A DNA stretch of 36,218 nt, taken from a virus. Below are positions 1 through 36,218 of the stretch, piece by piece. The position numbers were made by a program, and so were the translations under genes. How positions within the stretch are numbered: the first letter of the stretch is position 1; the number at the start of each line of letters is the position of its first letter. The notes under the pieces were generated by a model. That model ran no database searches and was not told where the DNA came from. It saw nothing but the letters and a program-made list of their open reading frames with translations. Location of the stretch: the IMG/VR virus record IMGVR_UViG_3300045988_068382, positions 1 to 36,218 of that record; one strand, given 5' to 3'.

Positions 1-119
1 ATGACCTGCGGGTTTACAAGGTCCTGAATGGTTGTTGTTTCTGCCATAGTTATTCTCCTTTTCTACCGGTCAGGGTGTCGTATGTGTCTTTGTCGGTCTT
101 GTACAAGTCCAGCCGCTGG
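1..119. repeat. Terminal direct repeat, copy 1 (identical to 36100-36218); consistent with circular assembly overlap or terminal redundancy
   Basis: Base-by-base comparison of the first 119 nt with the last 119 nt shows identity. It contains the 5' end of the capsid gene (start at 47 = 36146) and the scaffold stop codon (50-52 = 36149-36151). Confidence 0.95.
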
Positions 120-625
120 GCATAGGACATCTTTGCAAACGCATCAGCAGTGACCGCAGAGCCGCCGCTGTTGTCCGGCAGCTTCTGTTCCAGTATCTGC
201 TTTTTCTCTGCCGTCGCGAACTGCGTCGGATACTGGGATTTCAGCGTTTCCAGCGTGGTGTCCCAGCCTGTCAGTCTGCCCTTGTCGTCCAGAGCCACGC
301 CGTCCATGCCTTGCAGTTTGTACGCCAGATAGTCTGTGTCCAGTGCTCCCGCTTTCAGCAGTGCCACCTGCACCGCAGCGTCCAGTTTTGCCTTGGCAAG
401 CTCTGCTTCCAGTTCGGTGACGCGGGCGTTCTCCTGTGTCTGCTTGGCGGCGTTGTCTGCCCTGGTCTGCTTCTGGGCTTGCTTTAACGCGTCCTGTGCC
501 TGTTGCAGCTGTACTTGCAACGCATTGTACTCTTCCGCCGTGTAAGTCTTTTCCGGCGGTGACGCGTTCGGCTGCTGCTTTGTGCCTTCATCCGGCGTAT
601 CCTGTTTCTTTGCCTCTTCTGCCAT
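50..625 (-). CDS. Capsid scaffolding protein
   Basis: 191 aa, ATG at 625 with AAAGGA RBS. Acidic, Ala/Gln/Lys-rich and coiled-coil-like. Lies immediately upstream of the major capsid gene across the circular junction, with a 3-nt gap. Confidence 0.7.
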   Translation of the reverse strand: MAEEAKKQDTPDEGTKQQPNASPPEKTYTAEEYNALQVQLQQAQDALKQAQKQTRADNAAKQTQENARVTELEAELAKAKLDAAVQVALLKAGALDTDYLAYKLQGMDGVALDDKGRLTGWDTTLETLKSQYPTQFATAEKKQILEQKLPDNSGGSAVTADAFAKMSYAQRLDLYKTDKDTYDTLTGRKGE

Positions 626-653
626 TTGAATCAGTCCTTTCGTGATTTGGGTA

Positions 654-689
654 TAAAAATAGCACCTGATCGCTCAGATGCTGATTTTT
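654..689 (-). terminator. Terminator-like hairpin H2 between the 87-aa ORF and the scaffold gene
   Basis: Arms agcacctga (661-669) and tcagatgct (674-682), 9 bp with one G-U pair, flanked by an A5 run and a T5 run. Read on the minus strand, the stem is followed by AUUUUUAU. Confidence 0.4.
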
Positions 690-772
690 CGATAAAAGAA
701 CGCCGTACCCGCTGGCTGAATTGTTCTTGTTTTCCGCCCTCCGCCAGTTTTCGCCCATGGTCGGGGCGGTGA

Positions 773-1036
773 TTACAGTTCGATGTCTTCGATCGCTGCA
801 CGTACTTCCAAACTGGCGATATAGTCAGCCATCGCTCTAATCTGGAAATTATAGACACCTCTCGGACAGGTCGGCGTGAAATTCAGCTTTCCAGTGTCCC
901 ATTTGTCCAGCATTGCTTTCAGCTTCTGGTACCGGACAGCCACCTGTGCATACTCTGCCTTAAACCGTTCCTTGTAGTCATCACTGCACATCAGTGATAC
1001 TGTGTCTTTCAGTTCTGCCTGTCTGTATGTTGCCAT
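773..1036 (-). CDS. Hypothetical 87-aa protein inside the head module
   Basis: Internal ATG at 1036 (MATYRQAELK...) preceded by GAAAGGAGAAAATA. The longer 111-aa version in the ORF track lacks an RBS. Predicted helical. Bracketed by two similar hairpins. Confidence 0.6.
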   Translation of the reverse strand: MATYRQAELKDTVSLMCSDDYKERFKAEYAQVAVRYQKLKAMLDKWDTGKLNFTPTCPRGVYNFQIRAMADYIASLEVRAAIEDIEL

Positions 1037-1057
1037 TATTTTCTCCTTTCTGGCATG

Positions 1058-1086
1058 AAAAAAGCACCTCGGGTGAGATGCTTTTT
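1058..1086 (-). terminator. Terminator-like hairpin H1 downstream of the MuF cassette
   Basis: Arms agcacctc (1063-1070) and gagatgct (1075-1082) with one mismatch, flanked by an A6 run and a T5 run. On the minus strand the stem is directly followed by UUUUUU. It shares the AGCACCT...AGATGCT arms with H2. Confidence 0.45.
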
Positions 1087-1107
1087 CTGTATAAGATTTC
1101 GGAAACA

Positions 1108-1281
1108 CTATCGATTCTCCTCAAAGAAGAAACACGGTTTTCCACCGGTACGAATTGCCACTTTATTGATTTCTTTCGCTTTGCTTACGATTTCCTGTGG
1201 TGTGTTTTTTGAAAAGGTTCGTGTTTTTCCTTTTATCATATATTTACGCCATTCCATTGGATAATCAATCAGCATTTTCAT
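1108..1281 (-). CDS. Small 57-aa ORF overlapping the MuF stop codon; candidate cognate or immunity-like partner of the MuF C-terminal domain
   Basis: ATGAAAATG at 1281/1275 sits just after AAGGAGG and overlaps the MuF TGA (1265-1267). Lys-rich product MKMLIDYPMEWRKYMIKGK.... It shares the AT-rich composition of the MuF C-terminal region. Function unknown. Confidence 0.4.
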   Translation of the reverse strand: MKMLIDYPMEWRKYMIKGKTRTFSKNTPQEIVSKAKEINKVAIRTGGKPCFFFEENR

Positions 1282-2941
1282 TTCCTCCTTTGTGCAGCAA
1301 AGCTGCCACAACATCACGGGACATTTTTCTCGGCTTTTTGCTGCAATATTCTGCCACGCATTCTGAAATAAATTCGTCGAGCGATTCATCATCTATAAGT
1401 CCGTAAATGGACAGTGCTTCTTTTTTCAATTTCATTATAGCATCTTCGTCTAACCCTGTCAAGCTTTCAAAAAAAGCATCTCGAATGTCACGTACTTTTT
1501 TCAGTCTTTCCTCATAATCCGGAACAGTATCTTTCAAATGCTTTTGCAATGCATGACCAAGCTCATGGCGAAAAGCGTGATAAGGGGAGGAGCTTGACCA
1601 TTTCCCCGTTTTTTTCATTTCAGCAGCAACTTTTGAAATTGTATTTTTTCCTTCCTTACCGCCTGCCCCGAAAATTGAGAGTACGCCGCTGTTGTCATTA
1701 TAGTTTCCCCAGAATCCGTTATTCCCATACGGTTCTACCGAAACACTGCTTACGCTGGACATTTCCCCGAACTTTTGCGTAAAACGATCATACTCATCGG
1801 AAAATTCTCTCGCAAGCTGTGGCGTGATCTCTTTTGTTCCACTGGCCTTATCAAATGCGATACTGTAATTCCCTTTTAAGTACTTGATTTTCTCCGCCTG
1901 ATACGTCTTTCCCGTACCGCCGTTATCCTTTGGCGTAGGCGGTGTGACTTCTGCGGCGTGACCGTTGTGATGCGGTATCGTGACATCACGCTTTTCTGCT
2001 TCCTGCCGGATATATCCGGCACGGTATTCCGCGTAGGATTCACTGGAAACCTTCACAAGGGCTCTGTGCTGGTTGTCATACTTGTAATCGTCGTCGGCTC
2101 TGACCGCCCATCTGGGGCGGCTGTAGGCGTGACAGCGGCAGTTGATGTCCTCGGACGCAATGCCAAACTTACCGGGTGCCTGTGCCTTTCTGCCGTCTAC
2201 TTCAAAGGGTTCGTCCAGCTCACGGACCTGCCCGTCCAGCTGGACATGGTGCGGGCGTGTCTTTTTGTCCATGGTGCTGTCCCACTGCTTCACCAGATCT
2301 GCCCCCTGCTGCTTCGCCGTTCTGGCGGCTTCCAGTCTGGCGGCGTTGGCGATGCGGTTTCCCTCGGTGCGGACGATCAGCTTTGCCCGTCCCAGTGCCC
2401 CGCCACGCATAGTGGCATAGTTGCCGATCATTTTGCCGGTGATCTGGTTCGCCATGTCCCCGTAGCTTGCACCAGATGCAAAGCCAGCGGAAACAATATC
2501 GGTGATATGCTTTTTCAGTCCGGCAAAGTCCTCGCCGATGCTGTCATACAGCGGCTTTACAAGCTTCGTGTCGTTAACGGCAGCCTGACAGACCTTATCC
2601 TGCGGAATAGGCAGCGAGAGCCGCAGCCCGTCGCTTTGCAGTTCGTACAGCACCGCCGTGTGCCCTGTGAGATAGCAGTCCTGCAAGTACTCCTGCACGG
2701 TGCGGTACGTCTTGCTGTGCAGCTTTCCGAGAATGCGTTCCAGCTGCTTCTGCAAGCCCTGCTGAAGCGCTTTCTGGTAGGCAACAGCCTGCCGGTTTTC
2801 CACGTCAGTCCGTTCGTCCAGCTGCCGGAGCCTGTCCTTGACATCTTCCAGTGCTTTCTGATACGACCGTTCCAGCTGCTCCATGACTTTTTTCTCGGAA
2901 AGCAGCTCATACTGCGTGGTCTGCTTCTGTGCCGGTGTCAT
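1265..2941 (-). CDS. Head morphogenesis protein (MuF / SPP1 gp7 family) fused to a C-terminal HEXXH zincin-like domain
   Basis: MuF-type core RTEGNRIANAARLEAAR...TRPHHVQLDG...EDINCRCH. C-terminal extension of about 260 aa carries HELGH, encoded at 1553-1567. Position directly after the portal gene is typical. ATG at 2941 (MTPAQKQ) is preferred over the GTG at 2950. Confidence 0.85.
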   Translation of the reverse strand: MTPAQKQTTQYELLSEKKVMEQLERSYQKALEDVKDRLRQLDERTDVENRQAVAYQKALQQGLQKQLERILGKLHSKTYRTVQEYLQDCYLTGHTAVLYELQSDGLRLSLPIPQDKVCQAAVNDTKLVKPLYDSIGEDFAGLKKHITDIVSAGFASGASYGDMANQITGKMIGNYATMRGGALGRAKLIVRTEGNRIANAARLEAARTAKQQGADLVKQWDSTMDKKTRPHHVQLDGQVRELDEPFEVDGRKAQAPGKFGIASEDINCRCHAYSRPRWAVRADDDYKYDNQHRALVKVSSESYAEYRAGYIRQEAEKRDVTIPHHNGHAAEVTPPTPKDNGGTGKTYQAEKIKYLKGNYSIAFDKASGTKEITPQLAREFSDEYDRFTQKFGEMSSVSSVSVEPYGNNGFWGNYNDNSGVLSIFGAGGKEGKNTISKVAAEMKKTGKWSSSSPYHAFRHELGHALQKHLKDTVPDYEERLKKVRDIRDAFFESLTGLDEDAIMKLKKEALSIYGLIDDESLDEFISECVAEYCSKKPRKMSRDVVAALLHKGGNENAD

Positions 2942-4385
2942 CTGCCGCACCTTCTTCCAGCTGCTGCATCAGGCTGTCCAGCTGTGCACCGTCCGTCTGT
3001 TCCAGCGACTTCCGCACCTCTGCCTCGTCCAGTTCCAGCACCTTGCACAGCGGTTGCAAAACGGCTTCTACGCCCAGCTGTGCCGCCGCGGCAAGCAGCG
3101 TGCTGACCTTGGTCTGCACGGCAGCAGCTTCCGCACTGCCGATCGCCGCGTTGTCAGATTCGTTGGTGATACAGGTTCTTGTGAAGTCCATTTTCACGTC
3201 GGCACGGGTGAACGCCGTCCCTTTGTCCTTGTTGATCTGCTGCAGTACCACGTCGATGATGCCGTCCATCATCTGCCGCAGGTGCGTTTCCAGCTTGCCG
3301 CACTTGATGTCCAGCAGGGCGTACCGGGACTTGATGACCACGTTGGTGATGTTTCCGTCGCCGACCTGTGCGGCGTTGAAGCCCATGCCGAACTGATAGA
3401 TGTTCTCTTTGTCCAGTTCCAGCTTGACCTTGCGGGCTTCATAGGGCACTTCTACCGTTTTCATGTCCACGCCGCCGCCGTCCGCCGTGCCGATGACCTT
3501 CTTAGTCTTGATGTTCTGCATCAGTTCCGTCATATCCGTGCCGCCGTATCCGGACACAACTACCAGATATTCTGCCGCGTCCTGCAAATTGTTGGACAGC
3601 CCACAGGACATAAGATCGTAGTCATCGATCAGCGATTTCACCGGCTGCAGCCCCGAAACGCGTTCACGGTTGTTGTCGATGCGGAACCACGGCAAGAATC
3701 CCAGTCCCTCGAAATAGGTGTCATCTGTGTTCTGCTTCTTGTACAGCACATGGGGACGTGGATTCGGAATGCCGTTTTCTGCCGCGTCCAGCGTGATCGT
3801 TCCGCTGTCCACCTGAGTATACGTCCACGTCTGCGTGTCGTCCATGACAAGCACCTTGTACACCGTGTGCCCGTACATGTCTGTCCGCTGCGGATACCGG
3901 TACAGCACATAGTCCCTGCCGTCAGAAGTGTATCTGCCGTCTGCTTCCACCACAGACAACGCATCGGCACACTGGAACGCCAGCCTGCCGTCTGCGTTCA
4001 TATAGGCATACAGCCAGCCACAGCCGCAGACCACAGCATCTGTACAGGCATCTGCCAGTTCTGCCCGAAAGCGGTCGTTTTCGTTGAAGTAACTGTCCAT
4101 TTCCTTTTGCAGCTGTTCATCTTCGGCAACCACGATCCTGTCACGGTTGCTAAGCAGGTACTGGACTTCCTGATCTGCCAGTTCCGTGAAAAACGGGTGT
4201 GAGATCTTGATGTTGCTTCTGGTCTTGTCCTCTTGCAGCTCTCCGTGGGCATCATAGTAAAACAGGCGGTAGTTCTGTATCGCATGGCGGGCGTGGTAGT
4301 ACTGCCGCCCGATGCGTGCCTGTGCCTTTTGCGGATCCCCGTATGCTGTGTTCAGCAGCGTTTGTATTTCTCCGATGTGAAGCAT
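2907..4385 (-). CDS. Portal protein (SPP1 gp6-like)
   Basis: About 492 aa starting at ATG 4385, after GGAGGTGAAAGA. Lies between terL and MuF. Size and N-terminal pattern (YYHARHAIQNYRLFYYD, FFTELADQEVQYLL) fit SPP1-type portals. Confidence 0.88.
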   Translation of the reverse strand: MLHIGEIQTLLNTAYGDPQKAQARIGRQYYHARHAIQNYRLFYYDAHGELQEDKTRSNIKISHPFFTELADQEVQYLLSNRDRIVVAEDEQLQKEMDSYFNENDRFRAELADACTDAVVCGCGWLYAYMNADGRLAFQCADALSVVEADGRYTSDGRDYVLYRYPQRTDMYGHTVYKVLVMDDTQTWTYTQVDSGTITLDAAENGIPNPRPHVLYKKQNTDDTYFEGLGFLPWFRIDNNRERVSGLQPVKSLIDDYDLMSCGLSNNLQDAAEYLVVVSGYGGTDMTELMQNIKTKKVIGTADGGGVDMKTVEVPYEARKVKLELDKENIYQFGMGFNAAQVGDGNITNVVIKSRYALLDIKCGKLETHLRQMMDGIIDVVLQQINKDKGTAFTRADVKMDFTRTCITNESDNAAIGSAEAAAVQTKVSTLLAAAAQLGVEAVLQPLCKVLELDEAEVRKSLEQTDGAQLDSLMQQLEEGAADDTGTEADHAV

Positions 4386-4396
4386 TCTTTCACCTC

Positions 4397-5794
4397 CTAC
4401 ACAAGCCACATGCCGGGTGGCTTGGGGTTTTCATACACGCCGGTCAGAGCGTCCGGTGCGTCGTCGTGGGCGTTCTTTCCGGTACGCTGATACGACAGCA
4501 CCGCACCGGCAAAATCCCGCCAGCGGTCTGCCCAGTTCACCGGAAACAGCACGTTCTGCATCACGCCGGTGCTGTTGGACAGGATCCGTGCCACCTTGTT
4601 CTTGCTCTGGTGAAACCACGTCACATGGGTGTGCTGGTTTCCCATCGCCCTGCACTCCCGTTCCACGTTTCTGGCGAACCCTCTGCCGCCGTTGTTGGAT
4701 TCGATGATCGCACAGCCGATGTTGTGCTTTGTCAGCATCTGTGCAGTCTGTGGCTCGGTGGTTTCCATGGGTGCACTGGTATAGAGCACGTCCAGCACGT
4801 AGTACGTGCCGTTGTACACGCCGTAGCAGATGCTGCACAGGTAGTCGCTGCCCTCGTCTGCGGTATCCGTATAGCACAGCAGATACTGGAGCAGGGATTC
4901 CCCGTTCTCGTCCACCGGCAGCGTGGTGTAGGTCTGCATTCTGGTGTACAGTCTGCCCCTGATGTCCATGGGCTCCTGCTGATAGTTGGCGGCGGCGATC
5001 TCTTTTCCCATGGCACTCGTCTTTGCCAGATAAGACCTTTTGGTCAGCACGGCATCACAGAGCATTGTGCCGTCGTCCTGCAACGCTTTCATACAGACGT
5101 GCCGCATCTTTGCACCGGACTTTCGGTAGTGCTCCAACGCCCGCCCCGCGAGGTCGTCTGTCGCCCAGCGTGTCATGATGATAAGCAGCTTTCCGTTTTC
5201 CTCCAGACGGGACTGCATCGTATCCGTAAACCAAGCCCAGTGCTTTTCTTTCACCAGTTCGTTGTTGGCTTCTTCGGCGTTTTTGATGAGGTCATCGATA
5301 ATCATCAGCGATGCCCCAAAGCCGGTCGCCGTACCGGTGGGCGATGTGGCAAGGTAGTTGTTGTAGCCGCCCTCCAAGCTCCACAGGTTCATTGCCCCGT
5401 CGCCGTGCTTGATGCGGGTGTCGGGGAACACATCGGCGTACACCGGTATGTACAAGTCCGCCTTTTGCTCCATGATATCATTTCGCACATTCTTGGAAAA
5501 CATGGTGGAAAGCGTTTCGTTGTAAGAGCCTGTCATGATTTTCTGAGAGGGATCACGGCCGAGCACCCACTCCACCAGCAGACCGGCTGTTCTGGACTTG
5601 CCGTGACGGGGCGGGAGATTCACGATCATCACCTCGTCATCAGATTCCACGAACGCCTGAAACTCCCTGCACAGCCGCACAAGATACTGCCGGTCAGGCT
5701 GATAAAAGTCAGGTGCCATCAGGCTGCAATAGGCAAAAAAGTCACGCCTTGCCAGTTCCGCTTTCGCACCGAGCACGATCAGCCGCTTATCCAC
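4397..5794 (-). CDS. terL: Terminase large subunit
   Basis: 465 aa with a GTG start overlapping the terS stop. Walker A-like LPPRHGKS, Walker B-like MIIDDL, and a C-terminal nuclease-like region with acidic residues (TDTADEGSDY). Gene order is terS-terL-portal. Confidence 0.92.
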   Translation of the reverse strand: MDKRLIVLGAKAELARRDFFAYCSLMAPDFYQPDRQYLVRLCREFQAFVESDDEVMIVNLPPRHGKSRTAGLLVEWVLGRDPSQKIMTGSYNETLSTMFSKNVRNDIMEQKADLYIPVYADVFPDTRIKHGDGAMNLWSLEGGYNNYLATSPTGTATGFGASLMIIDDLIKNAEEANNELVKEKHWAWFTDTMQSRLEENGKLLIIMTRWATDDLAGRALEHYRKSGAKMRHVCMKALQDDGTMLCDAVLTKRSYLAKTSAMGKEIAAANYQQEPMDIRGRLYTRMQTYTTLPVDENGESLLQYLLCYTDTADEGSDYLCSICYGVYNGTYYVLDVLYTSAPMETTEPQTAQMLTKHNIGCAIIESNNGGRGFARNVERECRAMGNQHTHVTWFHQSKNKVARILSNSTGVMQNVLFPVNWADRWRDFAGAVLSYQRTGKNAHDDAPDALTGVYENPKPPGMWLV

Positions 5795-6170
5795 TGCCGA
5801 TCACTTTCCGCAGTTCTTCTGTGGTGAGTTCTGCAAACGGATTTTTCTGCACCGATGCCTCCACCTTTGTGGTGTACTCCCCCGTCATCTTGTTCAGCGT
5901 GTCCACGGCTCGGATACGGTCTGCGGCGGCGTTGTCCTCGCCCCTGGCGATGTCGGACAGCAGCTCCTGCCGGTCCCGTGCCGTCATGATGCGTGCGGTC
6001 TGGGCAGCTTCGGAAAGCTGTTTGATGTAGGCGGCAATCTCCACATTTCTCAACAATTCATCGGTTCGATGTGCAGCATAGCTTTCGCTGTATCCGGCTT
6101 TCCTCGCCGCATCAGCACCGTTTCCGCACTGATAGTAGTATTCCGCGAATTTTCGTTGGCGTTCGTTCAA
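5787..6170 (-). CDS. terS: Terminase small subunit
   Basis: N-terminus LNERQRKFAEYYYQCGNGADAARKAGYS is the classic terS HTH signature. Start is likely the TTG at 6170, 10 nt after AAGGAG. The ORF-track start at 6200 is also a TTG but has no RBS. Confidence 0.8.
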   Translation of the reverse strand: MNERQRKFAEYYYQCGNGADAARKAGYSESYAAHRTDELLRNVEIAAYIKQLSEAAQTARIMTARDRQELLSDIARGEDNAAADRIRAVDTLNKMTGEYTTKVEASVQKNPFAELTTEELRKVIGSG

Positions 6171-6200
6171 TGCGGTCACGCTCCTTTCAACGGCATACAA

Positions 6201-6236
6201 AAAAAACGCCGCAAGGAAATCCTCACGACGTTTTGC
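6201..6236 (-). terminator. Intrinsic terminator in the leader upstream of terS
   Basis: Minus strand reads AAAACGUCGUGAGG-AUUU-CCUUGCGGCGUUUUUUUU, a stem of about 14 bp (with G-U pairs) followed by a U8 tract. It lies between the predicted promoter and the terS RBS. Confidence 0.5.
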
Positions 6237-6252
6237 TTTTTTCGTCAGTATA

Positions 6253-6281
6253 AGTATAGCATGGAATGCGGATTACTGCAA
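6253..6281 (-). promoter_or_regulatory. Candidate late-operon promoter (TTGCAG - 17 nt - TATACT with upstream TGc)
   Basis: On the minus strand the -35 TTGCAG is at 6281-6276, the spacer is 17 nt, and the -10 TATACT is at 6258-6253, preceded by ATGC (extended -10). It lies between the regulator stop codon (6294) and the leader hairpin. Confidence 0.5.
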
Positions 6282-6293
6282 GTGGTTTGGCGG

Positions 6294-6737
6294 TTATTCT
6301 CGGTTAGTTTCGGTTAGTGGCGGGGTGTTTTTTATCTTTTCGAATCCGGTGCTGTACAATTCTTTGGTTTTCTTATAGTCCCGATGCAGATGCCGTGTTG
6401 CGATCCGTTTCAGGGACAGCCCTTGCAGCAAGTACTTTTTCAGTGCAATCCGCATATCTACGGTTTCTTCATCGCTGCCGCAGAGTGTTGTGTTGATATG
6501 CTGCATGATGCTCAGCTCCAGCCGGTCACGCTCCTGCTGGAGTGCGGCGATCTTCTCGCTGATCTCTGCGGCATCGATCAGCTTTTTCTCTGTGCTGTTC
6601 CCGTGTGTTCCCTTTGCCTCACCGATGCTGTCGAACTGCACCGATTTCACAGACGTGCAGATTTCTTTGTCGATCTGGAGATCTCTTATCAGCTTGGGGA
6701 TATCACGATAGCGTGTGATCTTTTCTTCGATGGTCAT
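6294..6737 (-). CDS. Late-gene transcriptional regulator candidate (sigma-70 region-4-like; RinA/ArpU/DUF1492-type Ltr)
   Basis: 147 aa. The C-terminal segment VDMRIALKKYLLQGLSLKRIATRHLHRDYKKTKELY resembles the region-4 HTH of phage late regulators. The position immediately upstream of terS is canonical for this class. Confidence 0.55.
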   Translation of the reverse strand: MTIEEKITRYRDIPKLIRDLQIDKEICTSVKSVQFDSIGEAKGTHGNSTEKKLIDAAEISEKIAALQQERDRLELSIMQHINTTLCGSDEETVDMRIALKKYLLQGLSLKRIATRHLHRDYKKTKELYSTGFEKIKNTPPLTETNRE

Positions 6738-6910
6738 TCTCTCTCCTCCAGTTCCGGCAGCCCTGCCTTCTGCCGCAGTTCATTGCACACCTGACACAGT
6801 TCAATGATGTGCAGCGTCAGTGCCGCATAGTACGGCGTGAGCAGGTCACGCTCGATCGACCGTAACTGTGCCAGATCATTGTCTACTCCTTTCCGCCTGC
6901 ATCTGCACAC
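6734..6910 (-). CDS. Possible 58-aa ORF with a GTG start (uncertain)
   Basis: Open frame ...DNDLAQLRSIERDLLTPYYAALTLHIIELCQVCNELRQKAGLPELEERE ends in an ATGA overlap with the next gene. The only in-frame start is the GTG at 6910, which has no clear RBS. A strong AAGGAG+ATG at 6878 opens a different frame that closes after 20 codons. Confidence 0.25.
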   Translation of the reverse strand: MCRCRRKGVDNDLAQLRSIERDLLTPYYAALTLHIIELCQVCNELRQKAGLPELEERE

Positions 6911-7191
6911 ACGTCCAGCTGGTCTACGTCAATGCCGTATGTTTTCCGCAGGTATGCGATTGCGTCATCTGCGGTCACGTCATGCCCGAAGATCTGCGGC
7001 AGATGCAGCAGCTCGTCCACGACACCGTAAACACGTTCCAGACGAATCTTTCGCCAGCCCAATGCCTTTTCCAGTGCCACAAGTGCCACTGCTATGCCCT
7101 GCTTTGCTCCGTCACGCAGTGCCTGTTCCTGCATCTCGATGTAAGATGATTCCGAAATGCGGACGGCGTAACGGTCTTTTCTGGTGTTCAT
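6883..7191 (-). CDS. Hypothetical protein (102 aa)
   Basis: ATG at 7191 (MNTRKDRYAV...) overlaps the stop of the upstream micro-ORF (ATGA). Composition looks coding. No motif recognised. Confidence 0.55.
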   Translation of the reverse strand: MNTRKDRYAVRISESSYIEMQEQALRDGAKQGIAVALVALEKALGWRKIRLERVYGVVDELLHLPQIFGHDVTADDAIAYLRKTYGIDVDQLDVCADAGGKE

Positions 7192-7274
7192 CTGCACACC
7201 ACCCCGCAAATCAGGAATCCTGCCACAAAACAGATCAGCCCGATTGCGGCGTAGGCTATGCTAGTTGGTTTCAT
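7188..7274 (-). CDS. 28-aa hydrophobic micro-ORF (single TM-like peptide)
   Basis: MKPTSIAYAAIGLICFVAGFLICGVVCR. The ATG overlaps the last codons of RusA, and the TGA overlaps the next ATG (ATGA), so it is translationally coupled on both sides. Confidence 0.35.
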   Translation of the reverse strand: MKPTSIAYAAIGLICFVAGFLICGVVCR

Positions 7275-7671
7275 GTTCCTCTGCCTCCTCGATCTTCACA
7301 AACACCCCCGGCACATCTGCCCAGAACTTCTCCACCACTGCACTGTAAATCTGCTTGTCATCGTTCCAGTAGTGCAGCCGGGTCATGATGTCGAACAGTG
7401 CCTTGCACAGGTTGTCCACGTCCGGCTTGTTGGTATAGGGTTCGCCGCTTTGGTGCTTTGCCTTTCTGGGATAGCACCACTTCACCACCACCTGCACCGC
7501 ACCGCTGTACGGCTGCTCCGGAATGTGCTTCATGAGATGGGCGGTCAGCTTTGCCTCTGCCTCGCCGTTCCCACGCTGGTAGAACCGGTGTCTGCCCTGC
7601 TTGTCGATGGTATGTCCCACCTGCTGGTGCGTACTGGTCGGCGGCAGCATGGGCAGGAAAAATGTTGTCAT
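7261..7671 (-). CDS. rusA: RusA-family Holliday junction resolvase
   Basis: 136 aa from the ATG at 7671, after GGAGG plus 7 nt. Motif KPDVDNLCKALFDIMT...WNDDKQI matches the RusA catalytic Asp cluster. Confidence 0.85.
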   Translation of the reverse strand: MTTFFLPMLPPTSTHQQVGHTIDKQGRHRFYQRGNGEAEAKLTAHLMKHIPEQPYSGAVQVVVKWCYPRKAKHQSGEPYTNKPDVDNLCKALFDIMTRLHYWNDDKQIYSAVVEKFWADVPGVFVKIEEAEEHETN

Positions 7672-7720
7672 GTTCGTACCTCCATTTCTGGTTTTTTCGG
7701 GTTCGCTTTTGTCAATGTCA

Positions 7721-7773
7721 GACGACAAGTGTTACAAGAGTGCCGTGCATTCGCACTCTTGTTACTTGTTGTC
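7721..7773. repeat. Long imperfect hairpin/palindrome between the primase and rusA genes
   Basis: Arms gacgacaagtgttacaagagtgc (7721-7743) and gcactcttgttacttgttgtc (7753-7773). The loop-proximal 10 bp pair perfectly, and the loop is 9 nt. Confidence 0.8.
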
Positions 7774-7788
7774 ATTGACTGTCACACA

Positions 7789-7842
7789 GGGACAGGGACA
7801 AGTATATATTTATATATACACTGTTGTCCCTCATTTTGTCCC
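7789..7842. repeat. Iteron-like symmetric element: GGGACA x2, an AT palindrome, then TGTCCC x2 (candidate origin or regulator site)
   Basis: GGGACA at 7789-7794 and 7795-7800. gtatatat-tt-atatatac at 7802-7819. TGTCCC at 7825-7830 and 7837-7842. The element overlaps the last codons of the primase-helicase gene. The sequence structure is certain; the function is inferred. Confidence 0.6.
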
Positions 7843-10086
7843 ACCATTATTTTCCACTTTTGACAGCTGAATGCTGTTGTCTGCAATGGTCAGTTCTCCG
7901 CAGTCCTTGACACGGCGGCGGACGGTTTTTTCACTGATGCCAAGATACTCCGCCATGTCTTTCAGCGTCACCGCCCCGTCCATATTGCAGGCGTGAAACG
8001 CATTGAGCAGAGCCGCTTTCTTGTCGGCTTTCTGTGCCACATAGGTCTCCCTGGTTTTCTCTCCGCGTTTCTTGTTCCCACGCTGATGCGGCGGCATCTC
8101 GCTCTCTGCCTGCAGGTCTTTCAGTACGCCCACGGTGTCCTCCACATGCACAGGATATCGAAACCACAGGTTCTTCGGCTCGAACTTCGGAAACTCCCGG
8201 AGCGTGCCGTCCAGCCGCCATGCGGTTCGCTGCCGCACTGTCCGCTTGACCGCCTCGATCTCGCTGAGGAACCCCTCGTACACTGCCGGCGGCAGATTGT
8301 CCCGGCACAGTTTCAGAGATTCCACATGGCTCAGCAGTTCGTCCGGCGAGGCATCTGCCAGCACTGCCGGAGCGTGCTGCCGCAGTTTTTCAATGCAGGC
8401 TTCGCAGATTGCCGTGTTGGTCTCCTGTTTGAGGATCTCGTCGGTCAGTTCCAGTTCCGTCATGTCAATGAGTGCGTCCGGATCACGGGCAAACACGCCG
8501 CTGCCGGAGGCGCGATCCATGCTTCGCTTGCCGCCCTGTGCCCCCTTGCTGTGGTGGTGGCAGTAGATCACCGCACAGCCCAGCTGGGTGCACACCTTGT
8601 CGAACTGGTTGCAGAAATGTGCCATCTGGTCGGCACTGTTCTCGTCACCGGTGATGACCTTGTAAATGGGGTCGATGATGACGGCGATGTACTGCTTTTT
8701 CTTGGCACGCCGGATCAGCTTCGGGGCAAGCTTGTCCATGGGTTCTGTCACGCCACGGAGATTCCAGATGTCGATGCTCCGGAGGTTCGCCGCCGGCAGT
8801 GCCATTGCCTCGTACACGTCCCGGAAACGGTGCAGACAGCTTGCCCTGTCCAGCTCCAGATTGACGTACAGCACACGCCCTCTGGCACACTGCCACCCCA
8901 GCCACCGCCTGCCCTCGGCAATGGCAATGGACATCTCAATGAGGGCATAGGACTTTCCGGCTTTGGACGGTCCGGCAATGAGCATTTTATGTCCCTGCCG
9001 CAGCACGCCCTCGATGAGCGGCGGCGACAGTTCCGGCATATGTTCCCACGCCTCTGCCATGCTCTCAAACTCCGGCAGATCATCGGTGACGCTGTCGATG
9101 TAGTCTTTCCACTCCGCCCAGGAACTCAGCCCGATGTTGGTCGCCACCAGAAACTGTTTTCTGCCGTTTCGCACCACGCCGGGCATACGGGACAGCCGGG
9201 AGGGGTTCCGGTTCTGGCGGTCTACCTTCAAGCCGTTTTTGTCGCAGACCTGATAGAGAAAATCCACCCGTTTCCGGTATTCTTCGTAGTTGGGAGCGTC
9301 CACACGCACGATGGCGTGGAGGCTCTTTCCGCCACTGTACACCAAACAGGCGATGGGCAGCTGCATCTCGTGGAGAATGCCGTTCTGCCGCTCCACGTCC
9401 AGCACGTCCGATTCCACCAGTGCATAGCGGTATTCTGTGACGTTTTCGTTTTTGCCGCCTTTGCCGTCCAGGGGATTGAACCGGATCCACGCTCCGGCTT
9501 CTTCGGCATAGTCTCCGACCACTGCCCCGATGTCGCCGCCGCACTTGCCCAGTGCCTCCAGCAGTTGTCCGGCGGTGCGGTCGCAGCTGCCCGATGTGGG
9601 CAGATATTTGCCGTCCTTGTTCTGCCACGTTTCCGTCACATAGCCCACGAAATCTTCTGCTTCAAACAAGGTTTCGATGTAACGGGAGAGTTCCTGCGCC
9701 GGATTCCACACCTGCGGCTCTGGCACGGGAATGTCCTGTGCCTCTTTCCGGCTGGTGACCACATAGTCCTCGCCGATGTAATCATCCCAGCTGAGGGCTC
9801 TGGATTCTTTCGGGGCACTCTGGGGACGATAGCCGTTTTCCAGTGCCATATGCACGATGGTTCCGGCGGTGACCGGATGCTCTGATCCAGAGAACGTCCG
9901 CCATTTCTTTTCGCACTCGCCGCTGTGATACCGGACAGTGTCACGCTGTGACCAGCTGTCCCAGAGGGAGCAGTCATAGCCGGAATCTTTCAGTGCCATG
10001 CCCACCCCACACCACTCCTGATAGGTCAGGGCTGCCGGGTCGATGTAGTCCAGCAGTTCGTCTAAGTTGTCGTCTTTGTAATCCAT
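7831..10086 (-). CDS. Bifunctional primase-polymerase (AEP, PriCT-2 N-terminus) / AAA_25 RecA-like helicase with a C-terminal HTH
   Basis: 751 aa. PriCT-2-like N-terminus (YQEWCGVGMALKDSGY...WDSWSQRD...KKWRTF). AEP motifs (ALVESDVLD, SGGKSLHAIVRVD). Walker A GPSKAGKS and LYVNLELD. C-terminal HTH TLKDMAEYLGISEKTVRRRV. Confidence 0.88.
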   Translation of the reverse strand: MDYKDDNLDELLDYIDPAALTYQEWCGVGMALKDSGYDCSLWDSWSQRDTVRYHSGECEKKWRTFSGSEHPVTAGTIVHMALENGYRPQSAPKESRALSWDDYIGEDYVVTSRKEAQDIPVPEPQVWNPAQELSRYIETLFEAEDFVGYVTETWQNKDGKYLPTSGSCDRTAGQLLEALGKCGGDIGAVVGDYAEEAGAWIRFNPLDGKGGKNENVTEYRYALVESDVLDVERQNGILHEMQLPIACLVYSGGKSLHAIVRVDAPNYEEYRKRVDFLYQVCDKNGLKVDRQNRNPSRLSRMPGVVRNGRKQFLVATNIGLSSWAEWKDYIDSVTDDLPEFESMAEAWEHMPELSPPLIEGVLRQGHKMLIAGPSKAGKSYALIEMSIAIAEGRRWLGWQCARGRVLYVNLELDRASCLHRFRDVYEAMALPAANLRSIDIWNLRGVTEPMDKLAPKLIRRAKKKQYIAVIIDPIYKVITGDENSADQMAHFCNQFDKVCTQLGCAVIYCHHHSKGAQGGKRSMDRASGSGVFARDPDALIDMTELELTDEILKQETNTAICEACIEKLRQHAPAVLADASPDELLSHVESLKLCRDNLPPAVYEGFLSEIEAVKRTVRQRTAWRLDGTLREFPKFEPKNLWFRYPVHVEDTVGVLKDLQAESEMPPHQRGNKKRGEKTRETYVAQKADKKAALLNAFHACNMDGAVTLKDMAEYLGISEKTVRRRVKDCGELTIADNSIQLSKVENNGGTK

Positions 10087-11700
10087 TTATCCATGCTCCT
10101 CCGGCACAAACTCCGCCGCTGCGATCGCCCACGGCACACGCCAGCCGTTTGCGGCAATGCGGTTGATGAGATTCTTTGCCGCATCGAAGGACCAGCCGCC
10201 CACGTGCAGAAAACCGTACTTTTCCAGACAGCGTATCTGCTTCGGGGTAGCCAGTCCGCTCTGCTGCCGCTGTGCCACTGTGCGGAGAATCTGCTCCGCC
10301 TTTCCGGCACTCTCCACCGCATCGGGGTTGATGCCCCGTTTCTCTAAATCTTTCTTCTGCTTGTCCGTGGGCGGATTCGATTCCCACCCGAACGCCGGCA
10401 CATAGCCGGTCAGATCCTGGGACTGGATCGACATCTCGTACTGCAGGGGGTCTACCAGCCTGGACTTCCGCTTTTTCATGGATTCCAGCTGCTCCGCCAG
10501 CTTGGACTCCCGGTCTGCCACCACGTCCTCGGACGCTTTGCTCTCGGCTTCCTCGATGTCCACCGGCACGCCGGGCTGCTGCTCCAGCTGCTGTGTCATT
10601 TTCTGCTGCACTTCTTCGTCCTCGCAGATGAGGCACGCCGGACGGCACAGCTCGTGCTTTTCCGTGTTCCACAGGAAATCCAACAGCAGAAGGTGGTCTT
10701 TCCCCTCTGCCAGCCGCGTGCCGCGTCCCACCATCTGGCAGTACAGGGCACGGACTTTCGTCGAACGCAGCACCACCACGCAGTCTACCTCCGGACAGTC
10801 CCAGCCCTCGGTGAGCAGCATACTGTTGCACAGCACGTTGTATTTGCCGTCGGAAAAGTCCTGTAAAACCTGTTCCCGGTCGTCGGATTCGCCGTTGACC
10901 TCTGCCGCCCGGAATCCGTGCTGACAGAGAATGTCCCGGAACTTCTGGGAGGTTTTGACCAGCGGCAGGAACACCACCGTCTTCCGGTCGGCACAGTGCT
11001 TTGCCATTTCGGCAGCGATCTGTTCCAGATAGGGGTCTAACGCCGTGGCAATATCCCCCGGCTTGTAATCTCCGGCAGCCGTCCCCACATGGGTGAAATC
11101 GATCTGCACCGGCACAGTCAATGCCCGGATCGGCGTTAGGTATCCCTCGTGAATGGCCTGGGGCAGAGTGTATTCATACGCCAGACTGTCAAATACCTTG
11201 CCCAGATTCTGCTTGTCGCCCCGGTCGGGCGTTGCCGTCACGCCCAGCACATGGGCATCGGAAAAGTGATCCAGTATCACCTGATAGCTGCCGGAAATGG
11301 CGTGGTGTGCCTCATCGATGATAATGGTCTGAAAGTAGTCTGGGGGGAACTGGGCAAGGCGTTTCTGCCGCATGAGGGTCTGAACGCTGCCCACCGTGAC
11401 ACGATACCACTCTCCCAGACAGGTCTGCTCTGCCTTTTCCACGGCACACTTCAGACCGCTGGTGCGTTCCAGCTTGTCCGCCGCCTGCTGGAGCAGTTCG
11501 CCCCGGTGTGCCAGGATCAGCACCCGGCTGCCGCTGCGGACTTCGTCCTCGGTGATCTTGGCAAAGACAATGGTCTTGCCGCAACCGGTGGGCAGCACCA
11601 GCAGCGTCCGGTTTCTGCCCTCGTCCCACTCCCGGTGCACGGCTTCTCTCGCCGCCTGCTGATAAGGTCGCATTTGCATGATGATCGTACTCCTTTCCAT
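10087..11700 (-). CDS. DEAD/DEAH-box (SF2) helicase
   Basis: MRPYQQAA (Q motif), LPTGCGKT (Walker A), IIIDEAHH (DEAH), TATP, and the helicase-C motif QMVGRGTR. Start is ATG 11700 or 11679 (uncertain). The stop abuts the primase start. Confidence 0.85.
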   Translation of the reverse strand: MERSTIIMQMRPYQQAAREAVHREWDEGRNRTLLVLPTGCGKTIVFAKITEDEVRSGSRVLILAHRGELLQQAADKLERTSGLKCAVEKAEQTCLGEWYRVTVGSVQTLMRQKRLAQFPPDYFQTIIIDEAHHAISGSYQVILDHFSDAHVLGVTATPDRGDKQNLGKVFDSLAYEYTLPQAIHEGYLTPIRALTVPVQIDFTHVGTAAGDYKPGDIATALDPYLEQIAAEMAKHCADRKTVVFLPLVKTSQKFRDILCQHGFRAAEVNGESDDREQVLQDFSDGKYNVLCNSMLLTEGWDCPEVDCVVVLRSTKVRALYCQMVGRGTRLAEGKDHLLLLDFLWNTEKHELCRPACLICEDEEVQQKMTQQLEQQPGVPVDIEEAESKASEDVVADRESKLAEQLESMKKRKSRLVDPLQYEMSIQSQDLTGYVPAFGWESNPPTDKQKKDLEKRGINPDAVESAGKAEQILRTVAQRQQSGLATPKQIRCLEKYGFLHVGGWSFDAAKNLINRIAANGWRVPWAIAAAEFVPEEHG

Positions 11701-11759
11701 ACTGGCTCCCCTGAAAGGGGAGCTGGCAAGCCATAGGCTTGACTGAGGGGTTTCACTCT

Positions 11760-12341
11760 TTAAAACTGTCCCCTGTTCCAGCCGCCCTGAGGGGCGTTCT
11801 GGGGCTGCTGCCACGACTGTGCATTGCTCTGCGGATACGGGGACTGAGGTGCAGTGCAGGGCTGCTGTGGGGCGTTCTGAGTGGTCTGGGGCTGATCGTA
11901 GGACGGATACAGCTTGTCGATCTGGTTTGCCTGTCCAGTTCCGCCGCCGTCCCGCTTTTCATAGGTGCGGTTTTTCACATGGCACACGCCGGACTTGCCG
12001 CACACCTGTGACCAGTTCATCTGTGCCGCCTGCCCTTTCTGTTTCATGCCGATGCTGGCGAAAAACTCGGACAGCTTCCATTCCATTTTTGTGTGCAGGA
12101 ACAGGTTCTCCTGCAGGAGGACGCTGCTGCCGTCCGGGCTGAACACCCGGAAGTGGACGATCGCCTTGTTGCAGGGCGGAATATTCGCCGAGCCGGCATG
12201 TCTGGCACGGTCGAACTTCTCCACGGTAAAGCGGTAGTCGCCCTCCGGCAGCAGAATAAAGCTGCTCTCCTGCTGGATTTCATCGTCCCAGCCAAGTTCG
12301 TGACCTTGGGTGTTTGCGGTTGTGTTGTTGTAATTGTTCAT
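11760..12341 (-). CDS. DUF669-like protein (SSB-like partner of Sak4/AAA_24 modules) with a Gln/Pro-rich tail
   Basis: N-terminal pattern LLPEGDYRFTVEKFD...AIVHFRV...WKLSEFFASIGM and the position directly after the AAA_24 gene match DUF669 phage proteins. The C-terminus is low complexity, Q/P-rich. Confidence 0.6.
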   Translation of the reverse strand: MNNYNNTTANTQGHELGWDDEIQQESSFILLPEGDYRFTVEKFDRARHAGSANIPPCNKAIVHFRVFSPDGSSVLLQENLFLHTKMEWKLSEFFASIGMKQKGQAAQMNWSQVCGKSGVCHVKNRTYEKRDGGGTGQANQIDKLYPSYDQPQTTQNAPQQPCTAPQSPYPQSNAQSWQQPQNAPQGGWNRGQF

Positions 12342-12375
12342 GTAGAACCTGCCTTTCTCTTTGTGCGGTATTGCC

Positions 12376-13494
12376 TTAAAACGGCACTCGATTTTGCTGT
12401 ATCATTTCCACGATGTTCTTCCACCACGGAATGCACCAGCCTTCCACGAAGTCCTGCGGATAGTTCTGGACGGGCATATCTGCCGGAAAATAGCCCTTGC
12501 TGCCGACTACTGCCTGCAATTCCGACGGCTGCACCTGTGCGGCGGTCATCAGCTGTGCCAGCTGGGGTGCGATGCCGTCCAGAATGTGCTGCGTCTGGAC
12601 ATCTTCGGCGGTCTGCCGGGGCTCTGGCAGCTGTCCGTCCGCGGTAATCAGCAGCTCCGATTCCGCCAGATCCTTTTCCGTGGGCAGTCCGGCAGCCTGT
12701 GCCTTTTCTATGACCTGCTGTGCTTTTGGAACAGGTGCGGCAGCTGGTGCAGGTGCAGCGAAGACGGACGCAATGGACGCATATTCCAAGGGCAGCATCT
12801 CCGGCAAGCCGAACCGGTTCTTTGCGTCCCACCAAGCCGTTTTCGTGGTGTACATCACACGGTTGCAGGCAGTCGCCTTGTGCTTTTTGCCCTTGTCGTC
12901 GGTGGCGATGACGTGGGTCTGGAACGCCAGAAACAGGGTGATGTCTGACCACTCTTTCAGCAGCGGTGCGATCTTGTTGGTGGTCTTGTTCCCCAGTTTC
13001 AGTTCCCAGTGGTCGAACTCCGCATCGATCTCCGGCAGGGACGCCTTTCGGGTAACGGCGTGGCAGAGCAGTGCCACATTGACCCCTGCCTGCACAAGGC
13101 GTTCTGTGCTGTCCAGAAACCGTCCGATCTCCTCCGCCTCGTACTCCCAGCCCTTACCGTAGCCGAAGCCCTCAATGCCGTTGACCTGGTGCTTGCTGCA
13201 CAGCTGGGCAATGGCGAGGCGTTCTGCCCAGTCGAAGGTGTCGATGCACAAGGTCTGATACTGCCGCTGTGCGTGGGATTCCAGCACGAAGTCCACTTCC
13301 TGCTGGAGCATCTCCCAGCTAGTGGGCTTGGGCAGCCGCCGGACGTTCATCTTCGAGGTGCTGCCCTCGCAGTCCAGAAATACCGCTCCCGGCAGCTGTG
13401 CCGCCAGAGAGGTCTTTCCCACGCCCTCCTGTCCGTAGATGACCAGTTTCACGCCGGCACCGGTCTGAATGCCGTTTGTTTCTTCAAAATTCAT
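12376..13494 (-). CDS. AAA_24 / Sak4-like RecA-fold ATPase with a long C-terminal extension
   Basis: Walker [13 protein letters not shown], followed by FLDCEGST and CIDTFDW. 372 aa. The start overlaps the HNH gene stop (ATGA). Confidence 0.8.
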
Positions 13495-14030
13495 TGTGAT
13501 GTTCTCCTTTCCACGCTTCTTCTGTTGTGTGCTTGTGTTCTTGCATCAACCCATCGGCAGTTTTCAGGACAGTAATTCCCATTATTATCAATTCGGTCAA
13601 TCGTGCAAGCTCCACGCAGTGCATACGGGTCATAACCAGACTTCATCGCCCATTTATAAAATGCTTCAAAGCTTTGTTTCCACTCTTGACAAACAGATAT
13701 TCCTCGACCGCCGTATAAGTGAAAATGAACATTATTAGGGTCAGTGCAACGCTGACGCATTCCGCACCAGACATAATACAGACGAGTATGACTCTTTCCG
13801 TGTGTATGGTGCGGCGGGTTTGTTATCAAGAAAGAATAACGTGTGCAATCGCAATGAGAAGATACGCCGGATCGGAGTGATTTGCCATCGATATTCCTTT
13901 CTGCTCCGCAGTTTTTACATCTGCATTTCCAAAAAATACGTGGCTTTATACCGTGACCAGCGTACTCTGATTTGCAAATCACATTCCAATCCCCGAATTG
14001 TTTGCCAGTCAGATCAATAAATGCTCCCAT
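13491..14030 (-). CDS. HNH-type homing-endonuclease-like protein (zinc-ribbon N-terminus plus [17 protein letters not shown] motif)
   Basis: 179 aa from the ATG at 14030. Contains CRCKNCG...[24 protein letters not shown] and [19 protein letters not shown]. Visibly AT-richer than both neighbours. Start and stop overlap the flanking genes. Confidence 0.55.
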
Positions 14031-15298
14031 CAAAACACACCAGCTTCCCACGTTGTCTGTTGCTTTATTGCCTCATTCGGTGAAACAGAGTATCCATCAA
14101 CAATCAGGATAGAGCACTCGTCCCCGGTAGACACACGGGTGGCAATTGCCTGCAAACCTTCCTGTTCCAGCCACTGCCCGAACTCCTGCAGGGTGACGCT
14201 GTCCATCTGTTCCAGCTTGTCCAGCAGCACAAAGCCGCAGTCCGGATTCAGCTTTCGCACAATGGCAGCCGCCACTCGCAGTTGCTCTGAGCCGCTCATG
14301 CTGTCCCACTGCTTGCCGTGGTACTGTAGTGTTCCGTTTTCCACCGTCAGCCCTTCCAGCGGCAGGTCGGCGGCGTGCAGCAAGTCCTGTTTCTCCTGCC
14401 GCAGTGCGGTGATCTGCTCCGTCAATGCTTCGTAGTCCTGCCGGTAGGTCTTTGCCTCTTCCTCGGCGTGTTCCTTGTTCAGATTGTCCCGGATTTTTAT
14501 GTTGATGGCGTCGATCTCCGCAATATTTCTTTCCAGTTCGGCGGTGGATTCGTCCTGCAGATCCCGTGCGGACATCTGGGCAGTCACAGCGTTCTGCTCT
14601 GCCAGTTCCAGACGCTGTTTGGCTGCGTCATAGGCAGCCTGTGCGGCGGTGAGTTCCTGTGCATACCGGGCAGCGTTTTCCCGTTTCCGCTGGTTCTCGC
14701 CGTTGCGTGCCAGGATCTCCTGCTGCCGTGCGATCAGCTCCGATGCGGAAACCGGCGTGTTCGGCACGTTCTCCCAGCACTGCAGCTCTGAGGCATACTT
14801 CTGTTTCTGGTCGGCGATCCTGCCAATGGCGGTACGCTGGTTGTACAGCCGGCTTTCTTCGGATTCGATCTTTGCCAGCTGCTCGCCCACACCGATGATC
14901 TGCAGCAGGATCGCCGCTTTTTCCTTGTCCGATGCATTCATGAACTTGGGCAGATCCAGTGCCAGTGCAGACAGGAACGAGTTCAGCAGCTGCTGCCCTG
15001 CCTTGTTGCCGTTGGGGTCGATGACTTTCAGACTGCTGTTCTTGCCCTTTCGCTCTACGATCAGACCGTTGGACAGCTCCACATGGAGAATGGGATCGGT
15101 GTATGCCCCGTCCCTTGCCGCAGCGGTAGGCTTGTACTTGTCGCCGCCCAGTGCCCACGCAATGGCATCCAGCACAGAGGTTTTCCCCTGATTGTTGTTG
15201 CCGCCGATGATGGTCAAGCCGTTGGCGGACGGTTCCAGCTTTACCGCCTTGATCCGCTTGACGTTTTCGATTTCCAGACTGTTGATCTTCACGCTCAT
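14030..15298 (-). CDS. SMC/SbcC/RecF-like AAA ATPase (recombination/repair)
   Basis: N-terminus [19 protein letters not shown]...[21 protein letters not shown] (Walker A), a central coiled coil, and a C-terminal signature plus Walker B region ([13 protein letters not shown]...FVLLDKLE). Confidence 0.8.
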
Positions 15299-15504
15299 GC
15301 TTCTCCCTCCTCATACAGTTCAATGTGGTCGTAGGCGAACTGGACCATATCCCCCAGCACCTGTGTCTTGGTGCGTCCGGTTTCCAGTGCGACTTCCTCC
15401 ACCAGTGCGGCGTGTTCCAGACGCAGATTCACGCTGGTGAACAGCCGCCGTTCGCCGTTCTTCCTGCCGGCAGGCTCTTTCTTCTGCATTCTCAGTTTAT
15501 CCAT
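15295..15504 (-). CDS. Small ribbon-helix-helix-like protein (69 aa)
   Basis: ATG at 15504 after GGAGGAACATC. The segment FTSVNLRLEHAALVEEVALETGRTKTQVLGDMV has a strand-helix-helix pattern. Confidence 0.5.
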   Translation of the reverse strand: MDKLRMQKKEPAGRKNGERRLFTSVNLRLEHAALVEEVALETGRTKTQVLGDMVQFAYDHIELYEEGEA

Positions 15505-15658
15505 GATGTTCCTCCTCTGCCGGCTGTTCCGGCTTGTCCGGCGGCAGCAGCAAGCCGATGTGATCGGCACAGTGCAGCCGGTTGTCTAGTCCTAAGTACA
15601 AGGGCACGCTCCTGATGCCGCAGTTGACGCAGCGGTCTTTCTCGTTCCGGTTATCCAC
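15497..15658 (-). CDS. 53-aa ORF with a GTG start and a CxxC...CxxH zinc-ribbon-like pattern (below the ORF-track length cutoff)
   Basis: The GTG at 15658 lies 7 nt after GAGGAGG. Product VDNRNEKDRCVNCGIRSVPLYLGLDNRLHCADHIGLLLPPDKPEQPAEEEHHG. It overlaps both neighbours by a few nt and fills an otherwise non-coding gap of about 145 nt. Confidence 0.4.
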   Translation of the reverse strand: MDNRNEKDRCVNCGIRSVPLYLGLDNRLHCADHIGLLLPPDKPEQPAEEEHHG

Positions 15659-15839
15659 GGCGGCACGCCTCCTCGAATGCTGCCTTGTCCTGTGCAGCTT
15701 CCTCGTCCCGTTCGAGCTGCTGGAACTTTTGCAGCAGTCCCATTCCCCGATTCCAGATTTCTTTCGGCATCTCCATGTCGTGCCGGACGCTCTCGATCAG
15801 TTCAGCAACGATCTCGCTGTCTTTCAGTTTCGTTTCCAT
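15651..15839 (-). CDS. Hypothetical protein (62 aa)
   Basis: ATG at 15839 after TAGGAGGAAATGTCAA. Acidic and helical. No motif recognised. Confidence 0.55.
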   Translation of the reverse strand: METKLKDSEIVAELIESVRHDMEMPKEIWNRGMGLLQKFQQLERDEEAAQDKAAFEEACRRG

Positions 15840-15897
15840 TTGACATTTCCTCCTAAGTGTGGTATGATAGTTGTGGTTTTATTTACCCATGCCCCCG

Positions 15898-16584
15898 TTA
15901 CCGGTTGCCGCCGGTGCGGGGGTTTTCTTTTCCCCATTGCTCTGCCATGGCTCTTGCGATTCCGGGAAATGTTTTGCTCCTGTTTTTTGCACGGTCTTTT
16001 GTGAAAACGCCGCGATGCTTGCTGTCGTGTTTTTTGCTGTAAGAACCGGATGGGCAAAAAGTACCGATAGGCTCGACAGTTTCGGTTGGTACCAGCTTCG
16101 GAAGATTTTTCAGCCAAAGGCATGTCCTTTTGCTGTACGGATGCCCGAATTCATACGGCTGTATAATCTGCGTATATCGCGGCAGCTCATATACTTTGCT
16201 TGGGACAGGATTTTCAACGCAGATCCTTTCGCAGTTTGCATTCAAAAATTCCATAAAAAAAGCTTTGCCCTTCAATCCTTTTTCGTACCGTTCCCGATTC
16301 AAAACGTGATTTTTCCACAGATGTCTTGCTCCTGCATTGCTGAGATAGGTACACGGCGGGTGCGCAATCAGCATATCCCATCTGCCGTCCATTGTGTGTG
16401 ACTTTCCGTCACACGTAGTAAATGTGCACCTCCCAGTTATCAGAGGGATAACGTCCTGCATAATGTGCCACTCCGGATGCCCGCCGGAACATTCTTGTAT
16501 GTCGCAGCTGTACGCCTCGTGTCCAAGTCTACGAAATTCTGTGCACACTCGCTGGGATTCTTCGCATGCTACCAGTACTTTCAT
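15898..16584 (-). CDS. Atypical C5-cytosine DNA methyltransferase-like protein
   Basis: 228 aa. HPPCTYLSNAG (PC motif IV-like), CVENP (motif VI ENV-like), SKRTCLW, and a C-terminal TFPGIARAMAEQW (motif X-like). No classical FxGxG motif I is evident. The gene is AT-richer than its surroundings. Confidence 0.5.
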   Translation of the reverse strand: MKVLVACEESQRVCTEFRRLGHEAYSCDIQECSGGHPEWHIMQDVIPLITGRCTFTTCDGKSHTMDGRWDMLIAHPPCTYLSNAGARHLWKNHVLNRERYEKGLKGKAFFMEFLNANCERICVENPVPSKVYELPRYTQIIQPYEFGHPYSKRTCLWLKNLPKLVPTETVEPIGTFCPSGSYSKKHDSKHRGVFTKDRAKNRSKTFPGIARAMAEQWGKENPRTGGNR

Positions 16585-16801
16585 TTTCTATCACCTCTTT
16601 CTGCGTATTTTCATCACACTTTGCCTTGACGGCATTCATCGCCACTCTGGCACGTAAGTCCTTGATCGGTTCGAGTACCTCCGGAATCCCGCCGCCGGCG
16701 TAGAGATGCTCCAGCATCGGGAAGTCCGCCCTACTCATGGGCAGGGACAGCAGGTACTTTATCACGCCATTGTACTCCTCGGCGGTCATTTTGAGGATCA
16801 T
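16529..16801 (-). CDS. Hypothetical protein (90 aa)
   Basis: ATG at 16801, 8 nt after AAGGAGG. The 3' end overlaps the methyltransferase-like gene by 56 nt. Confidence 0.5.
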   Translation of the reverse strand: MILKMTAEEYNGVIKYLLSLPMSRADFPMLEHLYAGGGIPEVLEPIKDLRARVAMNAVKAKCDENTQKEVIENESTGSMRRIPASVHRIS

Positions 16802-16804
16802 TGG

Positions 16805-17062
16805 TTAGTCCTCCTTGTCCATGATTTCATCGAAGTGTGCAAGAACTACGACAAACCTTTTGAGCATTGCTCCCAGTATCTGCTTTGCATCGTACACACC
16901 GTTGCTGCTATCTGCCACGATATTGGCAATGTATACCGCACCAGCAAGATAGCAGTTCGTAACTTCGGCGGCGTTGGCGTTGCTTATCTTTGAACTCGGG
17001 GCGATCTGCTCATTCTCGTCCATCTTGATGTGGATCTCAATGTGTTTCTTCTTTTCTTCCAT
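16805..17062 (-). CDS. Hypothetical early protein (85 aa)
   Basis: ATG at 17062 after AAGGAGGAAACTAATC. The longer upstream extension is Cys/Arg-rich and has no RBS. Confidence 0.55.
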   Translation of the reverse strand: MEEKKKHIEIHIKMDENEQIAPSSKISNANAAEVTNCYLAGAVYIANIVADSSNGVYDAKQILGAMLKRFVVVLAHFDEIMDKED

Positions 17063-17234
17063 GATTAGTTTCCTCCTTGTTATCTTCCCGCAGGAAGTCG
17101 TATTTTCCGGTGGTGTCGTTTCGCACCTCTGCCGCAAAGGCGTGTACTCCCTTGCCGAGCAGCATCCGGCACAGCTCATCGGTGGTGAACTGCATCTCCG
17201 GATTCACCCGGACTTCTCGTATGTTCGGGGTCAT
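17037..17234 (-). CDS. Hypothetical early protein (65 aa)
   Basis: ATG at 17234 after AAAGGAGCATAAC. Confidence 0.5.
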   Translation of the reverse strand: MTPNIREVRVNPEMQFTTDELCRMLLGKGVHAFAAEVRNDTTGKYDFLREDNKEETNHGRKEETH

Positions 17235-17253
17235 GTTATGCTCCTTTCTGTTG

Positions 17254-17412
17254 TCACGCCTTTGTGCTTGTTTGCGTTGCTTCTCCGTCCGACAGTCCCT
17301 GAATGTACGTGATTCCAAGCTTGATACTGGTTTCAGACATTCCAGAGATTTTCAACAACTCCCGCAGCAACTGCTTGACTTCTCTTACCTGTACCTGTGT
17401 TTTGTCAGCCAT
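17254..17412 (-). CDS. Hypothetical first gene of the leftward early operon (52 aa)
   Basis: ATG at 17412 after GAGGTGATACAT. Preceded by a non-coding leader region of about 300 bp. Confidence 0.5.
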   Translation of the reverse strand: MADKTQVQVREVKQLLRELLKISGMSETSIKLGITYIQGLSDGEATQTSTKA

Positions 17413-17648
17413 ATGTATCACCTCGCTTTGCGGAATTGCGGAGCGTCCGGGAGTTGCACCCGGCTGATACTCGTCGCCCCATCTGCGGCAGCATTGCCAG
17501 TACTGCCGCATGGATAAGAAAGGAGGTATTCGCCACAATGGCGATTGAAGATTGAAGATGTTGGTAAGCGGTTTTACGTCATGCTCGGGACGTGGAAACG
17601 CGGCTTCATTACAATTTAATTACATTTTTGTCGAATCCTGTCGAATAC

Positions 17649-17677
17649 TTGCATTCCACAAATGAATATGGTATAAT
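17649..17677 (+). promoter_or_regulatory. Promoter of the Ltp-like/lipoprotein operon
   Basis: TTGCAT (17649-17654), a 17-nt spacer ending in TATGg, and TATAAT (17672-17677). It lies 34 nt upstream of the ATG at 17711, which has an AGGAGG RBS. Confidence 0.6.
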
Positions 17678-17710
17678 AAAAATATCAATTTTTTAGGAGG
17701 ATGTACCACT

Positions 17711-18544
17711 ATGAAATGTCCGTCATGTGGCAGTGAAAACGCTGCCGGAACAAAATTCTGTAGCCTGTGCGGCACAAAGCTTCCGTTGGACGGTGCTGAA
17801 CAGCCGACCACCGCACAGTCTGCACAGCAGCCCGTTCCGCCGACCCCGCAGCAGCCCAACAACACATATCAGAATGCTGCACCGCAGTACCAACAGTACC
17901 AGCAGTATCCACAACCGCCGAAGAAAGAACCGCTTAGCAAGCAGACTTGGTTTGTCGTGCTGATGCTCATTCTGGTGTGGCCCGTTGGTCTGATACTGAT
18001 GTGGTGCAATAAGAAAGAATGGAAGCTGCCTGTAAAAATCATCATCACTGCCTTTTTTGCCCTGATGCTTATCATCGGTGCCGTATCTGGCAGCGGCAGC
18101 AGTTCTTCTGACGATTCCAGTTCTTCCCCTGTTGTGACTACGACAGCAACCACAACGGAAGAAACCGAAAAAGCAACAGAGGCAGTCACAGCAGAACCGA
18201 CAGAGGCACCGACCGAAGCACCGACAACTCCCGTTCCCACAGAAGATCCCAATGTCACAATCGGCATGAAAAATGCACTGAAAACGGCACAAAGCTATTT
18301 GAACATTTCTGCATTTTCTTATACCGGATTGATCGACCAGTTGGAATACGAAAAATATTCTGTAGAAGAAGCAACCTACGCTGCTGACAACTGCGGAGCC
18401 GACTGGAATGAACAGGCGGCAAAATGTGCACAGAACTATATCGACCTTACTTCTTTCTCCCGCGACGGGCTAATCGACCAGCTTATCTATGAGGGCTTCA
18501 CACAGGAGCAGGCTGAATACGGTGCACAGGCAGTAGGGTATTAA
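17711..18544 (+). CDS. Ltp-family (superinfection-exclusion type) protein with an N-terminal zinc ribbon and membrane anchor
   Basis: N-terminus MKCPSCGSENAAGTKFCSLCG (zinc ribbon), a P/Q linker, and two hydrophobic helices (TWFVVLMLILVWPVGLILMW; IIITAFFALMLIIGAV). An S/T-rich linker follows, then two Ltp repeats (NALKTAQSYLNISAFSYTGLIDQLEYEKYSVEEATYAADN; AAKCAQNYIDLTSFSRDGLIDQLIYEGFTQEQAEYGAQAV). Confidence 0.85.
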   Translation: MKCPSCGSENAAGTKFCSLCGTKLPLDGAEQPTTAQSAQQPVPPTPQQPNNTYQNAAPQYQQYQQYPQPPKKEPLSKQTWFVVLMLILVWPVGLILMWCNKKEWKLPVKIIITAFFALMLIIGAVSGSGSSSSDDSSSSPVVTTTATTTEETEKATEAVTAEPTEAPTEAPTTPVPTEDPNVTIGMKNALKTAQSYLNISAFSYTGLIDQLEYEKYSVEEATYAADNCGADWNEQAAKCAQNYIDLTSFSRDGLIDQLIYEGFTQEQAEYGAQAVGY

Positions 18545-18591
18545 ACCGCTGAACGCATAAGCATAAACATCAACTTTTAGGAGGAATTTAT

Positions 18592-19119
18592 ATGAAGTTC
18601 AAACTCTTAGCACTTGCACTCGCCGCCGCATTTGTGCTCTGCTTTGCTGGCTGCGGCTCATCTACAAATGAAAGTTCTGATTCTTCTGCACAGGCAGAGG
18701 AATCCAGCATTGCAGAATCCAGTGCGGAGGAATCCAGCACCGAAGAAGCTTCTGCTGCGGAAACGATTCCGGCAGGAGATTTTACAGTATCCGGAGATGG
18801 AACCGTGTACTTGTCTACTGCCGGCGGCACTACGGAAGATGGAAACGTTCCAGTTGTCAGTGCGTCCAGCGATACACAGATCAAACAGATCGGTATCAAT
18901 GCCCACGGTTACGACGGTACCATGATGGCTTACATCTACATCGACGGCAGCTTTGCAGACAAGCAGCAGCTGTCTGATTCTCAGGCTACTCTGGACTTGT
19001 CCGGTGAAAGCCTTACAGAAGGCGTTCACAAGGTTGAGGTTGTCCAGTATACCGGTGATACGGTATCCGCTGACAATGTAGCGACCTATCAGACCATGCA
19101 GTACGAAATCAAGTATTAA
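18592..19119 (+). CDS. Secreted lipoprotein of unknown function
   Basis: Signal peptide plus lipobox MKFKLLALALAAAFVLCFAG|C, an acidic Ser/Glu-rich linker, and a beta-rich C-terminal domain. The RBS is AGGAGG. It is co-oriented with the Ltp-like gene, with a 47-nt gap. Confidence 0.8.
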   Translation: MKFKLLALALAAAFVLCFAGCGSSTNESSDSSAQAEESSIAESSAEESSTEEASAAETIPAGDFTVSGDGTVYLSTAGGTTEDGNVPVVSASSDTQIKQIGINAHGYDGTMMAYIYIDGSFADKQQLSDSQATLDLSGESLTEGVHKVEVVQYTGDTVSADNVATYQTMQYEIKY

Positions 19120-19143
19120 GCAGATTTCTCTCTGCTTTCCCAA

Positions 19144-19172
19144 AAGCCTGCCGCTTTGCGGCGGGCTTTTTT
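19144..19172 (+). terminator. Rho-independent terminator ending the Ltp-like/lipoprotein operon
   Basis: AAGCCTGCCGC-TTT-GCGGCGGGCTT (11 bp with one G-U pair) followed by a T6 tract. On the opposite strand it is followed by UUUUGGG. Confidence 0.75.
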
Positions 19173-19237
19173 GCTGCCATGCCCGCAATGACCTCAAAGG
19201 TTCTTCGTGACGGAAGATACAGCGGTATCGTTTTTTC

Positions 19238-19266
19238 TTGTATTCACTGCTTCAGTATGGTATAAT
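19238..19266 (+). promoter_or_regulatory. Promoter of the DUF2513 gene
   Basis: TTGTAT (19238-19243), a 17-nt spacer ending in TATGg, and TATAAT (19261-19266). RBS GGAAGGGGGTGA, then ATG at 19291. Confidence 0.6.
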
Positions 19267-19290
19267 GGAGCGAGGAAGGGGGTGAATAAT

Positions 19291-19682
19291 ATGAAGTTAG
19301 ACTATGACTGTTTACGGTCATTGCTGTTAAAGTTGGAAGATTTTGAAAATCTTGATAATGATCTGTGCTATCAGTCCATGACACTAGATGATATGGAAAA
19401 AAACTGACAAACTTTTCAAAAAACGAGATTGCATACGCTACTTTGAAAGCCAAAGAAGGCGGTTTGATAAACGCAAACATCGTGAATGCAGATGATTGCA
19501 TTTATACGTGCATCTATTCCAGCTTAACTTACGATGGGCATCAATTCCTTGATAATGTCAGGAACAACAACATCTGGAATAAAACAAAATCGATTGCAAA
19601 AGAATTAGGATGCACATCGTTCCGTTCGCTGTTATCCATTTCCGAAAAAATTATTCTTGCTATGATTCAGTCGCAGTTATAG
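19291..19682 (+). pseudogene. DUF2513-family gene split by a frameshift at an A7 homopolymer
   Basis: The N-terminal part MKLDYDCLRSLLLKLEDFE... stops at 19405-19407. The continuation ...KLTNFSKNEIAYATLKAKEGGLINA...LTYDGHQFLDNVRNNNIWNKTK is in the +1 frame. An eighth A in the run at 19397-19403 would restore one ORF of about 130 aa. Confidence 0.7.
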
Positions 19683-19776
19683 GATTTGCATTCTCATCGG
19701 TCACGGCAAATTCTTTCTTTGTTGTAAGAAAGCAGCCAAGAAAGCCGCCGTTCGGTATCTGACAAATTTCTTTTTG

Positions 19777-19823
19777 GCACTCTGTATTTTTCTGTGGATC
19801 ACACAGGTACAGAGTGCTTTTTT
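19777..19823 (+). terminator. Rho-independent terminator after the DUF2513 gene
   Basis: GCACTCTGTA (19777-19786) pairs with TACAGAGTGC (19808-19817), with an inner stem CTGTG/CACAG, followed by a T6 tract (19818-19823). The tract overlaps the stop codon of the convergent 61-aa ORF. Confidence 0.75.
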
Positions 19824-20008
19824 CATCGATTTTCACTGTTTTTCACCCCCCTCTTGTCTTCTTTAGCGAGGTGATTGCGGCAAGCCTCGTAGATAGCTCC
19901 AGCGGTCACCCCGGGTGGATCCTTTAATACATTAGTCACTACAATTTGTCGGTTTTGTAATTCTAGTACAAGACCGGCAATTTCTGTGCCTTTTATTGTA
20001 ATTTCCAT
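19823..20008 (-). CDS. 61-aa protein transcribed divergently from the repressor (Cro-position gene; function unknown)
   Basis: ATG at 20008, 9 nt after AAAGGAG. It is the only gene downstream of the leftward switch promoter. No obvious HTH is recognised. Confidence 0.55.
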   Translation of the reverse strand: MEITIKGTEIAGLVLELQNRQIVVTNVLKDPPGVTAGAIYEACRNHLAKEDKRGVKNSENR

Positions 20009-20068
20009 TGCTGTCAACTCCTTTCTATGTATTCAGCTTTGTTCGGGTTTGTCCCTTGCTGTGATTCT

Positions 20069-20097
20069 ATAATATCACATTCGTGATATGATGTCAA
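20069..20097 (-). promoter_or_regulatory. Leftward switch promoter (TTGACA - 17 nt - TATTAT)
   Basis: On the minus strand the -35 TTGACA is at 20097-20092, the 17-nt spacer is TCATATCACGAATGTGA, and the -10 TATTAT is at 20074-20069. The spacer contains the operator palindrome. Confidence 0.65.
20072..20089. promoter_or_regulatory. Operator-like perfect palindrome ATATCAC-ATTC-GTGATAT
   Basis: 7-bp arms with a 4-nt spacer, located between the -35 and -10 of the leftward promoter. A degenerate copy (ATCAC-GAAT-GTATGAT, 20212-20227) occupies the same position in the rightward promoter. Confidence 0.6.
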
Positions 20098-20140
20098 CGC
20101 TTTTTCCTATGTTTGTGGTTTAAAATATTATTTTCGTATG

Positions 20141-20174
20141 ATTGCACAAAATTCAATTATCACTTTTGTGCAAT
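20141..20174. promoter_or_regulatory. Central inverted repeat ATTGCACAAAA - N12 - TTTTGTGCAAT between the divergent promoters
   Basis: Perfect 11-bp arms (20141-20151 and 20164-20174). The 12-nt loop contains another TTATCAC half-site. It lies upstream of both promoters, so it is probably a protein-binding site rather than an RNA structure. Confidence 0.6.
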
Positions 20175-20203
20175 TTTAAAGCCTTTTTCACACATATCGC
20201 ACG

Positions 20204-20232
20204 TTGACATTATCACGAATGTATGATACAAT
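20204..20232 (+). promoter_or_regulatory. Rightward switch promoter for the repressor operon (TTGACA - 17 nt - TACAAT)
   Basis: TTGACA at 20204-20209, the 17-nt spacer TTATCACGAATGTATGA, and TACAAT at 20227-20232. RBS GAGGAGG at 20244-20250, ATG at 20258. Confidence 0.7.
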
Positions 20233-20257
20233 GATATTATAGTGAGGAGGTGAAAGA

Positions 20258-20758
20258 ATGGAAACAAAAGACATACTAAAATCACTGCGTAAGTCAAACG
20301 GATATTCTACAATGCAAGAATTTTGTGCTGCGGCAGATATCAGCTTTAGCACATACCAAAACTATGAGTCTGGAAAAAGAGTCCCAACTGCCGAGATACT
20401 TGTAAAACTCGCTGACTTTTACGGCGTCACCGCCGACTACCTCCTCGGCAGACCCGATGCAAAGCCGCCGGAAGAACCGCTGGACGAATTTGCTCGAAAA
20501 GAGCATTTAAAAAGTTTAGAAAAAGTGTTTATGAAAAAGTACTTAGCACTTACCGAGGAACAACGGGACAAGGTTCTGGATTTCTTACGCGGCGTTGTGG
20601 CGGAGGAAACTGCCGCACAAGCCTCAAAGCTGAAGATGTCCCGTGTGTACGAAGCTGCAAGGAGCAACGATCCGAACAACGCACCACACTTTGCAGAGTA
20701 CCCAGAGGAAGAGCTGAAAAAACTGGATGATGATCCGGACACAGACTTCGACCTATAA
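20258..20758 (+). CDS. XRE-family (cI / ImmR-like) repressor without an S24 peptidase domain
   Basis: N-terminal HTH LRKSNGYSTMQEFCAAADISFSTYQNYESGKRVPTAEILVKLADFYGVTADYLLGR. The C-terminal half is acidic and helical, with no Ser/Lys autocleavage motif recognised. Confidence 0.88.
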   Translation: METKDILKSLRKSNGYSTMQEFCAAADISFSTYQNYESGKRVPTAEILVKLADFYGVTADYLLGRPDAKPPEEPLDEFARKEHLKSLEKVFMKKYLALTEEQRDKVLDFLRGVVAEETAAQASKLKMSRVYEAARSNDPNNAPHFAEYPEEELKKLDDDPDTDFDL

Positions 20759-20801
20759 TAAAAAACACCTCATGTGGTATAATAGCCATTGAGGTGATTT
20801 T

Positions 20802-21362
20802 ATGAATTATGGTATTTATAAGGGTGCCAGAGATGCGAGCTGGCGTTGTCTGATTGACTGCAATATATCAGAGCTGCCGGTGAAACCGGTACAGATCGCG
20901 TGGCAATACGGCTTGACCTGTAAGGATAGTGCACGGTTTTTGCAGGTTGACGAAGCAGGCAAGATCATTCGGCGTAGCTCCGGAGATGTTCAGATACTTC
21001 TGCGACCAGATGCACCTGTTTCGGGAAAGCGGTTTACCGTTATGCATGAATTAGGGCATTATCTGCTTGGGCATCTGGGAGACGAGCCACTGTCCAGAAG
21101 CCAGAGCACCATCACACAGCCGGAAGAATATGCGGCAGAGCGTTTTGCCGTAGGTGTATTGATGCCTGCTTGTGTTCTGTGGGGCATTGGAGCATTTGAT
21201 GCGGAAACGATAGCCCGGCTTTGCAACGTGTCTCCAGAAGCTGCACAACGTCGTTCTGAACGACTTCGTCTCTTGCGAAAGAGGGGGAAATTTTTGACCA
21301 GCCCGTTGGAACAGCAGGTCTTTCAACAATTTAAGGATTTTATTGCCAAAAATAAAGGATAA
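20802..21362 (+). CDS. ImmA/IrrE-family zinc metalloprotease (anti-repressor protease)
   Basis: Contains VMHELGHYLLGH (HEXXH) and a downstream EEYAAERFAVGVLMP, typical of DUF955/ImmA. It lies immediately downstream of the XRE repressor. Confidence 0.88.
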   Translation: MNYGIYKGARDASWRCLIDCNISELPVKPVQIAWQYGLTCKDSARFLQVDEAGKIIRRSSGDVQILLRPDAPVSGKRFTVMHELGHYLLGHLGDEPLSRSQSTITQPEEYAAERFAVGVLMPACVLWGIGAFDAETIARLCNVSPEAAQRRSERLRLLRKRGKFLTSPLEQQVFQQFKDFIAKNKG

Positions 21363-21492
21363 CAAAAAACCGCCCCACGGCGGCAACCGTGAAGCGGCAA
21401 GAGGAAAAACTATTGCTGTAATAGCCCTCCAGAACAAGGTCTATTATAGCATATTTCCTCTGAAATTGCAAGTACAAGGAGGAAAAAATATC

Positions 21493-22986
21493 ATGCAGGC
21501 AGCAGCATATGCACGATACAGCACAGAGCATCAGACCGACAGCAGCATTGCCTATCAGATGCGGAAGATCGAGGAGTACTGCGATGCCCACGGCATCACC
21601 GTATCCGCCCGTTACGCCGACGAGGCAATGAGCGGCACCAACACACAGCGACCGGCGTTCCAGTCCCTCTGCCGAGATGCTGCACAGCGAAAATTCGATG
21701 CCGTTGTGATCTACGACATCAGCCGTGGCAGCCGTGACGTTTCCGACTGGTTCAGTTTCCGGAAACAGATGGCTCTGCTGCACATTCAGGTCATTTCCGT
21801 AGAGGATCACATCGGCGACATTCTCAACCCTGCCGACTATCTGACGGAGCTGATCACCGTGGGGCTGGGGCAGCATCACGTCCTCACCAGCCGCCAGAAG
21901 TCCATGGACAGCATCGCCACCAAGGCAAAGACCGGACAGTTTCTGGGCGGTACGCCCAACTTCGGCTACACCATTGACAAAAACGGCAGATATGTGATCC
22001 AGCCGGCAGAGGCGGAGATCGTCCGGACAATATACCAGATGTACGCCGCCGGCAAAAGCTACGGCGAAATCTTAGACACCATCGGCGAAGTACGGGGACG
22101 GCGTGGCAAGGTCATGGGCAAGAACAGCCTGCACTATCTGCTGCGGAACGAGCGGTACATCGGCGTGTACAGCTGGTGCAAGTATCACCACAAGATCATG
22201 GGCAAGTATGCCGGAAATATCCCCAACGAGAACGCTGTCCGCATCGAGGACAGCATTCCGGCAATCATCGACAAGGACACATGGGAGGCGGTTCAGATGC
22301 GTATGAATGACAAGAAACAGCGGGCGTGCAACAAGGCAAAGCGGAACTATCTGCTCTCCGGTCTGATCGAATGTACGGAGTGTGGTGCCAGCTATGTGGG
22401 GCATACGTCCACCAACAAGCGTGGCTATTCCACACGGTACTACTGCTGCGGCAACAAGTACCGGAACCACACCTGCCACGCCAAGAACATCAATGCGGAG
22501 GAGCTGGAGGCATTCGTGGTGCAGAATCTGAAGCACTACCTTGCAAACGTGGACTTTTCGCAGATGGCACAGCAGATCGCCGACGAGATCAACGGTGCTA
22601 CAACTGACCTGAAAGCGGAGCGGAAGGAGCTGGCGGACATCATCTTCCAGCTGAACAACGGCACCAAGGCGATCCTCAAAGGCATTGACTATCCGGAATT
22701 GCAGGAGGAAATGTTCCGGCTGCGTGTGCGGAAGTCGGAGCTGGAGGACATGATCCAGCGTGGTGCAGAGCATAATCCGGTCAGCGTGGAAAAGCTGGTG
22801 CAGCTGTTCCAGAACGCCATGGAGCGTCTGGACACCGACACCAAACAGGTGTGCAAGTCCATGGTAAAAATTTACGCCCACTCCAATGGTGACTGTGACC
22901 TTGAAGTAGGCGTACATATAAATGGTTGCGGGAGCCGTCAAACTATCCTATGTACAACTATACATTTCTGTAAAAAAACGGCGTGA
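21493..22986 (+). CDS. Large serine recombinase (integrase)
   Basis: ATG at 21493 after AAGGAGG. The resolvase catalytic N-terminus AAAYARYSTEHQ is followed by a recombinase domain (FGYTIDKNGRY...), a zinc ribbon (CTECGASY...YYCCGNKYRNHTCH) and a coiled coil. Confidence 0.92.
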   Translation: MQAAAYARYSTEHQTDSSIAYQMRKIEEYCDAHGITVSARYADEAMSGTNTQRPAFQSLCRDAAQRKFDAVVIYDISRGSRDVSDWFSFRKQMALLHIQVISVEDHIGDILNPADYLTELITVGLGQHHVLTSRQKSMDSIATKAKTGQFLGGTPNFGYTIDKNGRYVIQPAEAEIVRTIYQMYAAGKSYGEILDTIGEVRGRRGKVMGKNSLHYLLRNERYIGVYSWCKYHHKIMGKYAGNIPNENAVRIEDSIPAIIDKDTWEAVQMRMNDKKQRACNKAKRNYLLSGLIECTECGASYVGHTSTNKRGYSTRYYCCGNKYRNHTCHAKNINAEELEAFVVQNLKHYLANVDFSQMAQQIADEINGATTDLKAERKELADIIFQLNNGTKAILKGIDYPELQEEMFRLRVRKSELEDMIQRGAEHNPVSVEKLVQLFQNAMERLDTDTKQVCKSMVKIYAHSNGDCDLEVGVHINGCGSRQTILCTTIHFCKKTA

Positions 22987-23140
22987 AAAAAAGAAGCAGC
23001 TTTGTGTGGAAATAAAGCGAAAAGGAGCAGCGACACAACAGAATTTTTAAGGATCAATCATATCAATGAATGTGTGAAAAAACTGGTCGTCTTGCTTTAA
23101 AAGCGTTTAACTTTTTCTCCCTATATTCTTATAATTAGTC

Positions 23141-23169
23141 TTGAAATGTGATCTACTTTGTGATATAAT
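23141..23169 (+). promoter_or_regulatory. Promoter of the Abi gene (TTGAAA - 17 nt - TATAAT with a TGTGa -16 element)
   Basis: TTGAAA at 23141-23146, the 17-nt spacer tgtgatctactttgtga, and TATAAT at 23164-23169. Confidence 0.6.
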
Positions 23170-23235
23170 TATAAATATTGCTATTTGATTCAGGACGGTG
23201 AAATAAATTTGGAAACATTATTATATCATTCTCCG

Positions 23236-24246
23236 ATGCTGGAGAAGAAACCTTACTGTTCCGCAACAGAACTCGTTGAAAAAATGGAAAGTAAAGGAAT
23301 TACATTTCAAATAATATCAAAAAGCGATGCTGAAAAATATCTAGTAGAAAAAAATAATTTTTTGAGATTATATGCGTATAGAAAAAATTTTCAAAAAGCA
23401 CGATTGGGCGAAAAGAAGGGTAAATATGTAAATCTCGATTTTTTTCATTTGAAAGCACTTGCAATTTTAGACTTGCAGCTTAGAAAGCAGATTTTTGGGA
23501 TTTGCGTCGACATAGAACATTGTCTGAAATTATCTCTTTTGAAAGACTTTGAAACAAGGGAACCAGAAGATGCGTATGCAATCGTCACTATTTTTTTAAA
23601 GAGTAACTCTTATACAGCAAATGACATTTTGCAAAAGGGCATTCAACGAAATGGTTACATAAGTGATTTGCTAGAAAAATACATTACAGAACGTGGGCAT
23701 TTAGATGATGAAGATGACGTGTATTATCACATATTTTACCAGAATGGCAAAGAAAAACAGTATCGTATCGATATGCCAATATGGGTTCTACTTGAATCCA
23801 TTACATTTGGCGGACTAATTCGCTTTTACAAATTTTATTATGAATATTATGAAAAAGATAGTCCCATTCCAATTAGACTGCTAAATAGCATAAAAAGTAT
23901 CCGTAATGCTTGTGCACATAACAATTGCATTTTGCATGATTTATCAAGAAACGAATGTCGCCCCCTTTCATTTGTCCGGACGTTTGTTTCAAAAAAAGGA
24001 TGCTCGAAATCGATGATTCAATCAAGATTGAAATGCCGAACACTGCATGAATTTGCAAGTGTATTGTATCTCGCTAATAAACGGTATGGAAATTCAACAT
24101 TTCTGCCAAAAGATATTTTACATCACGATTTAAAAGAAATACAAAGAGTTCTTGTGCGATTTGAACATAAATATTTAGGTCTGTTCCAGAAAAACGATAT
24201 AATACTTTCAAGTTTTCAATTTTTAAAGAAAATCGTTGACTTTTAA
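23236..24246 (+). CDS. Abi_2 family (AbiD/AbiD1/AbiF-like) abortive-infection protein, HEPN-type
   Basis: Contains LDLQLRKQIFGICVDIEHCLK, MPIWVLLESITFGGLIRFY and IKSIRNACAHNNCILHDL (Rx4H). The island is very AT-rich. Start is uncertain: ATG 23236, or TTG at 23218 or 23185. Confidence 0.85.
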   Translation: MLEKKPYCSATELVEKMESKGITFQIISKSDAEKYLVEKNNFLRLYAYRKNFQKARLGEKKGKYVNLDFFHLKALAILDLQLRKQIFGICVDIEHCLKLSLLKDFETREPEDAYAIVTIFLKSNSYTANDILQKGIQRNGYISDLLEKYITERGHLDDEDDVYYHIFYQNGKEKQYRIDMPIWVLLESITFGGLIRFYKFYYEYYEKDSPIPIRLLNSIKSIRNACAHNNCILHDLSRNECRPLSFVRTFVSKKGCSKSMIQSRLKCRTLHEFASVLYLANKRYGNSTFLPKDILHHDLKEIQRVLVRFEHKYLGLFQKNDIILSSFQFLKKIVDF

Positions 24247-24264
24247 GTGCCGAAGTGGTATAAT
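24236..24264 (+). promoter_or_regulatory. Orphan near-consensus promoter overlapping the Abi stop codon (TTGACT - 17 nt - TATAAT)
   Basis: TTGACT at 24236-24241, a 17-nt spacer ending in GTGg, and TATAAT at 24259-24264. No ORF follows before the terminators. Confidence 0.55.
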
Positions 24265-24270
24265 AATATA

Positions 24271-24334
24271 TGTAATGTAAAAACTAAATCAGTTTTAAAG
24301 GGAGCGGCGTTGCGACGGTGCTCCTGATTTTTTT
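24271..24334 (+). ncRNA. Candidate small RNA or leader of about 65 nt (prediction only)
   Basis: Bounded by the orphan promoter and a hairpin (GGAGCGGCG...CGGTGCTCC, 24301-24324) plus a T7 tract (24328-24334). It also contains the stem AAAACT-aaatc-AGTTTT (24280-24296). Only ATG-TAA mini-frames are present. Confidence 0.3.
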
Positions 24335-24342
24335 ATACAAAC

Positions 24343-24394
24343 AAAAACCCGGCAGTACAACCCAGGAAATTTCCTGCTGTACTGCCGGTTTTTT
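24343..24394. terminator. Strong bidirectional terminator between the Abi island and the lysis genes
   Basis: CCGGCAGTACA (24349-24359) pairs with TGTACTGCCGG (24378-24388), with an inner palindrome CAGGAAATTTCCTG. An A5 run lies upstream and a T6 run downstream. It is positioned 25 nt past the endolysin stop. Confidence 0.8.
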
Positions 24395-24418
24395 GCTTGC
24401 TATTTACTTATACTGCCG

Positions 24419-25450
24419 TCAAACTTCCCGAAAATTGTCCACGCTCACGTATCCGGTGACGTACTTCCCAGCCGGTTTCTTGCCGCAATAGTCCTTGCGT
24501 GTTGTCACGCGATACCGTCCCAGCTTACAAGGTACGCCGTCGTAGATGTAGTACGTTCCGGCGGTCAGTCGGGCAGCCGGCGTGGAGGTAGTTTCATTTG
24601 CGAACAGCGGCACGTTGCTGCCGATGTGCACCGCCTGGCCTTTCGCAAACTTCCCGGATCTGCTGTTGGTATACACCGCCTCCCCACTGGAATCGAAAAC
24701 GGAATACCCTGCCTTGCATGCCTTCTTGGCGTTCTCCAGAGAAGCATATGCGCCGATCTGGCTCTTCATATCGTTCGCGCTCTTTCGGACTCTGTACAGC
24801 TGCGAGGATGTTCCGTTGGATGGCTTTGCAGCAGAAGTGCCATTCAGATAGGCTTGTACCTTTGCCTTGAATGCCGCCCAGTGCGGCAGGATATACGCCG
24901 GGCACATCTTGTAGCTGTTGTGCATAGTGTTCAGCTGATCCACGGTCCCGTTCCGCCCGTCACGGACGTTGAGCCAATGCGTGTGCGTGTACAGGTGGTT
25001 GATGCCCAATCCATGCTGTTTCAGAAGTGCAGCTGCCAGACGTACAGCATTTTCCTCTGCCCGCTTGTCTGCTGCGTCACAGCTGCCATTCATGATGCAC
25101 TCAATGGCGATGGTTCTGCGGTTGCCATTTCCGTTGCCGTCGGCAGCATGCCAGCCGGACAGCGACAGCGGCAGATTCTGCCACGCACAGGTGCTGTCCA
25201 CATAGTAGTGTACCCGCACGGTCTTCATGTTGCCGTTGACAGTCGCACGGGTGTACTGCTCTGCTGGTGTAGTGCCGGCGGCAGTCTTGATGCGGTCAGT
25301 GTTGTGGATCGTCACACCCAGCACCTTGCCTGTCAGCTGTGCTGTCGGCATGTCAATATGGTTAGGATTGTGCCTTGTCAGCAGATACTCCTTGACGTTC
25401 ACACCGCCGAGCGTGGTTGTTTTGTCAGGTGTTAAGATTGCCATAATCAT
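24419..25450 (-). CDS. Endolysin: N-acetylmuramoyl-L-alanine amidase (Amidase_2/PGRP) with C-terminal wall-binding domains
   Basis: 343 aa. Contains GVTIHNT, HYYVD, AIECI and THTHW...CPAY, which are amidase_2-type zinc and catalytic motifs. The C-terminus YRVRKSANDMKSQIGAYASLENAKKA is SPOR-like, followed by an SH3-like tail. The start overlaps the holin stop. Confidence 0.88.
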   Translation of the reverse strand: MIMAILTPDKTTTLGGVNVKEYLLTRHNPNHIDMPTAQLTGKVLGVTIHNTDRIKTAAGTTPAEQYTRATVNGNMKTVRVHYYVDSTCAWQNLPLSLSGWHAADGNGNGNRRTIAIECIMNGSCDAADKRAEENAVRLAAALLKQHGLGINHLYTHTHWLNVRDGRNGTVDQLNTMHNSYKMCPAYILPHWAAFKAKVQAYLNGTSAAKPSNGTSSQLYRVRKSANDMKSQIGAYASLENAKKACKAGYSVFDSSGEAVYTNSRSGKFAKGQAVHIGSNVPLFANETTSTPAARLTAGTYYIYDGVPCKLGRYRVTTRKDYCGKKPAGKYVTGYVSVDNFREV

Positions 25451-25860
25451 TCATCCTTTCCTTTGTTCTGTAACAGTTCGATTGCTTTCGTCAAAATTCC
25501 AGGCAGCGGCACGCCCAGCAGCCCCGCATTTTCCGTGATGGAAATCAGCTCGTTGACGGTAAACGCGATGCACACCGCGTCCCGGATGTACGACGTGCCC
25601 AGGGTAATATCCAGGCGTACCGCCACCAGAACCAGCAGCAGGGAGACGCATTTCTTTGCCAGACCGCGCCAGCCGATCTTGCTGGACAATCTGCCGGTGT
25701 CTGATTTCGGGGACTTGCCGCAGGCTGCCACAGCAAGCCCTGTGATATAGTCTACGCCCATGAACAGCAGCAGCGTGACCAGTGCTGTGTCCCAGCCGCC
25801 GACCAGCCCGGCGATGAAGCTGCCGACAATGCCGGCAATCGTGCAAATGGTTTCTTTCAT
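25447..25860 (-). CDS. Holin (phage_holin_4_1 / TcdE-like)
   Basis: 137 aa with 3-4 TM helices (IAGIVGSFIAGLVGGW, LVTLLLFMGVDYITGLAVAA, VSLLLVLVAV...). RBS is GGAGG. It lies immediately upstream of the amidase. Confidence 0.85.
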   Translation of the reverse strand: MKETICTIAGIVGSFIAGLVGGWDTALVTLLLFMGVDYITGLAVAACGKSPKSDTGRLSSKIGWRGLAKKCVSLLLVLVAVRLDITLGTSYIRDAVCIAFTVNELISITENAGLLGVPLPGILTKAIELLQNKGKDE

Positions 25861-25873
25861 AGTTTCCTCCTAG

Positions 25874-28846
25874 TCAGTCAATAAATCCAGTGATCGTAAA
25901 ATACAGCGTAGAACCAGCGGCGATTTTACTGCCAAGAGCATACACGGATACAAGGTTATCTCCGTTGTAGTTTTCTACGGCAACATATGCCCCCACGCCA
26001 GACGATGACCGCCCTACACCGGAACATCCGACAATTTTGGAAAAGTCAAAGGTCGTTGAAGCGATGTACTGCGGTGCTGGGTATGAGGTAGCAATATCGT
26101 TCTTTAGGACAACACTTCCGGTTATCGTGATCTGTTTGCCGTAGGTGCGATACTTGACGGTGCCGGATTTGGCATAGCCCTCTACGGTCATGGCTACCCA
26201 GCCGGAGTCGGTCAGGGTATCGGCTTCTTTTGCTTTGGCTACAGTGCTACCATCTTTACCAGTCGCTGTAGGCGTAAACGAAGATTCTTTTGTAGAGTTA
26301 TTTGAAAGCGTCATAGTCCAACTGCTTGACGTGCCACAGCTCTCCAGTACTCGAACCTTTATACGCCCCCATTGAATACTACTCTGGTACACATATATTC
26401 CATATTCATTTCCGTTGGTCTTTATTGCGATATGTTTTTCGTCGAATTTGTAACGAGTTTCCCATAAAAGATCATGAATTTTTATACTTGAATTATTATT
26501 ACATCTTAGATGGAACAGAACAATGCCATGCCCTCTACCATAATCACGAACAATACTTAATCTTGCTACACGATCAGCATAACCGGTTAACTTTCCACTA
26601 TAAATCTTGTACCAACCATCAGAATTAGCCTCGTCACTGCCGTAATAGCCAACGTTTCCGATTTGATCTATATCTCTGTGGGCGTGAGATAAAGGTGCAG
26701 CATATCTGCTATAATTTGCGCTATCCAACAGCACCCTTTCACCCTGCCATTTGTCCACACCCGTTTGCTTGTTCCAGTATAAGTCGCCGCTAGATGTCAG
26801 TAATGATCTTAAATAAAAACCATAGCTGGGGCCATCATTCCATCCGTTTCGATGTCTAACAGACAGTATACTGTGCCAAGCACTGTTTTGGTCGAGCCAA
26901 GATCCGATTAGCGATTTTCGTTTCGACAATCCCGTTTTCAATGGCTCTTTTGCAGCTACTGTTGCACCGGCTACGGCTGATGCATAAGTCCCTTGTGCTG
27001 CTCGTTGCGTTCCGACCAATAAATCCACACAATTTGACGCTAGATCAATATCGCCGGTCATCGCCCCGCCAGCCAACGGCAGATATTTCGACAAATCCAT
27101 ATTACTCAACTTTGTCACCAGTGCATCTGTAATCTTATCCAGAGTGGCTTTGTTCGCATGCGTATGCATATTCCCATACGCACTAAGCCACATTGCCCAC
27201 CATTCCATGTCCAGCTTTTCCAGCGTGTCCTTGTTGCTGTGGACATGCGCCTTGTTCACAGTGCCCTTAAAATCGGAATAGTCCTGCACTGTTAGCTTAT
27301 CCAGTACAGCTTTGTTGCTGTGCTCATGTGTTTGTCCATACACTGTCAGCCATGAAACATCATCAATTTTATCCAGCGTTTTCTTGTTATCGTGGGTGTG
27401 TGCTTTGTTTTTGGCACTGTTAATTGCGATCCATTCTGTCTGCGTGATCTGGTCGAGTACTTCCTTGTTATCATGCTCATGGGATTGCCCGTATACAGTC
27501 AGCCACGCTGTTTCATCGATCTTGTCCAGCGTTTCCTTGTTATCGTGGATATGTGCCTTGTTGACAGTCCCTTTGAAGTCCGCGTAATCCTGCTCCGTGA
27601 TTTTATCCAGAACGCCCTTGTTGGAGTGTGTATGAGCCGTTGCATCGGCACCAGAGCCGGCATCTGCAATGCTGCCGCCGCCCTGCCCGCCGCTTCCGCT
27701 TGTGATGCCGCTTTCCTGTGTGCCTACCGTCAGCTTCGCATTTTCAGGTGCCGCGATCGGAATCTCAATTGCGGTTATGGGGAAAAGGCTCTCCGCGGAA
27801 TCCCCCGGCAGCTTTGTCCGTACATAGTCGCCGTGTGTGAAGTGCTCCACGCTTTCGTCGATGTCCGCCAGATCGATGGCTTCCGCACGGATCGTGCTTG
27901 CCGCTTTCCCGTTCTGCCGCAGCCACACTGCCCCCTGATGCGCCAGCGTTCCCGCGTCTGTAATGTCGTCAAAAGTTATAGCCTGCTGTATCAGACCATA
28001 CTTTTCCATGCGGGATTTGCTGTAGACCATGTTTCCGGATTTCACGAGATCGTCCGTTCCGGTCATGTACTGGATCATAAAAGTGGCATCGTCATCGTCC
28101 GCCTTATCTATCGTAAGACGGACTTCGTTATCTCCGCCGCTGTCCTTTCGCTTTCCCAGCGGCACAACGGCAGTCGCAAGTGCGGTACAGTCATATGTCC
28201 AGTCGCAGTTCAGCAGATTTTTGGCATACCGCACGTCCTGAGTACAGGTCCCGTCCGGGATTGCCAGCCAGTCGATATATCCGGCACAGGTATCGCTGCC
28301 GACGTATCGGACACGCAGAATGCCGCCGAATGAATCCAGCAGTTTATCTTGGATTTCTTCCCAGAAAGACGGATACACGCCGTTGGAGCGTGCAATCGTT
28401 CCCTCCGTTCCGTCCTGTGTCATTGCCTTATGTACCGTTACAGTACCCAGTTCGAAGCTTTTCGACTTGTCCCGCAGCTTTTGGTTGTACATTTTGATAT
28501 ACCAGTACAGTACGTCTTTTGGCGTTGCTCCACTGATCGCATAGGAAAAGTGCAGGTCATTCAGCCATGCCAGAGCCCCCTCGCAGTCATACGTGCGTAT
28601 GCCGTACATGTCCTGACTGTATCCTGTAACTTCTCCGTAAAAAAGCAGTTCGCTGTCCCGCCAGATCTTCACGCGGGACACCTTGCATTCGATTTTCCTG
28701 TACAGCGGGTGCTGCGGATAGATCGCAAAGGAAAAGCTGTCCACGCCGTTGACCACAAGCTTTACGTCAGGATCTGTGACGTACTCCATGCCGTTGACAC
28801 TGCCGGTGAAGCACAGCAGCTTCTCATCTACTTTGACCTTATACAC
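25874..28846 (-). CDS. Tail-associated protein (Tal, prophage-tail N-terminal domain) fused to an HxH-repeat fibre and a receptor-binding region
   Basis: 990 aa with a GTG start 8 nt after GAAAGGAGC. It follows Dit, the canonical Tal position. The middle carries seven HxHxNK repeats, and the distal third is compositionally distinct. Confidence 0.8.
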   Translation of the reverse strand: MYKVKVDEKLLCFTGSVNGMEYVTDPDVKLVVNGVDSFSFAIYPQHPLYRKIECKVSRVKIWRDSELLFYGEVTGYSQDMYGIRTYDCEGALAWLNDLHFSYAISGATPKDVLYWYIKMYNQKLRDKSKSFELGTVTVHKAMTQDGTEGTIARSNGVYPSFWEEIQDKLLDSFGGILRVRYVGSDTCAGYIDWLAIPDGTCTQDVRYAKNLLNCDWTYDCTALATAVVPLGKRKDSGGDNEVRLTIDKADDDDATFMIQYMTGTDDLVKSGNMVYSKSRMEKYGLIQQAITFDDITDAGTLAHQGAVWLRQNGKAASTIRAEAIDLADIDESVEHFTHGDYVRTKLPGDSAESLFPITAIEIPIAAPENAKLTVGTQESGITSGSGGQGGGSIADAGSGADATAHTHSNKGVLDKITEQDYADFKGTVNKAHIHDNKETLDKIDETAWLTVYGQSHEHDNKEVLDQITQTEWIAINSAKNKAHTHDNKKTLDKIDDVSWLTVYGQTHEHSNKAVLDKLTVQDYSDFKGTVNKAHVHSNKDTLEKLDMEWWAMWLSAYGNMHTHANKATLDKITDALVTKLSNMDLSKYLPLAGGAMTGDIDLASNCVDLLVGTQRAAQGTYASAVAGATVAAKEPLKTGLSKRKSLIGSWLDQNSAWHSILSVRHRNGWNDGPSYGFYLRSLLTSSGDLYWNKQTGVDKWQGERVLLDSANYSRYAAPLSHAHRDIDQIGNVGYYGSDEANSDGWYKIYSGKLTGYADRVARLSIVRDYGRGHGIVLFHLRCNNNSSIKIHDLLWETRYKFDEKHIAIKTNGNEYGIYVYQSSIQWGRIKVRVLESCGTSSSWTMTLSNNSTKESSFTPTATGKDGSTVAKAKEADTLTDSGWVAMTVEGYAKSGTVKYRTYGKQITITGSVVLKNDIATSYPAPQYIASTTFDFSKIVGCSGVGRSSSGVGAYVAVENYNGDNLVSVYALGSKIAAGSTLYFTITGFID
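27122..27637 (-). repeat. Seven tandem HxHxNK-x2-LDKI-type repeats (aa 404-575 of the Tal/fibre)
   Basis: The motifs are AHTHSNK, AHIHDNK, SHEHDNK, AHTHDNK, THEHSNK, AHVHSNK and MHTHANK, spaced 22-29 aa apart (mostly about 25). Repeated flanks are LDKIT.QDY.DFKGTVNK and LDKID...WLTVYGQ. Repetition is also visible at the DNA level. Confidence 0.85.
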
Positions 28847-28848
28847 TC

Positions 28849-29586
28849 TTACAGGCTCCTTTCTTGCAACTTTATCGTCACTGTCAGATCACCCTCTCCG
28901 ACACAGCAGAACCCGAACTCCTGCGTTGCCCCCGCCGGAATCTCAACGCCGCTGATCGCCGTATCTTTCCCGCTTGGCAGCGATTCGGATTCGTTCAGAA
29001 ACGTGTCGCTGCTGCCGCCCGTGTGCCGTTCCGTTGCCGTGACATAGAAAGCCTTGTCGCCGTTGAACGTCGGCACAGCAGGAGCACCGCCGGTGTTTGT
29101 CACAGAGGCGTGTATCAGGGTGACAGTCGGACTGTCCACTGTGCCCACGCCCTTCCCGACTGTGTGGCCGGAGCAGGTCGCCGTTCTGACCTTGGTCTTG
29201 TACTTATACGGATCGCAGGTCGCCGTCAGCGTGACTTCCCCGATCTGCCCGTCAGGAGAGAGTGCCCCGACAGATACACGCCCCGTGTAGCAGTACTCCC
29301 TGTCATCGTCCAGCACGATCTTCACCCGCCTGCCGTTCAGGGCGTTTTGCAGCTTTGCATACGCCGCATTCAGCCCGTAGCGGTCAGCGGCAAACGTAAA
29401 CTGCATCTTCAGCGTGCGGCTTTTGTACGTCACGCCGCCGAAGTACTCCGTAAAGTCCACAGCCCCGTCTACGCCGGGGATCTCCACCAAGTTTGTGTTT
29501 GGTTCCGCTTCACCGATGCTGTAGGAGTTCAGAAAAAGCTGGTACACGTCATACGAATGCTTCCCGTCAAATTTGATGCCCTTCAT
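28849..29586 (-). CDS. Distal tail protein (Dit; siphovirus tail component)
   Basis: 245 aa. The N-terminus MKGIKFDGKHSYDVYQLFLNSYSIGEAEPNTNLVEIPGVDG is typical of Sipho_tail/Dit. It lies directly after the tape measure gene. Confidence 0.8.
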   Translation of the reverse strand: MKGIKFDGKHSYDVYQLFLNSYSIGEAEPNTNLVEIPGVDGAVDFTEYFGGVTYKSRTLKMQFTFAADRYGLNAAYAKLQNALNGRRVKIVLDDDREYCYTGRVSVGALSPDGQIGEVTLTATCDPYKYKTKVRTATCSGHTVGKGVGTVDSPTVTLIHASVTNTGGAPAVPTFNGDKAFYVTATERHTGGSSDTFLNESESLPSGKDTAISGVEIPAGATQEFGFCCVGEGDLTVTIKLQERSL

Positions 29587-29587
29587 C

Positions 29588-31909
29588 TTATGTCACTCCT
29601 CTCCTTGCTTTGCTTTGCAGGTTGCCAAGTTCACGGTTCATATCAGTGGCGATAAGCTTTGCAAGCGTTCTGCCATTGATCTTGATGTCGTGACCAGATA
29701 CAGCCACCAGTTGCGGAAAGTAGTCCAGTATCGCCGCCAGAATTTCAGACAGCAGCTCCATAACGCCGGCATTTTCGGCACGGACAGCTTCCTGTACATA
29801 GCCTTGCAGCGTGGCAATAGGAGCGACAGCCTCTGCGCCTGCCTCACCACCAATCATGGCGTTACCAGTGCTAGGGTTAACGCCAAAAATGGTCGGCTGG
29901 TTAAGTACAGCACCCTTTGCGTACCACTCAACGCCGATGTGCGGAATGGACGGCGGGTCAAGGGAAAAACTGCCTTCAATGCTAAAATGTGGGAGTTTGA
30001 TGTCTGGCAAATGCCAGTCAAAATCGAATATACCTTTCAGCCAATCCACAACGGCGCCGATGGTCTCTTTTATTCCGCTAAATTTTTCAGACGCAGAATC
30101 AAAAATTCCTTTGAAAGTGTTTTTGAACCCGTCCATAAATCCACTTAAATAGCCGGAGACGGTGTTCCACATACCAGACACAATGCCTAGGATGCCGTTC
30201 CACATCTCGCTAAATCCTTGCTTGATCATGTCTGTATCGCCGGTAAAAATACCAACAAAAACATCAAACAAGCCTTGCAGAAATGAGAAAATGCCGTCTA
30301 TCCATTGCAAAATTCCGTCAATCGCACCCATAAAACCGTTGATAATACCAGATATCTCAGACACAGTTGTGGCAACTGCCGCTCCAATCAATCCGATAAT
30401 TGGTTTAAGCCAGTCTAGTTTGTCCCCGAATCCCTGGAACTTCTCAATCCATCCCGGGACGTGTGCGCTCAGAGTCTCAGAAATCACGGAAATGACAGGT
30501 GTGAATATAGCCGATATAACATTAATGACATCCGCCACAGCCCGGCAAGCTCCGGCGAACAAAGACATTACTGTGGATGCTGCTCCACCGCTTTCCGAAA
30601 ATCCGGATAGCTTTTCTGTGATAGGGGAGATAGCGTCTTTTAGATCGTTCCATGCGCCTTTCAGAGCGTCCATAATTGGCTGGAAAGACTCTTGCACAAA
30701 TGATGCGACAGCCTGTGCTTTTTCCCACCATTCTCCAAGTTTGTCCTTAAATTCGCTTATTTTCGGTGCAATATCCTGGAATTTCTGCCGTGCAATGTCA
30801 GCCCATTCGGAAAGCTTTTGCATAGCCGGATTAACAAACTCTTCCAGAATTGGTTCGCCGACCTCCGCCTTGAATTGCCGCCACTTCTCCGTCAGATTCG
30901 CTTGCACGTTGGCATACTGCGTGGATTCCTTTGCCGCTTGTCCAACGGCGCCGGATGCCTGCATCATGTTCTGTGCATATTCCAGACGTGTAGCCTGTTT
31001 TGTAGCCTCGTCCAGGCTTGCCCATGCTTTGGTTTCGGATATAACGCCTTTTTCCACGGCGTAGGACGCCATCTGCGTATCATTTGCAAATAAGCCGATA
31101 GCCTCACCGCCCTCGTAAGAACCGTTGATAAAGCTATTCAGATGCCCCATAGACTCATCCAGGGACACATCCCAGAACGCTGCTGCATCTGATGCCAGAG
31201 ACAAGCCAGATGCTGCAAGGTCGGTGGCGTCTTCCACCCCAAATCCTAAGCCCTTAAATTTTGCGGTAAGGGAAGTCATGCTGCCGGTCAGACGTGTGGA
31301 CACTACGCCGGTAGAGTTCGCCACTTCCTGCATCTTCTTTTGCGCAGTTCCGGCGTAGTCTCCCATGATTTGGTCAAATGCGGAATTTTCTGCCGAAACT
31401 TCGGCTGCTGCGTCCACAGATTCTTTTCCAAATTTTATAAGCGCACGCCCGGCTTGTGCTGCAAGGTCAATGACCTTTTCCAGACCGCTTGCTATTACAT
31501 TTGAAATAGCGCCTTTCATGACAGAAAATCCGCCCTCTGTATTTTTGGCGCTTTCTCCCAGGTCTTTAACCGACTTTTTCGCCTTTCCGGCGGAATCGTC
31601 AAGATCATTCTGCGTGCGGTCTAATTGATCGGCAGCTCTTTCAGCAGTTTTCAGCTTGTTTTCGTTCTGCTTAAGTTCTGCACTAAGCTTTTCAATACTT
31701 TCGGCGCATTCTTTCGCCTCTTTGGAGTTTTTCCCTTGTGTCAGATAGAGGTCTTTGTATTTGGTTTTCAGCTTGTCAAGCTCTGACTTCTGCTCGCTGA
31801 TCTCTCCTGTCAGAGAATCCAGAGATGCAGATGTTACTTTTACGTCGCTGCTCTTGCCCTTGAAAGCCTTGCTGAATGATTCTCCGATCTTCCCGAACGC
31901 TTTTGACAT
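29588..31909 (-). CDS. Tape measure protein
   Basis: 773 aa, a long helical Ala/Gly/Ser-rich protein with hydrophobic glycine-zipper-like segments (GIFTGD..., IIGLIGAAVATTV). It lies between the chaperones and Dit. Confidence 0.9.
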   Translation of the reverse strand: MSKAFGKIGESFSKAFKGKSSDVKVTSASLDSLTGEISEQKSELDKLKTKYKDLYLTQGKNSKEAKECAESIEKLSAELKQNENKLKTAERAADQLDRTQNDLDDSAGKAKKSVKDLGESAKNTEGGFSVMKGAISNVIASGLEKVIDLAAQAGRALIKFGKESVDAAAEVSAENSAFDQIMGDYAGTAQKKMQEVANSTGVVSTRLTGSMTSLTAKFKGLGFGVEDATDLAASGLSLASDAAAFWDVSLDESMGHLNSFINGSYEGGEAIGLFANDTQMASYAVEKGVISETKAWASLDEATKQATRLEYAQNMMQASGAVGQAAKESTQYANVQANLTEKWRQFKAEVGEPILEEFVNPAMQKLSEWADIARQKFQDIAPKISEFKDKLGEWWEKAQAVASFVQESFQPIMDALKGAWNDLKDAISPITEKLSGFSESGGAASTVMSLFAGACRAVADVINVISAIFTPVISVISETLSAHVPGWIEKFQGFGDKLDWLKPIIGLIGAAVATTVSEISGIINGFMGAIDGILQWIDGIFSFLQGLFDVFVGIFTGDTDMIKQGFSEMWNGILGIVSGMWNTVSGYLSGFMDGFKNTFKGIFDSASEKFSGIKETIGAVVDWLKGIFDFDWHLPDIKLPHFSIEGSFSLDPPSIPHIGVEWYAKGAVLNQPTIFGVNPSTGNAMIGGEAGAEAVAPIATLQGYVQEAVRAENAGVMELLSEILAAILDYFPQLVAVSGHDIKINGRTLAKLIATDMNRELGNLQSKARRGVT

Positions 31910-32027
31910 TTTGGATTCCGCTTTCTCAGCGTCTTCCTGCGTTGTCTGTAGCTGCTTTCTCGCATCGTTACTGTCAACGACGATTTTTCCGCACAGCTTA
32001 AAAATATCCGTTTTCCCTCACCTCCTG

Positions 32028-32321
32028 TCAATAGGTCATTTCTGCCGCTCCAAATTGCATCTTCTCAAATCTGGCAATGTTGTTCCGGATAAGCACAGGG
32101 ACAGCATCCTTTCTGATGTGCATGGACTGTTCTTTTGCAGAGTTGGTTTGCAAACTGTCCAAAAATTCGTTAAATGACTTATCCCGGACTTGATGCAAGA
32201 AAAACTCCCAGCACTGCTGCTGGGAGGATTCCTTAAACATTTTGCAAACTGTGTCTGTAAATCTGCACTGCCGCAGCGCTATTGCCAGCATTTCCAATGG
32301 ATTAGCATAGCGCCGGTACAA
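32028..32321 (-). CDS. Tail assembly chaperone, -1 frame extension (gpT-like part; probably made only as a G-T fusion)
   Basis: This frame stays open upstream as far as the slippery site in the preceding gene. The listed start is a TTG with no RBS. Confidence 0.6.
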   Translation of the reverse strand: MYRRYANPLEMLAIALRQCRFTDTVCKMFKESSQQQCWEFFLHQVRDKSFNEFLDSLQTNSAKEQSMHIRKDAVPVLIRNNIARFEKMQFGAAEMTY

Positions 32322-32338
32322 TAGATCAAAAAAACCGG

Positions 32339-32764
32339 TTATTCCGTCTTCTGTCCGGAAAGCGATAACAGCTCCGTAAAAAAATCCTTAATCTCCTTAG
32401 AGGTTACAAGCTCCCGGAGCATAACAGCATAATAGCCAGGGCTGGACTTTCCGATTTCCTCTTCTGTAGTGCCAGTAAGAGATGCCAGCAACTTTCTCAG
32501 ATACGGTTCGCACTTTCTGTAGTTGCGGATAACAATTGCAACTACCTTTGCCGCCGCAATAGCGCCGATCTGCCGGAAAACGTCCTTTCCGTTGGACTTC
32601 TTACCGGTAGATTCTCCGATTCTTGCAACTGCTGCTGCAATTGCCGGGTCTTCTGTCAGTGCTGCGATTTCGTCAGAGCCAATTGCTGCCACAATGTCAA
32701 ATAATGTTCCAATATCGTCAGCTGTCAAAGCTCTTGTGAATGTAAAATCTTTCTTTACTGCCAT
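32339..32764 (-). CDS. Tail assembly chaperone (gpG-like)
   Basis: 141 aa and acidic. It lies between the major tail and tape measure genes and contains a slippery heptamer near its 3' end. Confidence 0.7.
   Translation of the reverse strand: MAVKKDFTFTRALTADDIGTLFDIVAAIGSDEIAALTEDPAIAAAVARIGESTGKKSNGKDVFRQIGAIAAAKVVAIVIRNYRKCEPYLRKLLASLTGTTEEEIGKSSPGYYAVMLRELVTSKEIKDFFTELLSLSGQKTE
32378..32384 (-). promoter_or_regulatory. Candidate -1 programmed ribosomal frameshift site U UUU UUU
   Basis: The zero frame reads GAU UUU UUU ACG (D-F-F-T, aa 127-130). The -1 frame from here reads ...FFYGAVIAFRTEDGITGFFDL and joins the 97-aa ORF without a stop, giving a fusion of about 245 aa. Confidence 0.6.
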
Positions 32765-32785
32765 TTTTGGTTCGCCTTTCCTCTC

Positions 32786-33445
32786 TTACTTTACAGCTGC
32801 TGCCTTGCTTGCGGAATTTGTGGACGCACTTTGTGCATCTGCGCTTGTCTTCGGATAATAAATCCGGATGCCCAGACCAGTCATGCGGTCATTGTCTACA
32901 TAAGGCTTGTACGCCTCAAATGTAAGCGGCAGGACGCTTGCCTCAAAACTCTTTCCGTCAACTTTTGCGCCGCTGGTGCAGATTGCCTTGTCAAAAATAA
33001 TAACAATAGGCTTACGATCTTTGAGCGTTTCGCCCACATATGCCAGGCTGTCAATCCAGTGTTCTTCTTTGATTGTTTGTCCTGTTTGACCAACCAAGTA
33101 GTCTTTTGCGCCCTGAGACTCTGCAAGTTCGGAAAATAATGCGTGATTCAGCAGCTCCGGTGTCATATCCAGTGCGTTAACTGTCAATGTGCCTGTTTCA
33201 CCGGTTTTCACAACGCCGCCATACACCTTAACGCCTACACCGTCAATCGGGACATCGTACAGCGTGCTGGTGATCTCCAGGCTGTTTCCGCCAGATGTCG
33301 CACATAGCAGAGTCTTTTCAAAGTTGAACTGTGCATTGCCGCCGGTGGTACCGGTCGTCAACATCAGTCCTTTGTGGATCGTCCCGGCACCAAGCCAGAT
33401 TCGCTCCAGCGTATTTCGTGTCATGCCATGCTGTCCTGCCTGCAT
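32786..33445 (-). CDS. Major tail protein
   Basis: 219 aa from the ATG at 33445, after GGAGTGTGGAG. It lies between the tail-completion genes and the chaperones, and the sequence is beta-rich. Confidence 0.75.
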   Translation of the reverse strand: MQAGQHGMTRNTLERIWLGAGTIHKGLMLTTGTTGGNAQFNFEKTLLCATSGGNSLEITSTLYDVPIDGVGVKVYGGVVKTGETGTLTVNALDMTPELLNHALFSELAESQGAKDYLVGQTGQTIKEEHWIDSLAYVGETLKDRKPIVIIFDKAICTSGAKVDGKSFEASVLPLTFEAYKPYVDNDRMTGLGIRIYYPKTSADAQSASTNSASKAAAVK

Positions 33446-33446
33446 A

Positions 33447-33827
33447 TTACTCCACACTCCATTCTATATATTTCAGATTGATTTGTATTTTTTTCAACCG
33501 TGCATCATCGCACGGAACCGCAGCAGTGCTGCTAAAGAACAACGCCGCTGCATACTCATCGTCGGACGTGCTGTATCCGGCAACTCTGGGAAACGCCTTG
33601 CAGATTCTCTCCCGGGCAGTTGTCAGTGCGTCCCAGCTCGTCCCAACCAGCGTGAGCAGGAACGTCCCGGACAGCATGCCACTTTCTTCTGTAACCGGGC
33701 TGCTGCTGCAATGCCCGACACAGTAGACCGGTGGCAGCTTTCCGGAAGTCTGATAGGTTTCATACTGATATGGTACTCCCGCTGTGTCCATACGGGCTTT
33801 CACCGCCGCTAGCAATTCTCGTGTCAT
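33447..33827 (-). CDS. Tail completion / tail terminator-like protein
   Basis: 126 aa from the ATG at 33827 (ATGA overlap with the upstream stop). The longer N-terminal extension in the ORF track is Arg-rich and implausible. The call rests on position. Confidence 0.55.
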   Translation of the reverse strand: MTRELLAAVKARMDTAGVPYQYETYQTSGKLPPVYCVGHCSSSPVTEESGMLSGTFLLTLVGTSWDALTTARERICKAFPRVAGYSTSDDEYAAALFFSSTAAVPCDDARLKKIQINLKYIEWSVE

Positions 33828-34306
33828 GATAGCCCTCGTTTCAGCAATGCCGCAAGGCGTTTTTCTGCCTTCGGCAGGTCCTGATCTGCGACGTGCTGCA
33901 GCGTGTGCTGTGCCGCCTTGCCGTCCGTCTTGTAGTACTGCACGCCGTTCTTGCCATATACCACAGTGACTTTTCCTTTGTACGACGGTTTTTTTGACCC
34001 GGTATATCCGGCGACCGGCACATACCACGGAGACATCCTGCCGTCTCCGTTTGCCGCATGCATGCCTGTGCCGAATTCGTTCCAGACGGCGTTTTCTAGG
34101 CTGCTGCCGACGGTTACAGAATGCCCTGCCGCATCGACAACGTAATCCCACGAGCCTTTCAGCTGACCCTCATCCACCGGAGACATCGCCGCTGCATCTG
34201 CCGCAAGCAGTGCACCCATTTCCGTGAGAAATTGCTCCGCGGCACTGTCGATTTGGTCGGCAGCTTCCAAGATGTGTGTCTCCAGAGAAACACTTTCCAG
34301 CCTCAT
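33824..34306 (-). CDS. HK97 gp10-family tail/neck component
   Basis: 160 aa. The pattern ...AAAMSPVDEGQLKGSWDYVV...VGSSLENAVWNEFGTG is typical of the HK97 gp10-like family. Confidence 0.72.
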   Translation of the reverse strand: MRLESVSLETHILEAADQIDSAAEQFLTEMGALLAADAAAMSPVDEGQLKGSWDYVVDAAGHSVTVGSSLENAVWNEFGTGMHAANGDGRMSPWYVPVAGYTGSKKPSYKGKVTVVYGKNGVQYYKTDGKAAQHTLQHVADQDLPKAEKRLAALLKRGLS

Positions 34307-34656
34307 TGTGCGACACCTCCTGTGTACCGGAGATAAATCTCCAGCTGTGATCCGCCTTCCATGCCCATAGGGTTGTCGATGTCCAGCACGTCATAGCGCT
34401 TTCCACCGCATCGCAGACGGCAGTTTTCCGACGTGATGCTCTCTGGGAACTGCACCCAGTCTGCCACGAAAATGTGCGTGGATTGCTCCGTCTTGGCGTT
34501 ATACGTTGTATAGCGGCTGTCGCTTCCGGAAAGGTCTAACCAGCCGTGAAGCGTCAGCACAGGTACTTCCTGCTCCACTGCCTCGCCGATCTCGTTGACC
34601 TGGTTCTCTACCAGCAGCAGTTCTGCAGCTGTATTTCCGCCGATCCGTCCGTACAT
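34303..34656 (-). CDS. Head closure / head-tail adaptor (SPP1 gp16-like)
   Basis: 117 aa from the ATG at 34656. The pattern ...HIFVADW...RLRCGGKRYDVLDIDNP...LEIYL fits head-tail adaptor proteins. Position supports the call. Confidence 0.7.
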   Translation of the reverse strand: MYGRIGGNTAAELLLVENQVNEIGEAVEQEVPVLTLHGWLDLSGSDSRYTTYNAKTEQSTHIFVADWVQFPESITSENCRLRCGGKRYDVLDIDNPMGMEGGSQLEIYLRYTGGVAQ

Positions 34657-34658
34657 GG

Positions 34659-35171
34659 TCAAAACCTCGCTTTCCGGTATCTGTCCAGAAATCTGACAAG
34701 CCGTGCAGGAACGCCCAGAACTCCGCTGTAAGCGTCCTCTCCGGAAAAGATCACGCTGTGCCGGCTGATGGTTTCCGATGCAATTCCAGCCCTGTCAGCG
34801 GCGTTCTGCCCTGTCTTACTAAGCTTGTACCGCAGAATATCCACGCACCCCATTACTACGTCCTCCGGATACACCACGCGGTACAGCACCGCAGAAGCGG
34901 TATCAGCCGGAGCAGGTGACAGCATGCTGTCCGGCAGCACCGTGTACAGTCGCTCGCCGATCTGCACGGTGTCCCCTGTCAGGATCCGCAGGCTCGGTGT
35001 CAGCATGACACCGCCCTGAATCGCCGTCACGTGCCGGAAGCCGCGTTCTGTAAAGGTGTTGTGCGTTTCCTGTCGGATCGCAGCTTCCAGTGCGGCAAGA
35101 TATTCCGCAAGCAGTTCGTCCGGTGCTTCGGTATCCGCAAATTTCCGGAGATGCTCCACTGTCATCAGCAT
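34659..35171 (-). CDS. Head-tail connector (gp6-like DNA-packaging / connector protein)
   Basis: 170 aa from the ATG at 35171, 8 nt after AAGGAG. The N-terminus TVEHLRKFADTEAPDELLAEYLAALEAAIRQETHNTF is typical. It lies immediately after the capsid gene. Confidence 0.72.
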   Translation of the reverse strand: MLMTVEHLRKFADTEAPDELLAEYLAALEAAIRQETHNTFTERGFRHVTAIQGGVMLTPSLRILTGDTVQIGERLYTVLPDSMLSPAPADTASAVLYRVVYPEDVVMGCVDILRYKLSKTGQNAADRAGIASETISRHSVIFSGEDAYSGVLGVPARLVRFLDRYRKARF

Positions 35172-35183
35172 GGTGTCCACTCC

Positions 35184-36146
35184 TTACTTCTTGAACTTCG
35201 CCAGTACCACCTTGGAGGTGTCAGACAGTGCTACCGCATAGAACCGGTCTGCACTGATGTCTGTCTTTCTGGACAGGGTGTCGCGTTCTGTTTCCACGTT
35301 GGTGTCACGCTTCAGGTAAATGGTCAGTGCGGCAGTGTCGTCCTCGGTTTCGTCGTCCTGATTCAGCTTGACGATGGGGCAGAAGTAGCACGCCGTAGTG
35401 GACTTTGTGACCTTGTCGCCGACCTTTGCAGCGGGCAGGGTTTTCCGGATCTCCGCGATGTTCCCCTCAGCCGCCGCCGTGCCGCTTTCGTCAAAGTAAT
35501 ACCATTCGCTGTGCAGCGGCACTTTCTTTGACGGCACCACGCGGCAGTTTGCCACCATGCCGATTTCACCGGTCAGCATCACGCCGTTCTTGTACTTGTC
35601 CGCACTGAGGAAGTCGCTGTCTTTCCGCAGCTGTGTCACCTGCTTCGGGTGGACAAAGATAACCTTGTCCGTGTTCACTTCCTCGTCCAGCACGTCAATG
35701 GCGTCCACAATGCCGGCGTACTTGATCGCCGCCGCACTGCCGTCATAGGTCAGCTGTGCCCCCTGCAACGCAGCCATGGCATCGGCATCGACCTTCGCCG
35801 CGATGGACTTTCCGATCTGGTTATTGGTCTCTGCCACCGGATTGCCGTAGCCGGACAGCACGGATTCGTCTGTCAGTTCCACCGCTTTCATCGCTTTCTT
35901 GATCTTCACGGTGGTGGTGCTGGTCTGGAGCTTTACGGTGTCTGCCTTTACGCCCTCGGCAACGTCTACCGCATCGCCGATGTAGCTGTACTGCGGCACG
36001 GTGATCGTGTCACCCGGTACGCCCTGCAGGGTGGTGTCCACCTTTGCGAACGGGGTGACAACGATCTTGCTGGTGATCTTGGCGGAGATCATATCCGCCA
36101 TGACCTGCGGGTTTACAAGGTCCTGAATGGTTGTTGTTTCTGCCAT
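35184..36146 (-). CDS. Major capsid protein (HK97 fold)
   Basis: 320 aa. The N-terminus IQDLVNPQVMADMISAKI...PFAKVDTTLQGVPGDTITVPQYSYIGDA resembles the N4-gp56/HK97-like capsid family. It follows the scaffold gene across the junction and has an AAAGGAG RBS. Confidence 0.9.
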   Translation of the reverse strand: MAETTTIQDLVNPQVMADMISAKITSKIVVTPFAKVDTTLQGVPGDTITVPQYSYIGDAVDVAEGVKADTVKLQTSTTTVKIKKAMKAVELTDESVLSGYGNPVAETNNQIGKSIAAKVDADAMAALQGAQLTYDGSAAAIKYAGIVDAIDVLDEEVNTDKVIFVHPKQVTQLRKDSDFLSADKYKNGVMLTGEIGMVANCRVVPSKKVPLHSEWYYFDESGTAAAEGNIAEIRKTLPAAKVGDKVTKSTTACYFCPIVKLNQDDETEDDTAALTIYLKRDTNVETERDTLSRKTDISADRFYAVALSDTSKVVLAKFKK

Positions 36147-36218
36147 AGTTATTCTCCTTTTCTACCGGTCAGGGTGTCGTATGTGTCTTTGTCGGTCTTG
36201 TACAAGTCCAGCCGCTGG
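36100..36218. repeat. Terminal direct repeat, copy 2 (identical to 1-119)
   Basis: See the feature at 1-119. Confidence 0.95.

Follow-up and report, generated by a model that had tools for sequence, protein, structure and literature searches.

The locus examined here raises two linked questions: what a HEXXH-bearing domain is doing at the C-terminus of a phage head-morphogenesis protein, and what is contributed by the small reading frame that overlaps the end of its gene. The window, by which we mean the whole 36,218-nt stretch of viral DNA analysed, belongs to a temperate siphovirus of Ruminococcus/Oscillospiraceae from the gut; it encodes a large serine recombinase, an XRE repressor and an ImmA/IrrE protein as genes of a temperate lifestyle, its relatives are embedded in Ruminococcus/Oscillospiraceae genome contigs of up to 615 kb, and a megablast search of nt 1-6000 against GenBank phages returned no close relative. 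The head gene in question is preceded directly by an SPP1-type portal gene (2907-4409, minus strand), which overlaps its start at 2950, and is organized as follows.

1265..2950, minus strand: MuF-zincin fusion gene, 561 aa, with MuF/gp7 domain, conserved linker and predicted C-terminal zincin domain
2126..2509, minus strand: MuF / SPP1 gp7 head-morphogenesis domain, aa 148-275 (Pfam PF04233, Phage_Mu_F; TIGR01641)
1886..1960, minus strand: conserved pre-cassette linker (...EVTPPTPKDNGGTGKTYQAEKI), recombination junction, placed by homology comparison
1268..1885, minus strand: variable C-terminal domain, predicted lethal-factor-like gluzincin, AT-rich, aa 356-561, 206 aa

The Phage_Mu_F match to aa 148-275 (E 3.9e-17; score 63.4 bits, cut-off 29.6) locates the core where the initial annotation had put it, at about aa 150-280. 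The extension, which that annotation took to be about 260 aa long, is shorter than proposed: residues 290-355 are a conserved MuF linker and the variable domain spans only about 206 aa (aa 356-561). DNA homology to siblings with other cassettes stops at nt 1885/1886; at two such loci (L063 and L067) an identity of about 95% ends at nt 1885 and restarts at the hairpin described below, at 1089 or 1065. With L005, which combines a different MuF core with the same cassette, homology begins at 1960. The AT-richness ascribed to the extension and the small ORF is plain from their composition, with a GC content of 0.415 for the zincin part, 0.362 for the small ORF and 0.577 for the MuF core, and GC3 values of 0.38, 0.35 and 0.70 in the same order.

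What lies beyond the linker is, moreover, exchanged wholesale. On MuF cores that are 92-97% identical in protein (and about 95% identical in DNA where measured), at least nine alternative C-terminal modules are found, among them Ntox50, two JAB-like HNHP domains and two other HEXXH domains; each brings its own, different small ORF, and the small ORFs of these other cassettes on the same core are mutually unrelated. The same cassette (96% aa identity) is also found on a MuF core of only 30% aa identity, and the same zincin is joined to PF06152-type and other cores as well. Short MuF genes without an extension occur in genomes that are otherwise related and of similar size (L075-77), and relatives at 79% core identity have no C-terminal extension. 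The C-terminus and the small ORF, suspected from the outset of swapping as a unit among related phages, do so, with the break at nt 1885/1886: aa 356-561 and the small ORF together constitute an exchangeable, horizontally acquired cassette.

This exchange bears directly on the possibility that the zincin works in morphogenesis or self-processing, cutting scaffold, capsid or MuF in the prohead or trimming MuF around packaging and leaving the infected cell alone, with the small ORF encoding an assembly chaperone. Such a role would accord with the match of PHROG 595, labelled 'head maturation protease', to aa 1-468 of the MuF protein, with the portal-to-scaffold (PF06810) interval of the window, in which no separate prohead protease gene is found, and with the proposal by Iyer et al. 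(PMC5512222) that zincin-like MPTases act autoproteolytically in packaged polyvalent proteins. Phages about 95% identical in terminase, portal and MuF-core DNA nevertheless carry Ntox50, JAB-like or unrelated domains in its place, and the relatives at 79% core identity do without any; because the zincin is replaced or missing in phages with closely related head genes, it is not required for head maturation, and the swapping rules out the function named by the PHROG 595 label. A promoter and terminator serving the partner gene, as well as an orphan pair outside any phage (both described below), would likewise be unexpected for an assembly factor, and SPP1-type heads use a scaffold and are not known to involve a protease. 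We therefore regard a morphogenetic function as quite improbable and turn to the domain as an exchangeable effector, whose candidate active-site elements are the following.

1553..1567, minus strand: HELGH, predicted catalytic HEXXH (H462, E463, H466; aa 462-466), invariant in the family
1400..1414, minus strand: LSIYG (S514 and Y516 invariant), aligning with SYG of anthrax lethal factor
1346..1375, minus strand: EFISECVAEY helix with candidate third zinc ligand, ExxxE (E526 and E530 invariant, E534 at least 90% conserved)

The HELGH reported at 1553-1567 is present, at aa 462-466. By chance a single HEXXH would be unremarkable in a protein of this size, but the motif is present in 151 of the 152 family members; the zincin domain is found at the extreme C-terminus throughout these 152, and the family as a whole numbers about 300 representative clusters. 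Even where members have diverged to about 25% identity, the H, E and H of HEXXH, the S/Y pair and the glutamates of ExxxE show little or no variation. In anthrax lethal factor the SYG motif carries the catalytic Tyr. An AF2 model of the C-terminal region (pLDDT 85.5, pTM 0.82) sets HELGH within helix 124-141 and both E530 and E534 on helix 190-201, and its top 50 Foldseek neighbours in the PDB are all gluzincins (M1, M61, lethal factor and collagenase), the best match being weak (E 1.9e-3, TMq 0.28). Neighbours in BFVD, found at a probability of 1.0, are phage minor-capsid/head-morphogenesis proteins and entries named 'Lethal factor'/M34. A profile search of the PDB gave lethal factor 2l0r_A as its sole relevant match, which falls below significance (E 0.37) and whose alignment brings HExGH, SxYG and EFxAE into register with the domain; sequence searches of the PDB with the single protein and with alignment A1 produced only Kelch-repeat matches to the GAGGK...WS segment, which were dismissed as repeat-summed noise. 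Against Pfam no family reaches its cut-off, the metallopeptidase matches all being sub-threshold and ATLF not being matched. The structural neighbours of the domain are zincins throughout, with weak PDB scores, and the model points to aa 356-561 being a zincin outside every Pfam family, whose closest fold, to judge from those weak scores, is anthrax-lethal-factor-like.

Weak matches to solved zincins, together with the lack of experimental work on MuF metallopeptidases (PMC11699363), could also be read as signs of a zincin-like module that has decayed and lost catalysis, serving the capsid structurally or by binding DNA, accompanied by a small ORF and a promoter-like motif that are both functionless. 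It would then be hard to see why the HEXXH, S/Y and ExxxE residues should stay (nearly) invariant as the family diverges to about 25% identity, why the small ORF should be conserved over that same range, or why the promoter should be preserved at the codon level beyond any protein constraint (see below), and we give this reading very little credence. A catalytic zincin remains the reading preferred here. The likeness drawn by the initial annotation between the domain and the ImmA/IrrE protease encoded at 20802-21362 does not extend past their common HELGH string. Anti-repressor proteases of the ImmA/IrrE type (Peptidase_M78) are zincins too and read HELGH too, but specific homology to the MuF-zincin domain was not detected: PF06114 (Peptidase_M78) matches neither the MuF protein nor its relatives, hhalign assigns a probability of only 36% to a relation, consequently discarded, with the window's own M78 protein, and those BFVD neighbours that are IrrE-like come no higher than 22nd and 47th place.

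The reading frame that adjoins the domain has the following features.

1108..1275, minus strand: small partner ORF, putative immunity/inhibitor protein, 55 aa from ATG 1275 (57 aa from ATG 1281)
1284..1290, minus strand: Shine-Dalgarno sequence AAGGAGG of the small ORF, within the last MuF codons

The frame had been described as a 57-aa ORF that follows AAGGAGG and overlaps the MuF stop. The ribosome-binding site and the overlap both stand, the latter with either candidate start in relation to the stop codon at 1265-1267, but the start itself is likely to be ATG 1275, giving 55 aa; ATG 1281 is just 2 nt from AAGGAGG, whereas ATG 1275 is separated from it by 8 nt and is the one chosen by most gene callers in other assemblies. 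Of 80 zincin loci, 78 have a member of the same small-ORF family immediately downstream and a 79th has one fused to the zincin, while none is found at the 37 loci that lack the zincin, and the small ORF is conserved across the same divergence range as the domain it follows. A zincin and small-ORF pair also exists as an orphan outside any phage, adjoining a Phd/YefM-like gene. By this co-occurrence the 55-aa protein is a specific partner of the zincin. Searches of NCBIfam, Pfam and PHROGs with the small ORF matched nothing, and from its context the product is most likely a stoichiometric inhibitor or immunity protein.

Strict linkage would also be expected if the zincin were delivered and active but depended on the small protein as an obligatory cofactor, activator, chaperone subunit or targeting adaptor. 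A natural in-frame fusion of the two (P0007/L004), in whose AF2 model the small-ORF part is folded (pLDDT 78-92), fits this equally well, and linkage and fusion together indicate a physical association that is consistent with activation or inhibition alike. The fusion is, however, seen on just one contig, 4.8 kb long, where one base sets it apart from the arrangement with overlapping ORFs, and adding the small ORF to the model brings no gain: a PDB search with the fused protein retrieves the same zincins with weaker scores and no better likeness to a known zincin fold, which leaves unsupported the idea that the small ORF completes that fold. Furthermore, mutually unrelated small ORFs on the same core are the pattern that the MuF-toxin survey associates with toxin-specific immunity (PMC5576092), and a cofactor would have no need for a consensus promoter that is independent of the late operon and located downstream of the catalytic motif. 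A cofactor role is, in our assessment, unlikely, and inhibition or immunity continues to be the favored function. The promoter just mentioned is found inside the protease gene.

1434..1462, minus strand: sigma-70-type promoter TTGACA-17-(TGC)TATAAT, predicted, within the zincin coding sequence and directed towards the small ORF

It matches the consensus at 12/12 positions, with an extended -10 (TG) in addition, and is kept at the DNA level in 16 sequence variants, seen in 22 loci plus the window (23 sequences), where protein identity falls as low as about 41%. Within it, Leu is always encoded by TTG (22% elsewhere) and Thr always by ACA (42% elsewhere), and the third -10 codon is always ANA and hence specifies I, T, K or R, so that the encoded peptide varies; as the promoter is retained codon by codon while the peptide changes, protein constraint cannot explain its conservation. 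The motif is absent from a distant zincin branch (L013-L062; domain identity 32-39%) in which the small ORF is still kept, and it was not found upstream of the small ORFs in most other cassettes, which have a promoter-like TTGACT-17-TGGTATAAT at the LTSGxDxGII junction. Because it lies downstream of the catalytic HEXXH, it would express the small ORF only and no toxic fragment. New here is the presence, inside the coding sequence of the protease, of a predicted promoter for its partner gene, the conservation of which is directly evident and the activity of which is suggested by its match to the consensus; in the literature consulted, we found no description of an immunity-gene promoter embedded in a MuF toxin coding sequence.

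The opposite end of the putative transcript, and the gene that follows, are defined by two further elements.

1058..1087, minus strand: intrinsic-terminator-like hairpin (A-tract, 7-bp GC-containing stem, U-tract), 3' edge of the cassette slot
773..1036, minus strand: next gene, homologue of the Sequestin-family (PF21825) anti-Thoeris sponge, second swap slot

Folding of the hairpin yields a 13-bp stem with A and U tracts (dG -16.3 kcal/mol, z = -3.5), and the programmed terminator scan did not list it. The proposal that the unit ends at a hairpin was right as to its position but not as to its meaning, since the same hairpin is found in sibling loci whatever their cassette, and in those without one; it is a conserved backbone element, which rules it out as a cassette-specific end. 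In sibling phages the second slot is occupied by a Tad2-like gene.

In light of these results we consider it likely that the locus represents a MuF-family polymorphic effector, composed of a capsid anchor, a delivered zinc metallopeptidase and a small partner. An exchangeable effector with a small cognate gene on a MuF anchor, in the manner of polymorphic toxins, was the core of the initial annotation, and the swapping, the occurrence on a core of 30% identity, the strict co-occurrence of the small ORF and the confident zincin-like model all speak for it. In SPP1, the portal targets gp7 to the procapsid and gp7 supports the start of infection (PMC6316719); by analogy, aa 1-355 would serve as a capsid-targeting anchor that is portal-bound, present in few copies in the head and active early in infection. 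Packaging and injection of the fusion protein would follow from the same analogy, with aa 356-561 traveling with the DNA and cutting at least one protein of the cell just entered, a catalytic role that we infer from the sequence of the domain; XRE-type repressors and defence proteins had been put forward by the initial annotation as speculative targets. Two routes could supply the small protein. Coupled to translation of MuF while the late genes are expressed, its synthesis would hold the protease in check within the producing cell. Transcribed from the embedded promoter as far as the downstream terminator, its gene would provide the antidote to a lysogen, or to a cell only just infected, while the late operon is silent.

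A more far-reaching interpretation, which we offer tentatively and hold to be somewhat doubtful, is that the cassette forms an autonomous unit of promoter, antidote and terminator within the late operon and acts as a timed 'hit, then neutralise' effector. As the DNA enters, a lethal-factor-like protease brought by the virion would cut a regulatory or defence protein of the host, and straight afterwards the genome that has just come in, or one already resident, would make the 55-aa inhibitor from a regulator-independent consensus promoter. Lysogens would be immune to the protease of sibling virions, which would amount to phage-borne kin discrimination. Peptidase-type MuF warheads would by extension be anti-defence proteases and not killing toxins, and the portal-to-scaffold gap would be a counter-defence island, as suggested by the anti-Thoeris sponge slot (Sequestin or Tad2) that adjoins the cassette.

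Among MuF toxins only two enzymatic types have been studied, those of Apk2, a (p)ppApp synthetase, and Bxa, an ADP-ribosyltransferase, and in the metallopeptidase fifth neither a protein nor its substrate or immunity factor has been characterised. The locus described here delimits a compact family of zincins, whose 55-aa partner is strictly linked to them and for which sibling phages carrying other cassettes or none provide natural controls. Its embedded promoter offers both a hypothesis for the tie between MuF toxins and lysogeny, in which the antidote would be expressed when the late genes are off, and an example of a transcription signal constraining a coding sequence. Should the protease prove to hit a defence or regulatory protein, it would be a counter-defence effector of a new type, delivered in the virion by abundant phages of gut Firmicutes.

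Taken as a whole, the locus is best placed in the known class of MuF polymorphic toxins, as an uncharacterised member. The survey by Jamet et al. (2017, PMC5576092) delimits that class by a PF04233 or PF06152 superfamily domain and a downstream ORF of <150 aa, and reports a metallopeptidase domain in 20% of its members; as in the toxins it describes, we find here an N-terminal MuF domain, a gene right after the portal, a hypervariable C-terminal domain with a small downstream ORF specific to it, and a temperate phage, with the difference that the present C-terminal domain matches no Pfam family. In the text of that survey neither 'recombination' nor 'GC content' occurs. Outside the MuF class, one parallel is anthrax lethal factor (MEROPS M34), which has the gluzincin layout predicted here, with HExGH, S-x-Y-G and E-F-x-A/S-E in the same order, and which is represented both by its own chains among the Foldseek neighbours and by phage 'Lethal factor'/M34 proteins among those in BFVD. 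This similarity nonetheless falls short of significance (E 0.37; TMq about 0.3), a longer segment separates the two motifs in the zincin family, and the family's invariant glutamate corresponds to E739 of lethal factor and not to the ligand E735, so that the register of the third ligand is uncertain. The Tox-ALFMetallopeptidase domain of polymorphic toxins is listed by Zhang et al. (2012, PMC3482391) with PVC and type II secretion delivery and with Imm-SuFu immunity, and not with MuF. The zincin-like MPTases of polyvalent proteins (Iyer et al. 2017, PMC5512222), joined to lethal factor through profile searches, likewise combine a HEXXH helix with a Glu helix, are fused to virion-packaged proteins that include MuF, and are predicted to be delivered with the DNA. 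Polyvalent proteins are, however, giant and multi-effector, whereas MuF-zincin is a two-domain protein, and its locus has a dedicated small partner gene with its own predicted promoter and a terminator, an arrangement not described for them.

For the placement of the promoter itself, precedents come from other toxins. Colicin genes contain constitutive immunity promoters. Internal promoters have also been reported in the Rhs toxin genes of Salmonella (PMC7043789), where a promoter within the toxin ORF allows the immunity gene behind it to be expressed without the main operon; the predicted MuF-zincin promoter differs in being situated downstream of the HEXXH and within a phage late structural operon.

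A head-morphogenesis operon in SPP1 gene order occupies the (−) strand of the window, and the XRE repressor, ImmA/IrrE protease and large serine recombinase of a lysogeny module mark the phage as temperate:

Features of the window
4397-5794 (−), large terminase
2907-4409 (−), SPP1-type portal (PF05133, E 4.7e-54)
1265-2950 (−), MuF-zincin ORF, 561 aa
1108-1275/1281 (−), small ORF
1058-1087 (−), hairpin between the small ORF and the PF21825 gene
773-1036 (−), PF21825 gene, 87 aa
50-625 (−), scaffold gene (PF06810)
35187-36146, major capsid gene
20258-20755, XRE repressor, lysogeny module
20802-21359, ImmA/IrrE protease, lysogeny module
21343-22983, large serine recombinase, lysogeny module

Relatives of the C-terminal domain come from genome contigs of Ruminococcus, other Oscillospiraceae and Clostridia, of gut and rumen origin; a megablast of nt 1-6000 found no close relative of the window among GenBank phages. 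Directly after the serine recombinase, in the AT-richest part of the window (GC about 0.31), lies an Abi_2 (abortive-infection-like) gene (23185-24243, +), a probable defence gene of the moron type with expression from the prophage, and 17711-18541 (+) encodes a zinc-ribbon with two Ltp repeats (PF07553, host cell surface-exposed lipoprotein), likely a superinfection-exclusion protein.

The initial annotation had described a MuF head protein fused to a HELGH effector and followed by a small cognate ORF, and every sequence feature it listed is found in the window. Phage_Mu_F matches aa 148-275, HELGH occupies aa 462-466 (nt 1553-1567), and the C-terminal part and small ORF have lower GC (0.415 and 0.362, against 0.577 for the MuF core) and lower GC3 (0.38 and 0.35, against 0.70). 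An AAGGAGG at 1284-1290 precedes two ATGs, both overlapping the MuF stop (1265-1267): a mere 2 nt separates it from the ATG at 1281, while the ATG at 1275, 8 nt away, opens a 55-aa frame and is the start commonest among calls in other assemblies. A 13-bp stem, its A and U tracts counted in, forms the hairpin at 1058-1087 (ΔG −16.3 kcal/mol, z = −3.5).

A protein search with aa 301-561 recovered a domain of about 200 aa carried on several N-termini, namely PF04233 MuF cores, PF06152 (Phage_min_cap2) cores and others ending in an HxNCxC motif, as well as standing by itself, unfused; two hits (P0035, P0037) carry the window's MuF core with another C-terminus beginning directly after GGTGKTYxxEKI. 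Loci coding for the core itself were fetched, and among phages whose cores are 92-97% identical in protein many forms occur past this junction:

C-terminal modules on window-type MuF cores, by fetched locus
L073: the window's zincin
L063, L064: a second HELGH domain
L079: a HESAH domain
L066 and L071; L068: two JAB-like HNHP domains
L067, L001: Ntox50
L065; L070 and L074: two different uncharacterised domains
L072, L078: two related 'GEHAHDY' domains

Directly 3' of each module lies a small ORF, unrelated from module to module, and in three relatives with a core identity of 79%, one of them a 36.5-kb contig of the window's size, the MuF protein ends at aa 355-358 without extension. Between nt 6000 and 1885 the DNA of L063 and L067 has about 95% identity with that of the window; at exactly 1885 all similarity ends, and it returns at 1089 or 1065. 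In a further locus, L005, the situation is reversed: similarity to the window is confined to nt 1960-635 (94%), its MuF core being 30% identical in protein, its cassette 96% and its small ORF identical. C-terminal domain and small ORF thus travel together, as a single block of roughly 0.8 kb (about 1090-1885 in the window); this comparison of related phages is the one that the initial annotation had proposed. The same exchanges contradict a role of the zincin as a head-maturation or self-processing protease, for which the PHROG 595 label on the MuF-zincin protein and Iyer et al. could be cited: the domain is replaced or absent in phages with nearly identical head genes. As a separate observation, three ENA contigs (L001-L003) hold an N-terminally shortened MuF-Ntox50 gene, its 61-aa ORF and a sponge gene between a Transposase_mut gene on one side and host MatE and AraC genes on the other, which looks like a prophage remnant with its toxin cassette retained.

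The AlphaFold2 model of aa 335-561, built from a 32-sequence alignment, is confident (pLDDT 85.5, pTM 0.82) and comprises a small beta sheet, the HELGH-bearing helix and more helices, one of them with EFISECVAEY. All 50 of the 50 best Foldseek neighbours in the PDB are gluzincin catalytic domains, among them M1 and M61 aminopeptidases, anthrax lethal factor and collagenases G and H, at weak scores (best E 1.9e-3, TMq ≤0.35). The BFVD ranking is headed by further phage proteins named 'minor capsid' or 'head morphogenesis' (E 4.6e-6, TMq 0.54), followed by proteins labelled 'Lethal factor', 'endopeptidase family M34', 'Matrixin' and 'SprT-like', with IrrE-like proteins at ranks 22 and 47. For XRE repressors, a target class suggested in the initial annotation, the sole support is the HELGH string common to the window's ImmA/IrrE (MHELGH), to which the MuF-zincin has an hhalign probability of 36%. 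No Pfam family reaches its cut-off in members of the zincin domain; recurrent sub-threshold matches include metallopeptidases (DUF4344, Reprolysin_3/4/5, WLM, M90) along with unrelated families such as PDCD7 and vATP-synt_E. Searched with a profile, 1.84 billion representative proteins yielded 301 clusters at E ≤1e-3; in the 152 near-complete members the domain sits at the extreme C-terminus (median 0 residues beyond) and HEXXH is present in 151. Scored over members down to about 25% identity and numbered on the full protein, W451, S452, H458, H462, E463, H466, S514, Y516, E530 and A533 are invariant and conservation of R461 and E534 is 90% or higher, so that a dead domain is unlikely. Only two PDB sequences match the member profile, both sub-threshold; of these, lethal factor (2l0r_A, E 0.37) makes biological sense, and its alignment pairs HExGH, S-x-Y-G and E-F-x-A-E, in lethal factor the zinc-binding histidines, catalytic tyrosine and Glu-helix. 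From neighbours, conserved residues and this alignment we call the domain a putative lethal-factor-like gluzincin from an as yet uncurated family, its kinship with lethal factor being suggestive.

In nearly all loci the small ORFs (54-64 aa) have their start only a few bases from the end of the zincin gene, and even at 33% zincin identity they can be aligned through the conserved core D-[AT]-P-x-E-I-x-x-[EK]-[AV]-[KR]. Their HMM matches directly 3' of the zincin in 78 of 80 loci and gives no match in 37 fetched loci without zincin, which marks the small ORF as a real partner dedicated to this zincin. One locus beyond these 78, L004 (a single short contig of GCA_037193465.1), encodes zincin and small ORF as one 328-aa ORF (3014-4000); this in-frame fusion, also protein P0007, differs from the overlapping ORFs by one base, GATGATATG in place of GATGATAATG, and shows the association of the two. 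In an AF2 model of this natural fusion the small-ORF part reaches pLDDT 78-92, with no readable interface and no improvement of the fold match. L004 encodes a non-MuF N-terminus and has holin and XhlA genes upstream, on the opposite strand; the locus is a prophage that was rearranged or else an artefact of assembly. An orphan pair, a 212-aa zincin without MuF and a 61-aa partner (L110, 3884-4704), lies in non-phage chromosomal surroundings on a 78.6-kb contig of an Oscillospiraceae MAG, flanked by a metabolic gene and a Phd/YefM-like antitoxin gene, and retains the embedded TTGACA-17-TATAAT promoter. Such orphan modules are usual for toxin-immunity systems.

In the window, a consensus scan places this predicted promoter, TTGACA-17 nt-TATAAT with an extended −10 TG (12/12 matches), on the coding strand at 1462-1434, 3' of HELGH and 152 nt 5' of the small ORF; among random 350-nt windows drawn from the fetched loci a 12/12 score is reached by only 0.5%, a fraction that includes some windows with this very element. 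It is kept at the DNA level in 16 distinct variants among 23 sequences (the window and 22 loci) and also in L004, at protein identities as low as about 41% and across different MuF cores, and was not found in the more distant zincin branch (identity 32-39%). Selection appears to act on the DNA motif and not on the protein, since the peptide between the hexamers varies freely (GLDEDA, NLDKGA, KISESD, NADGSV and others) while the Leu codon is always TTG (22% of Leu codons elsewhere in these domains), the Thr codon always ACA (42% elsewhere), the TG always retained and the third −10 codon always ANA (I, T, K or R), with ATT in L008 the exception. From the −10 end to the zincin stop there are 142-172 nt in all variants. 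The conserved hairpin varies in its loop among loci and is also present at loci without the cassette; a replacement hairpin occurs as well, in which G·U wobbles in one of L067 and L001 are Watson-Crick pairs in the other. Embedded promoter and 3' terminator-like hairpin together lead us to infer that the small ORF forms its own predicted transcription unit inside the late operon. Internal promoters have precedent in colicin operons. They are also described in Rhs toxin genes (PMC7043789).

Other cassettes on the window-type core (L065-L079) carry TTGACT-17-(TGG)TATAAT, an 11/12 extended −10 promoter match encoding the conserved junction peptide LTSGxDxGII; it follows directly on the MuF core, where the variable region begins (in L065, for instance, 315 nt before the MuF stop), and 'LT-x6-II' is how a sigma-70 promoter translates in that frame. 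Given the close relationship of these loci, the conservation does not count as independent evidence. Many sibling loci (L063, L065, L076-L079), cassette-less ones among them, have a second conserved inverted repeat, TCTCAAAA-N7/8-TTTTGAGA, about 25 nt upstream of the terminator hairpin; it is absent from the window.

Building on the observed architecture, cassette mobility, strict partner linkage and conservation of catalytic motifs and promoter, we propose that the MuF part carries the zincin into the head and then into the next cell, where, judging by its signature, it would cleave a protein. By context and the MuF-toxin literature (PMC5576092, PMC11699363), the 55-aa protein would act by binding and blocking the protease. 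Late in infection its synthesis would be translationally coupled to that of the MuF protein; in lysogens, or just after DNA entry, it would be expressed on its own from the embedded promoter. A cofactor role for this protein is less probable than an inhibitor role, as it squares less well with an independent promoter and poorly with the unrelated small ORFs found beside unrelated warheads.

The gene after the cassette (window 773-1036, −; L001 5391-5654) belongs to PF21825, named Sequestin in 2025, which sponges 3'cADPR and blocks type I Thoeris (bioRxiv 10.1101/2025.07.12.664507). In sibling phages a Tad2-like (PF11195) gene replaces it, between the conserved hairpin plus CTTTTTTCATGCCnGAAAGGAGA on one side and the scaffold gene on the other (loci concerned: window, L001, L075-L077, L079); this position is a second swap slot, for anti-defence sponges, adjoining the MuF warhead.

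The class of system is already known: MuF is in the list of toxin-delivery routes of Zhang et al. 2012, MuF toxins were defined by Jamet et al. 2017, with metallopeptidase domains in 20%, and lethal-factor-like MPTases in packaged phage proteins were described by Iyer et al. 2017. New here are the window's zincin and partner families, both outside Pfam, the exact boundaries of the cassette and a predicted promoter conserved at the codon level within a putative toxin coding sequence.

Follow-up and report, generated by a model that had tools for sequence, protein, structure and literature searches.

The gene at 17711..18544 on the plus strand of the viral DNA analysed here (the window, 36,218 nucleotides in all) encodes a protein that belongs to the Ltp domain family but lacks the defining lipoprotein feature, so that the name "Ltp lipoprotein" is unsuitable for it. 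Published work regards Ltp as a lipoprotein, and Ltp is one of a small number of Gram-positive phage exclusion proteins for which both structure and target are known. We favour with moderate confidence, and by analogy, the reading that the protein is a prophage-expressed, Ltp-type superinfection-exclusion protein in which a protein anchor takes the place of the lipid, and whose surface-held Ltp pair would bind the tape measure protein of another phage.

The gene, its protein and the phage

The coordinates of the gene, which include the stop codon, are exactly those given in the initial annotation, and the product starting at the ATG is a 277-aa zinc-ribbon/hairpin-anchored Ltp-domain protein. 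A ribosome-binding site, AGGAGG (17695..17700), lies 10 nt 5' of the ATG, and further upstream a promoter-like element can be read from the sequence (17649..17677, plus strand; TTGCAT-17-TATAAT, with a TG at −15/−14 forming an extended −10). This element was absent from a consensus promoter scan, and its −35 hexamer is weak, matching at 3 of 6 positions. There is no ribosome-binding site ahead of the internal Met codons of the gene, and an internal start at M97, which would give a form with a classical signal peptide, was ruled out for this reason. Two ORFs of 189 and 132 aa on the minus strand within the gene are the Cys/Arg-rich antisense of an acidic S/T-coding strand and were not counted as genes.

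Every element that had been listed for this protein, namely the zinc ribbon, the P/Q linker, the two hydrophobic helices, the S/T-rich stalk and the two C-terminal repeats, is present and well above chance, as judged by Pfam, composition, hydropathy and AlphaFold2 (AF2) modelling based on 52 homologs. The zinc ribbon covers residues 2-24 (17714..17782; C3, C6, C17 and C20) and matches Zn_Ribbon_1 (PF13240) at 30.3 bits, above the cutoff of 25, with a pLDDT of about 90. It is followed by a disordered linker, residues 26-72 (17786..17926; pLDDT 45-55), in which 23 of 47 residues are P or Q and which ends in a basic flank, PPKKEPLSK, with charges +3/−1. Hydrophobic helix 1 spans residues 78-98 by hydropathy (17942..18004; TWFVVLMLILVWPVGLILMW) and residues 76-99 in the AF2 model, and the proline at its centre (Pro91) is invariant across the hairpin alignment. 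The short basic loop that comes next (residues 99-108, 18005..18034; CNKKEWKLPV, then K109) is predicted from its charge to be cytoplasmic, and hydrophobic helix 2 (residues 109-126, 18035..18088; 106-125 in the model) is predicted from hydropathy, AF2 and charge to be a signal-anchor-like span running from N-in to C-out. The stalk, residues 127-184 (18089..18262), is acidic and disordered in the model, with 24 S+T, 11 D+E, 7 P and 1 K/R among its 58 residues. All of these features, like the two Ltp repeats at 18263..18400 (helices 184-199, 204-213 and 218-227) and 18401..18541 (helices 232-246, 251-260 and 265-274), lie on the plus strand.

The two C-terminal repeats have a genuine Ltp fold, as had been proposed from their sequence signature. 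Lipoprotein_Ltp (PF07553) matched in two stretches with E = 1.4e-29 and 102.4 bits (cutoff 23.2), and two PHROG families annotated as superinfection exclusion, 4980 and 15667, matched with E = 1e-41 and 4e-37, the first aligning from residue 101 onward. A phmmer search found the crystal structure of TP-J34 Ltp (PDB 4EQQ, E = 2e-11) over both repeats. The AF2 model contains six helices over residues 184-274 at pLDDT 95-98, the two membrane helices being modelled at about 80, and Foldseek superimposed it on 4EQQ with a target-normalised TM-score of 0.89, an rmsd of 1.1-1.3 Å and 36% identity. The next Foldseek matches were RecX repeats and were non-significant (probability 0.95-1.0 but E ≥ 0.27). 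A weak Pfam match to RecX_HTH1 was seen among relatives.

The traits published for the Ltp family (PMC5137146) are two HTH repeats, an acidic pI and a membrane anchor at the N-terminus. All are found in the query protein, the lipid anchor excepted: the pI of residues 185-277 is 4.05, and the lipobox pattern [LVI][ASTVI][GAS]C, which marks the lipid anchor of TP-J34 Ltp, is absent throughout the 277 residues, as had been noted before. The protein also falls outside the NCBIfam family NF058595, a "lipo-invert" C-terminal anchoring domain (16.5 bits against a cutoff of 37).

The ends of the window share an exact overlap of 119 nt, so that it represents a circular assembly of 36,099 bp, and PHROG scans revealed a complete temperate siphophage. 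Its minus strand carries the genes for scaffold protein, portal, terminase, RusA, primase, helicase, a Sak4-like protein, HNH, methyltransferase, endolysin, holin, tail proteins, Dit, tape measure, major tail protein and major head protein, and the plus-strand genes form a single block (17711-24246) that begins with the ltp-like gene. The gene behind it (18592..19119, plus strand) encodes a 175-aa lipoprotein with the lipobox FAGC, an S/E-rich stalk and a match to PHROG 32721 (no assigned function). A terminator-like hairpin with a T run (19151..19174, hairpin 19151-19164, plus strand) closes this two-gene cassette, and the rest of the block includes an HTH repressor gene (20258-20758, plus strand), which has a promoter of its own (20204), and genes for an ImmA/M78-like protease, a serine integrase and an AbiD-like protein, the last with a GC content of 0.32. 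From these surrounding genes and signals, the candidate therefore heads a promoter-to-terminator cassette in the lysogeny region, which is the classical ltp position. PADLOC had no model matching this gene or the neighbouring lipoprotein gene.

When 24 kb of the phage were compared by megablast with 50,697 deposited phage records, no match and hence no near DNA relative was found. Gut Clostridia are indicated by the protein relatives and by host genes in the flanks (CotJA/B, dockerin). Proteins of the same architecture, 68% and 61% identical to the query, occupy an equal position in two other prophage backbones, one with a serine and the other with a tyrosine integrase.

Distribution of the scaffold and exchange of its heads

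The initial annotation had described the scaffold as unusual, which holds for deposited phage genomes but not for metagenomes. None of 149 Ltp-bearing records among the deposited phage genomes has the zinc-ribbon scaffold; in all of them the match is confined to the Ltp repeats, and coverage of the query stays below 80%. Among the best 120 full-length matches, which are metagenome-derived proteins, 43 start with a CxxC...CxxC zinc ribbon (with two hydrophobic segments in 21 and one in 19), and a lipobox is present in 31 others. When the Ltp domain served as the only query, which avoids a bias towards the ribbon, 7,921 clusters at 50% identity were obtained. Within the best 150 of these, the zinc ribbon is present in at least 21 (at least 14%), with 13 combining ribbon and one helix and about 8 combining ribbon and two helices; 9 are ribbon-less two-helix hairpins, 49 have lipobox signals and 40 have N-terminal signals or anchors of other kinds. 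In gut Clostridia, protein anchors, either a ribbon with one helix or a two-helix hairpin, are used by a sizeable part of the Ltp family.

Our literature search found no paper describing a zinc-ribbon-anchored Ltp, and one paper states that the Ltp-domain proteins known by then were all lipoproteins, CbpL excepted (PMC5137146). The architecture is thus undescribed yet recurrent in databases, and not rare.

The hairpin of the query follows a recognisable motif, consisting of a basic flank, W-F...[FWY]-P-x-[GP]...L-M-W, KK-x-W-K...K and helix 2, in which the Pro and K109 are invariant. Searching a database of 5.8 billion proteins with a hairpin profile retrieved 22 proteins, short and mostly fragmentary, which say little on partner domains, and a search with the scaffold only (residues 1-131) gave 3 matches, probably since the low-complexity linker starves the word index. 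One hairpin relative had a PHROG holin match (E = 7e-5) that is sub-threshold or likely compositional.

Comparison with relatives revealed an exchangeable cassette (18227..19116, plus strand), delimited by blastn breakpoints and base-level junctions, that comprises the last part of the stalk, the Ltp pair and the lipoprotein gene behind them. Four proteins (P0004, P0005, P0007 and P0009) are 75-86% identical to the first 65% of the query and then continue into a different C-terminal domain, a tandem repeat of the Rv1352/Rv1906c type (NCBIfam NF053833, 57.7 bits where the cutoff is 25; also PF27111, Rv1352). Rv1352 has a Sec signal peptide, and its O-glycosylated form was detected in the culture filtrate of M. 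tuberculosis (PMC7053730). The sister prophage L004, which carries P0005, is 92% identical to the window over early genes (12709-16819) and about 91% identical over the promoter and codons 1-172 (17410-18226); the similarity ends after 18226 and returns at 19117-19181. Resolved to single bases, the left junction falls in repetitive stalk DNA coding for TEAPTEAPT, and the right junction lies exactly at the stop codon, with the terminator hairpin beyond it common to both prophages. An 890-bp stretch of the window, holding the Ltp pair and the lipoprotein gene, thus corresponds to 483 bp in L004 that hold the Rv1352 tandem. P0004 and P0005 share with the query about 91% DNA identity from the promoter through codon 172, the locus and the terminator, and differ in having a tandem beta-type Rv1352-like head for the Ltp pair and no separate downstream lipoprotein gene.

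Both alleles also occur in IMG/VR viral contigs: the product of L091 differs from the query protein by two substitutions and L092 is likewise Ltp-headed, while L089 and L090 carry the Rv1352 head. The same hairpin is found with two further, unrecognised heads, one in L097 (which has a double zinc ribbon) and one in L093-L096 (without ribbon). Anchor and head are separate modules, swapped among near-identical prophages within low-complexity DNA that codes for the stalk. The exchange of heads on a constant anchor is a case of intragenic mosaicism and involves no new principle. A broader possibility, which we put forward tentatively and at somewhat less than even chances, is that the zinc ribbon, hairpin and stalk make up a recombination-ready display scaffold through which prophages swap surface heads (Ltp, Rv1352-type and others) by way of the repetitive stalk DNA. 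The separateness of anchor and head points to a set of candidate exclusion heads, the Rv1352-type domain for example, and anchor and stalk offer a simple natural design for surface display.

Proposed function

The following course of events would account for exclusion by this protein. In the lysogen, the gene would be transcribed from its own promoter, together with the lipoprotein gene, as a two-gene moron cassette ending at its own terminator. Judging by the charge statistics, the two helices would form a membrane-inserted hairpin with the lysine-rich loop on the cytoplasmic side, and helix 2 would act as a signal-anchor running from N-in to C-out. In this way the Ltp pair, itself acidic (pI about 4), would stand outside the membrane on its acidic, flexible stalk of some 58 residues, as in the lipoprotein Ltp. 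There, by homology to TP-J34 Ltp, the pair may bind the tape measure protein of an incoming siphophage during ejection, and this binding would block the entry of DNA. The phage's own tape measure protein (773 aa; 29588..31909, minus strand; PHROG) shows no conspicuous basic C-terminal region in its charge profile, and the true targets of the Ltp pair would be other phages.

With 7,921 clusters, the Ltp domain family is very large, and since it includes non-exclusion proteins such as CbpL, the domain alone is no proof of exclusion. The query could accordingly be a surface-displayed protein with another role in lysogenic conversion, for instance in binding a cell-wall or host component as has been proposed for CbpL; we regard this as unlikely, though the most serious of the alternatives. 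Such a role would fit the occurrence of the Ltp domain beside many partner domains in bacterial proteins that number in the thousands, among them CbpL of Streptococcus pneumoniae, a non-lipoprotein tied to virulence and not to phage exclusion (PMC5137146), and it would fit the fact that the head can be exchanged at this locus for an unrelated domain without assigned function. However, the gene is phage-borne in every context that we examined, it lies in the lysogeny module beside the repressor, in the classical place of ltp, and the PHROG families that contain the Ltp domain are exclusion families. Moreover, the fold and acidity fit the one member of known mechanism.

Topology of the anchor and comparison with known Ltp proteins

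According to the positive-inside rule, basic segments of membrane proteins stay inside. The flank before helix 1 of the query carries 3 K/R and 1 D/E, the loop counted with K109 carries 4 K/R and 1 D/E, and the 15 residues after helix 2 carry no K/R and 2 D/E. We surveyed the charges of 30 Ltp proteins with a short-loop hairpin anchor, representing at least three hairpin types, and found mean K/R counts of 2.8 in the N-flank, 4.37 in the loop and 1.30 in the C-flank; the loop exceeded the C-flank in 26 of the 30, and the C-flank was acidic. Three of these proteins (P0026, P0213 and P0238) have essentially no N-tail and no K/R before helix 1, and for them the prediction is therefore a clean N-out/loop-in/C-out arrangement. 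Since the loop is basic and the C-flank acidic, the rule predicts a cytoplasmic loop and an external stalk and Ltp pair. On these sequence grounds, the Ltp pair of the query would most likely lie outside the cell. Independent support comes from relatives in which an Ltp domain of 54-69% identity follows a lipoprotein signal (e.g. P0015, P0030 and P0039), from the spacer-like stalk and from the exported-type alternative head.

A variant in which helix 2 and the preceding basic loop form a cleaved internal signal peptide, with release of a soluble or wall-associated product made up of stalk and Ltp pair, seems improbable to us. The loop, helix 2 and the GAVSG segment do show the n-h-c layout of a Sec signal peptide, with a possible A-V-S|G site at residues 124-127, and the start of the PHROG 4980 alignment at residue 101 means that helix 2 replaces the signal peptide of classical members; soluble Ltp, in addition, is active with a broader range (PMC3952083). 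Internal signal-like segments are, however, uncommonly cleaved, the gene has neither an internal start nor a ribosome-binding site for a classical precursor, and a conserved zinc ribbon and helix 1 upstream would be hard to explain if they were discarded.

For the membrane-anchored protein with its Ltp pair outside, the placement of the N-terminus allows two solutions. A plain N-out/C-out hairpin breaks the positive-inside rule at the basic flank of helix 1. Either helix 1 carries the zinc ribbon and P/Q tail across the membrane, or the ribbon and tail stay inside and helix 1 is re-entrant; both placements leave the Ltp pair outside. Export of the tail is favoured by the continuous 24-residue helix 1 of the AF2 model and by the near-neutral N-tails that precede hairpins (mean net charge +1.0, n = 22), as opposed to the strongly basic tails before single anchors (mean net +6.5, minimum +2, n = 31; Mann-Whitney p ~2e-7, a value inflated by the kinship of the sequences). 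A cytoplasmic tail with a re-entrant helix 1 is favoured by the basic adjoining flank, by the invariant central Pro and by a standalone relative that begins with MKKKKNGK immediately ahead of helix 1. We also considered re-entrance of helix 1 as the sole solution to the topology, and this was weakened by the continuous helix in AF2 and the near-neutral hairpin tails. These data raise the question of whether an N-terminal zinc ribbon is exported in these gut anaerobes, or whether helix 1 makes a proline-centred re-entrant dip.

The initial annotation had instead predicted the Ltp repeats to be cytoplasmic. That prediction rested on an assumed ribbon-in orientation with both helices spanning, and the excess of K/R in the loop over the C-flank in 26 of 30 proteins argues against it. 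A pair placed in this way would have to exclude phages from the inner face of the membrane by a mechanism unlike that of TP-J34 Ltp, acting on the emerging tape measure protein or DNA, or through RecX-like regulation. It would agree with the two continuous helices of transmembrane length in AF2, with the basic flank before helix 1, with the single-helix class, in which the ribbon is opposite the Ltp domain and the basic tails (net +6.5) mark the ribbon side as cytoplasmic, and with the resemblance of the Ltp fold to the three-helix repeats of RecX (Foldseek E ≥ 0.27; weak RecX_HTH1 in relatives). On the other hand, it would put the most basic segment (the loop, with 4 K/R) outside and the K/R-free, acidic, S/T-rich segment inside, thereby violating the positive-inside rule in 26 of 30 relatives, and it sits badly with the 54-69%-identical domains behind lipoprotein signals, with a stalk that resembles the extracellular spacer of TP-J34 Ltp, with an exported-type domain as the alternative head on the scaffold and with hairpin N-tails that are near neutral and unlike cytoplasm-locked tails. 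This C-in arrangement thus appears the least consistent with the data, and we hold it to be very doubtful. The annotation had further reasoned that either topology or mechanism must differ from TP-J34 Ltp; the topology does appear to be unlike the one assumed there, according to the charge statistics, and a change of mechanism is unneeded. The system would gain in interest if the Ltp pair were cytoplasmic after all, or if the scaffold were a general carrier of new exclusion heads.

The preferred surface-held arrangement can be compared with three kinds of Ltp-domain proteins. One kind comprises the zinc-ribbon proteins with a single helix (e.g. P0017, P0025 and P0032), in which, as in the query, a CxxC...CxxC ribbon is followed by a membrane helix, then an acidic stalk and the Ltp repeats, with no lipobox. 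They differ in having one helix and a very basic N-tail (net +2 to +10), and can therefore be assigned unambiguously to N-in/C-out type II anchors, whereas the tail of the query is near neutral and the query adds a long P/Q linker, a second helix and the invariant central Pro. CbpL demonstrates that surface display of an Ltp domain does not require a lipid anchor, but is chromosomal and wall-bound, with a single Ltp repeat next to Excalibur and choline-binding modules.

TP-J34 Ltp, from a Streptococcus thermophilus phage, has two tandem three-helix HTH-like repeats of equal fold, an acidic pI and a gene in the lysogeny module of a temperate siphophage, as has the query. Its anchor and repeats are joined by a disordered Ser/Thr-rich spacer, defined as a serine-rich spacer in the earlier work (PMC3952083), and the stalk of the query is the equivalent of this spacer. 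The query differs in having neither signal peptide nor lipobox Cys, its anchor of about 126 residues consisting of zinc ribbon, P/Q linker and two-helix hairpin, and in its probable host, a gut Clostridia bacterium and not a streptococcus. TP-J34 Ltp is still active without its lipid anchor, the soluble form having a broader range (PMC3952083), so that the type of anchor should not be critical for the mechanism. The exclusion function and the tape measure target, which are known for TP-J34 Ltp, are predicted by homology for the protein described here.

Alternative heads and anchors of the scaffold

In sister prophages (6523-7005 in L004, 5001-6006 in L007, and the IMG/VR viral contigs L089/L090), the zinc-ribbon/hairpin/stalk scaffold of the Ltp-like protein bears a tandem domain of the Rv1352/Rv1906c type; this domain is a candidate new exclusion head. 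A frameshift within the stalk region divides the L007 gene in two, leaving one ORF of 131 aa that encodes only the scaffold and another of 216 aa. The proline-centred hairpin was further found in other viral contigs, at the extreme N-terminus (MKWYKSS-) in L093-L096 (2489-3091) and after a double zinc ribbon in L097 (2249-3415); the C-terminal domains behind it in these contigs gave no match to any Pfam family.

Comparison of the hairpin and stalk (residues 67-149, nt ~17909-18157) with NCBIfam NF058595, the "lipo-invert putative C-terminal anchoring domain", scored 16.5 bits, and P0004, a relative with the same scaffold and an Rv1352-type head, scored 21.7 bits, both below the cutoff of 37 bits. 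These sub-threshold similarities might hint at a broader hairpin-anchor family. Direct TM2-Ltp repeat fusions were seen in some relatives (P0063, P0084), and a small TM2-domain protein is encoded (7164-7547) in the lysogeny module of L008, a prophage having an Ltp gene of the same architecture.

Genome form and the AbiD-like gene

Positions 1-119 of the window are identical to positions 36100-36218, and the assembly is therefore circular, with a unique length of 36,099 bp. The window represents a complete temperate siphophage; the major head gene lies at one terminus, and the opposite terminus has the scaffold gene. An AbiD-like abortive-infection gene (23185-24246, + strand; PADLOC AbiD, E=3e-18; PHROG 2158), directly preceded by a serine integrase, has a strikingly low GC content (0.32, versus 0.52 for the genome). 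This gene is a second defence moron borne by the prophage.

The lipoprotein gene and the ORF pair downstream of the cassette

Two neighbouring ORFs downstream of the exchangeable cassette (19207-19407 and 19443-19682, + strand; span 19207-19682) read like a single, putatively DUF2513-like gene broken by a frameshift. The break lies at an A7 run (near 19393-19399), where one additional A would join both ORFs, giving ...DDMEKKLTNFSKNEIAYATLKAKEGGLI... This may reflect an error in the assembly, a pseudogene or slippage.

The cassette itself includes a lipoprotein gene (18592-19119, + strand; lipobox FAGC, S/E-rich stalk, PHROG 32721), putatively co-transcribed with the Ltp-like gene. The closest annotated relative of this lipoprotein, with 39% identity, comes from Clostridium scindens phage phiCs5676-1 and is listed as a hypothetical protein.

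Follow-up and report, generated by a model that had tools for sequence, protein, structure and literature searches.

An Abi_2 HEPN gene and a linked small RNA in a cargo cassette at the prophage end of a Ruminococcus phage

A temperate phage that carries an abortive-infection gene raises the question of how the carrier tolerates that gene during its own lytic growth. We explored this question for a window of 36,218 nucleotides (IMG/VR record IMGVR_UViG_3300045988_068382), which is the circular genome of a temperate phage of Ruminococcus with a terminal repeat of 119 bp. The original prediction, made from the sequence alone, described an AT-rich island next to the integrase gene with a single Abi_2 gene, abi, under its own promoter. 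Our analysis places a second gene in the island, a small RNA directly 3′ of abi that is conserved yet uncatalogued, and this RNA is a candidate answer to how the carrier phage tolerates abi.

Location and boundaries of the cassette

The island lies between a large serine recombinase, which is the phage integrase, and the lysis module (Table 1). The integrase start was placed by mapping from the gene called in an integrated copy, L090. In 300-nt windows the GC content is 0.55–0.59 across the integrase gene, 0.34 by 22900–23199, 0.30–0.34 until ~24400 and 0.55 again in the amidase gene. The predicted drop in composition after the integrase stop is therefore real, with GC passing from ~0.55 to 0.30–0.34 over 22950–24400, and abi is lower in GC than its own flanks in all 30 loci checked.

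Table 1 Features of the cassette and its surroundings (window coordinates).
Feature	Position	Strand	Evidence
Large serine recombinase (phage integrase), left neighbour	21493..22986	+	Pfam Resolvase, Recombinase and Zn_ribbon_recom
attP common core TGGTTGCGGGAGCC	22923..22936	.	Integrated junction homology
Variable AT-rich cargo cassette (abi and small RNA), between integrase and lysis module	22971..24339	+	Comparison with L095 and L096; GC
abi promoter: -35 TTGAAA (23141-23146), 17-nt spacer, extended -10 TGaTATAAT (23161-23169)	23141..23169	+	11/12 consensus match
abi, 345-aa Abi_2/AbiD-F family HEPN protein	23209..24246	+	Pfam, PADLOC, PHROG, AF2/Foldseek
HEPN catalytic motif R-N-A-C-A-H (R232...H237 of the 345-aa protein)	23902..23919	+	37-homologue alignment
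Small-RNA promoter: -35 TTGACT (24236-24241), 17-nt spacer, extended -10 TGgTATAAT (24256-24264)	24236..24264	+	11/12 match
Candidate small RNA, ~64 nt, two hairpins	24271..24334	+	Fold, RNAalifold, covariance model R1
Bidirectional terminator hairpin: A-run, 11-bp stem CCGGCAGTACA/TGTACTGCCGG, T-run	24343..24394	.	Self reverse-complement match
Endolysin (Amidase_2), convergent with abi, right neighbour	24419..25450	-	Pfam Amidase_2
Holin, next after endolysin	25447-25860	-	Phage_holin_4_1 recorded on homologous genes

Comparison with two related phages defined the borders. L096 shares the integrase with the window up to 22970 (97.4% identity) and then carries a different 200-aa ORF, while L095 lacks abi, leaves just 97 nt from integrase to amidase, and resumes homology to the window at 24340. 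All features predicted within 22987–24246 were found at their coordinates, but the variable cassette is larger, at ~22971–24339. The bidirectional terminator hairpin was assigned to the lysis-module side rather than to the cassette because it is kept in the abi-less L095. Its own promoters and terminator, a GC of 0.31 where the flanks have 0.55, location at the prophage end and presence/absence polymorphism support the cassette as accessory cargo, or a moron.

On the opposite strand, the attP core reads as the 3′ terminus of a host tRNA-Met gene, CCA included. Homology at the attR junctions (L002, L004 and L010) begins at 22923 and that at the attL junctions (L090 and L091) stops at 22936; in L091, ARAGORN places the tRNA-Met at 12122–12198 on the minus strand, abutting the junction. 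The core sits within the integrase ORF, 50–64 nt 5′ of its stop, and abi is thus the terminal gene in lysogens, beside the lysis module, adjoining attR in L002, L004 and L010. The last ~17–21 codons of the integrase lie beyond the core and are swapped upon integration, such that the C-terminal tail ends in NGCGSRQTILCTTIHFCKKTA in the window versus NGCGSQI in the integrated copies L090 and L091. Nearly the same phage was seen integrated, with an attL 99.97% identical in L090 and an attR 97.6% identical in L010, and in these lysogens the junction leaves abi and its promoter with the phage. This supports, indirectly, the claim that the gene is prophage-borne: the window is the circular form and these are integrated copies.

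We considered L010 as a different phage with a tyrosine integrase and the same cassette. This was ruled out, since its left flank matches the host-side junction of L002 and L004; the tyrosine integrase is therefore part of an adjacent element that occupies this integration site. L091 identifies the site as a tRNA-Met gene, and in L090 an ICE-like element with a tyrosine integrase adjoins the junction. A near-identity DNA search of phage GenBank records gave no match. In some lysogens (L010 and L011) abi is split.

The Abi protein and its promoter

The plus strand of the island holds a single long ORF at 23185–24246. The size range of 337–353 aa given in the original prediction reflects alternative starts, and that account of one long ORF holds, except that the cassette also contains the small RNA gene. 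Starts other than the one favoured here are TTG 23185 and ATG 23236. We favour TTG 23209, which gives 345 aa, because a Shine-Dalgarno sequence (GGTGA, 23197–23201) lies 7 nt upstream, homologues conserve the additional N-terminal residues and gene calls for close homologues give 345 aa. The homologue in the lysogen Ruminococcus callidus MSK.21.81 is 93% identical.

Profile searches confirmed the proposed AbiD/F family. Pfam Abi_2 (PF07751) matched with 84.2 bits, well over its cutoff of 25.6 (E 1.9e-23, profile positions 3–182 of 184), the PADLOC AbiD model with 64.3 bits and PHROG 2158, "abortive infection resistance protein", with E 4.4e-33; NCBIfam gave no model match. The predicted HEPN Rx4H signature, IRNACAH, was found at 23899–23919. 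Over the RNACAHNNC stretch, an alignment of 37 homologues (33–93% identity) shows no change at R, N, C, A, H or the next C, and at least 90% conservation at the second A and at NN. The motif fits the family pattern R-φ-x3-H, where φ is N, H or D, and aligns with RNQCAH (R202/H207) of AbiFCd, whose toxicity is abolished by mutating these two residues (PMC12373285).

A sequence search of the PDB gave a weak match to 8vz6 alone (E 0.033), so a fold search was needed. The AF2 model of Abi (pLDDT 91.9, pTM 0.90) had one significant Foldseek match in the PDB, 8vz6_A, "PbAbiF dimer bound to ncRNA" (E 7.9e-5, probability 1.00, TM 0.46/0.51). Abi is thus predicted to adopt an AbiF-like all-α HEPN fold.

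The consensus-like promoter proposed upstream of abi stood up to comparison. It carries the TG extension and is invariant in six related sequences (the window, L003, L002, L004, L010 and L001) while the neighbouring sequence varies; promoter-like matches are nonetheless enriched in AT-rich DNA, with 11 found against 4.9 expected from shuffles. The leader between this promoter and TTG 23209 is ~33 nt. An upstream ncRNA of the RCd22 type was ruled out by this short leader and by the short, unconserved leaders of relatives.

A small RNA gene 3′ of abi

The candidate small RNA begins with a short 5′ tail, followed by hairpin 1 (24280–24296, with an A-run/U-run stem), an AAA linker, hairpin 2 (24300–24325) and a U7 tract (24328–24334). 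Hairpin 2 is GC-rich, with an apical CGUUGCGACG in the single-sequence fold. The RNA is probably also the 3′ end of the abi mRNA. It has no ORF beyond ATG-TAA, and we ruled out that it encodes a small peptide. The -35 box of its promoter falls in the final abi codons, where the window protein ends V-D-F-stop and homologues conserve a K-I-V-D C-terminus; its -10 box (24259–24264) lies past the stop codon. In homologues whose ORF ends earlier the promoter is fully intergenic, and the hexamers and spacer length are kept as the spacer sequence varies.

Promoter and RNA are both retained 3′ of abi in homologues down to ~28% identity. A covariance model of the RNA, R1, gave 37 matches at E<0.01 among the viral and related loci, with a match directly after abi in 36 loci. 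In 80 independent genome loci it gave 76 matches at E<=0.1, and the match lies directly after abi in 73 of the 80. These loci come from Clostridia, Treponema, Negativicutes, Coriobacteriia and Erysipelotrichales. All matches are on the abi strand, nearly all directly 3′ of the abi stop, and there are essentially none elsewhere in 1.1 Mb searched on two strands. A promoter of at least 10/12 ends within 1 nt of the model start for 63 of the 76 matches in the independent set (83%), against 1.6% of random positions; a promoter of 11–12/12 stands at the fixed distance in 61 of the 76. Three R1 matches have no preceding abi homologue.

The structure is conserved along with the position. RNAalifold showed compensatory changes at 13 of 17 pairs, pairing is kept in 91–92% of cells versus 47–61% in slid controls, and 238 cells carry double changes versus 59 in shuffles; hairpin 2 with its U-tract is an ordinary intrinsic terminator, and covariation is expected of any terminator stem. 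Between the window and L016 the small RNA is ~90% identical and the coding DNA ~74%. Sequence conservation across phyla covers hairpin 1, the 5′ tail and hairpin 2's apical loop. Only the covarying stems show variation.

No Rfam family matched in the island at gathering thresholds or at E<=10. The abiF motif (RF03085) had no match in the window (E<=10), in 40 related loci or in L035, whereas phiC2, the positive control, scored 37.6 bits with the same tool. R1 gave no match in three other Abi loci, those of L. salivarius, B. anthracis pXO1 and phiC2. By eye, the L. salivarius and B. anthracis pXO1 loci carry other 3′ RNAs, a further type is that of Streptococcus, and the more distant Abi_2 clades show different 3′ RNAs in the same arrangement, which fits cognate pairs of protein and RNA. 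Two of the 3′ RNA classes were checked against Rfam 15 and no matching family was found.

Proposed function and comparison with known systems

With a conserved small RNA gene in the cassette, the expected mechanism is a toxin and an RNA antidote, as in AbiF; AbiF and AbiFCd are HEPN toxins that an adjacent ncRNA neutralizes by binding them directly (PMC12373285; PMC12737573; PMC13064643). By this analogy, and with somewhat better than even confidence, we propose that the island is a two-component, type III-like toxin–antitoxin or defence cassette, in which Abi would be the HEPN ribonuclease and the 3′ RNA of ~64 nt probably its antidote. abi would be transcribed from its own promoter and the small RNA from the near-consensus promoter overlapping the abi end, with the RNA terminating at the intrinsic terminator that it probably shares with the abi mRNA. 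The RNA would bind the Abi dimer and block its RNase site. One copy would be present in cis on each abi mRNA, with a surplus made in trans from the strong dedicated promoter. The trigger may be an infecting phage that stops host or prophage transcription, or that titrates or degrades the small RNA; freed Abi would then cleave RNA, arrest the cell and abort the infection. Since the phage genome holds the antidote gene along with the toxin, the carrier phage would be able to keep neutralizing Abi through its own lytic growth. The RNase activity and toxicity of Abi, its binding to RNA, the trigger and protection against phage are what we infer here; the predicted expression of abi in the lysogen and its protection against other phages would follow from the family.

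If abi were a stand-alone gene, the downstream element would be its terminator or 3′ UTR and the second "promoter" would be non-functional. Together with the U-tract, hairpin 2 gives abi a canonical intrinsic terminator, and the abundance of promoter-like matches in AT-rich DNA agrees with this. However, the conserved hexamers and spacing in an otherwise variable spacer sequence, the fixed distance to the RNA far above the control rate (1.6% even at >=10/12), and the persistence of the promoter where it is wholly intergenic make such an account quite improbable, as do the cross-phylum sequence conservation of hairpin 1, the 5′ tail and the hairpin 2 loop and an RNA better conserved than the ORF. 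A real small RNA might instead act by base-pairing or as a cis-acting 3′-UTR element, either stabilizing or silencing the abi mRNA or regulating phage or host transcripts, and not as a protein-binding antitoxin. The RNA would be both part of the abi 3′ UTR and a separate transcript, and many trans-acting sRNAs look similar to it in its A-run/U-run hairpin and short single-stranded tail. Yet duplex energies between the RNA and the abi translation-initiation region are no better than shuffles (17 loci, mean z +0.36), which speaks against a type I antisense antitoxin, disfavours antisense action and leaves protein binding. The variable parts are covarying stems with no exposed seed, and the characterized relatives act by direct RNA–protein binding, so that we consider a base-pairing or cis role unlikely.

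A guide or sensor role, with Abi inactive until the RNA pairs with a phage transcript, would resemble an ancestor of Cas13. AbiF has been proposed as the Cas13 ancestor and its ncRNA as the crRNA forerunner (PMC12737573), and RNA types vary between Abi_2 clades. The window RNA and its relatives, however, have no spacer-like hypervariable single-stranded segment, and nothing points to any target; we regard this role as highly improbable. The cassette might also be mainly an addiction or maintenance module that kills cells losing the prophage, without useful protection against other phages. Its place at the extreme prophage end, adjoining attR, would suit such a module, and Saunier et al. consider the same possible for the prophage-encoded AbiFCd, where anti-phage activity was not demonstrated (PMC12373285). 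Against this, the cassette is present or absent in close relatives (L095 and L096), as expected of accessory defence cargo, and maintenance and defence roles are not mutually exclusive. We think a mainly addictive role improbable, and retain the toxin and RNA antidote as our preferred reading.

More tentatively, and a little short of even confidence, the window may exemplify a large cross-phylum branch of Abi_2/AbiF with an inverted architecture: the toxin gene comes first and is followed by a dedicated antitoxin sRNA whose -35 box lies within the last toxin codons (K-I-V-D). At least 3–4 unrelated RNA classes would occupy this slot, the window RNA being the founding example of one class, and the arrangement would explain safe carriage. 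We did not find the toxin-first order with a 3′ antitoxin sRNA described, the PbAbiF work being judged from secondary accounts. Abi_2/AbiD-F genes are treated as single-gene systems in annotation and by defence finders, while in the two characterized AbiF cases an upstream RNA is the antitoxin and the family is tied to the origin of Cas13. If the 3′ RNA is the partner in this much larger, gut-associated branch, cloning and phenotyping without the next ~90 nt could fail or give misleading toxicity. Several independent RNA solutions would then control one HEPN fold, which bears on the evolution of crRNA-like control, and there would be a concrete, testable account of how a prophage can live with the abortive-infection toxin that it encodes. 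The overlap of promoter and ORF is also a case of dual coding that constrains the protein C-terminus.

The AbiF order of promoter, ncRNA, leaky terminator and toxin gene was not found in the window, where the RNA is 3′ of abi. Since this is the reverse of every characterized AbiD/F system, the analogy is one of family and not of shared RNA. The AbiFCd–RCd22 pair of Clostridioides difficile prophage phi027/phiC2 (Saunier et al. 2025, PMC12373285) is likewise a prophage-encoded Abi_2 HEPN protein near the lysis module, with the RφxxxH motif (RNQCAH there, RNACAH here) and a gene-adjacent small structured RNA, sigma-A-type promoter and intrinsic terminator. RCd22, however, is encoded upstream, as part of the 5′ leader, shares a transcript with the gene by way of a leaky terminator and contains two abiF motifs (RF03085), whereas the window RNA is downstream, is driven by a promoter of its own set into the ORF end and does not match RF03085. 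The proteins align around the HEPN motif only (31% over 65 aa), and the C. difficile abiF sits between holin and endolysin, whereas the window abi, at the att end, converges with the lysis genes. PbAbiF–AbiFr (PDB 8vz6; Zilberzwige-Tal et al. 2025), the one structure to which the AF2 model was significantly similar, is according to secondary accounts (PMC12737573, PMC13064643) a HEPN dimer with one neutralizing ncRNA per monomer and type III toxin–antitoxin logic; its ncRNA is reported there as upstream, in contrast to the downstream RNA of the window. The similarity between PbAbiF and Abi is moderate (TM 0.46–0.51, 17% identity).

Lactococcal members of the family (AbiD, AbiD1, AbiF, as well as AbiD-like) have experimentally shown abortive-infection phenotypes. 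They have the Pfam family and the PADLOC AbiD model in common with Abi, and their toxicity on cloning without native flanking sequence hints at an RNA partner (PMC13064643). They are described as plasmid-borne with a conserved flank upstream, whereas the window system is phage-borne with its RNA downstream. In the type III systems ToxIN and AbiQ an RNase toxin is inhibited by an adjacent, abundant structured RNA, as proposed here, and loss of the antitoxin leads to abortive infection. Their toxin fold (ToxN/AbiQ) is unrelated to the HEPN fold of Abi, and their antitoxin is an upstream tandem repeat array processed by the toxin, whereas the window RNA is a single downstream unit with its own promoter and terminator.

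Phage genome, attachment site and accessory cargo

The window begins and ends with an exact 119-bp direct repeat (1–119 and 36100–36218); it is therefore a complete phage genome of ~36.1 kb that was assembled as a circle, and does not represent an integrated prophage. It encodes portal, terminase, Mu-F-like and capsid proteins, a primase-helicase, a repressor/ImmA pair, a large serine recombinase, a holin and an amidase. Integrated copies are seen among the related loci, in agreement with the original prediction of a prophage-borne gene. L090, an integrated copy with attL, follows the window at 99.97% identity as far as 22936, with host DNA beyond, and homology to three integrated relatives with attR (L002, L004 and L010) begins at 22923 and extends rightwards. 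The attP core corresponds, in reverse complement, to the 3' end, CCA included, of a host tRNA-Met gene (12122–12198 in L091, a further integrated copy with attL). For a large serine recombinase, it is unusual that attP and attB share 14 bp of identity at the 3' end of a tRNA. Since the core lies within the integrase ORF, integration exchanges the integrase C-terminus (...GCGSRQTILCTTIHFCKKTA to ...GCGSQI); the circular phage encodes ...NGCGSRQTILCTTIHFCKKTA, the prophage ...NGCGSQI. Two sister phages (L092 and L093, 12126–12498) have the same ImmA-like peptidase and a different serine integrase; their integration site is the tmRNA gene (ssrA), at its 3' end, beside smpB.

GC content is 0.55–0.59 in the integrase gene, 0.30–0.34 over ~22950–24400 and again ~0.55 in the amidase gene (300-nt windows), which bears out the predicted AT-rich island. 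We compared this region to two related phages that lack abi. In L095, the gap between integrase and amidase is only 97 nt (9833–9930) and homology to the window restarts at 24340, while L096 carries the same integrase, with 97.4% identity as far as 22970, followed by a different 200-aa ORF (10034–10636, + strand) with no Pfam match. Thus, the cargo spans ~22971–24339. The abi cassette is accessory, and the region between integrase and lysin genes is a hotspot for cargo. Once the phage has integrated, abi, together with its promoter, becomes the outermost gene of the prophage; it lies ~290 nt from the attachment junction and points towards the lysis genes, in convergent orientation. This position agrees with the placement of prophage abi_2 genes 'downstream of the lysis module' by Saunier et al. 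(PMC12373285).

A bidirectional terminator hairpin (24343–24394) lies between the cassette and the amidase gene, and a copy of 82–91% similarity is found in the host DNA of L002 and L004 (9531–9595), downstream of cotJB and ~80 nt from the attR junction. Low GC (0.33–0.44 vs ~0.55) is also seen at 19300–20300, 26200–26650 and 500–2000, located near the repressor region, within a tail-fibre-like ORF of 990 aa and close to the Mu-F-like gene; these patches may represent additional mosaic or cargo segments.

Attachment-site, abi and small RNA features (window coordinates unless a locus is named)
Feature	Position	Sequence	Remarks
attP core	22923–22936	TGGTTGCGGGAGCC	inside integrase ORF 21493–22986; common to attL and attR copies
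Core in integrated copy	L090 12122–12135		
abi promoter	23141–23169	TTGAAA-17-TATAAT, TG extension	11/12 consensus match
abi, from most likely start	23209–24246 (+)		
Small RNA -35	24236–24241	TTGACT	overlaps abi codons ..V-D-F
Small RNA -10	24256–24264	TGgTATAAT	17-nt spacer from -35
Small RNA	24271–24334 (+)		

The Abi_2 protein

The island contains one long ORF (23185–24246, + strand), which matches Pfam Abi_2 (84.2 bits, E 1.9e-23; cutoff 25.6 bits), the PADLOC AbiD model and PHROG 2158 'abortive infection resistance protein', and none of the NCBIfam models. The profile searches therefore uphold the family assignment of the original prediction. The abi promoter that it proposed is also present, and is invariant across six related sequences. 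The description as a single-gene island holds for this one long ORF, but a small RNA gene with its own promoter also follows abi. Translation most likely starts at the TTG codon to give a protein of 345 aa, since a GGTGA Shine-Dalgarno sequence precedes this codon by 7 nt, homologues keep the N-terminal extension, and the nearest homologues are called at 345 aa.

An alignment of 37 homologues (33–93% identity) shows a conserved HEPN motif, R-N-(A)-C-A-H-(N-N)-C, in which R, N, C, A, H and the final C are invariant and conservation of the residues in brackets is at least 90%. Y48, Y64, D79, R83, E94, H95, K98, W183 and E187 are invariant as well. The sole significant PDB match to an AlphaFold2 model from this alignment (pLDDT 91.9, pTM 0.90) was 8vz6, 'PbAbiF dimer bound to ncRNA' (E 7.9e-5, TM 0.46–0.51), a relationship barely detectable by sequence alone (E 0.033). 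The characterised AbiFCd of C. difficile is distant: only a stretch of 65 residues, around the HEPN motif, aligns, at 31% identity, with RNACAH of Abi opposite RNQCAH. Homologues of 85–93% identity are annotated 'Abi family protein [Ruminococcus sp.]', and Ruminococcus callidus MSK.21.81 is the best species-representative genome. Abi itself is a new, ordinary member of Abi_2, and its cargo position in the prophage is equally ordinary. In two Logan assemblies (L010 9640–10678 and L011 1969–2980), the abi copy most similar to that of the window, with 97.6% identity at the DNA level, is called as two overlapping ORFs of 132 and 225 aa, which reflects either a frameshift that has made it a pseudogene or a mistake in assembly.

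A small RNA gene downstream of abi

A second promoter, also consensus-like, overlaps the abi 3' end, and the ~64 nt that follow it terminate with a hairpin and U7 tract. Between the window and four related loci (L003, L012, L014 and L016), both hexamers and the spacer length are kept, the spacer sequence varies, and the transcribed stretch is nearly invariant. In L016 the RNA is ~90% identical to that of the window, against 74% for the protein and ~74% for the coding DNA, and shows a compensatory A-U to G-C change. The layout is found again in homologues down to ~28% identity, where a -35 TTGACA usually lies in the last abi codons, encoding the conserved ..K-I-V-D.. C-terminus, and the -10 box sits directly 3' of the abi stop, followed by a short 5' tail. 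Hairpin 1 starts ~14 nt past the -10; its A-run/U-run stem is variable in the centre, where the changes covary. A linker of 0–4 nt, often GUA, leads to the GC-rich hairpin 2, with an apical sequence that is often CGUUGC-GACG, and the U-tract closes the unit. In L021, L023, L034 and L035 the ORF stops earlier and the promoter is wholly intergenic.

RNAalifold predicted both hairpins from 17 diverse sequences, and 13 of the 17 pairs showed compensatory changes. We searched both strands of 81 sources (627 kb) with R1, a covariance model of the RNA, and all 37 matches at E<0.01 were on the abi strand, directly 3' of the abi stop; L023 (5054–5117 and 5160–5225) and L024 carry two tandem copies after abi. 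A second, independent set was retrieved by protein alone and comprised 80 loci from species-representative genomes, covering Ruminococcus, Acutalibacteraceae, Oscillospiraceae, Treponema, Selenomonas/Veillonellaceae, Coriobacteriia and Bulleidia. Here, R1 matched 76 times (E≤0.1), in 73 loci; every match was on the abi strand, and 73 followed abi directly. Paired cells reached 92%, compared with 47–61% with slid partners, and double-change cells numbered 238 vs 59 in shuffles; the first set yielded similar values. A promoter of at least 10/12, with its -10 ending no more than 1 nt from the model start, accompanied 63 of the 76 matches (11–12/12 in 61 of those 63) and only 1.6% of random positions in this set. 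By eye, several R1-negative loci share the same layout. The RNA is linked to abi, structured and served by its own promoter. Part of the covariation is expected of any terminator; the argument for a separate RNA gene comes mainly from hairpin 1, from a conserved promoter at constant distance, from the single-stranded and apical nucleotides that are kept, and from conservation that exceeds that of the ORF.

Three good R1 matches without a preceding abi homologue (L161 1700–1764, L100 1500–1564 and L158 2796–2851) lie upstream of abi or after unrelated ORFs, and may be orphan copies or remnants. A Rfam Clostridiales-3 RNA (255 bits) is found ~500 nt downstream of abi in L021 (3103–3372) and L022 (3858–4127), and an SpF41 sRNA match lies just past the R1 RNA in L017 (5087–5208, − strand).

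Candidate function and comparison with known AbiD/F systems

We considered several identities for the RNA. The Rfam abiF motif (RF03085) had no match in the window (E≤10), in 40 related loci or in the best R1 example, in a search whose positive control recovered the phiC2 motif upstream of abiF at 37.6 bits. An upstream-leader RNA was rejected because the abi leader is ~33 nt, and those of relatives are short and unconserved. The RNA has no coding potential, and antisense control of abi translation is not obvious, as duplex energies with the initiation region were no better than those of shuffled RNA (mean z +0.36, 17 loci).

Characterised AbiD/F proteins belong to type III-like toxin-antitoxin systems, in which the HEPN dimer is kept inactive by a directly bound adjacent ncRNA and mutation of the motif R and H abolishes toxicity (PMC12373285, PMC12737573, PMC13064643). 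The abi transcript should read through the small RNA promoter and end at the small RNA terminator, which would provide one RNA copy in cis, and the near-consensus small RNA promoter should supply extra free RNA in trans. The abi promoters are often weaker, with 8 of 21 loci lacking any at ≥10/12. From the AbiD/F precedent, the expected cis copy and the near-consensus small RNA promoter, we propose that the small RNA is probably the antitoxin of Abi. Loss of the RNA upon infection would then release the RNase, and an antidote carried alongside abi would explain how the phage tolerates the gene during its own lytic cycle.

More distant Abi_2 clades have the same architecture with different RNAs. 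At 33 Streptococcus-type viral loci (L045–L086), TTGACA again lies in the last codons, and GACTGATTNAGTTCAGCGC occurs ~35 nt past the Abi_2 stop (for example, L049 4920–4938), followed by a hairpin and terminator. This RNA is unrelated to the R1 RNA and has no Rfam match; neither class corresponds to a family in Rfam 15. Other promoter-plus-hairpin units follow the Abi stop in an L. salivarius plasmid (L177 2380–2520) and in B. anthracis pXO1 (L178 2440–2640), the latter with TTGACT-17-TATATT, a hairpin and terminator, and nothing annotated in RefSeq. The Abi genes of L040 and L041 have a promoter-like site at or after the stop, then other structured RNA-like sequence. RNA type tracks the Abi_2 protein clade, which fits the expectation for cognate pairs.

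The 3' small RNA architecture differs from the published AbiD/F descriptions that we compared, but may already have been described in the Cell 2025 survey of ncRNAs associated with AbiF. In all of the characterised AbiD/F systems the RNA lies upstream, whereas in the window cassette it lies downstream and the order is reversed.
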